Source of the DNA: Macrostomum lignano
Taxonomy: Eukaryota
Assembly (NCBI GenBank): GCA_002269645.1
Contig: NIVC01000215.1
Location: 434,001-498,000, forward strand
Reading direction: 5' to 3'
DNA: 64,000 nucleotides
Positions 1 to 64,000 of this stretch are shown one piece after another. Positions within the stretch are counted from its first letter, which is position 1. The number at the start of each line of letters is the position of its first letter. Made by a program: the position numbers and the translations under genes. Under the pieces are notes generated by a model. That model saw only the letters and a list, made by a program, of their open reading frames with translations, made no database searches and was not told where the DNA came from.

Positions 1-2
1 CC

Positions 3-403
3 ATGACTGCCATTCTCACTCGATTGAGCAGGAAATTTGGACATATTCGAATACTGGTATTCGAAGAGCGCGATATTCTTGAGCAACCGGTTGAGGCTTG
101 GCCAGTTGTGGATGCCCTGATATCGTTCTATTCTCACGGCTTCCCGCTGGAGAAGGTGGCTCAGTATGCGGAACTGAGAAAACCATTTCTGGTCAACGAT
201 TTGATATCGCAGCGACTGCTCATGAATAGGCAGAAGGTATGATTGTTGTCAATTGAGGGTCTAATCGATTGATTGTTTGATTGATTGATTGATTGATTGA
301 CTGATGACTGACTGACTGACTGATTGATAGACTTATGATTGGTTGATTGACTGACTGACTGACTGATTGATTGATTGATTGATTGTTTAACTGACTGACA
401 GAC

Positions 404-457
<54 letters not shown>

Positions 458-3400
458 TTTGATTTACTGATTGATTGATTAGTTGATTTGGATTATCAAT
501 TGGTTAGAATTATCGATCGGTTGAATTATCGATTGGTTGAATTATCGATTGGTTGAATTATCGATTGTTTGAATTATCGATTGGTTGAATAAATTACTGA
601 TTGGTTTCAGTTATCGATTAGTTGAATTATTGATTGGTTCGTTAGATGGTTAATTGATTGATTTATTGATTGGTTAAACCCCGAGACCGCAGATTAGCAA
701 TCCTATCATGTAAAAGTACCTCAAAAATTCCCTTCAACAGGTGTACGAACGACTTCGCGAACGGGAAATCCCAGTCGTTCGCTACGCCGTCTGTCATCGA
801 GGCGACGCCGGCGACGATGACGCTCTATTGGAAGCCGAAGATCACATCGTACTAAACGGCGTCACCTTCAACAAGCCGTTTGTTGAGAAGCCGCTGGACG
901 CGGACGATCACAATATTCGAATTTATTTTCCCAGCACGGCTGGCGGCGGCTCCGTCCGGCTGTTCCGCAAGGTGGGCAACTGCAGCAGCGTCTACCATCA
1001 GCAGGAGAGCCGCGTGCGGCGGCTGGGCAGCTTCGTGTATGAGGAGTTCATGGCTACGGATGGCGCTGACATCAAGGTAATGCGTCTGTGTGCCTGTCTG
1101 TGTGTCCGGCTGTGTGTCTTCCTGTGTGTCTGCGTGTCTGGCTGTGTGTCCGGCTGTGTCTGTGTGTCTTCCTGTGTGTCTGTGTGTCTTCCTGTGCGTC
1201 TGTGTGCCTGTCTGTGTGTCCGGCTGTGTCTGTGTGTCTGTGTGTCTTCCTGTGTGTCCGTGTGTCCGACTGTGTGTCTGTGTGTCTTCCTGTGTGTCTG
1301 TGTGTCTTCCTGTGTGTCTGTGTGTCTGCCTGTGTGTCTGTGTGTTTGCCTGTGTGACTGTCTGTGTCTGGCTGTGTGTCTGTGTGTCTTCCTGTGTGTC
1401 TGTGTGTCTTCCTGTGTGTCTGTGTGTCTTCCTGTGTGTCTGTGTGTCTGACTGTGTGTCTGTGTGTCTGGCTGTGTGTCTGTGTGTCTTCCTGTGTGTC
1501 TGTGTGTCTGCCTGTGTGACTGTATGTGTGATTCTGTGTGCCTGTCTGTGGGTCTGCCTGTATGTCTGTGTGTCTGGCTGTGTGTCTGTGTGTCTTCCTG
1601 TGTGTCTGTGTGTCTGGCTGTGTTGTCTGTGTGTTTGCCTGTGTGACTGTCTGTGTCTTCCTGTGTGACTGTCTATGTGTGATTCTGTGTGCCTGAGTGT
1701 CTGGCTGTGTCTGTGCATCTGTGTGTCCTTTTGTCTGCCTGTCTGTGTCTGTATTTGTGCCTGTAATTGTGTCTCTGTGTCTGTGTACGTGCCAAATCCG
1801 TTGGTCTATCTTTAGTATCTGTCTCTCTGTCGATCTGTACCAGCTTATTAAGGCAGCAATTTGGAGTTACGCTAATGCTAGCATTTCGCGTCTGGAAAAG
1901 TCTCGGCTATTGACGCAAAGCATATAGCATACATGGAGTGGTTTCCGGTTCTTTGCAACTATATAGGCATGTATCGACTTTGAATAACATCAGTTACTAC
2001 TGCAGTGTGTATAGAACTATGAATTATATGCATATAATTTTGTTTAGTAGTGTTCGCCTGATTTTATTGACCCACCTGGCAGTAGTGCTTAGGAGGGGTG
2101 TTTAAGCTCTTCTGGATAAGCCCCACCTCAGGTAAATAAAAGCACCACTTGCAGTTAAAACCTAAATCCGCTAGGTAATTGCGAGCCAAGATAAACAATT
2201 GCCACTCAACGATTTTTGAACTAGAAAACGGTTCCCATGTAGAAAATTCGAAGGTTAATTGTCCCCAAACCCCAAACCCAGGTGAGAGAGTCAAGATAAT
2301 TACAACACCCAAACTCCAGGTGAGATAGTCAAGATAATTACCAGCTCCCCAAACCCCAGCGCCAGGTGAGAGAGTCAAGATACCGTTCCCTAAACCCCAA
2401 ACCCAGGTGAGAAAGTCAAGATAATTACGGCACCACAAACCCCAACTCCAGGTGAGAGAGTCAAGATAATTACCGTTCCCCAAACCCCAACTCCAGGTGA
2501 GAAAGTCAAGATAATTATCAGCTCCCCAAACCTAAATCCAGGTAAGAGAGTCAAGATAATTACGGCACCACAAACCCCAACTCTAGGTGAGAGAGTCAAG
2601 ATAATTACCAGCTCCCCGAACCCCAACTCCAGGTGAGAGAGTCAAGAAAATTACCAGCTCCCCGAACCCCAACTCCAGGTGAGAGAGTCAAGATAATTAC
2701 CAGCTCCCCGAACCCCAACGCCAGGTGAGAGAGTCAAGATAATTACGGCTCCCCGAACCCCAACTCCAGGTGAGAAAGCTGAGATAATTACCGCATTCAA
2801 AACTAAGTAACAGAGCCAAGGCAGCTGACGTATAAAACACGTAGGTTTAAAAGTAAAACACCCTCTCCTAAACGCTGCCCCATCCCTCCTAAAAATCTGC
2901 AGGTATACGCAATCGGAGGTGACTATGCTCATGCCGAAGCTCGGAAGTCGCCCGCCCTGGACGGCAAGGTGGAGCGCGACCCGGAGGGCAAGGAGATGCG
3001 CTGCCCGGTGATTCTCACCGCTCGAGAAAAAATCATCGCCAAAAAAGTTGTGGAAGCCTTCAACCAGACTGTGTGCGGCTTCGACCTGCTCCGCGCCAAT
3101 GGAGTCTCGTACGTCTGCGACGTTAACGGCTTCAGCTTCGTGAAGAGCTCGGAGAAGTACTACGACGACTGCGCCTTCATCTTGGCCACCCTGCTCACCC
3201 AGGCCATTGCGCCGTCTCTGTCCCTGTCAGTCAGCTGTCCCAGCATGGACCGGCCTCCGCTGGTTCGAACCACCTTCGGCACCGTGATGGAGCTGCGCTG
3301 TCTAATTGCCGTCATTAGGCACAGCGACCGGACTCCCAAGCAGAAGCTGAAAATGCCTGTCTATGGCAAAGAGTTTTATCGACTGTTCAACCGGCACAGA

Positions 3401-6400
3401 GGCGACGGAGGTCGCCGATTTGAGGCCAAGCTGAAGAAGCCAGCGGCTCTGCAGGAACTGCTCAATGCTGCCAGGAGCATCCTGATGCAGGCTGGCCACG
3501 ATGGCGACGGGTTCAAGGAGTCGCCGAAGGAGGACAGATCTAGTATTGAGCAGGTGAGCAACCGAAGGGTGAGGGCCAGTCTCGAAGGTGCGCACCTAAA
3601 GAAAAGAAAGTCAAAGAGCCATTGTACACCCTGTGTGAGCGTATGCGTGCAGATCAGCCAAGCAGACACCTGTAACCGGGGGAGAACCCATTAGCTAATC
3701 AGACACCTGTAACCGGGGAAAACCCATTAGCTAATCAGACACCTGTAACCGGGGAAAACCCATTAGCTAATCAGACACCTGTAACCGGGGGAGAACCCAT
3801 TAGCTAATCAGACACCTGTAACCGGGGAGAACCCAGTAGCTAATCAGACACCTGTAACCGGTAAAAACCCAAGTAGCTAATCAGACACCTGTAACCGGGG
3901 AAAACCCATTAGCTAATCAGACACCTGTAACCGGGGAAAACCCAGGTAGCTAATCAGACACCTGTAACCGGGGGAAAACCCAGGTAGCTAATCAGACACC
4001 TGTAACCGGGGAATTCCCAGTAGCTAAGCAGTCACCTGCAACCGGGGAAAACCCATTAGCTAAACAGTCACCTGTAACCGGGGAAATGAAAGTAGCTAAG
4101 CAGTCACCTGTAACCGGGGAAAACCCAGTAGCTAATCAGACACCTGTAACCGGGGGAAAACCCAGTAGCTAATCAGACACCTGTTAACCGGGTGAACCGA
4201 GTAATCACCCCAGAAGCCTAAATCCCACCATTCCCACCTGTCAGGTTCGCCAGGTGCTGGAAATGCACGGCAGATTTCGGGGCATCAATCGCAAAGCGCA
4301 ACTAAAATTCGCTCCGCGAGGCGGTCAAGGCGCCGCTTTGGCGCCGGGCGCCGAGGTTGGCGCCGAAGACGGCGACCTGCTGCTTGTGCTCAAGTGGGGC
4401 GGCGCCCTGACAGAGGAGGGCCGCGCGCAGGCCGAGAAGCTGGGGAGAGCGTTCAGGTGAGTGGCTTAACTCTAATCTCACCTAATCTAATCTCACCTAA
4501 TCTAGTCTCACCAATCTAATCTCACCCAGCCTAATCTCACAAATTCTAATCTCACCCGATCTGATCTCAATCAATCTAATCTCAAACATTCTAATATCAA
4601 ACATTCTAATCTCACCCATTCTAATCTCACACATTATAATCTCACGCATTCTAATCCCACCCAATTTAATCTCACTCAATCTAATCTTACCCCATCTAAT
4701 CTCAAACATTCTAATCTCACCCATTCTAATCTCACCCAGTCTAATCTCACAAATTATAATCTCACCCGATCTGATCTCAATCAATCTAATCTCACCTAAT
4801 CTAGTCTCACCCATTCTAATCTCACCCCATTCCAATCTCACCCCATTCTAATCTCACAAATTCCTATCTTATGTAATCTTTATCTCTTCTAATCCGTTCT
4901 CGTCGAATCTATTCATCTAATATCTTCTCCCTTATTTACTTGTTATCGTTTTCCATCCAAAAAACTATATTTTTACAACTCTTCTTTTGTCAATACGTGG
5001 CTTAGCTGATCAAAGCAATTTCGTTCTGCTTGCAGAACACGGCTGCGACTCTTTCACTAAGAAAGCGTCAAGTATTTTAGTTTCCCTTACAAAAGTACAA
5101 AATCCCGCTGTAGATTATAAGATGCTATATAAATACAGACATATTGAAGTAACAGTAGGTAGGTAGGGCTTAGGGAATTCAGTCTTATCCTAAAGCCCAA
5201 AAAGCCCTTGGCCTTAATCAAGAACGCTTCTAATCTCTTTCTCCCCCTTGAATTATAGGGGGGATGAGAAAGAAGTGACTTATAGCCATCAGATCCTGGC
5301 TCGATCTGAGTCAGTCCACTTGGGATTCTATTTCCTGAGAATCCGATTGCTACAGCAACGTGATATATCTTGAAGTATATCTTCAAGTGTGACGAATATT
5401 TCTATAATGAATTCACAATTAGATTCCCAGTTCAAAATTAAAGAAATCAACGTTAAAAATCACCAAATTTTGAGTTCTCAATTCCCTCAAACTCTGAGAA
5501 ATCCCAAATCTTGAGATCCCAAGTCTCAAACACTGAGAAATCCCAAATCTTGAGATCTCAAGTCTCAAACACTGAGAAATCCCAAACCTTGAGTTCTCAA
5601 GTCTGAAACACTGAGAAATCCCAAACCTTGAGTTCTCAAGTCTGAAACACTGAGAAATCCCAAACCCAATTCCCTCAAACACAGAGAAATCCCAAATGTT
5701 GAGATCTCAGCTCTGCAACCTGTTTATGACATCTCAGAGATCCCAACCATCGCTCCCGCAGAGGCATTTACCCTGGCGGCGAGAGCTGCCCACGCAGCGA
5801 CGGACTGGGCCCTCTCCGCCTGCACTCGACCTACCGACACGACTTGAAAATTTATGCCAGCGACGAGGGCCGCGTCCAAACCACGGCGGCTGCATTTGCC
5901 AAGGGTTTCCTAGACCTCGAAGGCCCTTTAACTCCAATCCTAGTCCAGATGGTACAGTCTGGCAATACCAGCGGCCTGTTGGACTCGGACAACACTGCCC
6001 GGAAGTGCATGTCGGCGGTGAAATGTCGGATTCAGGAGAGCATGAGCCTGGATCGAGACTTCACTGAAGCGGATGTGCAGCAGATCGCTCCGGATGGTTC
6101 TGCAGCTCTGATCAGAGCAATGTGCAATCTGGGCAATCCCAAGGCTGCCTGCAGGGGCATGCGGGACGGCATCGAGGCTCTGATTGCTCAGTTAGAGCAG
6201 ATGGAGCTTCAGCCAGCGACGCAGCTGTACCATGGAGAGACTGTGGAGCTGGCGCTGGGTCGGTGGCAGAAGCTCATGAGAGATTTTCAACTCGATAATG
6301 ATCAGTTTCAATTGGCTAAGGTTAGCGCTGTGTCTTTGTTGTCCTGTTTGCACCCTTGGTACTCATGCTCTTGGCGCCACTTGATTCTGGTGTGCTGGCG

Positions 6401-9400
6401 CCACTAATCCTTTAATCTCGACGATACTAATCCTCTAATCTTGACGACACTAATCCTCTAATCTCGACGCCACTAATCTTCTAATCTCGACGCCACTAAT
6501 CCTCTAATCTTAGCGCCACTAATCCTCTAATCTTAGCGCCACTAATCCTCTAATCTCGACGCCACTAATCTTCTAATCTCGACGCCACTAATCCTCTAAT
6601 CTTAGCGCCACTAATCCTCTAATCGTCACTAATCTAATCCAATAATCTTGAAATCCAATATTCAGGATATCAGGATATCACTAATATTCAGGATATTCAG
6701 GATATCACTAATCCAATAATCTTGGCGCCACTAATCCTCTAATCTTAGCGCCACTAATCCTCTAATCTTGGCGCCACTAATCTTCTAATCTCAGCGCCAC
6801 TAATCCTCTGATCTTAGCGCTACTAATCCTCTCATCTTGACGTCACTAATCCTCTAATCTTGACGTCACTAATCCTCTAATCTTAGCGCCACTAATCCTC
6901 TCATCTTGACGTCACTAATCCTCTAATCTTGACGTCACTAATCCTCTGATCTTGGCGTCACTAATCCTCTAATCTTGGCGTCACTAATCCTCTAATCTTG
7001 ACGTCACTAATCCTCTAATCTTGACGTCACTAATCCTCTAATCTTGGCGTCACTAATCCTCTAATCTTGACGTCACTAATCCTCTAATCTTGGCTTGTAA
7101 CCATACTTTTCCTTTTTCTGACGACGCCCTGCACTTTAGATGGCCCTCTAGTTAGGACCTATCTGCATTGCCAACAGGAATCCCCAATCCAGCCGCTAAT
7201 AAACATCGCCCATCCAGGTACCAGACATCTACGACAACATCAAATACGACCTGCTGCACAACACGGCACTGTTCAATTCGTGTGGCCAAGTGGCCCGTCA
7301 GCTCTACTTCCTGGCCAAGAACATGGCGGATATTGTGGTGCCAAGCGAATACGGCATTACCAGCCGAGAAAAACTGTTTATTGCTCAGCAAATTTGCAAT
7401 CCGTTATTAAAGAAAATTTTGGCCGACATGGAGTACACAAGTGCTATTGATGTTGCTGAGTCTGATGTCTCAGGGAAGCTGGAGAACAGCCTGTGAGTGA
7501 CTATGTAAAAAATCCCGAATGCCGAATACCGAATTCTAAATCCCAAATCTTGAGACCTCAATCCCAAATCTTGAGTCCTGAATCCCAACCATTGAGTCCT
7601 GAATCCCAAAACTTGAGACCTGAATCCCAAATCTTGAGACCTGAATCCCAAATCTTGAGACCTGAATCCCAAATCTTGAGTCCTGAATCCCAAATCTTGA
7701 GTCCTGAATCCCAAATCTTGAGTCCTGAATCCCAAATCTTGAGTCCTGAATCCCAAATCTTGAGTCCTGAATCCCAACCATTGAGTCCTGAGTCCCAAAT
7801 CTTGAGTCCTGAATCCCAAATCTTGAGTCCTGAATCCCAAATCTTGAGTCCTGAATCCCAAATCTTGAGTCCTGAATCCCAAATCTTGAGTCCTGAATCC
7901 CAAATCTTGAGTCCTGAATCCCAAATCTTGAGTCCTGAATCCCAACCATTGAGTCTAGAATCCCGACTATTGAGTTCTTAATTCCAACTATTGAGTCCCA
8001 AATCTCGAATCTTCAGTCCTGAATCCCAAATTTTGAATCCCAAATCGTGTACCCAAAAGTTTATTTTGAGCTTTCCTTATTCTCCTACATTTCAGATTGG
8101 CAACAAACGACGACAGTCAAGTCAATAGGGGCATGTAAGCTTCATATTGAGATATTTTACCTTGTCTAAAAGGTACATCTTTGAGTACATATTAGAAAGA
8201 TTGATATAATGCACCGGGTCAATAATATTAAACACAAACCAACAGGAAAACCAACAATTTTCAGTCACTTTTGAGTTCCAAGTTCAAATCTTAATCAAGA
8301 ACTACTCAAGCAGAAGGACGGGGAAGAACATTTCTTGGAAAATTTTAGGAAGCAGGTTTCTCCGAAAAAAACATTACGGAGATAGGAAGTTTTTTTATGT
8401 TTTCAGCACAAAAAATGTTATTTCTTTTGATGGGAGGCAGACCCAGTGTCCATCTTTTGATATTTTCTGCCTTTCTTACAGCTCTATCGATATTCATAGA
8501 GCTTAGAAAATTAGGAATTTATGTTAAGTTTTTATTCTACGTATTTGTCCTGTGCCTAAAAATCATTTGAAATGCCGTATGGCACGGCTAAACTCATTGG
8601 TTTTATAAATCTCTTTTTCGGTAAAAACCGGCCTTCTAAAATTTTCCAAGAAACGTAGTTTCCCATCCTTCTACTTGAGTAGTTGTTGATCTTAATTTTG
8701 GAGACAGGTGCATCAGAGATTCGATTAGACTTGTTGGCTGTATCTAAGAATCAAAAACATTTTCCCAGCCGCAGTTTGAACGCCACCCAGTCGCAGCACC
8801 GCTTCGTTAGAACTCGTCTGTACTTTACCTCGGAATCGCATCTGCACTCGGTTATTAACGTTCTGCGTCACGGTGACCTAGCTAATCCAGTCACTGACGA
8901 GCAATGGTCTCGGGCCATAGACTATTGCAACGCTGTCACAGAGCTGAACTACCTGACCCAGATTGTCTTCATGATTTATGAGGACTCGCAGTATCCAGCC
9001 GATTCTCACTGTCGCTACCACGTTGAGCTGCACTTCTCCCCGGGCTGCGTGGCAGCGACTCCTGAGGATTGTTCAGCTGCCACTGCTCCAGTTGTGGGCT
9101 ACAGACCCAGGCGGCATTGTAAAAGCGTCTGCGGAGCCCTGGTCGATTCGGGACTGAAGCAAGTGGTACTGCAGTCTCAGGAAGACCAAGTGGTACTGCA
9201 GTCTCAGGAAGACCAAGCGGTACTGCAGTCTCAGGAAAACCAAGCGGTACTGCAGTCTCAGGAAGACCAAGCGGTACTGCAGTCTCAGGAAGACCAAGCG
9301 GTACTGCAGTCTCAGGAAAACCAAGCGGTACTGCAGTCTCAGGAAGACCAAGCGGTACTGCAGTCTCAGGAAGACCAAGCGGTACTGCAGTCTCAGGAAA

Positions 9401-11257
9401 ACCAAGCGGTACTGCAGTCTCAGGAAGACCAAGCGGTACTGCAGTCTCAGGAAGACCAAGCGGTACTGCAGTCTCAGGAAGACCAAGCGGTACTGCAGTC
9501 TCAGGAAGACCAAGCGATGCTGCAGTTGGAGGAAGACCAAGCGGATCTTGAGTCTCCGATACAGCAACGAGTGCAAAACAGCGAAAGCGCCGAAAATCAG
9601 TCGGTACCAGTCTGCCAGGAATCTCATCCTTCATTAAATTTTCCCCGAATTCGCCTGGGTCGTTTCCAGCTCACACTGGTAAATTCCGACACAGGTGTTG
9701 CGACGGCTTCCGAAGCGATAGATGACGCTGCTGCAACACAAGGTGGGACGAATTATCATGTTTTTTTCACCAAAATAAGCTTTATTTATACTCGGTTTTT
9801 TCACTTCTTCTGTTCAGCATTGCAGGACTCGAGCGCCAGCTCAGATGGCGCTCATGCGCCAGTCAGACAGCGCCAGAACTCCTGGTCGCATCTTGGCAGA
9901 GTGGAATTTTCCGGTTCAACATTATCAGACTCTAAGCAGCAACAGAAGCAGAATCTGCAACAGCAGCAGCAGCAGTTGCAGAAAAGAGCCAAAAGCGAGT
10001 CGAGTGATAGCTCTCCGAGTTCAGTGGTCGGTGCAGCGGCAGAGGTGCTAGACAGAGTCAGGACGTTCCACGCGTCCGATGATGTCAAACGGATGCTGCG
10101 GCATATCAGCTCTAGGAGTTTAGTGCTGCCGGCTGGTGAGTTACTAGAAAAATATCAATTTTATTTTTAGATATTCTTGTGTAGCTTTGGCTTTGTTCAT
10201 TATTTGCATGCTAAGATCGATGCTCGGTTTCTTAATGGCTTGTTTTAATTGGCGGATTTATCCATGGATTGCTTGTGCTGTACCTGTGCTTCTTCGGCTG
10301 TCTAGCAGGGTGGTTTGGGGCTCTTCGTCTTCTCAACTGGGAGCCTTCTCGTAGCTCTTAGTAGCGTAGGTAGTGAGTAGCGTAGGTAATGCTGCTCATG
10401 GATGAAGGAATAGAATAGAATGAATAGAATAGAATAAAATAGGATCTATTCCTTTATCCATGATGCTGCTACCAGTCCGTCGGGTCTCGGCCTTCGGTGA
10501 GTTGCAGTTGAAGTTCAACGAACAGGGCGTCTCGTTAGCAGATCCTGTCGGGCTTAGAAGGCGGTTGGGAGGGCTGTGTTAGCTTCTCGCAGGCTTGAGG
10601 TCGGCTTAGATGTTCAGGCAAACAGAGACGGGTTGACTGTAAGCGCACGGAAACGAGAGTACAGAGAGATTCAGAAATCGAGAAACTTGACACAAGGAAC
10701 AAGAACTAAGAACTTGGAAAACTTGAAAACACCTTGACTACTAAGGGTGAGGGGGGTCCGTATTTATAGCTTGGGATTCTCCACTGCCCCAATACGCACA
10801 GGACCCCGGGACTTTGTTCTATTTTTAGAACTGACGTCACTTGGGATACTCGAGCAGAGTGCACCAGGCTGTGACTCAGTGTCTATTTTTAGAAACATGA
10901 ATCACTCCTTTCCTTAGAGAAGGGAGGGCCTCGGGCACGTGATTTCCCGTAAACACGGACCAATGAGTGCAGTAAACATGTTTACTGCACTTTTAGGACT
11001 GCAAGAAAGCCAGGATTGTAATGTGACTAGCTCACATGACAAGGGAAACAGGTCAACAACGTGACCACAGGAACGCAGCGAAACCAGAGCGCGGAGAACG
11101 GGAGAAAGGGAACAGGCAAAACGGGCAGACAAAGGGAGAACGGGAGGCTGCCCAGCGGCAGACAGCGATCCATGGCGAGGGCGAGGGCGAGGGAAACTGC
11201 TGACAGTAGGGCGACGCCTAACACTACACTAGCGGCTCACTACAATTGATTGATTGG

Positions 11258-11315
<58 letters not shown>

Positions 11316-11886
11316 CCCTAGTTACGGATTACGATATTTAGGTAATAAGCCCTAGTTAGAGACCCACTCATCCAGATATTAGTACCTATTCTTAAAAATC
11401 ATATTATGCAGGAAATAAGTCCCTGATTAAAGATCCTTCTATCCAAGTATTAAGATTAATCAATTGACCGACTAAGTACAGCTGTACTTCTAAGCTGACC
11501 TCAGGCTCCCCATCCGCCTCCGCGCAGCCGATCCCAAGCAGCACCTGATCTCCACCAGCCTGATTCGAGCATCGGATCCGGAGCTTCTCAACGCTGACAA
11601 TCAGGCGTCTGCAGCGAAGCTTCCTCGCTCTGAAGCTGCAGACTCAGATTCTACCGTCGTGGAAACGGCGCTCAAAGCTGAGACTCAAGCAGCCAAGGAG
11701 AACGGCTCTGCAAAAGAATCTTCCAGCAAAACATTTTGTTCCTCATCGGCGTCCGATCAGCATCAGCAGTTGGCCACTGCGCCCTGCGTACCTGGCATCT
11801 ATCCGCTGGAGACGCTGCACAACTCACTGACTCTGCGACAGGTAGAGCTGTTCCTGCACCGGTTTACCCGGGTGCGACAGGTGTAG
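3..11886 (+). CDS. PPIP5K: Inositol hexakisphosphate/diphosphoinositol-pentakisphosphate kinase (PPIP5K/Vip1), spliced, 5'-partial
   Basis: Hand-built exons with GT-AG ends and consistent phases: 3-236, 741-1076, 2903-3553, 4245-4456, 5762-6320, 7218-7492, 8096-8134, 8769-9742, 9818-10135, 11528-~11886. Motifs: [108 protein letters not shown]. The last two exons and the stop are less certain. Confidence 0.93.
255..660. repeat. (ATTG/ACTG)n microsatellite followed by a 16-bp GAATTATCGATTGGTT array
   Basis: Direct inspection; PPIP5K intron 237-740. Confidence 0.9.
1081..1790. repeat. TG-rich degenerate micro/minisatellite
   Basis: CTGTGTGT-type units starting right after the donor at 1077. 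Confidence 0.95.
2270..2790 (+). repeat. ~45-bp minisatellite, 12 copies, each containing YAG|GT(G/A)AG
   Basis: Unit approximately CCAGGTGAGAGAGTCAAGATAATTACCAGCTCCCCGAACCCCAACT. Confidence 0.95.
3662..4190. repeat. 36-37-bp minisatellite
   Basis: Unit AGCTAATCAGACACCTGTAACCGGGGAAAACCCATT; PPIP5K intron 3554-4244. Confidence 0.95.
4468..4860. repeat. 15-bp minisatellite
   Basis: Unit TCTAATCTCACCCAT. Confidence 0.95.
5475..5750. repeat. 39-bp minisatellite
   Basis: Unit CTGAGAAATCCCAAACCTTGAGTTCTCAAGTCTGAAACA. Confidence 0.9.
6400..7095. repeat. 23-bp minisatellite
   Basis: Unit (C/T)CACTAATCCTCTAATCTTGACG. Confidence 0.95.
7540..8035. repeat. 21-bp minisatellite
   Basis: Unit CCTGAATCCCAAATCTTGAGT. 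Confidence 0.95.
9160..9537 (+). repeat. 27-bp in-frame coding VNTR (QAVLQSQED), 14 units
   Basis: Lies in the open frame of the PPIP5K exon 8769-9742. Confidence 0.9.
10180..11244 (-). mobile_element. Candidate solo LTR in PPIP5K intron
   Basis: TGTAG...CTACA ends with imperfect flanks (CTTG/ATTG); minus-strand TATAAATA 10768-10761; CRE at 10832, AP-1 at 10872, CTATTTTTAG at 10819 and 10883. Confidence 0.4.
10397..10462. mobile_element. 66-bp MITE with 18-bp TIR and 8-bp TSD
   Basis: CATGGATGAAGGAATAGA ... TCTATTCCTTTATCCATG (one mismatch), flanked by ATGCTGCT at 10389-10396 and 10463-10470. Confidence 0.8.
11245..11315. repeat. (ATTG)n microsatellite
   Basis: Direct inspection. Confidence 0.95.
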
Positions 11887-12115
11887 CCTAGATGTGATCC
11901 CTAATCCTGCACCTGCAGTGTGACACCTGGTTGTGACAGGTGTAGCCTAGATGTGATCATTAATCCTTCACCACTGTGACACCTGGTTGTGACAGGTGTA
12001 GCCTAGATGTGATCCCTAATCCTACACCAGTGTGACACCTGGTTGTAACAGGTGTAGCCTAGATGTGGTCCTTAATTAATCCTGCAACGGTGTGACAAGT
12101 GGGTGTGACAGGTGT
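11872..12115. repeat. 56-59-bp minisatellite, ~4 copies
   Basis: GACAGGTGTAGCCTAGATGTG recurs with its GTGTAG at 11881, 11940, 11996, 12052. Confidence 0.9.
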
Positions 12116-13189
12116 GTGCATGTTCACACGCATGCACACTCCTGGCTTGTACCGCAACTGCTAATCACTGATATCTTGCCGAAGCAATTTTATTTTGATG
12201 CAATACTCGCACACGTAAAACTATGAGTATTTTTTCATTCCCCATGGTACATGTACAGTAAAGATGTGAGAGAAATGCTTTTTCTTTCAGTAAAAAATCT
12301 ACATATTTCACGCAACATTTTTTTCAGAATAAGCCCCGTTATATTTAGTTATCTAGACGTTTCGAAATTTCGGAATCTCACTTAACCAAATTTAAATAAA
12401 CGATGCATTATAACAAATACTTTTGTTTTTTTTATAGTGAATTTATTTAGAAGAGTAGCTACGTTACGTGTATTTGATTCCAAATAATTTCTATCTTAAT
12501 TTTCTATGTTCCAAAGCAGCTTTTATTCAATATAACGTGTCGTTCATGTGAATTTTTTGCTTTTTGTTTTTATAAAATTTTAAGAAAATTTAACAAAGTT
12601 AATTGCTTTTTAAATTTTTTGAGCTCTTTTCACAACTGAAAAATCCACCTTAAAGCAAACAGCTGTTACTATTAAAAAAATTGTGCTTTGTTACTGTGAC
12701 GTCTTGCTGCAATTTATTAAATCATATAACAAATCGAGGCTTTTAAGCAAAGTTTATAGATGTTTCGCAAAGTATAGTTTTTCGGTACTTTTAAATTTTC
12801 TCATAGTATGAGAGGGACTTCTTGTCTGGCTTAGCTAAATTTTTTTATTTAAAAATTTTGTTGTTAATTTGTCGCGTTGGAAAGAAATTAAATTTTGTTT
12901 TCTAAGAAATTGATTTTTAACGTGAGAGAATGCGTACGCAGTATATCCAAGAGTTTTTAAATTATGTATTTACGAGAGTGGTAATACTAATACAAACTTG
13001 CATAATATCTTCTATATTGTTTGACGATGTTAGGGCGATTGTAATAATTAAATATAGATGGTTTTTTGGTTGTTTATCAATTATTGAAAAGGTATTTTAA
13101 ATGTTCAGGTATTACAAAATATCTTACAGCTTCCGGAAACTTTAACAAAAAATAGTAATCGGTCCTTTTCAGGGGTTTCTAGTTAGGCT

Positions 13190-14850
13190 TTTTTCTGAAT
13201 CTGAAGAAGCGACCGCGTTTCTGATTCTGAAGAAGTGACCGCTTTTCTAATTCTGAAGAATTTTGACCGCTTTTCTGATTCTGAAGAAGTGACCGCTTTT
13301 CTGATTCTGAAGAAGTGACCGCTTTTCTGATTCTGAAGAAGTCACCGCTGTTCTGAATCTGAAGAAGTGACCGCTTTTCTGATTCTGAAGAAGTCACCGC
13401 TGTTCTGATTCTGAAGAAGTGACCGCTTTTTTGAATCTGAAGAAGTCACCGCTGTTCTGAGTCTGAAGAAGTGACCGCTTTTCTGATTTTAAAGAAGTGA
13501 CCGTTTTTTTAATCTGAAGAAGTGACCGCTTTTCTGAGTCTGAAGAAATGACCGCTTTTCTAAATCTGAAGAATTGACTGCTTTTCTGATTCTGAAGAAT
13601 TGACTGCTTTCTGATTCTGAAGAAGTGACCGCTTTTCTGAGTCTGAAGAAGTGACCGCTTTTCTGATTCTGAAGAAGTGACCGCTTTTTTGAATCTGAAG
13701 AAGTGACCGCTTTTCTGATTCTGAAGAAGTGACCGCTTTTCTGAGTCTGAAGAAGTGACCGCTTTTCTGATTTTAAAGAAGTGACCGTTTTTTTAATCTG
13801 AAGAAGTGACCGCTTTTCTGAGTCTGAAGAAGTGACCGCTTTTCTGATTTTAAAGAAGTGACCGTTTTTTTAATCTGAAGAAGTGACCGCTTTTCTGAGT
13901 CTGAAGAAGTGACCGCTTTTCTGATTTTAAAGAAGTGACCGTTTTTTTAATCTGAAGAAGTGACCGCTTTTCTGAGTCTGAAGAAATGACCGCTTTTCTA
14001 AATCTGAAGAATTGACTGCTTTTCTGATTCTGAAGAATTGACTGCTTTCTGATTCTGAAGAAGTGACCGCTTTTCTGAGTCTGAAGAAGTGACCGTTTTC
14101 TGATTCTGAAGAAGTGACCGCTTTTCTGATTCTGAAGAATTGACTGCTTTCTGATTCTGAAGAAGTGACCGCTTTTCTGAGTCTGAAGAAGTGACCGTTT
14201 TCTGATTTTAAAGAAGTGACCGTTTTTTTAATCTGAAGAAGTGACCGCTTTTCTGAGTCTGAAGAAGTGACCGCTTTTCTGATTTTAAAGAAGTGACCAC
14301 TTTTTTTAATCTGAAGAAGTGACCGCTTTTCTGGGTCTGAAGAAGTGACTGCTTTTCTGATTCTGAGGAATTGACTGCTTTTCTGAGTCTGAAGAATTGA
14401 CTGCTTTTCTGATTCTGAGGAATTGACTGCTTTTCTGATTCTGAAGATGTGACCGCTTTTCTGAGTCTGAAGAATTGACTGCTTTTCTGATTCTGAGGAA
14501 TTGACTGCTTTTCTGAGTCTGAAGAATTGACTGCTTTTCTGATTCTGAGGAATTGACTGCTTTTCTGATTCTGAAGATGTGACCGCTTTTCTGAGTCTGA
14601 AGAATTGACTGCTTTTCTGATTCTGAGGAATTGACTGCTTTTCTGAGTCTGAAGAATTGACTGCTTTTCTGATTCTGAGGAATTGACTGCTTTTCTGATT
14701 CTGAAGATGTGACCGCTTTTCTGAGTCTGAAGATGTGACCGCTGTTCTGAGTCTGAAGAAATGACCGCTTTTCTAAATCTGAAGAATTGACCGCTTTTCT
14801 GAGTCTGAAGATGTGACCGCTGTTCTGAGTCTGAAGTGAACGCTTTTCAA
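13190..14850. repeat. 26-bp minisatellite between the convergent PPIP5K and lactamase genes
   Basis: Unit TTCTGAAGAAGTGACCGCTTTTCTGA. Confidence 0.95.
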
Positions 14851-14924
14851 TGCCTGTCTCTGAGGCAACCAAGTTACACAGCATAGTTCTCTCGCGTAGA
14901 AAAATTCCAATTCTCGGGCGTCAA

Positions 14925-17417
14925 TCAATCGCAGCAGTTAATAGCGGCCGTCAGCAGCTTCAGGCATCGAGGATCGTCGCCAAAGTGCATCGGCGACAAC
15001 GAGTTGGTGAGGAAGGCCACGCAGAGACGTCTGTCTGGGTCGCAGTAGAGGAACTGACCTCCGTAGCCAACGCAACCGAGCAGCCAATTGTCGCAACCGT
15101 CGATACGAAGCGGCAGCGAGCCTGGTCCGATGCCCACTCGGCAGCCGCAATTCGGATTGCCCTCCGGCATTCCCCTCACCGGCTGTCGCAGCCGATCGAC
15201 GCAGCTTGAGTCTGGGACGATCTTGCCCGAGCAGAGAAGCGACATCAGTCGGGCGAAACTCTCGGCAGTGCCGTAGGCCCCCGCGACAGTTGACGAGTAA
15301 TTCAAGGATGCTGCCCGGGTCGTTGCTAGGAGATGTCGCAGGCTTGGCCAGAACTCGGGCCTGGCGATGCAGCGCCACAGCAGCGTCCAGTTCCGGGTGG
15401 GCCTGGCCACCTGCTGCGGACGTCGATGCGAGCTGCCCGCGGCTCCCACCGACTGCACCGCGGCTCCAATGCGGATGTGCAGACCATGCGGCTCAGCGAC
15501 CTCCTCGCGGAAGTAGTCTGCCAGTTTCCTGCGCAAATTTTTGGCAATTTAGACTGGTTAGGGTCCTTTGTGTCATCCATTCTCTGCACCATCCCTCCTC
15601 TGCACCATCCATCATCTGCACCATCCATCCTCTGCACCATCCATCCTCTGCACCATCCCTCCTCTGCACCATCCATTCTCTGCACCATCCATCCTCTGCA
15701 CCATCCATTCTCTGCACCATCCATCCTCTGCACCATCCATCATCTGCACCATCAATCATCTGCACCATCCATCATCTGCACCATCCATCCTCTGCACCAT
15801 CCATCATCTTCACCATCCATCCTCTGCACCATCCATCCTCTGCACCATCCATCATCTGCACCATCAATCATCTGCACCATCCATCATCTGCACCATCCAT
15901 CCTCTGCACCATCCATCATCTTCACCATCCATCCTCTGCACCATCCATTCTCTGCACCATCCATCCTCTGCACCATCCATCATCTGCACCATCAATCATC
16001 TGCACCATCCATCATCTGCACCATCCATCCTCTGCACCATCCATCATCTTCACCATCCATCCTCTGCACCATCCATTCTCTGCACCATCCATCCTCTGCA
16101 CCATCCATCATCTGCACCATCAATCATCTGCACCATCCATCATCTGCACCATCCATCCTCTGCACCATCCATCATCTTCACCATCCATCCTCTGCACCAT
16201 CCATCCTCTGCACCATCCATCATCTGCACCATCCATCATCTGCACCATCCATCATCTGCACCATCCATGCTCTGCACCGTCTGTTCGCCAACCTACCTGC
16301 CTTTCGGGTCAACTCGCTGCACCAGACCATCAGCATATAGTCCCCAAGTCCCAAGTGTAGCTTTGACGTCGTTTTGCGACTGTCGCCCATGTGCCGATCC
16401 GGCATGAGCACTGATGGACTCGCCGAGGCCTTCAGACTGGCTGAGAAGCTGGAGAACTGTGATGGCGGAATTATTACTGGCTGACAACTCTGGCCAGTAA
16501 TCAGCTACTGGCTTGCTGTAGTCCAGGTAGCCCTGTCGATGCGATATGTATAATTAGGATAATATTTATAATCTATGGGACCAGGTTCCTAATCTATGGG
16601 ATCAGGTTCCTAATCTATGGGATCAGGTTCCTATTCTATGAGATAAGGTTTCTAATCTATGAGATCAAGTTCCTAATCTATAGGATCAGGTTCCTAATCT
16701 ATGGGATCAGGTTCCTAATCTATGGGATAAGGTTTCTAATCTATGAGATCAAGTTCCTAATCTATAGGATCAGGTTCCTAATCTATGGGATCAGGTTCCT
16801 AATCTATGGGATCAGGTTCCTAATCTATGGGATCAGGTTCCTAATCTATGGGATCAGGTTCCTAATCTATGGGATCAGGTTCCTAATCTATAGGATCAGG
16901 TTCCTAATCTATAGGATCAGGTTCCTAATCTATAGGATCAGGTTCCTAATCTATGGGATCAGGTTCCTAATCTATGGGATCAGGTTCCTAATCTACGGGA
17001 TCAGGTTCCTAATCTATGGGATCAGGTTCCTAATCTATGGGATCAGGTTCCCACTATCGCAGCTCCAACCTGAGCACTCAACCGCGCCAGACAGACGCCA
17101 GCCAGAAACCTGCTAGAACACGAGTACGCATTGGCTTCAGTCCGGCGGTGCCATTCATCGCTGGTGCTTGGGTCGGCAACTCCCGACCAGATATCTGCTA
17201 CCAGTTGTCCATGGTGGAAGACAGCCAGTGCGCTGCCGCCCCTGCTAGCAGATTCAAAGTCCTTGCAGCACGATTCGTACGCCTGCTTCAACGGTTGAAA
17301 TGCTGCGCTGGTGAAGCCGTGTGAGCTTCTGGCTGACTGAAGTCGCCTGCTACGCAGGGTTCTGTCAATGATGAAGATAATTATCAGGCTCAGTACTACT
17401 GACGCAGACAGTAGCAT
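14925..17417 (-). CDS. Beta-lactamase-fold (serine hydrolase family) protein with N-terminal hydrophobic anchor, probably catalytically degenerate
   Basis: Exons 17417-17070, 16532-16297, 15528-14925 (395 aa; phases 0 and 2 match). Motifs: GGSALAVFHHGQLVADIWSG, GYLDYSKPVADYWPE, QRVDPKGRKLADYFREEVAEP, GYGGQFLYCDP, AFLTN. N-terminus MLLSASVVLSLIIIFII. Confidence 0.85.
15575..16280. repeat. 16-bp minisatellite, lactamase intron 2
   Basis: Unit TGCACCATCCATCCTC. Confidence 0.95.
16575..17050. repeat. 21-bp minisatellite, lactamase intron 1
   Basis: Unit CTAATCTATGGGATCAGGTTC. Confidence 0.95.
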
Positions 17418-19059
17418 GATTGAACTGTACGGCCGATAACGGATCGAGCAAAAAACCAATATATAGGACAATTTTATATCGAATTTAGCGGATCGAATTC
17501 GATCAGCTTTGGAAGCAGAGGACTGCTTGATAAACAGTGGCACAGAACAGAAAATTTATGCAGCCAAAATTTACGCGCACTACAGTTTTCTCAGCGCATT
17601 TTTATTTGGCTTGAATTTTTTAGAACTGCGCGCACTGTTGAGTAAAGGTGCTTATCAACAATGTGCTCGCGATCAAGTGTGCACATATACGGTTACATGT
17701 ATGTGGACGAGAGGACGAATTCTCTGAACTTGAATCGGTTGCGTGCATTAAATCTCTCTTTTACTGCAAGAAATCTCTTCTGTGCATATACCACAGATAC
17801 TAAATACTAAAAGAAGGTGCAGTGTTATACTATCTGTGCTTCATGCATGTATAGTTTACCGCGGCCGGTGCTTATCTGCATGTAAGCTATATGCACATGT
17901 ACATTGAATCTTTTCTTCTGTATTACGTACTTTTGCATATTGAAAGTACGGGTATATGCATGTATAAGAACAGTAATAGCATTTTATTACTTATAATAAT
18001 CTCTGGAGTTATAAATAATTAATACATGTACGTAATTTCATGTTATATCATTAATCGAACTCCCGTATTTTGTGCATGTGTGTATCATGTGATGTTGATA
18101 TCCATGTATCGGCCGCCGGGAACATCGACACGTACTTACGCTCGTAAGAAAAATATAGAGTTAAGCGATACGCTAAATAAAGGTCTTGGAGTATATATGC
18201 AGATACTACGTAAATGAAGTCCACGGTTCTTAAAGCCTTAAAATGAAGAAAAAACAATTTTAAAAGAAGTTACATTATTTATTTGAATATAGATACACTT
18301 TTTTATAGTGTTAATTGCTATGCATGCATCTTTACCGTATATTGTTGTTATAAATGTTAGTATATTGTTTTTAGCTAATACATCTATAGTTGCAATAATA
18401 ACATTTTTTAAGTATCGCACCAGTGTGCATGCACGGTGAAACCATGCATTCCTGCAGCTGTCGCAGTCCAGTTGATCCGTCATCACCATCATTGACGCTG
18501 TTTCGGCAAAAAGGGCATTTTGGAGCTCGCCGACGCCCGCTAGTATAGGCATTGTTCAGATGCACGATGCAACGTACCCCAAGGCGCGACATCATTGAGG
18601 ACCGCGATGTTTCTACGAAAATTTACTTCCAAGAAGTGTTCACGGTTTAAACAAATTTGACATCGCATAACCACTTCTCACATTCTCTGGCTGGTGCAGC
18701 TATAATAATCATGACAGTGAGGCGGAAGGCCTTTTAGTTTCAATAGATGGAATGGCAGCGAAGAGTTTTGTGCTGCATTGCGTGTATATTTAAATGTACA
18801 CAGACTGCGCGAGATTGAGGGGCCTAGGGAGGTGCGAAAAGGTGGCGTGGCGTGATAGGCTACGCCGAAACCCCGGCTTAGCGAGCCGGCTAGCATGGCG
18901 CGCACCCACCCCACCTCAGCTAGACAGAGGTTTGGGGGCGTTTCCAGTGCGGCTGCACTGGTGCTGCCAGTCGCGTACAGTCTGGCCGCCACACAGCTCC
19001 CCCCAGCACCGAGCTAGGCCCCGAACGTCGGGTGGTAGCCGAGGCCGCGAGAATGCCGA

Positions 19060-19285
19060 GGAGCGGGCGCCGAAGGCAGCAGAGGCGCGAGGCGGGCGCC
19101 GATGGTAGCAGGGCGCCGAGCGGGCGCCAGGCGGGCGCCGAAGGCAGCAGCAGGGTGCCAGGCGGGCGCCGAAGGCAGCAGCATGGCGCCAGGCGGGCGC
19201 CGAAGGCAGCAGCAGGGCGCCAGGCGGGCGCCGAAGGCAGCAGCAGGGCGCCAGGCGGGCGCCGAAGGCAGCAGCAGGGGTGCAC
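19060..19285. repeat. 30-bp GC-rich minisatellite
   Basis: Unit GGCGCCAGGCGGGCGCCGAAGGCAGCAGCA. Confidence 0.9.
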
Positions 19286-19794
19286 GGCCGGACCACACCC
19301 GAGGCAATCGACAGTCAGTTGCCGCCGTGAGCCGGGTCGATGCTCCTGCACAGAGGCTGGGGACGTTAGGCTAGCAACAGCGGTGCTAGCCTAGAATGAG
19401 CTGCAGCGTGTGGCGCTGGTTGGTCCAACGCGGGGGCCGAAAGGCGAGACCCCAGGAGCTACCGGGTGGCGGGCTGACTGGGCCGATTCGTGCTGCGGGC
19501 CGCGGGGTACTGCTGTGGCTGCTGGGCTGCGGTGCTGCTGTGCTGCCGTTGCAGTCGGCCAAGGCGGTTGGCTGCCAGGACCGCACAGGGCCGACCAGGT
19601 ATAGGCCCAGCGTTCCGCGCTGGGAGTCGGGCTCACCAATGAGGCGGTGACAAAAAACAAACAAAAACTACAAAACTACAAAAAATTTGCTGAGTTGCCG
19701 CTATGTCTGGTTGGCGAAATGCCGATTGACGAAATGCCGCGGGTTGACGAAATGCCAGTTGACGAAATGCCGGTTGATGAAATGTCCGGTCAAC

Positions 19795-20021
19795 TTTGGG
19801 GCGCAAACACGAGTATAAGGATCGAGCGCCAATTTTCAAGCTGGGCGCAAAAAATGTGTGTATAGTATATTAGGGGGGGGGGCGAAAAATCAAGCTTAGG
19901 AGCGCAAAATAGTAGTGTATGCGTTTAAGGGCGAAAAATCAAGTTTAGGGGCGCAAACATAGGTTTTTTTGGGGGGGGGGGGGGGGGGCGGTCGATCTCC
20001 CCCCCCCTAAATTCGCCACTG
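19795..20021. mobile_element. One end of a hAT-type non-autonomous element
   Basis: Ends in CCCCTAAATTCGCCACTG (reverse complement CAGTGGCGAATTTAGGGG) with repeated GGGGCG(C)AAA subterminal motifs. No partner end was found. Confidence 0.45.
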
Positions 20022-23000
20022 GTTTCGGATCATCCAAGAAAAAAAGCAGTAACTACATAACTTTGTTGAATGTTTGACTTTCTTAACAGCCTCGCTTTGC
20101 AAAAATTTTTGCTTTCTTCTTGGCTATTCCCATTTAATAATTACAACTTTATAGCAAGTATATGCCTCTAGTTTAGAATTCAAAAATGTTATACTCCACA
20201 AACCAGGTTCTAGAACCAGAACAAGCAATATGAAAACACCCAATCTCATAATCTCTATGACTGAATCACAATAGGTAAGCAAAATATGCAAAAAATATTT
20301 TACTAATAAAGTTTATATTTTCTTCTGTACTTATTTGTTTACCTTAGTAAATACTACAAAGTTTATTATTATTCGTTATACCAAGTGAATTTTTAAACTT
20401 GACTTTTACAAGAAAAAACTCTAATTTGTTTTCCGCGCGATGACTCATTTTTGAAATGAAAATACTTTAACTTGTGCAAAGCAAACAGATTGTTCACATT
20501 TCAAACTTTTCGTGTCTGTTTTTGAGTACCTAAAATCACTCATATTTTAGGCCCTTTACCATTCATCTATCACCTAAACCTTTCAATCAAGCATCATAAG
20601 TTATGACGTCTGTTCCACGTTTTAATGTGTCAGCTAGGTATAGAAAGGATGGTAAGCTTTTTGAATGTTAAAGTTTTGTAAATGTGCTTTTAAATTGATT
20701 TGATGGAGTAATTTTAAAGTGTTAATTTTCTAAGTATGATATACAGACCTGGTATTTGATATTTGATTTTAGAAGCTGCAACCTGAGTCCCTGACTCTGT
20801 GACCCTGTCCCTGCATGGATGATCATGAATCCATGATGATGGATCATGGATGCTGATAGTCCTAAAAGTAAAAATATCACAACACTAAGGACTAGGTCTA
20901 AGCCTGGGCCAATTGTAGGGATTGCAAAATCCCAGTTTTATGCAATCATGGGATCCCAGAATTTGCAGTATAGTTCAAGACAAAAAATTGGTATAATTTA
21001 GTGCAAGACAAAAACTTTCAATGAGACCAGTGTGCGGATCATGTACCTGTGTACGCCGGAAAAAATTCGGGCATCAAGGACTTTGTATGCCAGTATACGC
21101 CAAAAACAAAAAGTTGCTTTAATGTACACCAAAAATTCCTAAAAAAAGTCATTTGGTTTCACAAGTAGAGTTTTCTAAGAAAGGCTTTCATATGAAAAGT
21201 GTTTTTAAAATATTACAAATATTTTCAATTTAAACAAACTTAAATTATACCTACAAAAATATAATGCAAAATTAATACTCTCAGCAAAAATTTACACTTA
21301 TTTTATTTATTATTAATTTAAAAGAAGCCAATAGTTTATCACTGCTGATATAAATTTTCCTTTACTTTACGTAAAAATGTTAATTTACATGACAATTTTC
21401 ATGAATGGCATGAATTTATTCACCAAAATTTGTATGCCAAAAAAGTATGCGTGGCTGGCTGTGTTACTTGTGTACACCAATAGTGTATGCCAACAAAGTG
21501 CGCCAGGGGTTGTATACACCAATTGTGTATGCCAAGGACTTAGGGTGGCCATTTTGTATGCCAGAAAAGTTCCAGTGTACATCTGCAACCTGGCAATGAG
21601 ACAAGATTTTTGTAGATAGAAAATTAGCACTTTTTTTCTTGTAGGCCTATACTGAAAGCTTTTTCAATTAAAATATATTAACATCGTATTTTCTATAAAA
21701 AAGATTCAAATATAATATAAGTTTTACCTTTTTAGGCCTAGGCCTAGTTTAACCCATATTTTTTAAATAGAAAATTATACTAATTTTGTCAATGTTTTTA
21801 TAAAATGTTAATAGTAATTTGTAGTGTTCCGCTACAGATATAGCTATGGCTATGGCCTATGGGATCCTACAGCAAATATGGTAAAATAGATGCCTACGGC
21901 AGCTACCATACTCTGGATCATATAGTATATGCCTGAAAATTCAGGAATGCATTGGCTTTGCACACCAAAATTAGGCATGCACACCTGGCGTGCACTTTAT
22001 AAAATCACACATAAGAGTTATTGTGAAGTAGAAAAAAGATGAAAAAAATTCATTTTTAAGCACATATTTCAAGCTGTCCAGTTTTTTTTCAAGCTCATAA
22101 AAGAGCATTTAAGCAAATCTTTTCATGTATAAATTTTCTGCTGTAAATAGTATCACCAAAAAAAGCATAAAAAGCAACCAAATTATCTGGTAATAAGGGT
22201 CTAATACACAATTTAAAAAAGGTATTTTTTATTGTTACAACATAAAAAAGGTCATTTGTTGTTGCAACACTGGCATATTTTTGAGAATGGATGTGCACAA
22301 CATTTTTTGGTGTGCATTTATAATTATTCAATTTTTGTTCAGGTGTGCACCTAGCAAAATCCAGACTATGGGGCAGTTACAGATATGCCTATGGTAGCTA
22401 GCTGCTTTTATGGCTACAACTACAGAAATATAGTAGTTGCTGTCACATTCCCTAGATGCCCATAGCCATACTTAGAAACTTACAGAATATACCTAATAAA
22501 GTATAATAAAACACTAGCAAACTCTAATTTTTATTAATGTGAAGAAAAAGTTTAGCATTAGTACTTTTAGTAGCAATTAAGTATTGTTGCCCTATAAAAA
22601 GACAAAATACAATCTTACAAAGGCAATAGAGTGTTTTCTTATTTTCTAACTTAATTTGCAGTTTTTTTAAGCACTAGGTTATCTTCTTGATTCAAAATAT
22701 TTTGTTTTCTAGAATTTTTGTAAAAACAGTGGCTATGGCTATGGGAACTACAGGAATATGGTAATAGAGAAATGAAGGCCAACACCAACATATAAGAAAT
22801 TATTATAATAGCCAATGCGTTTTGACACAAGCAGTCATCTTCAGGGCTTGCATTCATGATTCACAGTTCAGTATATTTAAATAGTATATTTAAATAGAGA
22901 AAATCAAAAACTATATATGGCAATAGACAAATGGGTTCAGTCTAATTGATAATTGTACATTAAGAGATGAAACTATAATAAATTATTTGGCCATCACACA

Positions 23001-23104
23001 GAAAATGCAACCACAGAGCAAACAAAATTGGGGAGGGGGAGAGCCTCAAACCCACACCAAGCCTAGAAAACCTTGAGCTGTAAACTAGCTCCTCCACCTG
23101 CAAG

Positions 23105-24620
23105 CTAAGTATTCAAACTAGGTCTATGATGCTTAATGTGCAAGGCTTCCAACACTCTAAGCTTGCCATCAAATCTATATCTATCCAAAACAGTGAAAAG
23201 CTCAGTCAGCTCATGCTCACAACAAGCATTGCAACTAAGCAAGTGATCATGCATAGTAGAGTTATTCATTCTATGCTCCCTAGCCCTAGTGTACAGGTGC
23301 CTTTTGGTTTTTCCTATGTAGGAAATGCTCTGATCACCAGAACAACAAAATTGATAGATGACACTATCAGACAGTGCTCTAGGGGCATTTGACTTCAACC
23401 TGCTAACAAACTGGCCGATTTTGGCAGTCTGAAACACAACCATGACCCAAGAGTTGAAATACTTCAAGAAGGTTCTTTTATGCTTCTTTTCCAGAGTCAG
23501 GATAGGACTCCAAGGAATGGGAGTTTGATCAGCAATATGGAATTTGACCTTTTAGCTTCGTCAGTCAAACTAGACTCAGTCATTTTCTTAGTCAGAGATC
23601 TGTTCAGCACTTTACTAACAAAACCCCTAGGGAAACCGTTACATTGAAAAATGTCAGTGAGCTTGACAACTTCTTGGTGGAAAGATTGCCAAGTACTATA
23701 GATACTAAACGCTCTGTGTATCATGCACCCGACAAGACCAGCCTTCCATTGGCGCGGGCACAATGCATTAAAGTTGAGCATGAGACCAGTAAATGTGGGT
23801 TTGCAGTACACCTTAGTGCTAACAGTGTCCAGACTCAACTCAACCTCAATGTCAAGAAAGGGCAACTTCTTATCACCCCTTTCCATGGTAAACTGAATGT
23901 TTGGGTGAGTAGAGTTCAGCGCTTGGAGAAATTGACTTTGCTCACTAGCCTCATCGAAGATCGCAAAGGTATCATCAACATACCTCCTATAGAAGGTCGG
24001 AGCACAAGGAAAAAGACATCCACTGCTTCTCCCAGTGAGCCATGCAAATGTTAGCCAGCGTGGGAGCAAGCAGGCTCCCCATAGCACACCCATCAACTTG
24101 GCGATAATATTTGTCTTGAAAGAGAAAGATGCCCTGCGTAGCTAAAGTCAGCAGCTTCCTAAACACTGCTTTAGGCATTTCAGGAGGAGACTCAGCAAAG
24201 ACAAGATCAGTGGCAAGATCTAAAGCAAGCTTGCGAGGAATGTTTGTGAATAACGAAGTGACATCAAAGCTGAACACACTATCATTACCGTCCAGCCTCA
24301 CAGATTTCAGAGCTTCAATGAACTGATGGTTAGAATTGACACTAAACTCTTGGGCATTTTTGGCTTGATGATAGAGTCTAAAAACCTGGCTAACTTATAC
24401 TCAGCAGTATTAATCATAGACACAATGGGACGCAGGAGCTTGTCCTCTTTGTGGACTTTGCACAGGCCATACAACTGGCCAGGCTGGCTACCACTGGGCA
24501 TTATACATTTGTACATTTCATTATTCACAAACCTCTTCACCTGAGTTCTAATGTAGGTTTGGATACTGCATTCAGCCTTTAGCACAGGGTGCATCATTGT
24601 CACCTCATCGTTAGGACCTA
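23105..24620 (-). mobile_element. Penelope-like retroelement, RT + GIY-YIG endonuclease, frameshifted
   Basis: Four frames give LYGLCKVHK..LRPIVS, FDVTSLFTNIP, GCAMGS..APTLAN, YRRYVDDTF, HPNIQFTME, LPFLDI, and GIY-YIG VIYQFCC..YIGKTKRHL..R.REH..LEAL.I....PSLN. Confidence 0.92.
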
Positions 24621-24971
24621 CTAGCAATCTAGCGCCCCCCTTTGGGGTGGCCAATAAGCAAGGGACGAATCCTTTAAAATGAAAAAAAAATTCTTAGGGA
24701 GGGGGGCTAGGAATTGAATTCTCATTTTAATTCCAGGCTTATGTACCAATAAAACATGTTTGTGCAGAATTTTATAACAGACATTGAAATTCAATCATAC
24801 TTGCCTTCTTTCAGAGCTACTTCTACCAGTATGCTTCAGTACGCTACCAGTACCCTTGTAAGCCTTGACATGTCAGCAATCCCCCCCACAAGCCTTAACA
24901 TATCAACTCCCCCCTTGACATCTCAGCGATGCTCCCATAAGCCTTGAAATCTTAAAAAATCTGTCTACTTT

Positions 24972-24999
24972 CTAACCCTAACCCTAACCCTAACCCTAA
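24972..24999. repeat. Short interstitial telomere-type (CCCTAA)n tract
   Basis: CTAACCCTAACCCTAACCCTAACCCTAA. Confidence 0.85.
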
Positions 25000-25889
25000 A
25001 GCATTGAAATTTCAGTAATTCTCTCTAAGAGTCATTATAGCACTACTACAGCATTATAGCGATTCCCTGCAAGCCTCGACATTGTAGGGATTCCCAAATG
25101 AATCTCTTAACTTCGACATGAAGCTTCTTTTATTTTTTACATTACGCTTTTTCTATCAGCGATCCCTCCCGTGAGGAGCCAACAAATAATGTAATAACTT
25201 TTTTCCAATAAACTGCATGTAGGTTCTGACATTAGCCTTGACATCTCATTTATTCCCCCGTGAGCCTTGACATGTCAGCGATGCCCCCCATAAACCTTGA
25301 AATCTAAAAAATCCCCTGTTAACCTTGAAACCCGCTAAAATCTAACCCTCAACCCAAACCTGACGTAAACCTAACTTTCACCCAACCTAAAGCCTTGAAA
25401 TCACAGCAATTCTTCTTCCCTAAGCCTTGGCATTTAAGTGATTCCTTCTTTAAGAATCACAGCACTATAATGATTCCCTCCAAGCTTTGACATTGTAGCA
25501 ATTCCCAAATGAATCTTTTAACTTTGACATGACTTTTATTTTATGTATACATAGTGTTCCTTTTATTTTTACATGACTCTTCTTCTATCAGCGCCCCCCC
25601 CCCACCTTGGCAAGCCAACAAAGAATACAATAAAAAAACTTAAGTAAAGTACATGTACTTTGAAGTAGCTTCTGACTTTTGCTTTAACATCTCAGAAACC
25701 CCCCTGTAATCTCAGTTATTCTCTGTGAGCCTTGACGTATCAGTTTTTCTCCCCAGCACAGCACTATAGCTTCATTTAATTTTTATATGAAACTTCTTTC
25801 GTGTCTGACATGACGCTTCTTTTGATTTTTACGTTACGCTTCTTTTATTCTTCCATGATGCTTCTTAATTTTTTAAATGACACTTTCAT

Positions 25890-26710
25890 TAGTTTTTATA
25901 TGAGGCTTCTATGATTTTTTCATGACGCTTCTATGTTAACATGACGCTTCTATGCTTGTTTACATGACGCTTTTATGATTGTTTACATGACGCTTCTATG
26001 ATTGTTTACATGACGCTTGTATGATTGTTTACATGACGCTTCTATGATTTTTTACATGACGCTTCTATGATTTTTTACATGACGCTTCTATGATTTTTTA
26101 CATGACGCTTCTATGATTTTTACATGACGCTCATATGATTGTTTACATGATGCTTCTATGATTGTTTACATGACGCTTGTATGATTGTTTACATGACGCT
26201 TCTATGCTTGTTTACATGACGCTTCTATGATTTTTTACATGACGCTTCTATGATTTTTTACATGACGCTTCTATGATTTTTACATGACGCTCGTATGATT
26301 GTTTACATGACGCTTCTATGATTGTTTACATGACGCTTCTATGATTTTTTATGACGCTTTTATGATTGTTTACATGACGCTTCTATGATTTTTACATGAC
26401 GCTTCTATGATTGTTTACATGACGCTTGTATGATTGTTTACATGACGCTTCTATCATTTTTTATGACGCTTTTATGTTTTTTAACATGACACTTCTATGA
26501 TTTTTTTACATGACGCTTCTATGATTGTTTACATGACGCTTGTATGATTTTAACATGACGCTTCTATGATTGTTTACATTACGCTTCTATGATTGCTTGC
26601 AAGACACTTCTATGATTTTTTATGACGCTTTTATGATTTTAACATGACGCTTCTATGATTTTTTTATGACGCTTTTATGTTTTTTAACATGACGCTTCTA
26701 TGATTTCTAT
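25890..26710. repeat. 23-bp minisatellite
   Basis: Unit ATGACGCTTCTATGATTGTTTAC. Confidence 0.95.
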
Positions 26711-26799
26711 GAAGCATCCTTCCAGATAGCAAGCATCCTGCACATAGCAAGAATCCCTAAATAGCATGCATCCCTGGATAGAAATAATCCTATACATGT

Positions 26800-28000
26800 A
26801 GCCAAGCTTATCAAGCGCAATAATCCATGGCTTATCGAGTGCAGTAATCCTGGGTTTATTAATAGCAATAATCCATGGCTTATCGAGTGCAGTAATCCTT
26901 GGTTTATTAATAGCAATAATCCTTGGCTTATCGAGTGCAGTAATCCTTGGTTTGCCAAGTGCAGTAATCCTTGGTTTATTAATAGCAATAATCCTTGGCT
27001 TATCGAGTGCAGTAATCCTTGGTTTATTAATAGCAATAATCCTTGGCTTATCGAGTGCAGTAATCCTTGGTTTATTAATAGCAATAATCCATGCCTTATC
27101 GAGTGCAGTAATCCTTGGTTTATTAATAGCAATAATCCTTGGCTTATCGAGTGCAGTAATCCTTGGTTTATTAATAGCAATAATCCTTGGCTTATCGAGT
27201 GCAGTAATCATTGGTTTATTAATAGCAATAATCCTTGATTAATCAAGTGCAGTAATCCTTGGTTTGCCAAGAGCAATAGCCCTTGGTTTATTGAGTGCAG
27301 TAATCCTTGGTTTATTAATAGCAATAATCCTTGGCTTATCGAGTGCAGTAATCCTTGGTTTGCCAAGTGCATAATCCTTGGTTTATTAATAGCAATAATC
27401 CTTGGCTTATCGAGTGCAGTAATCCTTGGTTTATTAATAGCAATAATCCTTGGCTTATCGAGTGCAGTAATCCTTGGTTTATTAATAGCAATAATCCTTG
27501 GCTTATCGAGTGCAGTAATCCTTGGTTTGCCAAGAGCAATAGTCCTTGGCTTATCAAGTGCAGTAATCCTTGGTTTATTAATAGCAATAATCCTTGGCTT
27601 ATCGAGTGCAGTAATCCTTGGTTTATTAATAGCAATAATCCTTGGCTTATCGAGTGCAGTAATCCTTGGTTTATTAATAGCAATAATCCTTGGCTTATCG
27701 AGTGCAGTAATCCTTGGTTTGCCAAGAGCAATAGTCCTTGGTTTATTGAGTGCAGTAATCCTTGGTTTATTAATAGCAATAATCCTTGGCTTATTGAGTG
27801 CAGTAATCCTTGGTTTATTAATAGCAATAATTCTTGGCTTATCGAGTGCAGTAATCCTTGGTTTGCCAAGAGCAATAATCCTTAGCTTATCGAGTGCAGT
27901 AATCCTTGGTTTGCCAAGAGCAATAATCCTTAGCTTATCGAGTGCAGTAATCCTTGGTTTGCCAAGAGCAATAATCCTTAGCTTATCGAGTGCAGTAATC
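26800..28000. repeat. 48-bp higher-order repeat of two 24-bp monomers
   Basis: A = AGTGCAGTAATCCTTGGTTTATTA, B = ATAGCAATAATCCTTGGCTTATCG. Confidence 0.95.
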
Positions 28001-28679
28001 TAAGTGTTTTTATTTAGTCCTTTAATGAAAGCTTTTAATAAAAAATTTTACACTACTACTTTTAAACTACTTAGATTCGAACTTAGGTCGCTGCATTAGC
28101 AGTCTGGTCTGTTCAGCTCTAGGCTAGCTCTCATCGAAGTTATCAGTGAATTTGTACCACTTATATAATTCAACACTCACACCAAGTCAGGTAGAGTAAA
28201 AAGTCACACGAAGCAGTTATGACATAATCAATTTCTTAGGCAAGTCAGTACCAGTGTCTATGAAAGCTAACAATATGGTTACGTAATATAAATTCAGTAC
28301 TGCACTATGCTTTCACACTCATAGCTGTGACGCAATTCAATTGAGTGTCAAATTCAGCCAGTACACAGACGATAAATAAAGTGTATTGTGATGCAATCTA
28401 TTTCAGAATCAGAATTCAACCAGTCAGTTTTTTCTCTAGCATTTTTACAGTGCGTTTCAAGTCGAAATAGCTGCTTGACCTTTGCAAAAAAGCATGTTTT
28501 TCGAATATTTAATCCCTTTAGCATCGAGCAATTTCTTAGCCACGATGCATGTACTGTCACGGAAAAATTTCTGATCGAACAGTGCAAGTTCGAAGAAAAT
28601 CGGTTGAGCCGTTTTTGCTAAAATCGATCACACACACATATACCGACAGACCATTTTTAGTATATGGGAAGCAACAAAA

Positions 28680-28972
28680 CTTAGATTGATGTCATTCAAC
28701 TTTCTATGGTAGTCATCACTATCAAGAATGGCAACTCTGTAACCCTTGTCATAGCCAACAACCTTAATATCTTTATTAGCCCTCAGTTGTTTCAAAGTTT
28801 CATGAATCAACCTATTCTTCTTGCCATTCACAATAGCATGAGTCTGGGCAAAGAATTGATCAGAGTCAGTGACAAGTTTATTCCTACAGCTATCTTGCAG
28901 GTGGCGCATTTCACAGCTCATGGTTTCAGAAGATCTCAGACATTTACTCACAGTACTCTCAATCTCAGTCAT
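28680..28972 (-). mobile_element. Penelope-like element N-terminal fragment
   Basis: LKQLRANKDIKVVGYDKGYRVAILDSDDYHRKLNDI matches the DKG..V.I...DY..K segment that precedes the RT in PLEs. Confidence 0.7.
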
Positions 28973-31289
28973 GATGTGAAATTTCTTGATTCTGGCTAGT
29001 GTGACAAGGTGTCGAAGCCCAAGCTGGTAAATATGGTAATATTGGTAATATTAATAAAATATGGTAATATTGGGGTCCTTATGGCTATGGAATATATAAA
29101 ATTGGAATAACCCATAGTTTTCCTTATGGCTACGGCTATGGTATATAAACCCTTTTTATGGTTTAACATTAGTATTTTGTTCAAGTAAAGAAAATTTATA
29201 GTGGCTTTGTTTAAATTTGAATTTATGAATCTAAATGTCAATTGTAAAATAAAAATATATATTTGTTCTTATGTTTTACAAAAAAGTTCTGGCACATGAT
29301 GCCCTATTGAAATGTATAGAAAACCTGTGGACACCATAGTCCAGATCATGCTGGGTACACTCCTAAACAAAAATCAAATAATTACAAATGCATGCCAAAA
29401 ATGAATGCAAGCCCATTCTTTTTCTTTATTCTTTATTGTTTACTTCACAATAACTCTTCTGTGTGATTCTATAAAGTGCATGCCAGGTTTGCATGTACAC
29501 TATTTTCTTAGGAGTGATATACACCAACTATGCATGCCTACTTTCATGGCATGCAACGCCAATGCATACCTAAATTTTTGGGTATATACTATGAGTATAT
29601 GATCCAAAGTGTGGTAGACATACAACATGGGGTCTAAAATTGTAGTAAAAATGCAGCATGACAAAGAACATGTTAACTTTCACACTAAATATAGGCATCA
29701 TATTAATTAGATAATGAGGAATTTAGCCTTAATGAGACAATCATAATTACTCTTGCCGTTTACCCCAAAAACTGCATTGTGCTGCTGCAACACTATCTGT
29801 CTTGATTCCAGTTGCAATGCAACACCAAAAGATAAAAAAATTGCAACAGATAGTTGAATGCCTTTTGTCTACTTATTCTAATAATGCATGATACAAGCAA
29901 ACTTAATTTGCTTGGGTAATTGAGGGTGTGTGTGGCGACCCCCCAGTCCTTGGACTGAACAGCCGTACGCAGCCTTCAGATGCGCCGCGCAATAGCTGCG
30001 GCTGAGCTGTCGGTTGCACATCTGCCCATTGGGCAGGTGTAATCAATTATTATATATTAATTAAACTTAATTTATTCAAAGCGAAAATATTAGCAATGTC
30101 CTAGTTTCCCCTATTAAATATTTTTGACACCAGACTATTTGACAAAAAGCTAAAATATGTTTATTAATATTAAAAATACTAATATTAAAAACAGCATTGT
30201 ACTATGTAATAATAGGTCATCATTATACAAGAAGTTGCTAAAACACTTCTTTGGATAGAGTTGGCACCAGAGGAACTTGCTAAGATATGAGTAGAAAAGG
30301 CTGTAACTAGTGCCATGCTGGCTATAGGACTTTGCCTTCACTTGTACCTAAGTATTTTAATGATTTTTGTATCATATAAACAATTAGATTGTTTGGATCA
30401 ACAAAATGCAGATGATAATTGACAAAATGTACAAAATATACAAAAAGGCATCTTGGATGCTAATATAAATTTTCCATGGATATTTCATTAAGCCATAACT
30501 TATTAATAGTATCAATAAAGTTTATTACGTAAGGCCAATATAATATAGCTTAAAATGAGTTATGCATTCTGGCATGCATTCAAAATGAATTATCTTGACT
30601 AAAATATAGTTTATATTATAGGAGCTATATTATATCCTATTTTCATAGTCAAAATGGCCTTTGCTATAGAAAGTTCTAATATAGAAAGGTCTCTAATATA
30701 TTTAGTATATGGCTATATCGTACATTAAGGTTTCTAGCATGTTTAATATGACTTTTGAATGCAAATTTGACAAAAGAATAACTACCTATTTTAATCTAAC
30801 TTATATTTTCAAACATATAATTTTAGTTAGCAGTCAAAAAAGATCCAACCTCAATCTTAAAAATACAGGATCCTAAAGGGTTGTTAGGATCCTAATCCCA
30901 AGGATAGTACAAGTCAGGAATTAGGATTACATTTTAAGTTTTTTTTCTTTGTAGAGCAACTTTTATTTCGAGCCCACTACTAAAATAATATATTGTTTTG
31001 TTTGTTTAAATCAACAAAAAGCCATAAAATAGTTGGCATTTATGTCTTAGTTAAATATTTAATGAAATTGATTTTCTAACAATATGATAATTTAGAAAAT
31101 TATCATTAGAATATAAAATATTATTCTTTAGTCACTATGGAAGCTTGAGGATCATCAAGTTGGATTTCAGTCTTGTTCAATTACTAGCTTAAATTCTCTC
31201 TAGTAGAAGAATGTTTATTTTATAAAAAAACAAAGTTCTCAGCTAATTAAAGAGACAAACAGGTTTTTTATTATTAGCAATGCTGAGAA

Positions 31290-32620
31290 TGCATTTGCTC
31301 AACATTCTAGTTGCTGGGATGCAACTTAACCTTTTGATAAGTAGAACAACAAAAACTATATTGGGCCTAGTATATTAGTAGATAAGTAGCTTATGGCTCT
31401 ACTGATAACTCCAAATATAGTTTTAAGCTGGTTTATGTAGCTTGCATTGAACTTGCAATTAAATTTATAATAGTGAATTCCAAAATCAATTTGCACATGA
31501 AGCTGCACTTTGAAGGTGGAGGCTCTTTCATTTTTACCATGTCATTTTTTTATCCTCAGCTGGCATGACTGCTATATTGGAGCGTGAATCTTGGTCCTTC
31601 AAGATCTTAGAAGCAACCATTGACTATAGATAGTCCCTCTGTTGATTGGAAAAAAAGCTAACTTGTGGTGCAGGTCAAAAATGGTTGCCAAGATACAGGA
31701 TTTATGTTCAACAATAAAGTCAAAAAAAATACTTGCGCAGCAACTGGAGTAGAGAATCAATTATTGTCCCCATCTCACTGACTTGAGCTTGCTGCTTCTC
31801 AAGAAATCTCTGAAATCTGGCTCACATCAAAATGAGATAAGAGATAATAGTTGTTTTTTGCTTAGTTACAAAGTTGCCTCCTCAACAGATGAGATCAACT
31901 TTTCAACAAGTGGGAATTCTTTCTTGGTAAATTCTTCAACTTCTGATAGTCCAGCTATGAATGCATTGATTGCAGATTTTTGCTTTGTAAAGTGTTTTAG
32001 TATTTGTAGTAATGAGTTTCACCATTATTTATCAGCTTATTTTTAGGCTGTTCTAGTTGTTCTTGGAGCTTTTTAAAGCATTTTTGATAGGGCTAAAGTA
32101 GTAGATATAAGCCTGTTCCATTCTTGCAATAACAAAGAACAAGATTATTAATTCCAAAGAATGAGATTATCAATTCCAAAAAATGAGATTATCAATTCCA
32201 AAGAATGAGATTATCAATTCCAAATAATAAGATTATCAATTCCAAAGAATAAGATTATCAATTCCAAAAAATGAGATTATCAATTCCAAAGAATGAGATT
32301 ATCAATTCCAAAGAATGAGATGATCAATTCCAAAGACTCCTAACTGAGCAACCCCAGAGAAAAATTATTGCATATCTGGCACACAATGGGTCTATTTATA
32401 GCATATGCTAAAAATGATGGCCCTAAAGAGTCCACTGTCATCAAGCCACAAGTCTATGGCCATTGACTGCTACTTCAGTGCTTCTTGAATAATAAGATTT
32501 ATTTTGTAAGCTACACAACCAATGTTCAACCAATACCTATTCAATCAATATTTTGGTTCCAGGATTGTCAGCTGCCAAGTCATGTTTGACAGCTCAAGCA
32601 TGCTGTTTGCACTGTTTTTT
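31290..32620 (-). mobile_element. Decayed hAT (Ac/ZBED-like) transposase
   Basis: Manual minus-strand translation across stops and frameshifts: AADNPG, NLIIQEALK, KLQEQLEQPKNKLINNGET, NSLLQILKHFTKQKSAI, EKLISSVEEATL*LS, CILATIL, SCIPAT. These occur in the order expected for hAT transposases. Confidence 0.6.
32150..32335. repeat. 22-bp minisatellite inside the hAT relic
   Basis: Unit GAGATTATCAATTCCAAAGAAT. Confidence 0.9.
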
Positions 32621-33046
32621 CACAATGCTAACAGTTTTTATTGTTGTAGATGTTAAACTCAATGCATCTCAATGCAACTCAATGCATCTTTTGAATACCA
32701 TAGTAAAGAAGCTAGCATTACATGGATTGGAAAACATTTTTTGATGGGTAATCTATATGGTATCTATTCATGTTTTGAGTATGAATCTTTGCAAAAATGT
32801 TAAGAAATTAAATATTTGAAAATGCAAGTTAAATTAACAAGTAACTATGTTTTATAACAAATTAATTTTTTCTACATTATATGAGGATTCTAATCTAGTA
32901 TGCAAGGAGGTACTAACCTTGTAGTATTACTTCTGATTGCAGCTAATTGTTTGTAAATTGTAGACCCACACATTTGGTATTGCTGACAAAAATGACAAGT
33001 CCCTTTAAGTTATTTTTTCATATTTTTATTTGTAGAATCAGACGAG

Positions 33047-36000
33047 ATGATGTCTGGAATTCGCGGCAATGTTGGCCGATCAGAAAGCATGCGAACTGGC
33101 GCTGTAAGTAGTATATTTCGGACTGATAGTTTCAAATAAATTAAATTATTTCCTTGTTAAATAAATTAAAGTTTTTTTAGCCACAGTTGCTACTTAGTTA
33201 GTAGGCGCTTAAGAAAGTTGCATGACATAGTTCTTACTAAGCCGACGTGTAACCCTTGGTCTTGTCTGTCTATGAGTTGTCACGCTGTCGGAGCGTGTCT
33301 ACTGGGGTTGGCAGTTAAGTAAATAAGTGCACACTCGCTGTGTTGGGGCGGTGTCTGTTCTCATGAATGGCTTGGTGGGTGTGCAATGGGGGGGGCTAGA
33401 AGTTATATAGCAGAGGGAATTCCCTCGCCTTGCTAAGACTCGGTTTGTAAGTGAAACTTGCTTAGCTGTATTTTTTCTGTTCATTCACGCGCTCAGTGCG
33501 TGCTACGCTTGGTTACAATAGAATATCTGGTTTAATCCAGTTGGCTTAAAGCTAACCCACACTTTTCCTGCGCTTTTTTGCTAGCACTAAAGCCTGTGAC
33601 ACTTTTAAGGTTGATGAGATTTTTGTGGCCATTTTAACAACAGACATTGAAATTGAATGACCAGACAGTTTTATTGAATGAGCAGAAATAGGGATTGTAT
33701 GAGCAGAAATAGGGATTGAATGGGCAGAAATAGGGATTGAATGAGCAGAAATAGGGATTGAATGAGCAGAAATAGGGATTGTATGAGCAGAAATAGGGAT
33801 TGTATGAGCAGAAATAGGGATTAAATGAGCAGAAATAGGGATTGAATGAGCAGAAATAGGGATTGAATGACCAGACATAGGGATTGAATGACCAGAAATA
33901 GGGATTGTACGAGCAGAAATAGAGATTGAATGAGCAGAAATAGGGATTGTATGGGCAGAAATAGGGATTATATGAGCAGAATAGGGATTGAATGAGCAGA
34001 AATAGGGATTGAATGAGCAGAAATAGGGATTGAAATGACCAGAAAAAGGGATTGAATGAGCAGAAATAGGGATTGAATGGGCAGAAATAGGGATTGAAAT
34101 GACCAGAAAAAGGGATTGAATGAGCAGAAATAGGGATTGAATGGGCAGAAATAGGGATTGAATGGACAGAAATAGGGATTGAATGAGCAGAAATAGGGAT
34201 TGAATGAGCAGAAATAGGGATTGAATGAGCAGAAATAGGGATTGAATGAGCAGAAATAGGGATTGAATGAGCAGAAATAGGGATTGAATGAGCAGAAATA
34301 GGGATTGAATGGGCAGAAATAGGGATTGAAATGACCAGAAAAAGTGATTGAAATGACCAGAAATAGGGATTGAATGAGCAGAAATAGGGATTGAATGAGC
34401 AGAAATAGGGATTGAATGAGCAGAAATAGGGATTGAATGAGAAGAAATAGGGATTGAATGAGCAGAAATAGGGATTGTATGAGCAGAAATAGGGATTGAA
34501 TGGGCAGAAATAGGGATTGAATGAGCAGAAACAGGGATTGAATGAGCAGAAATAGGGATTGAATGAGCAGAAATAGTGATTGAAATGACCAGAAATAGGG
34601 ATTGAATGAGCAGAAATAGGGATTGAATGAGCAGAAATAGGGATTGAATGAGCAGAAATAGGGATTGAATGAGCAGAAATAGGGATTGAATGAGCAGAAA
34701 TAGGGATTGTATGAGCAGAAATAGGGATTGAATGGGCAGAAATAGGGATTGAATGAGCAGAAACAGGGATTGAATGAGCAGAAATAGGGATTGAATGAGC
34801 AGACAACTGGCAATATTTTTAGTCGGTGGATTCTCACGACTCGGTCGGTGGCGGCTCGACTGGCAACGGAGGCAGCGGCGGCCCCGGCTCCAATGTGCGG
34901 CTGGGATTTGCTAATCTGCCCGATCAGATGCATCGCAAAGCGGTTAAGAAAGGCTTCAATTTCACTCTGATGGTGGTTGGCGAGAGCGGCCTGGGCAAGA
35001 GCACCCTGATTAGCAGCCTGTTCCAGCAGGACCTGTACAAGGACCGCGAGCTGGGCAGCGCCACAGAGAGAGTGAACAAGACTACTGAGATTGATAAGCG
35101 CCAAATTGAACTAGATGAGAAAGGCGTTAAACTGAGATTAACAGTTGTGGATACTCCCGGCTTTAATGACGCCATCAATTGTCAGGACTGCTGGCGTCCA
35201 ATCGAAGACTATATTGACAATACGTTTGAGCAATATTTTAAAGACGAATGCGGACTTAATCGAAAGAATATCGTCGATCATCGGGTACATTGTTGTCTGT
35301 ATTTTGTTAGCCCCTGCGGCCACGGACTCCGGCCTATCGATGTTGAACTCATGCGCAGATTGCACTCCAAGGTTTGCGCTGGTTTGTTATTAATGTCTGA
35401 CCTTCTTTACCCTCTCGACATCTATTCTGACCCTATTTACCCTCTCGACATCTATTCTGACCCTCCATTTACCCTCTCGAAATCTATTCTGACCCTCTAT
35501 TTACCCTCTCGACATCTATTCTGACCTTCTTCACCCTCTCGACATCTATTCTGACCCTTTTTACCCTCTAGACATCTATTCTGACCCTCTTTACCCTCTA
35601 GACATTTATTCTGACCCTATTTACCCTCTCGACATCTATTCTGATCCTATTTACCCTCTCGACATCTATTCTGACCCTCTTTACCCTCTCGACATCTATT
35701 CTGACCCTCCATTTACCCTCTTGACATCTATTCTGACCCTTTTTACCCTCTAGACATCTATTCTGACCCTCTTTACCCTCTCGACATCTATTCTGATCCT
35801 ATTTACCCTCTCGACATCTATTCTGACCCTATTTACCCTCTAGACATCTATTCTGACCCTCTTTACCCTCTCGACATCTATTCTGACCCTCTTTACCCTC
35901 TCGACATCTATTCTGACCCTCCATTTACCCTCTTGACATCTATTCTGACCCTTGATGTAACCGCCCTTGTCGCCTGCCCGCTCCGTAGAGAGACGAACGC

Positions 36001-39000
36001 ATAACTAGAGGGGGCAATGACCGTAGGCTGCCTATGACCGGGCAACGACCTGACGGACCTCCAGCACCAGACTGTCCCGCCCACATGATTAGTAGCTTTT
36101 GGTAGCGCTTCGTGACCAGAGGGCCAAGGACCCACATGGACCCCACCTGTAGCCAAGGTGCAATAGTTGGTCACTCGGTCATGGTATGACCGAGTGGCTG
36201 CCACCACTTTATGTGACCTGGCGCACCTGGATCTTTCTACCAGACCTCTCGAGGCTAGAGCCCCGCCTGGATTGGTTACCAGGGGATTTAGGCTAACAGG
36301 GGGGACGCATGCAGCCGAGTACAGGGACTCTGCTTGGGGCATGATCGGGAACTCTGGGCTCAATCCTGGAGGATTTCTCAGCAGGGGATCCTTTGTGGCT
36401 GTGAGCGAGGCTGACTTGCGACTTTGATTACTAAGAGTAGTATGAGGCGAACATGTACTGTCTACAGTTTAGATTGCTCAGGGCGAAGGGACGCGTCAGC
36501 ATGGGGTTGCAACCTTCCTACTGCCATTCTGTGCCAAGACTCGCTAATCCCTCTACTGCACGCACACGCGGCCCCGCAGCACGCACTCACAGGCGGGCTT
36601 TGCACGGGGAGAGGCCATTAGCTTACCCAAACTTCCTTATGCTTTGCCACCCCGGGAGAAAGGCTTAGCAAGCCATGAGTGAAATGATGGTGAAAGATTG
36701 AATAATGATGGAGTTAGTTAATAGTTAATAATTAGGCCCTTAGGCGAATAATCAGGCAATTAGGCGGCTTCACTATTGAGTAAAATACAGCAAAAGATAC
36801 GGTATCACAATTGGCTCAGCTCTCTAATCAGACAATGGAAAATAGGCAAACCCCGGATAAGCAAAGGCAATTAGAGCACAAATTAGTAACAGGAACTTAC
36901 CGGCAGCTGCACAGAGAGAGAGAGAGACGGAGTGACCGAGGGCGGCTGTAGGCTGCAGTCAGGCAGACAGTGAAGCGGCGATGCGCTGGAGCGACGAGGC
37001 GCTGATGTAGATCAGGCGATGCTGATGATGCTGGGCGGTATCAGACCGCTGGCCGATAGGCGAGCTCACTTGGGGAGCTAAGGATAACTTGGCGGTAACA
37101 GACCGCGGACCGGCAGGGATTCGTCTTATAGACGAATGGGTCAGAACTCAATCTGACTGCAAGTCCAAAGAAGGACGAGGAGAGGAAAAAAGGTGGAGGA
37201 TTCTCATGCCGAAATCGCTTCCTTTTATAGACCTCACAGCCGCCTCCTCAAGGTCGTTACCATGGCTCCCTCCCTCTGATTGGCTGCCGGCAGAATGACG
37301 TCAGAATGAGTCATGATGAGAAGCATGAGACCGGCATAGCAACATGAGAAATAGGGAAATTGCGCAATCCGGAGGTGGGGTGGGGGGATAATTGGCGCAG
37401 CGGGTGGTCGCGAAAGTGTTGCGCAAGCAAACATTGAGAACAATAGGGCTGGGGTCGAGAACAAAGGAATTGGAAATCGGGGATAGTTGGGGAAAACTGA
37501 GAACAATGGAAAAGTAAACATTGGAGAAAAGGTGATAATTAGGTGCGAAAACGAGAACAAAAGAAAGAGAAAATCGGAGAAAATGTGATAATTGGTGGGG
37601 GTCGAGAGAACAAAAGAAGCAAAAACGAGAACAATAGAAGCGGAGGTGGGGTGGGTGTCGCATGAGAAATTTGGGGAGGAGAACAATGGCGTGAGAAAAG
37701 GTTGCGCAAGAGAGGCGGGTGAGTCATCGATGAGTCATCGGGGGGAAGAAGGGGTCACACGACTTGCGTCACCGTTTGGGAGTTTGGGAGGGGATGGGGA
37801 GACGGTGAGCACACAAAATACTGTAAGTAGACACAGGGAAAGAGGGGACAGCGCAGGAAAAGAGTGCAGAGGGAGACAAAAAAAAGAGAGGAGATAGAGA
37901 AAGTACAGGAAGAATAGGGCGGAAACAGAAGAGATAGGGTAGAGGGGGAGGTACAGAAAGGGGTAGGGGGCTCCGGAAAGGCAGGTGTGGCGGCAGGAGA
38001 GACGGGACCAAGGCAGCAGGAGGGGTGCAGCAGAGCGGGAGTCTCCAGGCCCGGTCGGAGACCTGGCCGAGTCTCGACAGCTCTGTGCAGAGGGTGCACG
38101 GGATAGGAGGCACTTTCGAAAAAGTTCCCATGCCCTATCCCGCGACCAGAGCGTGGTTACATCACCCTCTTTACCCTCTCGACATCTATTCTGACCCTCT
38201 TTACCCTCTCGACATCTATTCTGACCCTATTTACCCTCTCGACATCTATTCTGACCCTATTTACCCTCTCGACATCTATTCTGACCCTATTTACCCTCTC
38301 GACATCTATTCTGACCCTATTTACCCTCTCGACATCTATTCTGACCCTCTTTACCCTCTCGACATCTATTCTGATCCTATTTACCCTCTCGACATCTATT
38401 CTGACCCTCTTTGACCCTCTCGACATCTATTCTGATCCTATTTACCCTCTCGACATCTATTCTGACCCTATTTACCCTCTCGACATCTGTTCTGACCCTC
38501 TTTACCCTCTCGACATCTATTCTGACCCTCTTTGACCCTCTCGACATCTTTTCTAACATTTTGTTTATCTCTTTACCTTTTCGACATCTCACTATAATTT
38601 TGCCATCCCTTCGATCAAATTGATCTCAAGCAATCTCTTTTATCTCTCTTATCCCAATCCCACTAATCCCATCCTCCCAGGTGAACATAGTTCCAATCAT
38701 AGCCAAGGCGGATACGCTGACCCAAGCCGAGCTGCGCGACTTAAAAGAGCGCGTGCTGGCCGACTTGGATCGGCACAAAATCCAGACCTACCGAATGCCC
38801 GACACCGACTCTGACGACGACGAAGAGACCCGACGTCAGGAGTCCGACATCCGGGCGTGCATTCCGTTCGCCGTGATTGGCAGCAACTGCGTGGTGGAGT
38901 CCGCCGATACTGGCCGACGGACTCGGGGCAGGCAGTATCCTTGGGGCGTTGTGGAGGTGAGCGTGGGTCAGGATTGTCAGCTTTGGGTCAGGACTGTCAG

Positions 39001-42000
39001 CTTTGGGTCAGGACTGTCAGTTTTGGGTCAGGACTGTCAGTTTTGGGTCAGGACTGTTAGCTTTGGGTCAGGATTGTCAGTTTTGGGTCAGGATTGTCAG
39101 TTTTGGGTCAGGATTGTCAGTTTTGGGTCAGGATTGTCAGTTTTGGGTCAGGATTGTCAGTTTGGGGTCAGGATTGTCAGCTTTGGGTCAGGACTGTCCG
39201 TTTTGGGTCAGGATTGTCAGTATTTGGTCAGGATTGTCAGCTTTAGGTCAGGACTGTCAGTTTTTGGTCAGGATCGTCAGTTTTTGGTCAGGATTATCAG
39301 TTTTTGGTCAGGATTGTCAGTTTTTGGTCAGGATCGTCAGTTTTTGGTCAGGATTATCAGTTTTGGGTCAGGATTGTCAGTTTTTGGTCAGGATCGTCAG
39401 TTCTGGGTCAGGATTATCAGTTTTGGGTCAGGATTATCAGTTTTGGGTCAGAATTATCAGTTTTGGGTCAGGATTATCAGTTTTGGGTCAGGATTGTCAG
39501 TTTTTGGTCAGAATCGTCAGTTTTTGGTCAGGATTATCAGTTTTGGGTCAGGATTGTCAGTTTTTGGTCAGGATCGTCAGTTCTGGGTCAGGATTATCAG
39601 TTTTGGGTCAGGATTGTCAGTTTTGGGTCAGGATTGTCAGTTTTGGGTCAGGATCGTCAGGATTATCAGTCTTTGGTCAGGATCGTCAGTTTTTGGTCAG
39701 GATTGTCAGTATTTGGTCAGGATTGTCAGTATTTGGTCAGGATTGTCAGTTTTTGGTCAGGATTGTCAGTCTTTGGTCAGGATCGTCAGTTTTTGGTCAG
39801 GATTATCAGTCTTTGGTCAGGATCGTCAGTTTTTGGTCAGGATTGTCAGTATTTGGTCAGGATTGTCAGTATTTGGTCAGGATTGTCAGTTTTTGGTCAG
39901 GATTGTCAGTCTTTGGTCAGGATCGTCAGTTTTTGGTCAGGATTATCAGTTTTTGGTCAGGATTATCAGTTTTTGGTCAGGATTATCAGCATCTAATCAC
40001 ATTTCATCTCAGGTTGAAAATCCCAAGCATTGCGACTTCGCTAAACTGCGGATCTTTCTACTCGGCACTCACATGCAAGACCTCAAGGACATCACCAAGG
40101 AGGTGCACTACGAGAACTACAGGGCCAAGTACATCACGGAGCGAATGTCGAAACGAAAGGGGGCGGTTCGAGACGACTTCGAGACTAGAAAGTGAGATTA
40201 ATTCTATGTCACGCTTACCCTCTCTACCCTCTCGTTACCCTCTTTTCCTCTCCTTACCCTCTCCTTGCCCTCTTTACTCTCCCTTAACATCTTCACCCTC
40301 TCCTTACCCTCTCCTTGCCCTCTCTACCCTCCCTTAACATCTTTACCCTCTCCTCACCCTGTTTACCCTTTTCTTGCTTTCTTTCCATTTTCGTCTGTAT
40401 AAATGGGATACTTAAAATTAAGCTACATTCATTTTCAACAGCATTCTAGCCATGACATAAATGCGATCGTTTTCATTGCAGAAGCAAGAACACAACCGAA
40501 GCCAATTTTGAAGCAATTGTGGACACCGAAGGTCTTCTAAAAGAAAAAGAAGACGAGGTTTGTAAACGATATTTTTTAACTTGAAAATTAAGTTCATGCA
40601 TTGTCCTTTTGTTTAGCTGCATAAATGAATAGCAGTTAAGCATTCATAAAGCACGCTATTAGCGCGTGACAGACTGTGGCCCTGGCATTCCTGGGGAACC
40701 CCTTTTATATTCTAAAAATAGAACAAAAACGTTTTGCGTGCGTGCGCGCCTCACGCGATCTTTCTAGGTGTTAGTAGTACGTTTTTGACAGATTTTGCGA
40801 GTACTGCTTGTAGAGTGCAAAAATTTATTGAACAAGTCCTAAAGTATATATATAGTTAAAGCGCCATTAAGGTGTTCTGCACCGCTAAAGTATTTATGAA
40901 GTCTAGGAGTATGACGTATAAGCTTCGTCTGTATTACTCTGACGAATAGTTGTTTCTTTTTATATTGAAACTACCGAAAATATAAAGCTGGTTTTCTGGA
41001 ACTCTTTGAGCAATTAGGGGCTGAAGGGACGTAAATTAGGGGATAAAAAGGGAGAGAAATTAGGAGATAATAAAAGGAGATATTTAGGGGATAAGAAGGA
41101 GAGGAATTAGGGGATGAAGGGAGATGAATTAGGTAATGAAGGGAGGGAAATTTGTGGATGAAAAGAGACGAATTAGGGGATGACGGGAGGGGAATTAGGG
41201 CATGACGGGCGGAATTAGGGGATGGCGGAAGGGGAATTACGGGATAAAAGGAGAGGAATTAGGGAATGAAGCGATAGGAATTAGGGGATAAGAGGAGCGG
41301 AATTAGGGGATGAAAGAAGATGAATTAGGGGATGATATGAGGGGAATTAGGGCATGACGGGCGGAATTATGGGGATGGCGGAAGGGGAATTAGGGGATAA
41401 AAGGAGAGGAATTAGGGGATAAGAGGAGCGGAATTAGGGGATGGAAGAAGGGGAATTAGGGGATAGGAGGGGAATTAGAGGATAGGAGGGGAATTAGGGG
41501 ATAGGAGGGGAATTAGGGGATAGGAGGGGAATTAGGGGATAGGAGGGGAATTAGGGGATGAAGGGAAGGCTGGCTGCAATGAAGGATTTATAGATTAAGT
41601 TTAAATGAGAACTCCAAAAAAACTTATAAATCATATTTCTCCAGCTATTCAATGCCAAATAGCGGTTTTGTAAAAAACATTTCGCGTTTTTTCAGTCGTA
41701 CTTTTCTAACCCCCCCCCCTGGCTGCTTCCATAGTTTCATAGCGCCCTCTCTTATCTGCATGTCTGTTTGGGTTTTTTACCCTGGAAAACTTGGATCTAT
41801 TCAGATTTGCTCAAAAGTTGCCTACAGCGAGCGGGGTGTTAATTTCGGTTTCATGCTTCATGTTAGGCTTGTGGTTTTTTGTGGGATTTCTGCGGGTTTT
41901 TTCTATTAAAAATATTTTCCTTCTTACAATTTTTGTCTACAGATACGTCGTATGCAGCAAATGTTGCAGCAATTGCAGCAGCAACAGCAGTCTTCTGCTT

Positions 42001-42152
42001 CTGCTGCTGCTACTGTTCCAACATCGGTTTCTGCTGCTTCTGCAGCCGGGGATGCATCGGGTCACGCTGCAGCTGCTGCCGTTGCTGCTTCTAATGGCGG
42101 CTCTGCTTCCGCGGCCGGAGTTCCCGCAGCCTCCGCCAACGGTCAAAAATGA
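33047..42152 (+). CDS. Septin, SEPT2 group (SEPT1/2/4/5-like)
   Basis: Exons 33047-33103 (tentative first exon), 34823-35371, 38681-38956, 40013-40191, 40482-40557, 41943-42152 (448 aa). G1 GESGLGKS, G3 DTPGF, G4 AKAD, septin unique element [19 protein letters not shown], and coiled-coil start [16 protein letters not shown]. Confidence 0.93.
33665..34805. repeat. 21-bp minisatellite, septin intron 1
   Basis: Unit GAATGAGCAGAAATAGGGATT. Confidence 0.95.
35953..38164 (-). mobile_element. 2.2-kb insertion with TG..CA ends and 4-bp TSD (probable solo LTR, or non-autonomous TIR element)
   Basis: Termini TGATGTAACC (35953) and GGTTACATCA (38164) form a perfect 10-bp inverted pair. CCCT flanks both sides, and removing the insert restores the 30-bp intronic repeat unit. 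No long coding ORF is recognisable. Confidence 0.85.
37223..37737 (-). promoter_or_regulatory. Pol II promoter/enhancer inside the insertion
   Basis: Minus-strand TATAAAA 37229-37223 and CCAAT 37283-37279; CRE TGACGTCA 37296; AP-1 TGAGTCA at 37307, 37720, 37731; C/EBP palindrome TTGCGCAA at 37360, 37419, 37702. Confidence 0.6.
38965..39990. repeat. 20-bp minisatellite, septin intron 3
   Basis: Unit TTTTGGGTCAGGATTGTCAG. Confidence 0.95.
41030..41570. repeat. Degenerate purine-rich GAATTAGGGGAT array, last septin intron
   Basis: Direct inspection. Confidence 0.85.
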
Positions 42153-42354
42153 TTGAATAAATTGAATTAAATGAGCTCTTTGCTTCTTTTGGGTTTGTTG
42201 AGAGTTTCGTTTGGCTTGCTGCTTGGTTACGAGTATATGCTTTTTAAATAGTATCTAGCGTTATATAAGCATAACTCACTGACTCATTTTATGCGCTTCT
42301 CTAGTCTTGAAAGATTTGCATTTACGTTTATTAAATCACCTGTAGGCTGTAGCA

Positions 42355-42870
42355 ATCTCCCAGATCCTCAGTTGCTGGGCCAGCCTCCCAGAGTGTCAGT
42401 TGCTGGGTCACCAGCCTCCCAGAGTGTCAGTTGCTGGGTCCCCAGCCTCCCAGAGTGGCAGTTGCTGGGTCACCAGCCTCCCAGAGTGTCAGTTGCTGGG
42501 CCAGCCTCCCAGAGTGGCAGTTGCTGAGTCACCAGCCTCCCAGAGTGTCAGTTGCTGGGCCAGCCTCCCAGAGTGGCAGTTGCTGAGTCACCAGCCTCCC
42601 AGAGTGTCAGTTGCTGGGTCACCAGCCTCCCAGAGTGGCAGTTGCTGGGTCCCCAGCCTCCCAGAGTGTCAGTTGCTGGGTCACCAGCCTCCCAGAGTGG
42701 CAGTTGCTGGGTCCCCAGCCTCCCAGAGTGTCAGTTGCTGGGTCACCAGCCTCCCAGAGTGTCAGTTGCTGGGTCCCCAGCCTCCCAGAGTGGCAGTTGC
42801 TGGGTCACCAGCCTCCCAGAGTGTCAGTTGCTGGGCCAGCCTCCCAGAGTGGCAGTCGCTGGGCAGCCTG
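42355..42870. repeat. ~31-bp minisatellite downstream of septin
   Basis: Unit GGGTCACCAGCCTCCCAGAGTGTCAGTTGCT, with 28-bp variants. Confidence 0.9.
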
Positions 42871-44691
42871 TTAAAGTGCTAGAGAAAAGTGCAGCTATCA
42901 GTTTATTAAGTATCTTAAGTGAGTAAGCAGCTTTAAGGCATTGAATGCATCTGCTATTTTACCGTGTTTTATTGGCCCAATACAAACTAGTACAATTAAC
43001 TATTGTATTATAAAAGTACATTGCAATAACAGCTGATCTTTTTTACTTTCATTTTTCATCTTGCAATACCAAACAGCAGTAATCAATTTTTCGTTTAACT
43101 ATTTAATTTATGCGTGCATTAATTGCTTTTCAAACATTATTTTTTGTTTTACTGTCTGCCCTAATTTTTTAAACTTTATACGCTGTCCAATTATTGTAGG
43201 GGATTTTTATTCGTCTCTAAAAGTGCAAGCGTAATTAATGCTCCGTTCTGTTTTGTTTAAATGTCTAGTCACGTTTTCTCTCATATTTAATTTGTCTAAT
43301 CTAATACAATATATAGTATAAGTGTCTTACCTAGTATTGTATTTCTATTGCTTCTTAAAGTACATCTTGCCCATTGTGCGTCGCTTTTTGTATTTACTAA
43401 TTCTCTACAGCTGATTAATAGTTTATGCATGAGTAATTGCTTATCAAGCTTACTGTTGTTACTTTTATTTATAAAATTGCGATTGCGCCACCTTGTACTG
43501 TCTGCTTTGCTTGGGTTAAACTGTATGAATAAATAATTGTTGCATCTCAATGATAACTATAATAAAATTTGCCCCTATAAGTGTTGTGGTCTTTATTCGC
43601 GTTCTAATCTGATTAAATATTGTGCCTAGCATTGCTTATGGACTTTAAATCTTAGAAGCCCAAGAAAGCGCCTAAATGCGTCGTGTTCTGAAACTTTCTC
43701 TTCTTCCTTTTTTGCACTTTGCCCGCTAAGTGCAACCACAGATGGGGTCGCCCCATGTGAAAATTCTGGACTGGACTTTGCTAGACAGGGCAAGGAAAAA
43801 TCCATCTTTCCATAGCCTATATACTCTTAAATGGATTAGCCTTTTTATTGCAAAACAGTGTTTTGGCTTTTTAGCGTCTGACATCGCGTCATGGGACTCA
43901 TAACAAGGTACAAAAACAAATGGATCATTTTGTTTGTGTTTTCAATAAATAGGTCTTTGCCGCTCTTAGCCGTTTTGTTTGCGTTTATTTTCCATGGAAA
44001 ATTCTCTATGGCCTTGGGGTCGGAGGTGAAAAATTCCTTATTGGCGGTAATTAGACAGAGCAACAGATAGTGAGAGCGATGGTAATTGCCCACTGTGAGT
44101 AATAAACCCTGCAGCCTATGATGATGAAATGCTGTGCTGTAGCTATTTATAGTGTTGATAGAATCGTGCCCTGTACAAAGGGCACTAATGGGTGTGTTTT
44201 ATTCCTGCATTGAGAACTGGACTATTCTGGAATTTCCCAGCTAGCGCAAGGCCTGGCTTGTACATACCCCAACCCCCCTCCCCCCACTTGTCCCCGCGGG
44301 CTGGCCTGTACATTAGCCACCAACCCCTCTGTCCCCGCGGGCAATGCGTGATTCCTTACCGCGGGGGTCGCGGTCGCTGTTGGCGCCGCTTGGGCTTTAT
44401 AACACAGAATATAAGTATGATCCAACTGGCCTAGAGGAATTTCCCAGGCGTTGTCATGACTGCCAAGGTCGTTTTAATGTGGTATTTCGGGTAAATGGCG
44501 GTTTGCCTGCATTGAAATTCCTCCGACCCCACCCCACTCCCGGCTTCGGATGTCTATTTATTGAGCAGCTCCGGCCCGGGGCCAGAATCGTCTCTTGCTT
44601 TCTAAACGATCAGCTTCTGGTCTACGCACTACTAACGTAATCACCGATTTCTTAGCATCGAATTCGTAGCTTCCAAAAATCAGACAGACAC

Positions 44692-45602
44692 ATGGCGCCT
44701 ACTCCAGTATCAGCCCACGACTTGTCGCAGAAGCACAAACGAGTGGTGAACTTTTCTGCTGGCCCGTCAAAGCTTCCTGATACGGTGAGTCTTCTTGATA
44801 ATGACAGTCCCCTCTACAGAAAGTTATGTACGACCCTACGACCTAAAATGAGTATTATAGGTAGGCTTTACTCGTAACAGTGCCTGTACTGGCTGCACAT
44901 TTATATAGCTATTTTTAAACGCGAGACCGGGTCAATCCAGGTCAATGTTATAACTACTGTCCGAGTGTCTGTAGGTAGATTAGATTTAGCGGCATAATAT
45001 CAAGTTCCCGGAGCTGTTCATTAATTTAAATCCAAATAAAAAGTATGTCCCAAACAATGTCGCATTTGGCGCAAGTTTGAATTTCTTCGATTGGGTTTTA
45101 TTTTAAACGATTTAGTTTAAAATCATTTACAAGCTTGGCCCTATGAATGAGTGGATTGAGTAAAAATAATTATTCACTTCCGGATCGGGCAATGCTAGTA
45201 TGTTTGACGTCATGCACTCAGACTGACTAGTATAGTAGGACTCCGTGAACTTTAATTATCTGCATCTGACCAACTCGATGTGCAGTTTTCAGTTTTGGAT
45301 AAGCGTTCCCCCATTTTCCATTTTGTTAGAAATCGTTTCACATCTCTTGTCACACGAATTTCACATTTTATCCGTGACACTGAAAGGTTATTGTTTTTTT
45401 TAAACGAGTTTGACTAATTATTGTATGCTATTTATAGATATATGGGGAAACGATTAAATAGTGGAGCAGGGAACGAGATGAAGAGCTGCGAGGCTGGGAG
45501 TGGGACACTTTGGAGAGAGTCCAGCCAATTTGAGCTGAAAGGGAGAGAGTACCAGGGGAATCAGGGGTGAAGGAATGAGAGTTTTGGGGGATACAGAGAT
45601 GA

Positions 45603-45646
<44 letters not shown>

Positions 45647-48600
45647 CATTGGAATCAGGGATGAAGGGATGAGAGTTTTGGGGGGTACAGAGATGAAGGG
45701 TTGAGAGAGAGTACCATTGGAATCAGGGGTGAAGGGATGAGAGTTTTGGGGGAGTCAGAGATGAAGGGTTGAGAGAGAGTACCATTGGAATCAGGCGTGA
45801 AGGGATGAGAGTTTTGGGGGAGTCAGAGATGAAGGGTTGAGAGAGAGTACCATTGGAATCAGGGGTGAAGGGATGAGAGTTTTGGGGGAGTCAGAGATGA
45901 AGGGTTGAGAGAGAGTACCATTGGAATCAGGCGTGAAGGGATGAGAGTTTTGGGGGAGTCAGAGATGAAGGGTTGAGAGAGAGTACCATTGGAATCAGGG
46001 GTGAAGGGATGAGAGTTTTGTGGGAGTCAGAGATGAAGGGTTGAGAGAGAGTACCATTGGAATCAGGCGTGAAGGGATGAGAGTTTTGGGGGAGTCAGAG
46101 ATGAAGGGTTGAAAGAGAGTACCATTGGAATCAGGCGTGAAGGGATGAGAGATTTGGGGGAGTCAGAGATGAAGGGTTGAGAGAGAGTACCATTGGAATC
46201 AGGCGTGAAGGGATGAGAGTTTTGGGGGAGTCAGAGATGAAGGGTTGAGAGAGAGTACCATTGGAATCAGGCGTGAAGGGATGAGAGTTTTGGGGGAGTC
46301 AGAGATGAAGGGTTGAGAGAGAGTACCATTGGAATCAGGCGTGAAGGGATGAGAGATTTGGGGGAGTCAGAGATGAAGGGTTGAGAGAGAGTACCATTGG
46401 AATCAGGCGTGAAGGGATGAGAGTTTTGGGGGAGTCAGAGATGAAGGGTTGAGAGAGAGTACCATTGGAATCAGGCGTAAAGGGATGAGACAAAGGGCTT
46501 AGTTTCGTTCTATTTGACAAAGCAGTTTCCAATTTGCCATTTAATGCCAGGTTCTTCAACGCGCCCAAGAGGAGATGCTGAACTTTCAAGAAACCGGCTC
46601 AAGCGTGATGGAGCTGTCCCATCGCGGTAAAACGTTTAAATCGGTGATCTCCGAGGCGGAGAAGCTCACCAGACAGTTGCTCAATGTGCCGGATAACTTC
46701 CGGATTCTGTTTATGCAGGGAGGCGGCTGTGGACAATTCGCTGCTGTCCCATTGAATCTGGCGGGTGAGCACTGATGGGCTGCTAATCTACTCTCCTCAG
46801 TGATCTAATTGTGTGATGGGTTGCTAATCTACTCTCCTCAGTGATCTAATTGTGTGATGGGTTGCTAATCTACTCTCCTCAGTGATCTAATTGCATAAAG
46901 GGTTGCTAATCTACTCTCCTCAGTGATCTAATTGTGTGATGGGTTGCTAATCTACCCCCTCACCCCTGCAGGCAGCCCGGGAGCCACCGTGGACTACATT
47001 GTCACTGGCAGGTGGTCGGAGTCCGCTGCCAAAGAGGCAGAAAAGTACTGCAAGGTGCGCAAAGTGCACGCGCCCAAGCCGCACGCCTCTGATTCGTCTG
47101 ACAGCGAGGACAGCGAAGAGGAATGGTGGTCAGAGCTGTCTGATAACGCCGCCTACGTGTACATGTGCGACAACGAGACCGTTGACGGAGTCGAGTTTAA
47201 GTGTCCGCCAAGGACTCCACCAGGTGTACCCCTGGTAGCCGACATGTCGTCGAATATGATGAGCCGTCCGATTGACTTCAGCAAGTACGGGCTGGTGTTC
47301 GCTGGTGCTCAGAAGAACCTTGGACCTGCCGGTGTCACCGTGGTTATTGTCCGCGAGGACCTTATGGACGGCCGGGCCTTGCCGTTCTGTCCCAGTGTTC
47401 TCAGCTACCATGTGAGTGGATTGCTAATCTAGCCAGTGTGCTCAATGAGATGATGGTGGAATGCTAATCTAGCCAGTGTGCTCAATGGGATGATGGTGGA
47501 TTGCTAATATAGTTAGTGTGCTCAATGAGATGATGGTGGAATGCTAATCTAGCCAGTGTGCTCAATGGGATGATTGTGGATTGCTAATCTAGCCAGTGTG
47601 CTCAATGGGATGATGGTGGAATGCTAATCTAGTTAGTGTGCTTAGCTACCATGTGAGTGGATTGCTAATCTAGCCAGTGTGCTCAATGGGATGATTGTGG
47701 ATTGCTAATCTAGTTAGTGTGCTCAGCTACCATGTGAGTGGATTGCTAATCTAGCCAGTGTGCTCAATGGGATGATTGTGGATTGCTAATCTAACCAGTG
47801 TGCTCAATGAGATGATAGTGGATTGCTAATCTAGCCAGTGTGCTCAATGGGATGATTGTGGATTGCTAATCTAGCCAGTGGGCTCAATGGGATGATTGTG
47901 GATTGCTAATCTAGCCAGTGTGCTCAATGAGATGATGGTGGATTGCTAATCTAGTTAGTGTGCTCAGCTACCATGTGAGTGGATTGCTAATCTAGCCAGT
48001 GTGCTCAATGGGATGATTGTGGATTGCTAATCTAACCAGTGTGCTCAATGAGATGATAGTGGATTGCTAATCTAGCCAGTGTGCTCAATGGGATGATTGT
48101 GGATTGCTAATCTAGCCAGTGGGCTCAATGGGATGATTGTGGATTGCTAATCTAGCCAGTGGGCTCAATGGGATGATGGTGGATTGCTAATCTAGCCAGT
48201 GTGCTCAATGAGATGATGGTGGATTGCTGATGAGGAAAAATGCATTTAAAGGAAGCTGTATTAAGCGACATTGATAATATATCAAACTCCTACCCAATTT
48301 ACCCCAACAACAGGTAACCAGCCGCAACGATTCGCTGTACAACACGCCGCCAACCTTCAGCATCTACGTCACTGGCCTGGTGATGCAGTGGGTTCGCGAT
48401 TCTGGCGGTGTGGCCCGTATGCAGGAGCTGTCCCGCGAGAAATCGTCGCTTCTCTACAGTTTGATTGAAAATTCTCAGGGTTTCTACTAGTAAGTAGAGC
48501 GAACGCGTTTTCTTTTATTTTTAATAACTTTAAAAAAGCACCCCATGTTCTGTTTTTAATGAATTTTAAACCATAGTAAAGAAAGTGAAAGTTAAGTTCA

Positions 48601-49151
48601 CGACCTGTTTTCGAGCTTAAGGACACGACCCCTATCTCGGATTTAAGGTCACGACCCCTATCTCGGATTTAAGGTCACGACCCCTATCTCAAATTTAAGG
48701 TCGCGAACCCTATCTCTGGTTTAAGGTCACGACCCTATCTTGGGTTTAAGGTCACGACCCCTATCTTTGTTTAAGGTCACGAACCCTTCTCGGGTTCACG
48801 TTCACGACCTTTTCTTAAATTCGATTTACAAGCCCAACTCTTGGGGTCAAGTGAAGGTCATGACCCCATCCTGCAAGTAGCTATCACCATCCCATCTCCC
48901 GCAGCTGCCCAGTGGACAAGTCCTGCCGCTCTCGCATGAACATTGTGTTCCGCCTTTCCGGCGGCGAAGCTCTGGAGAAGCGATTCACCGAAGAGGCTGC
49001 CAAGCAGGGCCTGACCAATCTGGAAGGTCACCGGTCGATTGGCGGTCTCCGGGCCTCGTTGTATAACGCTGTGACCATTGCGGACACCCGGACTCTGGCC
49101 AGCTTCATGCGCGACTTTGCAAAACGAGTCGCTCAGATTGACCTTGTCTAA
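44692..49151 (+). CDS. PSAT1: Phosphoserine aminotransferase
   Basis: Exons 44692-44784, 46551-46764, 46972-47411, 48314-48489, 48905-49151 (389 aa). Motifs: [30 protein letters not shown]-lysine motif [44 protein letters not shown]. Confidence 0.96.
45560..46490. repeat. 68-bp minisatellite, PSAT1 intron 1
   Basis: Period measured from GAGAGAGTAC at 45841 and 45909; (GA)n expansion near 45608. Confidence 0.95.
46775..46955. repeat. 41-bp minisatellite, PSAT1 intron 2
   Basis: Unit GGGTTGCTAATCTACTCTCCTCAGTGATCTAATTGTGTGAT. Confidence 0.9.
47412..48230. repeat. 40-bp minisatellite, PSAT1 intron 3
   Basis: Unit GATTGCTAATCTAGCCAGTGTGCTCAATGGGATGATTGTG. Confidence 0.95.
48620..48830. repeat. 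~26-bp minisatellite, PSAT1 intron 4
   Basis: Unit GTCACGACCCCTATCTCGGATTTAAG. Confidence 0.85.
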
Positions 49152-50336
49152 ACCTAGCAAATCAGATTGATTAATGAACTGTCAGCTAACTTATCTCGAG
49201 CGGCTTTGCTCCTGTTTCTGTCTTCTTCTTTTTCTCTTTCTCTTCTTCAAAGATCAATAATGGTTTTATTTTCTTATGTCAATCAATATCTGGAACAACA
49301 GAGAGAGAGGGGGGGAGAGAGAGAGAGAGAGAGAGTACTCTTAACTAATGCTTTTACGTATTACTCAGCATCTCATTGTAGCTTTGTTTTACTATTTAAA
49401 TTATTAACGATACAATGCGACTTAAATTGGCTTGGCAATGATGAGTCGAGTGGGAATTTTTCGAATAAAAAAAGCCTTATCTATGCTACTGAAAGTAGAA
49501 ATACAAAAACATGCATTTGGCTGGAGCCGCCTGGTCAATTTAACCGATTTGATTAATTTTCATCGGCTTTGCAAATTGAAGAAATTTTGCTAGCTAATTA
49601 AAACTATAATCTTGTATCATTTTCGGTGATTGCTGCTGTCGAACTTTGATCTAATTTTCAAAATATTTGTACTTTAAATTTTTTTGATGCGATTTAAATT
49701 TGGATAAACTGAACTACTGCGCTTCTAAATAAATGCGTTATGATTTATTAACTGCAAGCTGAAGTTGAATCTGCCTCTCGGTTATTGTTTTGCTTGTTTA
49801 ACTAATTTAAATATACAAAAGTATTGGCACCAATTTCTGTTGTGTCAGGCTGTCTTAGATGATCTGAGAAAAGTTCCACTGATTTTAATATTTTTTATCG
49901 CCATTGAAAGCTGGTTCTAAAATATTTTCGTAATACCACTTTACAGTTGCATAATAAGAATCACCTCTGAACCACTCATTAGAATCGGCCCTGAATCACT
50001 CAGAGAATCGGCCCTGAACCACTCAGAGAATCACCTCTGAACCACTCAGAGAATCGGCCATGAACCACTCAGAGAATCGGCCCTGAACCACTCAGAGAAT
50101 CGGCCCTGAACCACTCAGAGAATCGGCCCTGAACCACTCATTAGAATCGGCCCTGAATCACTCATTAGAATCGGCCCTGAACCACTCAGAGAATCGGCCC
50201 TGAACCACTCATTAGAATCGGCCCTGAATCACTCATTAGAATCGGCCCTGAACCACTCAGAGAATCGGCCCTGAACCACTCATTAGAATCGGCCCTGAAC
50301 CACTCATTAGAATCGGCCCTGAACCACTCATTAGAA

Positions 50337-50450
50337 CCGCTTGCTCAGGGGAGTCGGCGGAATGGGCAGTAATGCCTCTCGCCGGTTGTGTGCCAATGTC
50401 GCTTAAAGTGCGCCAGGGTGCACACAACCCCCTGCCTCTAATAAAAAAAA
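50337..50450 (+). mobile_element. Short poly(A)-tailed retro-insert (SINE or LINE 3' end), copy 1
   Basis: 114 bp ending AATAAAAAAAA, flanked by the TSD CTCATTAGAA (50327-50336 and 50451-50460). Confidence 0.8.
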
Positions 50451-50953
50451 CTCATTAGAATCGGCCATGAACCACTCATTAGAATCGGCCCTGAACCACT
50501 CAGAGAATCGGCCCTGAACCACTCATTAGAATCGGCCCTGAACCACTCAGAGAATCGCCTCTGAACCACTCATTAGAATCGGCCCTGAATCACTCATTAG
50601 AATCGGCCCTGAACCACTCAGAGAATCGGCCCTGAACTACTCAGAGAATCACCTCTGAACCACTCAGAGAATCGGCCCTGAACTACTCAGAGAATCACCT
50701 CTGAACCACTCAGAGAATCGGCCCTGAACCACTCAGAGAATCGCCTCTGAACCACTCATTAGAATCGGCCCTGAATCACTCATTAGAATCGGCCCTGAAC
50801 CACTCAGAGAATCGGCCCTGAACCACTCAGAGAATCGGCCCTGAACCACTCATTAGAATCGGCCCTGAATCACTCATTAGAATCGGCCCTGAACCACTCA
50901 GAGAATCGGCCCTGAACCACTCATTAGAATCGGCCCTGAACCACTCATTAGAA

Positions 50954-51067
50954 CCGCTTGCTCAGGGGAGTCGGCGGAATGGGCAGTAATGCCTCTCGCC
51001 GGTTGTGTGCCAATGTCGCTTAAAGTGCGCCAGGGTGCACACAACCCCCTGCCTCTAATAAAAAAAA
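50954..51067 (+). mobile_element. Short poly(A)-tailed retro-insert, copy 2
   Basis: Same sequence and same TSD as copy 1, 617 bp downstream. Confidence 0.8.
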
Positions 51068-52069
51068 CTCATTAGAATCGGCCATGAACCACTCATTAGA
51101 ATCGGCCCTGAACCACTCAGAGAATCGGCCCTGAACCACTCATTAGAATCGGCCCTGAACCACTCAGAGAATCGGCCCTGAACCACTCATTAGAATCGGC
51201 CCTGAACCACTCAGAGAATCGGCCCTGAACTACTCAGAGAATCACCTCTGAACCACTCAGAGAATCGGCCCTGAACCACTCAGAGAATCGCCTCTGAACC
51301 ACTCAGAGAATCGCCTCTGAACCTTTTGGAAAACAAATTAATCTTACGACCCAGGAAAATTGCAATCAGTAAAAAGAAAGTGCACCTGCAAATCTCTGTC
51401 CAGCACTCAAGAGAATAAAATATTTAACTACGTGAGCGACTCAAAAAAGGCCTGCTGTCTGCAATCCCCCGACATGCCCCACCGACGATTGAGGCATTCA
51501 ACCGGAAATTTGACTAGCATGCAGTAATCGATAAGAGCGCTAATATTATACTCGTATTATTAAAATTATATATAGTAATATACAATATATACCAAAGTGT
51601 TGGGAAGGTGGATAGCAGCGGGAAAAATCCTAAAGTGGACAATTCATGAAGCAAATTGGACTGAATAACCCTGTTCTATGCAGCATCGAAGACTGACAGA
51701 CTGACTGAATTGGCCAAGTTGAGTAATTTGATCACCCAGTCTCGCTCCAGCTGTTCTACAGGGACAGTTCCGCCCTCGGGTTTTACTACGAGTAGGAATG
51801 GGATTAAACAATTGAGTAAAGAAAGTTTATCCGCTTAAATTCAAGCCTTCGCTGAAATTTGAAGATGAGCGCTAAAATTCTCTGCTCCGTCCAACAAAGT
51901 CAGCGTTAATCCTGGCTTCGTAGAATAAAATCTGCAGTCAATTTTTTTGTGAAAATTTCTGCTTTTTTCTGCGTGTTCTTTGCGGGGGTGGCTCACCGTG
52001 CATAAGAGTGTAATTCTTGGCTTTTTGGCAGACCATCAAGGACCGGATAACAGTTTTTTTACTCAGGCC

Positions 52070-55000
52070 CCATGATCAAGGACTGGAAACCCTGCACTAA
52101 ATAACCATAGATCAGGGACTGGAAAACCCTGCACTAAATAACCATCGATCAGGGACCGGAAACCCTGCACTAAATAACCATCGATCAGGGACTGGAAACC
52201 CTGCACTAAATAACCATCGATCAGGGACTGAAAACCCTGCACTAAATAACCATAGATCAGGGACTGGAAAACCCTGCACTAAATAACCATCGATCAGGGA
52301 CTGGATACCCTGCACTAAATAACCATAGATCAGGGACTGGAAAACCCTGCACTAAATAACCATCGATCAGGGACCGGAAACCCTGCACTAAATAACCATC
52401 GATCAGGGACTGGAAACCCTGCACTAAATAACCATCGATCAGGGACTGAAAACCCTGCACTAAATAACCATAGATCAGGGACTGGAAACTCTGCACTAAA
52501 TAGCCATAGATCAGGGACTGGAAACCCTGCACTAAATAACCATCGATCAGGGACTGGAAACTCTGCACTAAATAGCCATAGATCAGGGACTGGAAACTCT
52601 GCACTAAATAGCCATAGATCAGGGACTGGAAACCCTGTACTAAATAACCATAGATTAGGGACTGGAAACTCTGCACTAAATAACCATCGATCAGGGACTG
52701 AAAACCCTGCACTAAATAACCATAGATCAGGGACTGGAAAACCCTGCACTAAATAACCATAGATCAGGGACTGGAAACCCTGCACTAAATAACCATAGAT
52801 CAGGGACTGGAAACTCTGCACTAAATAGCCATAGATCATGGACTGGAAACCCTGCACTAAATAACCATATATCAGGGACTGGATACCCTGCACTAAATAA
52901 CCATCGATCAGGGACTGAAAACCCTGCACTAAATAACCATAGATCAGGGACTGGAAACCCTGCACTAAATAACCATAGATTAGGGACTGGAAACCCTGCA
53001 CTAAATAACCATCGATCAGGGACTGAAAACCCTGCACTAAATAACCATGGATCAGGGACTGGAAAACCCTGCACTAAATAACCATAGATCAGGGACTGGA
53101 AACCCTGCACTAAATAACCATAGATCAGGGACTGGAAACTCTGCACTAAATAGCCATAGATCAGGGACTGGAAACCCTGCACTAAATAACCATAGATCAG
53201 GGACTGGATACCCTGCACTAAATAACCATCGATCAGGGACTGAAAACCCTGCACTAAATAACTATCGATCAGGGACTGGAAACCCTTCACTAAATAACCA
53301 TAGATCAAGGACTGGAAACCCTGCACTAAATAACCATCGATCAGGGACTGAAAACCCTGCACTAAATAACCATAGATCAGGGACTGAAAACCCTGCACTA
53401 AATAACCATAGATCAGGGACTGGAAACCCTGCACTAAATAACCATAGATCAGGGACTGGAAACTCTGCACTAAATAGCCATAGATCAGGGACTGGAAACC
53501 CTGCACTAAATAACCATAGATCAGGGACTGGAAACCCTGCACTAAATAACCATAGATCAGGGACTGAAAACCCTGCACTAAATAACCATAGATCAAGGAC
53601 TGGAAACCCTGCACTAAATAACCATAGATCAGGGACTGGAAACTCTGCACTAAATAGCCATCGATCAGGGACTGGAAACCCTGCACTAAATGACCATAGA
53701 TCAGAGACTGGAAACCCTGCACTAAATAACCATAGATCAAGGACTGGAAACCCTGCACTAAATAACCATAGATCATGGACTGGAAACCCTGCACTAAATA
53801 ACCATCGATCAGGGACTGAAAACCCTGCACTAAATAACCATAGATCAGGGACTGAAAACCCTGCACTAAATAACCATAGATCAGGGACTGGAAACTCTGC
53901 ACTAAATAGCCATAGATCAGGGACTGGAAACCCTGCACTAAATAACCATAGATCAGGGACTGGAAACCCTGCACTAAATAACCATAGATCAGGGACTGGA
54001 AACCCTGCACTAAATAACCATAGATCAGGGACTGGAAACCCTGCACTAAATAACCATAGATCAGGGACTGAAAACCCTGCACTAAATAACCATAGATCAG
54101 GGACTGGAAACCCTGCACTAAATAACCATAGATCAGGGACTGGAAACCCTGCACTAAATAACCATAGATCAGGGACTGGAAACTCTGCACTAAATAGCCA
54201 TAGATCAGGGACTGGAAACCCTGCACTAAATAACCATAGATCAGGGACTGGATACCCTGCACTAAATAGCCATAGATCAGGGACTGGAAACCCTGCACTA
54301 AATAACCATAGATCAGGGACTGGAAACCCTGCACTAAATAACCATAGATCAGGGACTGGAAACCCTGCACTAAATAACCATAGATCAGGGACTGGAAACC
54401 CTGCACTAAATAACCATAGATCAGGGACTGAAAACCCTGCACTAAATAACCATAGATCAGGGACTGGAAACCCTGCACTAAATAACCATAGATCAGGGAC
54501 TGGAAACTCTGCACTAAATAGCCATAGATCAGGGACTGGAAACCCTGCACTAAATAACCATAGATCAGGGACTGGAAACCCTGCACTAAATAACCATAGA
54601 TCAGGGACTGGAAACCCTGCACTAAATAACCATAGATCAAGGACTGGAAACCCTGCACTAAATAACCATAGATCAGGGACTGGAAACTCTGCACTAAATA
54701 GCCATCGATCAGGGACTGGAAACCCTGCACTAAATGACCATAGATCAGAGACTGGAAACCCTGCACTAAATAACCATAGATCAAGGACTGGAAACCCTGC
54801 ACTAAATAACCATAAATCATGGACTGGAAACCCTGCACTAAATAACCATCGATCAGGGACTGAAAACCCTGCACTAAATAACCATAGATCAGGGACTGAA
54901 AACCCTGCACTAAATAACCATAGATCAGGGACTGGAAACTCTGCACTAAATAGCCATAGATCAGGGACTGGAAACCCTGCACTAAATAACCATAGATCAG

Positions 55001-55730
55001 GGACTGGAAACCCTGCACTAAATAACCATAGATCAGGGACTGGAAACCCTGCACTAAATAACCATAGATCAGGGACTGGAAACCCTGCACTAAATAACCA
55101 TAGATCAGGGACTGAAAACCCTGCACTAAATAACCATAGATCAGGGACTGGAAACCCTGCACTAAATAACCATAGATCAGGGACTGGAAACCCTGCACTA
55201 AATAACCATAGATCAGGGACTGGAAACCCTGCACTAAATAGCCATCGATCAGGGACTGGAAACCCTGCACTAAATGACCATAGATCAGGGACTGGAAACC
55301 CTGCACTAAATAACCATAGATCAAGGACTGGAAACCCTGCACTAAATAACCATAGATCATGGACTGGAAACCCTGCACTAAATAACCATAGATCAGGGAC
55401 TGGAAACCCTGCACTAAATAACCATAGATCAGGGACTGGAAACCCTGCACTAAATAACCATAGATCAGGGACTGGAAATCCTGCACTAAATAACCATCGA
55501 TCATGGACTGGAAAACCCAGCACTAAATAACCATAGATCATGGACTGGAAAACCCTGCACTAAATAACCATAGATCATGGACTGGAAAACCCTGCACTAA
55601 ATAACCATAGATCATGGACTGGAAAACCCTGCACTAAATAACCATAGATCATGGACTGGAAAACCCTGCACTAAATAACCATAGATCATGGACTGGAAAA
55701 CCCTGCACTAAATAACCATAGACTGAAAAC
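52070..55730. repeat. 36-bp satellite, ~100 copies
   Basis: Unit GATCAGGGACTGGAAACCCTGCACTAAATAACCATA, head-to-tail with no spacers. Confidence 0.97.
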
Positions 55731-56337
55731 CCACGATTAGCGCTAGATATACAAAATAGTTGTTCCAGTTTGTGTACTCTACCAATCCTTGAGAGCCAAG
55801 TGTGTACACGATTAAGGAAGTTCCAAGGAAAATAGCTCGTAGTCGCAAAGTCGCAAACTAGTTGTAGTTTACCAACCCACACAATTCTGTCAAAACAATT
55901 TATAGCCTACGCACTCACGTAATATGTCTGCGCTGTCATTATTTTCAGTTTTTTCTAGCCTAGAACTTTATCATCTACTAAAACTATGGGCAGATTGAGA
56001 AAAAGCTATTCAAAATATATTGTCCCTTAGTAAGGAACACACGAATGCAACGAAGGGATTGCTACAGGCTTTTTCGAGGACCTCACACGGCATATGGCCA
56101 ACGCACAGTCCCACTCTCTCTCTCTCTCTCTCTCTTTATCGGGCCACTTTTTTCCTTTCTCGGCTGTCCAACGAGAGATCCGATCGAATCACTTCCGCTT
56201 AATAGAGTCGTCTCAGCATTATATATAGCATAGAAAATGAGATCCTTGAGCAAGGAGTTTGCCTACCGAGTTGTTCAAAGGCAGGAAGCCTATATTTTAC
56301 GTATTGGAAATTATTGAAAAAACAACATCTCAAAGAA

Positions 56338-57410
56338 ATGTACCTGGAGCTGTTCAACGCCCTGACTTTCAGCTTAGGCGTTATTCTGATCGCTACTGGT
56401 TACTTCTTGGTCGGTCAGAAATCACAGGTGTACGATCTGTACGGTCCGACCTTTCCTATGGCACTGCTGATTGTCATATCGATTGGTATTACAATTGCCG
56501 CTGTGGTGTCTGACACTTCGTTTTATAAGAGTAGCTCTTCGGCTGGTAGCTGTCAGGTGAGTGTGAGAAAAATAGCTGACAGCCAACTACCATAGCAAAA
56601 AATATGGGTAGCAGCCAATATGCATAGCAACCTATATACATAGCAACCAATATGCATAGCAACCAATATGCATGAAAATCAATATGCATAGCAACCAACA
56701 GACATAGCAACCAAGAGGCATAGCAACCAACATACATAGCAACCAATATTCGTAGCAACTAATGATGCAAAAGGTAACCAAAAGGTGCAAACCAAACGTT
56801 ATGCATAGAAACAAAATCATTCTATCAACCAATTCACATAGCAACCATCAGATATCTTGCGCATATTACTTACCTTCCTTCGCAGATTCTAATCTTCATC
56901 CTATTGATAGTGCTCATACTCAGCCTGGAGCTGTCGGCGGCCGTAGCCGGACTCGCCCTGCCAGACTACATCCGCAGCATCGCCAGCCGGAACATCCAGC
57001 AGCAGATGGCCAACTATCCTAAAGCCAACGCTAGCGCCTCCTTTGCCGACGGTCGCGAACCCTGGATCGATGTGGTGCAGCGCAGCTTTGGGTGCTGCGG
57101 TTTAAACGGCTCGTCGGACTGGTTGCATCATCAAGGTCGACCGCCGGCAAGTTGTTGCACAACGCGGGTGAGTCAGTCAACGCCTTTGACAGGCTGCAAC
57201 GCCAGCAGTGTGCACTCGGCCGGATGCGATTACGTCATTAAAGCTTGGCTCACTGGCGAAGTTCGCGTATTCGCTGGCATCGCCGCTGGCATCTGCTTGC
57301 TGCAGTTGGTCAGCGTGGGAGCGATGCTTTATAAAAAGTCTACCTGGCGACCGAAACTGTTGCCGAATGAGGTAGAAACTAAGGCTGACTTTGTTGATGG
57401 CACTCGTTGA
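56338..57410 (+). CDS. Tetraspanin (divergent)
   Basis: Exons 56338(start uncertain)-56556 and 56886-57410, phase 0. Four hydrophobic segments, CCG motif (QRSFGCCGLNGSSDW), PASCC and GC in the large extracellular loop. Confidence 0.85.
56590..56770. repeat. Degenerate 16-bp CATAGCAACCAATATG array, tetraspanin intron
   Basis: Direct inspection. Confidence 0.8.
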
Positions 57411-58250
57411 TTGAAGCTGGTTGAGTTTGGTACTATTTTGTGGAATTTCCATCTAACCCCCTGTGGGGGGGCAGTTGGGCTAGTCCACTTTACTAATTTT
57501 CTGAAATTTGTGCAAACGGGCCTAAAGATCATCTTAATCGATTCAATCTGATCCCCTGTAGAGGGGGGCGTGGCAGCTGGCTAGTCTACTATACTAATAT
57601 TCTGAAATTTTTACGAACGGGCCTAAGACTCTTCGATTCAATATGATCTCTGTGGAAGGCCAGTTGGACTAAGTCAAGTAAGGTACAAGTTTAGTAGCTC
57701 GTACGTTGCTATACTGAAGAAACATATAAGCGTAATTTATTGACAATATTTTCAATGGAGATAATGTACTAAAAACGCGTTGCTGATCCTTTGGCGATTT
57801 TTACATCCCTACATTTCTACAATTAATTACCACAAAAAAGTAAATTGTTTGTTATCGTCGCTGGTAAATGCTATGTTTCAGCGGTGAAAGTTTGATGTTG
57901 AAAAAATTGGTGACGGTACTAACTAACTGACTTTGTTCTCGGTTCTGAATTATTTTTGTTGTAAAGAAATGTGACATTCAAATAATGAACACGATAAATT
58001 TTAAATTAGTAGCCAAACATTGATTAATTTTAGAATAAGTGACAGAGGCACAAATATCAGATCTTTCACTTATTTATTACGCCTCATGAATAAATATTCC
58101 AATGGTTAATGAGCACTTTAAAAAATTGTGTCACAAACAGTTTGCAGCAACGAGTAAGTATAGTGTTACAATTTTGTTATATTTATGCTGAAAAAATAAT
58201 TGGCTTTAAAACCACTTCGCGCCCAAGCTTGGTTCTGTAAGATGGCTTAA

Positions 58251-59036
58251 AAGCCCAAAGGCCTGCAGAGCAGTCTATTAGACAAATTTGTCTTTTTTCT
58301 GAATCGAGTGCACACCCTAGAAGCCCAGAAGTAAAGTATATCACATAGTTTTTCAGCTAGCTCCTGTTCAAACCACCCACAAATGGCTTTTACGCGGCCG
58401 AATAGGACAGCTAAAAGTGACGCCTTGCGTAGACTGGGACTCGATTCCGATTCGGAAGACGCTTTATCAAGCAATGACTCGACGGTTTTGAGTTTTTTAT
58501 CAATCTTCCTGACTGAAGAGTTTCTCACCACAGTCTTGTCACTTGGACCAATGAGCGAATGTGGTTGGCAGTCAGGGAGTTCCAGCAGGAGAGTGCAGAA
58601 AATGGCGAGGGTTGTTGTTGAGCTTAGCCGCGAAGTGCTGGGCGAAGGATACCACATATATACACGGACGACTCCGATCCCAGCAACGGAAGCCCAGACT
58701 CGCCCAAGCAAACGATTCCGAATTTGAAACCTGATGTTCCAGCTAAGAAGACAGTATTTTGCTGCAGCCAATGTCCCGGAAATCCTGGTCTCTGTCCAGA
58801 TCCATGCTAATTCATCCACGCTTTATTTCCCCTTTAACATTTCCCATTTGAGTGAAAACACAATGGAAATGCATAATGGACGTCTTTAAATCAGTCATGG
58901 CCTGCACAGCAGGCCATACTGGGCACTTGCTTTAGTGATTGGGAGATGGTTTTTGATGCCATAGACATTTTTCAATCTCTGGGTTTCTGGGCCGTTTCGG
59001 TATGGCCTGCAGTGCAGGCCTTTGGCTTCCAAATGG
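58251..59036 (+). mobile_element. Internally deleted piggyBac element
   Basis: ORF 58383-58727 contains FLSIFLTEEF and VVVELSREVLGEGYHIYT (PGBD-like). The right end reads ...CCAAATGG|TTAA; the left end TTAA|AAGCCCAAAGGCCTGCA matches it apart from a short deletion. Internal inverted repeat at 58900-58920/59000-59020. Confidence 0.7.
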
Positions 59037-59164
59037 TTAAAGCTAAAACGTTTAAATGGGTCGACTTTAATTATCGTCTAATAAATATTAACTTAAAAAA
59101 TAATACCTCCCTCAGTTTTGAACTCGAAGTCTTATATCAGAAAATTCGAACGGTGCAATTTCAA

Positions 59165-62100
59165 TCACGGCGAAGGCGTTTTGTAGACAATGAAGATGTG
59201 CTTTCCGTAGCGGAATACGAATGAGTAGCCGGGCTCGTGTCCGTAGTAGCACCAGAACTCGCCGTTGACCACGACCACGTGCCACAGGAAGCCGAGCTTG
59301 CTGTCTAGCTGGTTCTTGATCCACTTGGGCGCGTCCTGATAAATTGTATGTATAGATTAAAATTTGGTAAGTCAACAATGTACATTGATCATTAAAGGCA
59401 ATGTAAATTTCAAACGGGCCACTTAAATAGTGAGCAACCATGAGCGAAAAAAATTAAGTTGTACTTAGTTGTACATTTTACTGTACATAATACGGACGGT
59501 TTCGATAGGCACTACCAATAACTGTGATATATAATGGAGTCACTGAGCTGAATCAGGGCTTGCCAAAAAGCGTTAGAATTAACCACTGCAAACAAAGTAG
59601 CTCGTATATTTTAGTGCAAGCATATCTATGATCAATCATATCTATGATCAATCGTATCTATGATCAATCGTATCTATGATTAATCGTATCTATGATCAAT
59701 TGTATCTATGATCAATCGTATCTATGACCAATTGTATCTATGATCAATTGTATCTATGATCAATCGTATCTATGATCAATTGTATCTATGATCAATTGTA
59801 TCTATGATCAATTGTATCTATGGTCAATCGTATCTATGATCAATCGTATCTATGATCAATCGTATCTATGATCAATCGTATCTATGATCAATCGTATCTA
59901 TGATCAATCGTATCTATGATCAATCGTATCTATGATCAATCGTATCTATGATCAATCGTATCTATGATCAATCGTATCTATGATCAATCGTATCTATGAT
60001 CAATCGTATCTATGATCAATCATATTTATGATCAATCGTATCTATGATCAATCGTATCTATGATCAATCATATTTATGATCAATCGTATCTATGATCAAT
60101 CGTATCTATGATCAATCGTATCTATGATCAATCGTATCTATGATCAATCATATCTATGATCAATCGTATCTATGATCAATCGTATCTATGATTAATCGTA
60201 TCTATGATCAATCATATCTATGATCAATTGTATCTATGATCAATCATATTTATGATCAATCGTATTTATTGACGCACAGAATTGCGCGCTGATGCTGATG
60301 ATAAAAGATCGAGCTTGAAGAGAATTTTGTCTTTTCCGTTAATTTTCCGTCAGGAGACGATAACGAGCAGGATTAAGTAGCCATAAAGATTAATTTAAAA
60401 AAAAAAACTTGGACTGAGATTGATCTAATCTTTGTGCATCTGTCAACATAGATTGCGTCTGTGTTGTGCGTTATTTTCCAAACTTAGAGTCCTTTGGTTT
60501 ATAATCATACTTTTTGTTTATTCAAAGGATCATAATAAATTCAAAATTCGCAAACTAAATTTTGTTTAAGAGATGAATACAAAGTAACCAATGCTATTTT
60601 AAGCTTAAGGACACCAAGCACTTCGCCATAGACAGCTGGAAGGAATTAAAAGCTTTTTTAAACTCGGGAACTCTTAGTGCCAGGCTAACACAACGCTCGT
60701 CACGGGATCGTCCAATTCGAAGGGCAATGAGATCAAATTCAGTCACGAGGTGAAGCTGGGCAAAGCTGCTAAGTGGCTGGCCGTGTGCAGCGACTCCAGC
60801 GGCTTCGCTAGCGACAGCTCCAGTCGCGTCGTTGCCGCACAGTCCGGAAGCGACGGTAGCGAGGCTCTGCCTTAGCCCTGCATATTTGTGTCATACGTAT
60901 TAGAAAACTCAAGCTCTAACGCGGACCACCTGCTGGTTGTGTCTTTGCTGATTGCTCAGAATTCTGGAGTGACCGTGACGGACCTGAGCGGCTTGAAGTT
61001 GGTTCAAATCAAACCGAAAAGAAGAGTCGGGGGACTTGGGCTACTAAAAGTCCAACACTGTGTATGTAAGCTGCTGCTATGGCCAAGTTGCCGACTTTGA
61101 CACCGACACCGGAGAGATGAAGTACCTCACAAAGCCGATGTGGTAACAGTAATTCCAAGCTAGGCAACCTGGTCATTCACGACAATCATTTGCTAGTGAC
61201 AGACCTCGAGCAAAAACAGGTTCTCAGGTTGCGCAAGCACATGGACCGGCCAACCGGCGGCGACATCGGGTTTGACGAGCCCCACGGGCTGGCGGTGGTT
61301 GTGGTAGACCAGCAAGAGCTCCTTTTGGTGGCTGACAAGGACAACAATCGGATTGTGGTGCTGAACATCCTGCGATGACGTCACTTGTGCATGTTCTTTC
61401 AATTGTTTTTTGCTTCGTCAGGATATGCATAAAGCCGATGTAAATTCATTCATGTTGGGTAATTTTATTCGAAAGCCTGAGTTTTTCACATTGGAAGCTG
61501 AGATGACTCTTTCTGATTGACGAAAAAGTGATTTAAAAACGCTTGAAAAAAGCACAGCTATAATAGATTGCTGACAGGCATTTGCGCAAAGGTGAAGGAA
61601 TATTGATGTAGTGATGATGCAGTGATTGATTATGCAGTGATGAAGCAAGTGATGATGCAGTGATGATGCAGTGATGATGCGGTGATGATGCAGTGATGAT
61701 GCAATGATGATGCAGAGATTATGCAGTGATGAAGCAAGTGATGATGCAATGATGACGCAGTGATTATGCAGTGATGAAGCAAGTGATGGATGATGCAGTG
61801 ATGATGCAATGATGACGCCGTGATGAAGCAAGTGATGATGCATTGATGATGCAATGATGACGCAGTGATGATGCAGTGATGATGCAGTGATGATGCAATG
61901 ATGACGCAGTGATGATGCAGTGATGATGCAGTGATGATGCAATGATGACGCAGTGATGATGCAAGTGATGATGCATTGATGATGCAATGATGACGCAGTG
62001 ATGAAGCAAGTGATGAAGCAAGTGATGATGCAATGATGACGCAGTGATGATGCAGTGATGATGGTGCTATTGTACGCATAGAATATAGCCTAAGCTGATG

Positions 62101-63964
62101 AATAGACAACAAACAAATTTAAACACGAACTCTCAGCAAACCTTCATATGCTGACTCAGCCGCAAGCCTTCAAGGCAGACCTCTGCCACAGTGGCCTGCA
62201 TTGCCTGATCCATGTCGCCCGAGATGAACTGCACCGAGTGGCCGGAGTTTTCCTCGGGTCCCGAACTGCCTGCCGCCGATTTGGCCTGCAATTCTTGACG
62301 CCTAAAATGGCGATTGAAAAAATTACAGTAGTAAATCAAAATTTCAATAAAATCATCAGGCATGGACACTCCCAGCGCCTAGGGAGTTGGCGCATCTAAG
62401 AAAAGTTTCTTTTTGAAGCAAAAATTTATAAATAATAACCATAGAAGATAAAAACTTGCATGCTTTCAACATTGAGCCCGAGGGTGTCGCAAAACGACTG
62501 CAGATCGATCAGGCCGCTGTTATCGCTGTCCAATATTCGCATCCACTTCTGCGGTTTCAGGGGCGAGGAAAGGCGCATTGATTGTTGTGCATGGAAACTG
62601 CACGGAGACAGGCACTGAGACAGGCACTGAGACAGGCACTGAGACAGGCACTGAGACAGGCACTGAGACAGGCACTGAGACAGGCACTGAGACAGGCACT
62701 GAGACAGGCACTGAGACAGGCACTGAGACAGGCACTGAGACAGGCACTGAGACAGGCACTGAGACAGGCACTGAGACAGGCACTGAGACAGGCACTGAGA
62801 CAGGCACTGAGACAGGCACTGAGACAGGCACTGAGACAGACACTGAGACAGGCACTGAGACAGGCACTGAGACAGGCACTGAGACAGACACTGAGACAGG
62901 CACTGAGACAGGCACTGAGACAGGCACTGAGACAGGCACTGAGACAGGCACTGAGACAGGCACTGAGACAGGCACTGAGACAGGCACTGAGACAGGCACT
63001 GAGACAGGCACTGAGACAGGCACTGAGACAGGCACTGAGACAGGCACTGAGACAGGCACTGAGACAGGCACTGAGACAGGCACTGAGACAGGCACTGAGA
63101 CAGGCACTGAGACAGGCACTGAGACAGGCACTGAGACAGGCACTGAGACAGGCACTGAGACAGGCACTGAGACAGGCACTGAGACAGACACTGAGACAGG
63201 CACTGAGACAGGCACTGAGACAGGCACTGAGACAGGCACTGAGACAGGCACTGAGACAGGCACTGAGACAGGCCCTGAGACAGGCACTGAGACAGGCACT
63301 GAGACAGGCACTGAGACAGGCACTGAGACAGGCACTGAGACAGGCACTGAGACAGGCACTGAGACAGACACTGAGACAGGCACTGAGACAGGCACTGAGA
63401 CAGGCACTGAGACAGGCACTGAGACAGGCACTGAGACAGGCACTGAGACAGGCCCTGAGACAGGCACTGAGACAGGCACTGAGACAGGCACTGAGACAGG
63501 CACTGAGACAGGCACTGAGACAGGCACTGAGACAGGCACTGAGACAGGCACTGAGACAGGCACTGAGACAGGCACTGAGACAGGCACTGGGGCAGACACT
63601 GAGACAGGCACTGAGACAGGCACTGAGACAGGCACTGAGACAGGCACTGAGACAGGCACTGAGACAGGCACTGAGACAGGCACTGAGACAGGCACTGAGA
63701 CAGGCACTGAGACAGGCACTGAGACAGGCACTGAGACAGGCACTGAGACAGGCACTGAGACAGGCACTGGGGCAGACACTGAGACAGGCACTGAGACAGG
63801 CACTGAGACAGGCACTGAGACAGACAAAGACGCAGACAAAGACTCACCCGCACAAAGCTGTCATCGCTGCCCTGCTGCTTCATGTAGGCGGCCAAATCGT
63901 TAGTGGCGATTGCGCCTCGACCTTCACGATCCACGGCCAGCCAGGCGTCCTTGAACCCGTCCAT
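59165..63964 (-). CDS. EF-hand + dynein light chain-like protein (tegument allergen-like, TAL family)
   Basis: Exons 63964-63848, 62548-62460, 62301-62142, 59335-59165 (178 aa). EF-hand loops [12 protein letters not shown] and [13 protein letters not shown]-terminal DLC domain [54 protein letters not shown], read directly from the minus strand because it is not in the ORF track. Confidence 0.88.
59632..60270. repeat. 16-bp minisatellite, TAL intron 3
   Basis: Unit TATCTATGATCAATCG. Confidence 0.95.
60610..61378 (+). pseudogene. NHL-repeat (beta-propeller) pseudogene nested antisense in TAL intron 3
   Basis: The last piece [31 protein letters not shown] matches the NHL consensus. Upstream pieces ([37 protein letters not shown]) are broken by in-frame stops (~60873, ~61100) and frameshifts. 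Confidence 0.65.
61610..62065. repeat. GCAGTGATGAT-type low-complexity array, TAL intron 3
   Basis: Direct inspection. Confidence 0.9.
62606..63835. repeat. 12-bp minisatellite, ~100 copies, TAL intron 1
   Basis: Unit GAGACAGGCACT (sense strand TGCCTGTCTCAG). Confidence 0.97.
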
Positions 63965-64000
63965 TTAGAAGTCTTTGTCGTAGTATTATTTTGTTAACGA

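What the first reader, a model, noticed from the sequence alone, without database searches (positions are those of the whole stretch)
59165..63964. Hidden TAL-type (EF-hand + dynein light chain) gene in what looks like a free-living flatworm genome
Seen: four minus-strand exons join in frame to give 178 aa, with two EF-hand-like loops, a linker and a complete DLC-like domain; the DLC exon is below the ORF cutoff. Established: this fusion defines the tegument allergen-like proteins (e.g. Sm22.6, Sm21.7), best known from parasitic flatworms. Inference: if the host is non-parasitic, the family predates the tegument and has an ancestral epidermal or ciliary role. EF loop 1 ends in Asp and loop 2 lacks the position-12 Glu, so Ca2+ binding may be weak.
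Basis: partly seen in the sequence, partly recalled or inferred. Interest (0 to 1): 0.7.

Follow-up and report, generated by a model that had tools for sequence, protein, structure and literature searches.

The report
TAL-type gene in free-living flatworm

Summary
Four minus-strand exons (63964-63848, 62548-62460, 62301-62142, 59335-59165) splice to 178 aa. That product is identical to GenBank BOX15_Mlig003538g1 of Macrostomum lignano, and the window is contig NIVC01000215.1. Intron 2 uses a GC-AG splice site, which is why a plain GT-AG join breaks the frame.

Two paralogues share the 117/89/x/171-nt exon plan. A second genomic copy differs by 7 substitutions, all synonymous.

Pfam finds Dynein_light (60 bits) and an EF-hand pair. 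The protein aligns end to end with Sm21.7 (E 4e-25) and Fasciola CaBP4, and the family profiles match at hhalign probability 100%. It is therefore a TAL/CaBP family member.

M. lignano has at least 11 such sequence clusters. The window gene sits in a Macrostomum-specific expansion.

The gene is not hidden: it is annotated, with transcript-derived models, though only as a hypothetical or EF-hand protein. The papers I could search call the family specific to parasites or trematodes, and this gene contradicts that. An epidermal or ciliary role is untested.

Verdict: a new member of a known kind, of moderate interest.

The parts
63848..63964 (-). Exon 1 (ATG at 63964; aa 1-39): first EF-hand, helix-loop-helix
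   Evidence: The 117-nt length is the same in paralogues P0002 and P0007.
63896..63931 (-). EF-hand loop 1, [12 protein letters not shown] (aa 12-23). Non-canonical: Glu at position 3, Arg at position 5, Asp at position 12.
62549..63847 (-). Intron 1 (1299 nt, GTGAGT...CAG), almost filled by a 12-nt tandem repeat of 102 copies (62600-63823)
   Evidence: It is 507 nt in the second genomic copy.
62460..62548 (-). Exon 2 (89 nt; aa 40 to the second base of codon 69): second EF-hand
   Evidence: An identical 89-nt exon is present in paralogues. It is an exact match in the second copy.
62495..62530 (-). EF-hand loop 2, [12 protein letters not shown] (aa 46-57). Ser replaces Glu at position 12.
62302..62459 (-). 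Intron 2 (158 nt), a GC-AG intron (GCAAGT...TTTTAG), phase 2
62142..62301 (-). Exon 3 (160 nt; aa 69-122): linker (disordered at aa 80-89 in the model), then the first strand and first helix of the DLC-like domain. The domain starts near 62228.
59336..62141 (-). Intron 3 (2806 nt, GTTTGC...TATCAG). It holds an 11-nt repeat array (61604-62063), a 16-nt repeat array (59623-60269) and a frameshifted NHL-repeat relic on the + strand (about 60700-61380).
59165..59335 (-). Exon 4 (aa 123-178 plus TGA): second helix and the beta-sheet of the DLC-like domain ([37 protein letters not shown])
   Evidence: The 171-nt length is the same in paralogues. It is an exact match in the second copy.

Best explanation
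[quoted passage not shown] It encodes a 178-aa cytosolic protein of the TAL/CaBP family, which has an N-terminal two-EF-hand lobe, a flexible linker and a C-terminal LC8-type dynein-light-chain-like domain.

Shown:
- the gene model
- purifying selection on the protein
- end-to-end homology to Sm21.7, FhCaBP4 and the cestode and trematode 'tegument antigens'
- a predicted EF-pair plus LC8 fold
- membership of a multi-gene, partly tandem Macrostomum family

Inferred:
- Like its solved relatives, it probably forms a homodimer through the strand-swapped DLC-like domain and acts as a small adaptor or regulatory subunit, with the EF lobe as the sensing or binding module.
- Both EF loops lack canonical ligands: loop 1 has Arg at position 5 and Asp at position 12, and loop 2 has Ser at position 12. 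It probably binds Ca2+ weakly or not at all, as shown for SmTAL3, and would then work as a Ca2+-independent paralogue.
- The fusion arose no later than the common ancestor of Macrostomorpha and Neodermata, so before the neodermatan tegument existed.
For: Gene model:
- The spliced product exactly matches P0001.
- The window equals NIVC01000215.1 and the annotated gene span is 59165-63964.
- The GenBank models of this assembly come from RNA-seq and transcript assemblies (PMC5730564).
- The same exon plan is found in paralogues.

Selection:
- The second copy differs at 7 of 537 CDS positions, all synonymous, against about 15 of 158 in intron 2. All splice sites are kept.

Family:
- Pfam Dynein_light 60 bits plus an EF-hand pair.
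- In the PDB profile search, FhCaBP4 scores 4e-30 over profile positions 2-171. The FhCaBP2 and Clonorchis Tegu20.8 domains rank above calmodulin and LC8.
- The exhaustive HMMER search retrieves Sm21.7, Smp_169200, and Clonorchis, Paragonimus, Taenia and Echinococcus 'Tegument antigen' full length.
- BLASTP against Sm21.7 gives 27% identity and E 4e-25.
- hhalign gives probability 100% and E 1.5e-58.

Fold:
- The AF2 model has pLDDT 83.
- The best Foldseek hit is FhCaBP4 (E 5.5e-13, 180 columns). The DLC half matches LC8 at TM about 0.85.

Ca2+:
- SmTAL3, with two non-functional EF-hands, does not bind Ca2+ (PMC4300400).

Dimer:
- All three SmTALs and FhCaBP4 are dimers (PMC4300400; PMC12347358).
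Against: - No expression, localisation, Ca2+-binding or oligomerisation data for this protein were available to me.
- EF-hand_7 is just under Pfam's gathering score for the whole protein (27.4 against 30).
- The inter-domain geometry of the model is unreliable (pTM 0.49; rmsd 17.9 A to FhCaBP4 over the full length).
- Deep branches of my NJ tree are weakly supported, so the number of ancestral subfamilies is uncertain.
- I could not show presence in planarians, other free-living flatworms or non-flatworm phyla. The unnamed environmental homologues have no taxonomy.
Confidence: 0.88

Rival explanations
1. Independent (convergent) fusion. Macrostomum joined an EF-hand pair to an LC8 gene on its own, so the protein resembles TALs without being homologous as a fusion.
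For: Both domains are common and mobile. The Macrostomum DLC halves keep the LC8-like 'WH' motif where Sm21.7 and FhCaBP4 have 'WQ'. The window gene lies in a Macrostomum-only clade.
Against: Each half separately scores better against TAL halves than against calmodulin or LC8. The Tegu20.8 EF domain scores 60.9 bits against about 51 or less for calmodulin-type proteins. The FhCaBP2 DLC domain scores 59-62 bits against about 42-43 for LC8. Alignments run unbroken through the linker. Macrostomum sequences are not monophyletic (0 of 100 bootstraps). One of them, P0026, groups with other taxa, including a cestode at 59%.
Confidence: 0.05
2. Decaying duplicate or pseudogene that only looks intact.
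For: The DV1 genome has extensive recent duplication (PMC5730564). The introns are swollen with tandem repeats, the splice donor of intron 2 is non-canonical, and both EF loops are degenerate.
Against: The ORF is complete. Both copies encode an identical protein with only synonymous differences, while the intron diverged by about 9%. Splice sites are conserved. The annotation is transcript-based. Degenerate EF loops are the rule in functional family members: only 17 and 16 of 69 are canonical.
Confidence: 0.03
3. Two neighbouring genes wrongly joined: an EF-hand gene (exons 1-2) and an LC8 gene (exons 3-4).
For: The introns are long (1.3 and 2.8 kb) and the DLC part lies far from the EF part.
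Against: Paralogues with introns of only 71-103 nt have the same four exons and the same phases. The DLC half has no start codon of its own in frame at an exon start. The product aligns end to end with single-chain TALs.
Confidence: 0.02
4. Contaminating DNA from a parasitic flatworm in the assembly.
For: All named non-Macrostomum relatives are parasites.
Against: The gene sits in a 784-kb M. lignano contig with a second syntenic copy, and a tetraspanin neighbour is kept in both. There are at least 11 paralogue clusters on several large contigs. Identity to any parasite protein is below 30% for the window protein itself.
Confidence: 0.01

Closest known systems
Schistosoma mansoni TAL proteins (for example Sm21.7/SmTAL2, UniProt P32070, and Smp_169200)
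   Same: Same architecture and size: two EF-hands, a linker and a DLC-like domain in 178 aa against 180-184 aa. Collinear end-to-end alignment at 27-29% identity, E 4e-25 and 1e-22. Degenerate EF loops are also common in this family.
   Different: The host is free-living and has no neodermatan tegument. There is no one-to-one orthology, because the window gene is in a Macrostomum-specific clade. The DLC part keeps the LC8-like WH motif where Sm21.7 has WQ. Nothing is known about immunogenicity or location.
Fasciola hepatica CaBP4 (PDB 9voa), CaBP2 (5fwz, 5fx0), and Clonorchis sinensis Tegu20.8 (5x2d, 5x2e)
   Same: Best solved-structure relatives by sequence (4e-30, full length) and by fold (Foldseek E 5.5e-13, 180 columns). 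The segments that form the strand-swapped dimer in FhCaBP4 align with conserved segments here.
   Different: FhCaBP4 has a canonical EF2 loop ending in Glu (DADENGKITLEE) and switches on Ca2+ (PMC12347358). The window protein has Ser at that position. Its linker is shorter and Gly/Ser-rich, and the model gives it no confidence (pLDDT below 50 for aa 80-89).
Canonical dynein light chain LC8 / DYNLL (Pfam PF01221)
   Same: The C-terminal 85 aa have the LC8 fold, with TM about 0.85 and rmsd about 2 A. They pass the Pfam gathering score.
   Different: LC8 is a stand-alone protein of about 89 aa. Here the domain is fused behind an EF-hand pair, and it scores lower against LC8 (about 42 bits) than against TAL DLC-like domains (59-62 bits).

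Membership tests
TAL / flatworm CaBP family (EF-hand + DLC-like) | N-terminal pair of EF-hand-like motifs | tested here: met
   For the N-terminal 70 aa, Pfam EF-hand_7 scores 30.0 bits (gathering score 30) and EF-hand_1 scores 28.3 bits (25.4). For the whole protein, EF-hand_7 scores 27.4 bits. The Clonorchis Tegu20.8 EF domain scores 60.9 bits. The model shows four helices with short strands in both loops.
TAL / flatworm CaBP family (EF-hand + DLC-like) | C-terminal dynein light chain type 1-like domain | tested here: met
   PF01221 scores 60 bits against a gathering score of 29.1 and covers profile positions 4-86 of 86. Foldseek matches LC8 at TM about 0.85.
TAL / flatworm CaBP family (EF-hand + DLC-like) | Both domains in one polypeptide of about 170-210 aa, in the order EF, linker, DLC | tested here: met
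   The spliced product is 178 aa and equals the annotated protein. Paralogues with short introns have the same exon plan.
TAL / flatworm CaBP family (EF-hand + DLC-like) | Full-length sequence homology to established members | tested here: met
   Sm21.7 E 4e-25. FhCaBP4 4e-30. hhalign against 15 named neodermatan members gives probability 100%, E 1.5e-58 and 174 columns. The Macrostomum profile retrieves them in an exhaustive search.
TAL / flatworm CaBP family (EF-hand + DLC-like) | Ca2+ binding by at least one EF-hand (not universal: SmTAL3 binds none) | not testable with these tools
   Both loops are non-canonical by sequence, so binding is predicted to be weak or absent. This needs a biochemical assay. 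SmTAL3 is the precedent (PMC4300400).
TAL / flatworm CaBP family (EF-hand + DLC-like) | Homodimer through the DLC-like domain | not testable with these tools
   Only a monomer model could be made. The interface segments align with those of FhCaBP4.
TAL / flatworm CaBP family (EF-hand + DLC-like) | Location in the syncytial tegument and an IgE-allergen role (the origin of the name) | not testable with these tools
   M. lignano is free-living with a cellular ciliated epidermis (established knowledge). No localisation data were found.
TAL / flatworm CaBP family (EF-hand + DLC-like) | Restriction to parasitic flatworms, as stated in the literature | tested here: not met
   The organism is M. lignano. 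This is a statement about taxonomic range, not a molecular feature. The result shows that the stated range is too narrow. It does not show that the protein lies outside the family.
Canonical LC8 / DYNLL dynein light chain | Stand-alone protein of about 89 aa made of the PF01221 domain alone | tested here: not met
   The protein is 178 aa with an N-terminal EF-hand pair. It scores lower against LC8 than against TAL DLC-like domains.

The most novel reading that the evidence does not exclude
The EF-hand/DLC fusion was already a multi-gene family in the last common ancestor of rhabditophoran flatworms, with a general cytoskeletal or epidermal role, and was later recruited into the parasite tegument. 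If so, TALs are not parasite-specific targets. M. lignano, which is transgenic and RNAi-tractable, could finally reveal what this family does; its function has stayed unknown since the 1990s.
Probability: 0.55. Interest if true: 0.5.

Novelty: new member of a known kind. Interest (0 to 1): 0.38.

Why it matters
TAL/CaBP proteins are leading vaccine, diagnostic and drug-target candidates in schistosomes and liver flukes. They are repeatedly justified as specific to parasites or trematodes (PMC4300400; PMC12347358, 2025; PMC3317908).

A diversified set of full-length family members in a free-living, early-branching flatworm shows that the fusion is older than parasitism and older than the neodermatan tegument.

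It also offers a safe, genetically tractable laboratory animal in which the still unknown cellular function can be studied.

The gain is a correction and an opportunity, not a new kind of molecule. The proteins are already in GenBank and UniProt with their Pfam domains.

Tried and rejected
1. Exon 2/3 join with the nearest GT donor (62455) and the acceptor AG at 62303/62302. It breaks the frame.
2. GT donor 62455 with the acceptor AG at 62287/62286. It is in frame and gives 174 aa. I rejected it because the annotated protein, the second copy and the paralogues all support the GC-AG join that gives 178 aa.
3. The word-indexed protein search, run with the single protein, with a 5-sequence profile and with a 54-sequence profile. 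It returned almost only Macrostomum proteins, so it could not give the taxonomic range.
4. The supplement of PMC12058154 (BLAST of the S. mansoni proteome against free-living flatworms). The text held for it showed only count tables for the TAL gene ids.
5. Literature searches for any report of TAL or EF+DLC proteins in Macrostomum, planarians or other free-living flatworms found none. One 2012 table lists an S. mansoni 'tegumental protein' with weak hits in Schmidtea and Macrostomum ESTs, without comment (PMC3510090).
6. Monophyly of all Macrostomum members was rejected (0 of 100 bootstraps).
7. The 512-aa mechanical ORF 62426-63964 is read-through of the in-frame 12-nt intronic repeat, not coding sequence.
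Full report
**What is there**

On the minus strand of 59165-63964 there are four exons with consensus splice sites:

| Exon | Coordinates | Length |
|---|---|---|
| 1 | 63964-63848 | 117 nt |
| 2 | 62548-62460 | 89 nt |
| 3 | 62301-62142 | 160 nt |
| 4 | 59335-59165 | 171 nt, with TGA |

Joined, they give 537 nt and 178 aa.

My first attempt used the nearest GT donor after exon 2. It either broke the frame or, with a downstream acceptor, gave 174 aa. The true join uses a GC-AG intron with donor AT|GCAAGT. With that join the product is identical, residue for residue, to a database protein.

**Whose genome, and is the gene hidden?**

The protein search returned a 178-aa GenBank protein, BOX15_Mlig003538g1 of Macrostomum lignano, plus paralogues from the same species.

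The contig look-up shows that the window is the reverse strand of NIVC01000215.1 in assembly GCA_002269645.1 (Mlig_3_7). The 14.8 kb that could be compared is identical. The annotated gene spans exactly 59165-63964.

The GenBank annotation of that assembly was made from genome-guided RNA-seq and transcript assemblies, not from ab initio prediction (PMC5730564). The exon joins therefore rest on transcript evidence, although I did not see the reads myself.

The gene is not hidden, but it is named only 'hypothetical protein' or 'EF-hand domain-containing protein'.

**Is the model real and under selection?**

A second genomic copy (NIVC01002063.1, L002) encodes the identical protein.

- The two CDSs differ at 7 of 537 positions, all synonymous.
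- The short non-repetitive intron 2 differs at about 15 of 158 positions.
- All six splice sites are kept, including the GCAAGT donor.

Paralogues P0002 and P0007 have tiny to moderate introns (71-1058 nt). They have the same exon plan of 117/89/142/171 nt, with ordinary GT donors at the position of the GC donor.

This rules out a chance ORF chain, a mis-join of two genes and a decaying pseudogene.

The long introns of the window gene are mostly tandem repeats:
- 12 nt, 102 copies, in intron 1
- 11 nt, about 40 copies, in intron 3
- 16 nt, about 40 copies, in intron 3

The 12-nt array keeps the frame open. This produces the meaningless 512-aa ORF in the mechanical list.

**What the protein is**

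Pfam gives the following:
- Dynein_light: 60 bits against a gathering score of 29.1, covering almost the whole model.
- EF-hand_7: 30.0 bits for the N-terminal part and 27.4 bits for the whole protein, against a gathering score of 30.
- EF-hand_1: 28.3 bits for the N-terminal part, against 25.4.

A profile of the Macrostomum paralogues was searched against all PDB sequences:

| Hit | Score |
|---|---|
| Fasciola hepatica CaBP4, full length (profile 2-171) | E 4e-30 |
| FhCaBP2 DLC-like domain | 59-62 bits |
| Clonorchis Tegu20.8 EF domain | 60.9 bits |
| Clonorchis Tegu20.8 DLC-like domain | 45.7 bits |
| Calmodulin-type proteins | about 51 bits or less |
| LC8 | about 42-43 bits |

An exhaustive HMMER search of 1.8 billion representatives gave 26 hits below 1e-30, and about 100 of the best 150 carry both halves.

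Every named full-length hit is a flatworm:
- M. lignano itself
- a monogenean (Cichlidogyrus)
- trematodes: Schistosoma Sm21.7 and Smp_169200; Clonorchis, Opisthorchis and Paragonimus 'Tegument antigen'; Trichobilharzia; Calicophoron
- cestodes: Taenia and Echinococcus 'Tegument antigen'; Schistocephalus 'Antigen Sm21.7'

Direct comparisons:
- BLASTP of the window protein against Sm21.7 gives 27% identity over 180 columns and E 4e-25.
- BLASTP against Smp_169200 gives 29% identity and E 1e-22.
- hhalign of the Macrostomum profile against 15 named neodermatan members gives probability 100%, E 1.5e-58 and 174 aligned columns that run through the linker.

The AlphaFold2 model has mean pLDDT 83. 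It shows four EF helices, a linker helix, a disordered stretch at aa 80-89 and an LC8-type fold. Its best PDB match is FhCaBP4 (E 5.5e-13, 180 columns), and the C-terminal half superposes on LC8 at TM about 0.85.

All sequence-level defining features of the TAL/CaBP family are met.

**The family in Macrostomum**

At least 11 sequence clusters exist: P0001-P0010, P0026 and P0157. Several lie within about 35 kb on one contig.

In a bootstrapped NJ tree:
- The window gene falls in a Macrostomum-only expansion of nine representatives (90%).
- All Macrostomum members together are never monophyletic (0 of 100).
- P0026 groups with unnamed environmental sequences (83%) and, weakly, with a cestode protein (59%).

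The deep branches are poorly resolved. I therefore claim only that the fusion predates the Macrostomorpha-Neodermata split. I do not claim how many subfamilies existed then.

**Likely mechanism**

By homology with the solved and characterised relatives, the protein should be a cytosolic homodimer held by the strand-swapped DLC-like domain. The EF lobe would be tethered by a flexible linker (PMC12347358; PMC4300400). This is inferred, not shown.

Loop 1 ([12 protein letters not shown]) has Glu, Arg and Asp at positions 3, 5 and 12. Loop 2 ([12 protein letters not shown]) has Ser at position 12. Paralogues P0002, P0005-P0008, P0157 and P0026 keep a canonical loop 2.

Across 69 family members only 17 loop-1 and 16 loop-2 sequences are canonical. 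SmTAL3, with two degenerate loops, binds no Ca2+. I therefore expect this paralogue to bind Ca2+ weakly or not at all.

Nothing here bears on an epidermal or ciliary role.

**Novelty**

Papers state that the family is 'found only in parasitic flatworms' (PMC4300400), 'found only in trematodes' (PMC12347358, 2025) or 'from parasitic platyhelminths' (PMC3317908). One says 'unique to the platyhelminths' (PMC10212073).

Ten full-text searches found no paper that reports these proteins in Macrostomum or any other free-living flatworm. The nearest is an uncommented table entry from 2012 (PMC3510090). The searchable library lacks most subscription journals, so a prior mention cannot be excluded.

The sequences and their Pfam domains are public. 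I therefore rate this as a new member of a known kind. It is a useful correction of the family's stated range, of moderate interest.

Noticed in passing
window 62302-62459 (-): Intron 2 is a GC-AG intron (GCAAGT donor). It is kept in the second genomic copy, while paralogues use GT at the same site.
   Followed up: yes
window 62600-63823; 61604-62063; 59623-60269: The introns are swollen by tandem arrays of 12-nt (102 copies), 11-nt (about 40 copies) and 16-nt (about 40 copies) units. The 12-nt array stays in frame and creates a spurious 512-aa ORF (62426-63964). In the second copy intron 1 is only 507 nt, so the array length is unstable.
   Followed up: partly
window about 60700-61380 (+), inside intron 3: Frameshifted relic of an NHL-repeat protein on the opposite strand (Pfam NHL 26.8 bits for ORF 61190-61378). 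About 294 nt of it is kept at 90% identity in the second copy. No gene is annotated there.
   Followed up: partly
window 56266-57410 (+): A tetraspanin gene (271 aa; Pfam Tetraspanin 74 bits for its largest exon) lies next to the 3' end of the TAL-type gene, convergently transcribed. The same neighbour is present beside the second copy (L002).
   Followed up: partly
L002 (NIVC01002063.1) 10001-13767: A second genomic copy encodes the identical 178-aa protein with 7 synonymous differences. This fits the known partial genome duplication of the DV1 line.
   Followed up: yes
L004, L005 (NIVC01000042.1, about 157.8-211.5 kb): At least three TAL-type paralogues (P0007, a 181-aa gene and P0002) lie within about 35 kb. 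This is a tandem cluster, mirrored in part on NIVC01000459.1.
   Followed up: partly
window 741-10170 (+); 14925-17543 (-); 34826-40195 (+); 46932-47432 (+); 23497-24096 (-): Other genes in the window are a PPIP5K/VIP1-like gene (RimK and His_Phos_2 pieces), a beta-lactamase-fold (LACTB-like) gene, a septin, and a class-V aminotransferase (phosphoserine aminotransferase-like). There is also an ORF that looks like reverse transcriptase but had no Pfam hit. Many of their introns also hold tandem repeats that stay open as long ORFs.
   Followed up: partly
P0011 (JGI/IMG metagenome contig, 1274 nt); P0168 (UniProt A0A1I8IZR3): An environmental 281-aa homologue carries the source name 'DNA-binding transcriptional MerR regulator', which looks like a misannotation. 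A 459-aa M. lignano UniProt entry named 'Dynein light chain 1, cytoplasmic' has the TAL-type unit at residues 285-457 and may be a merged model. Unnamed homologues from Tara Oceans (MERC), JGI/IMG and Logan have no taxonomy and could be further free-living flatworms.
   Followed up: no
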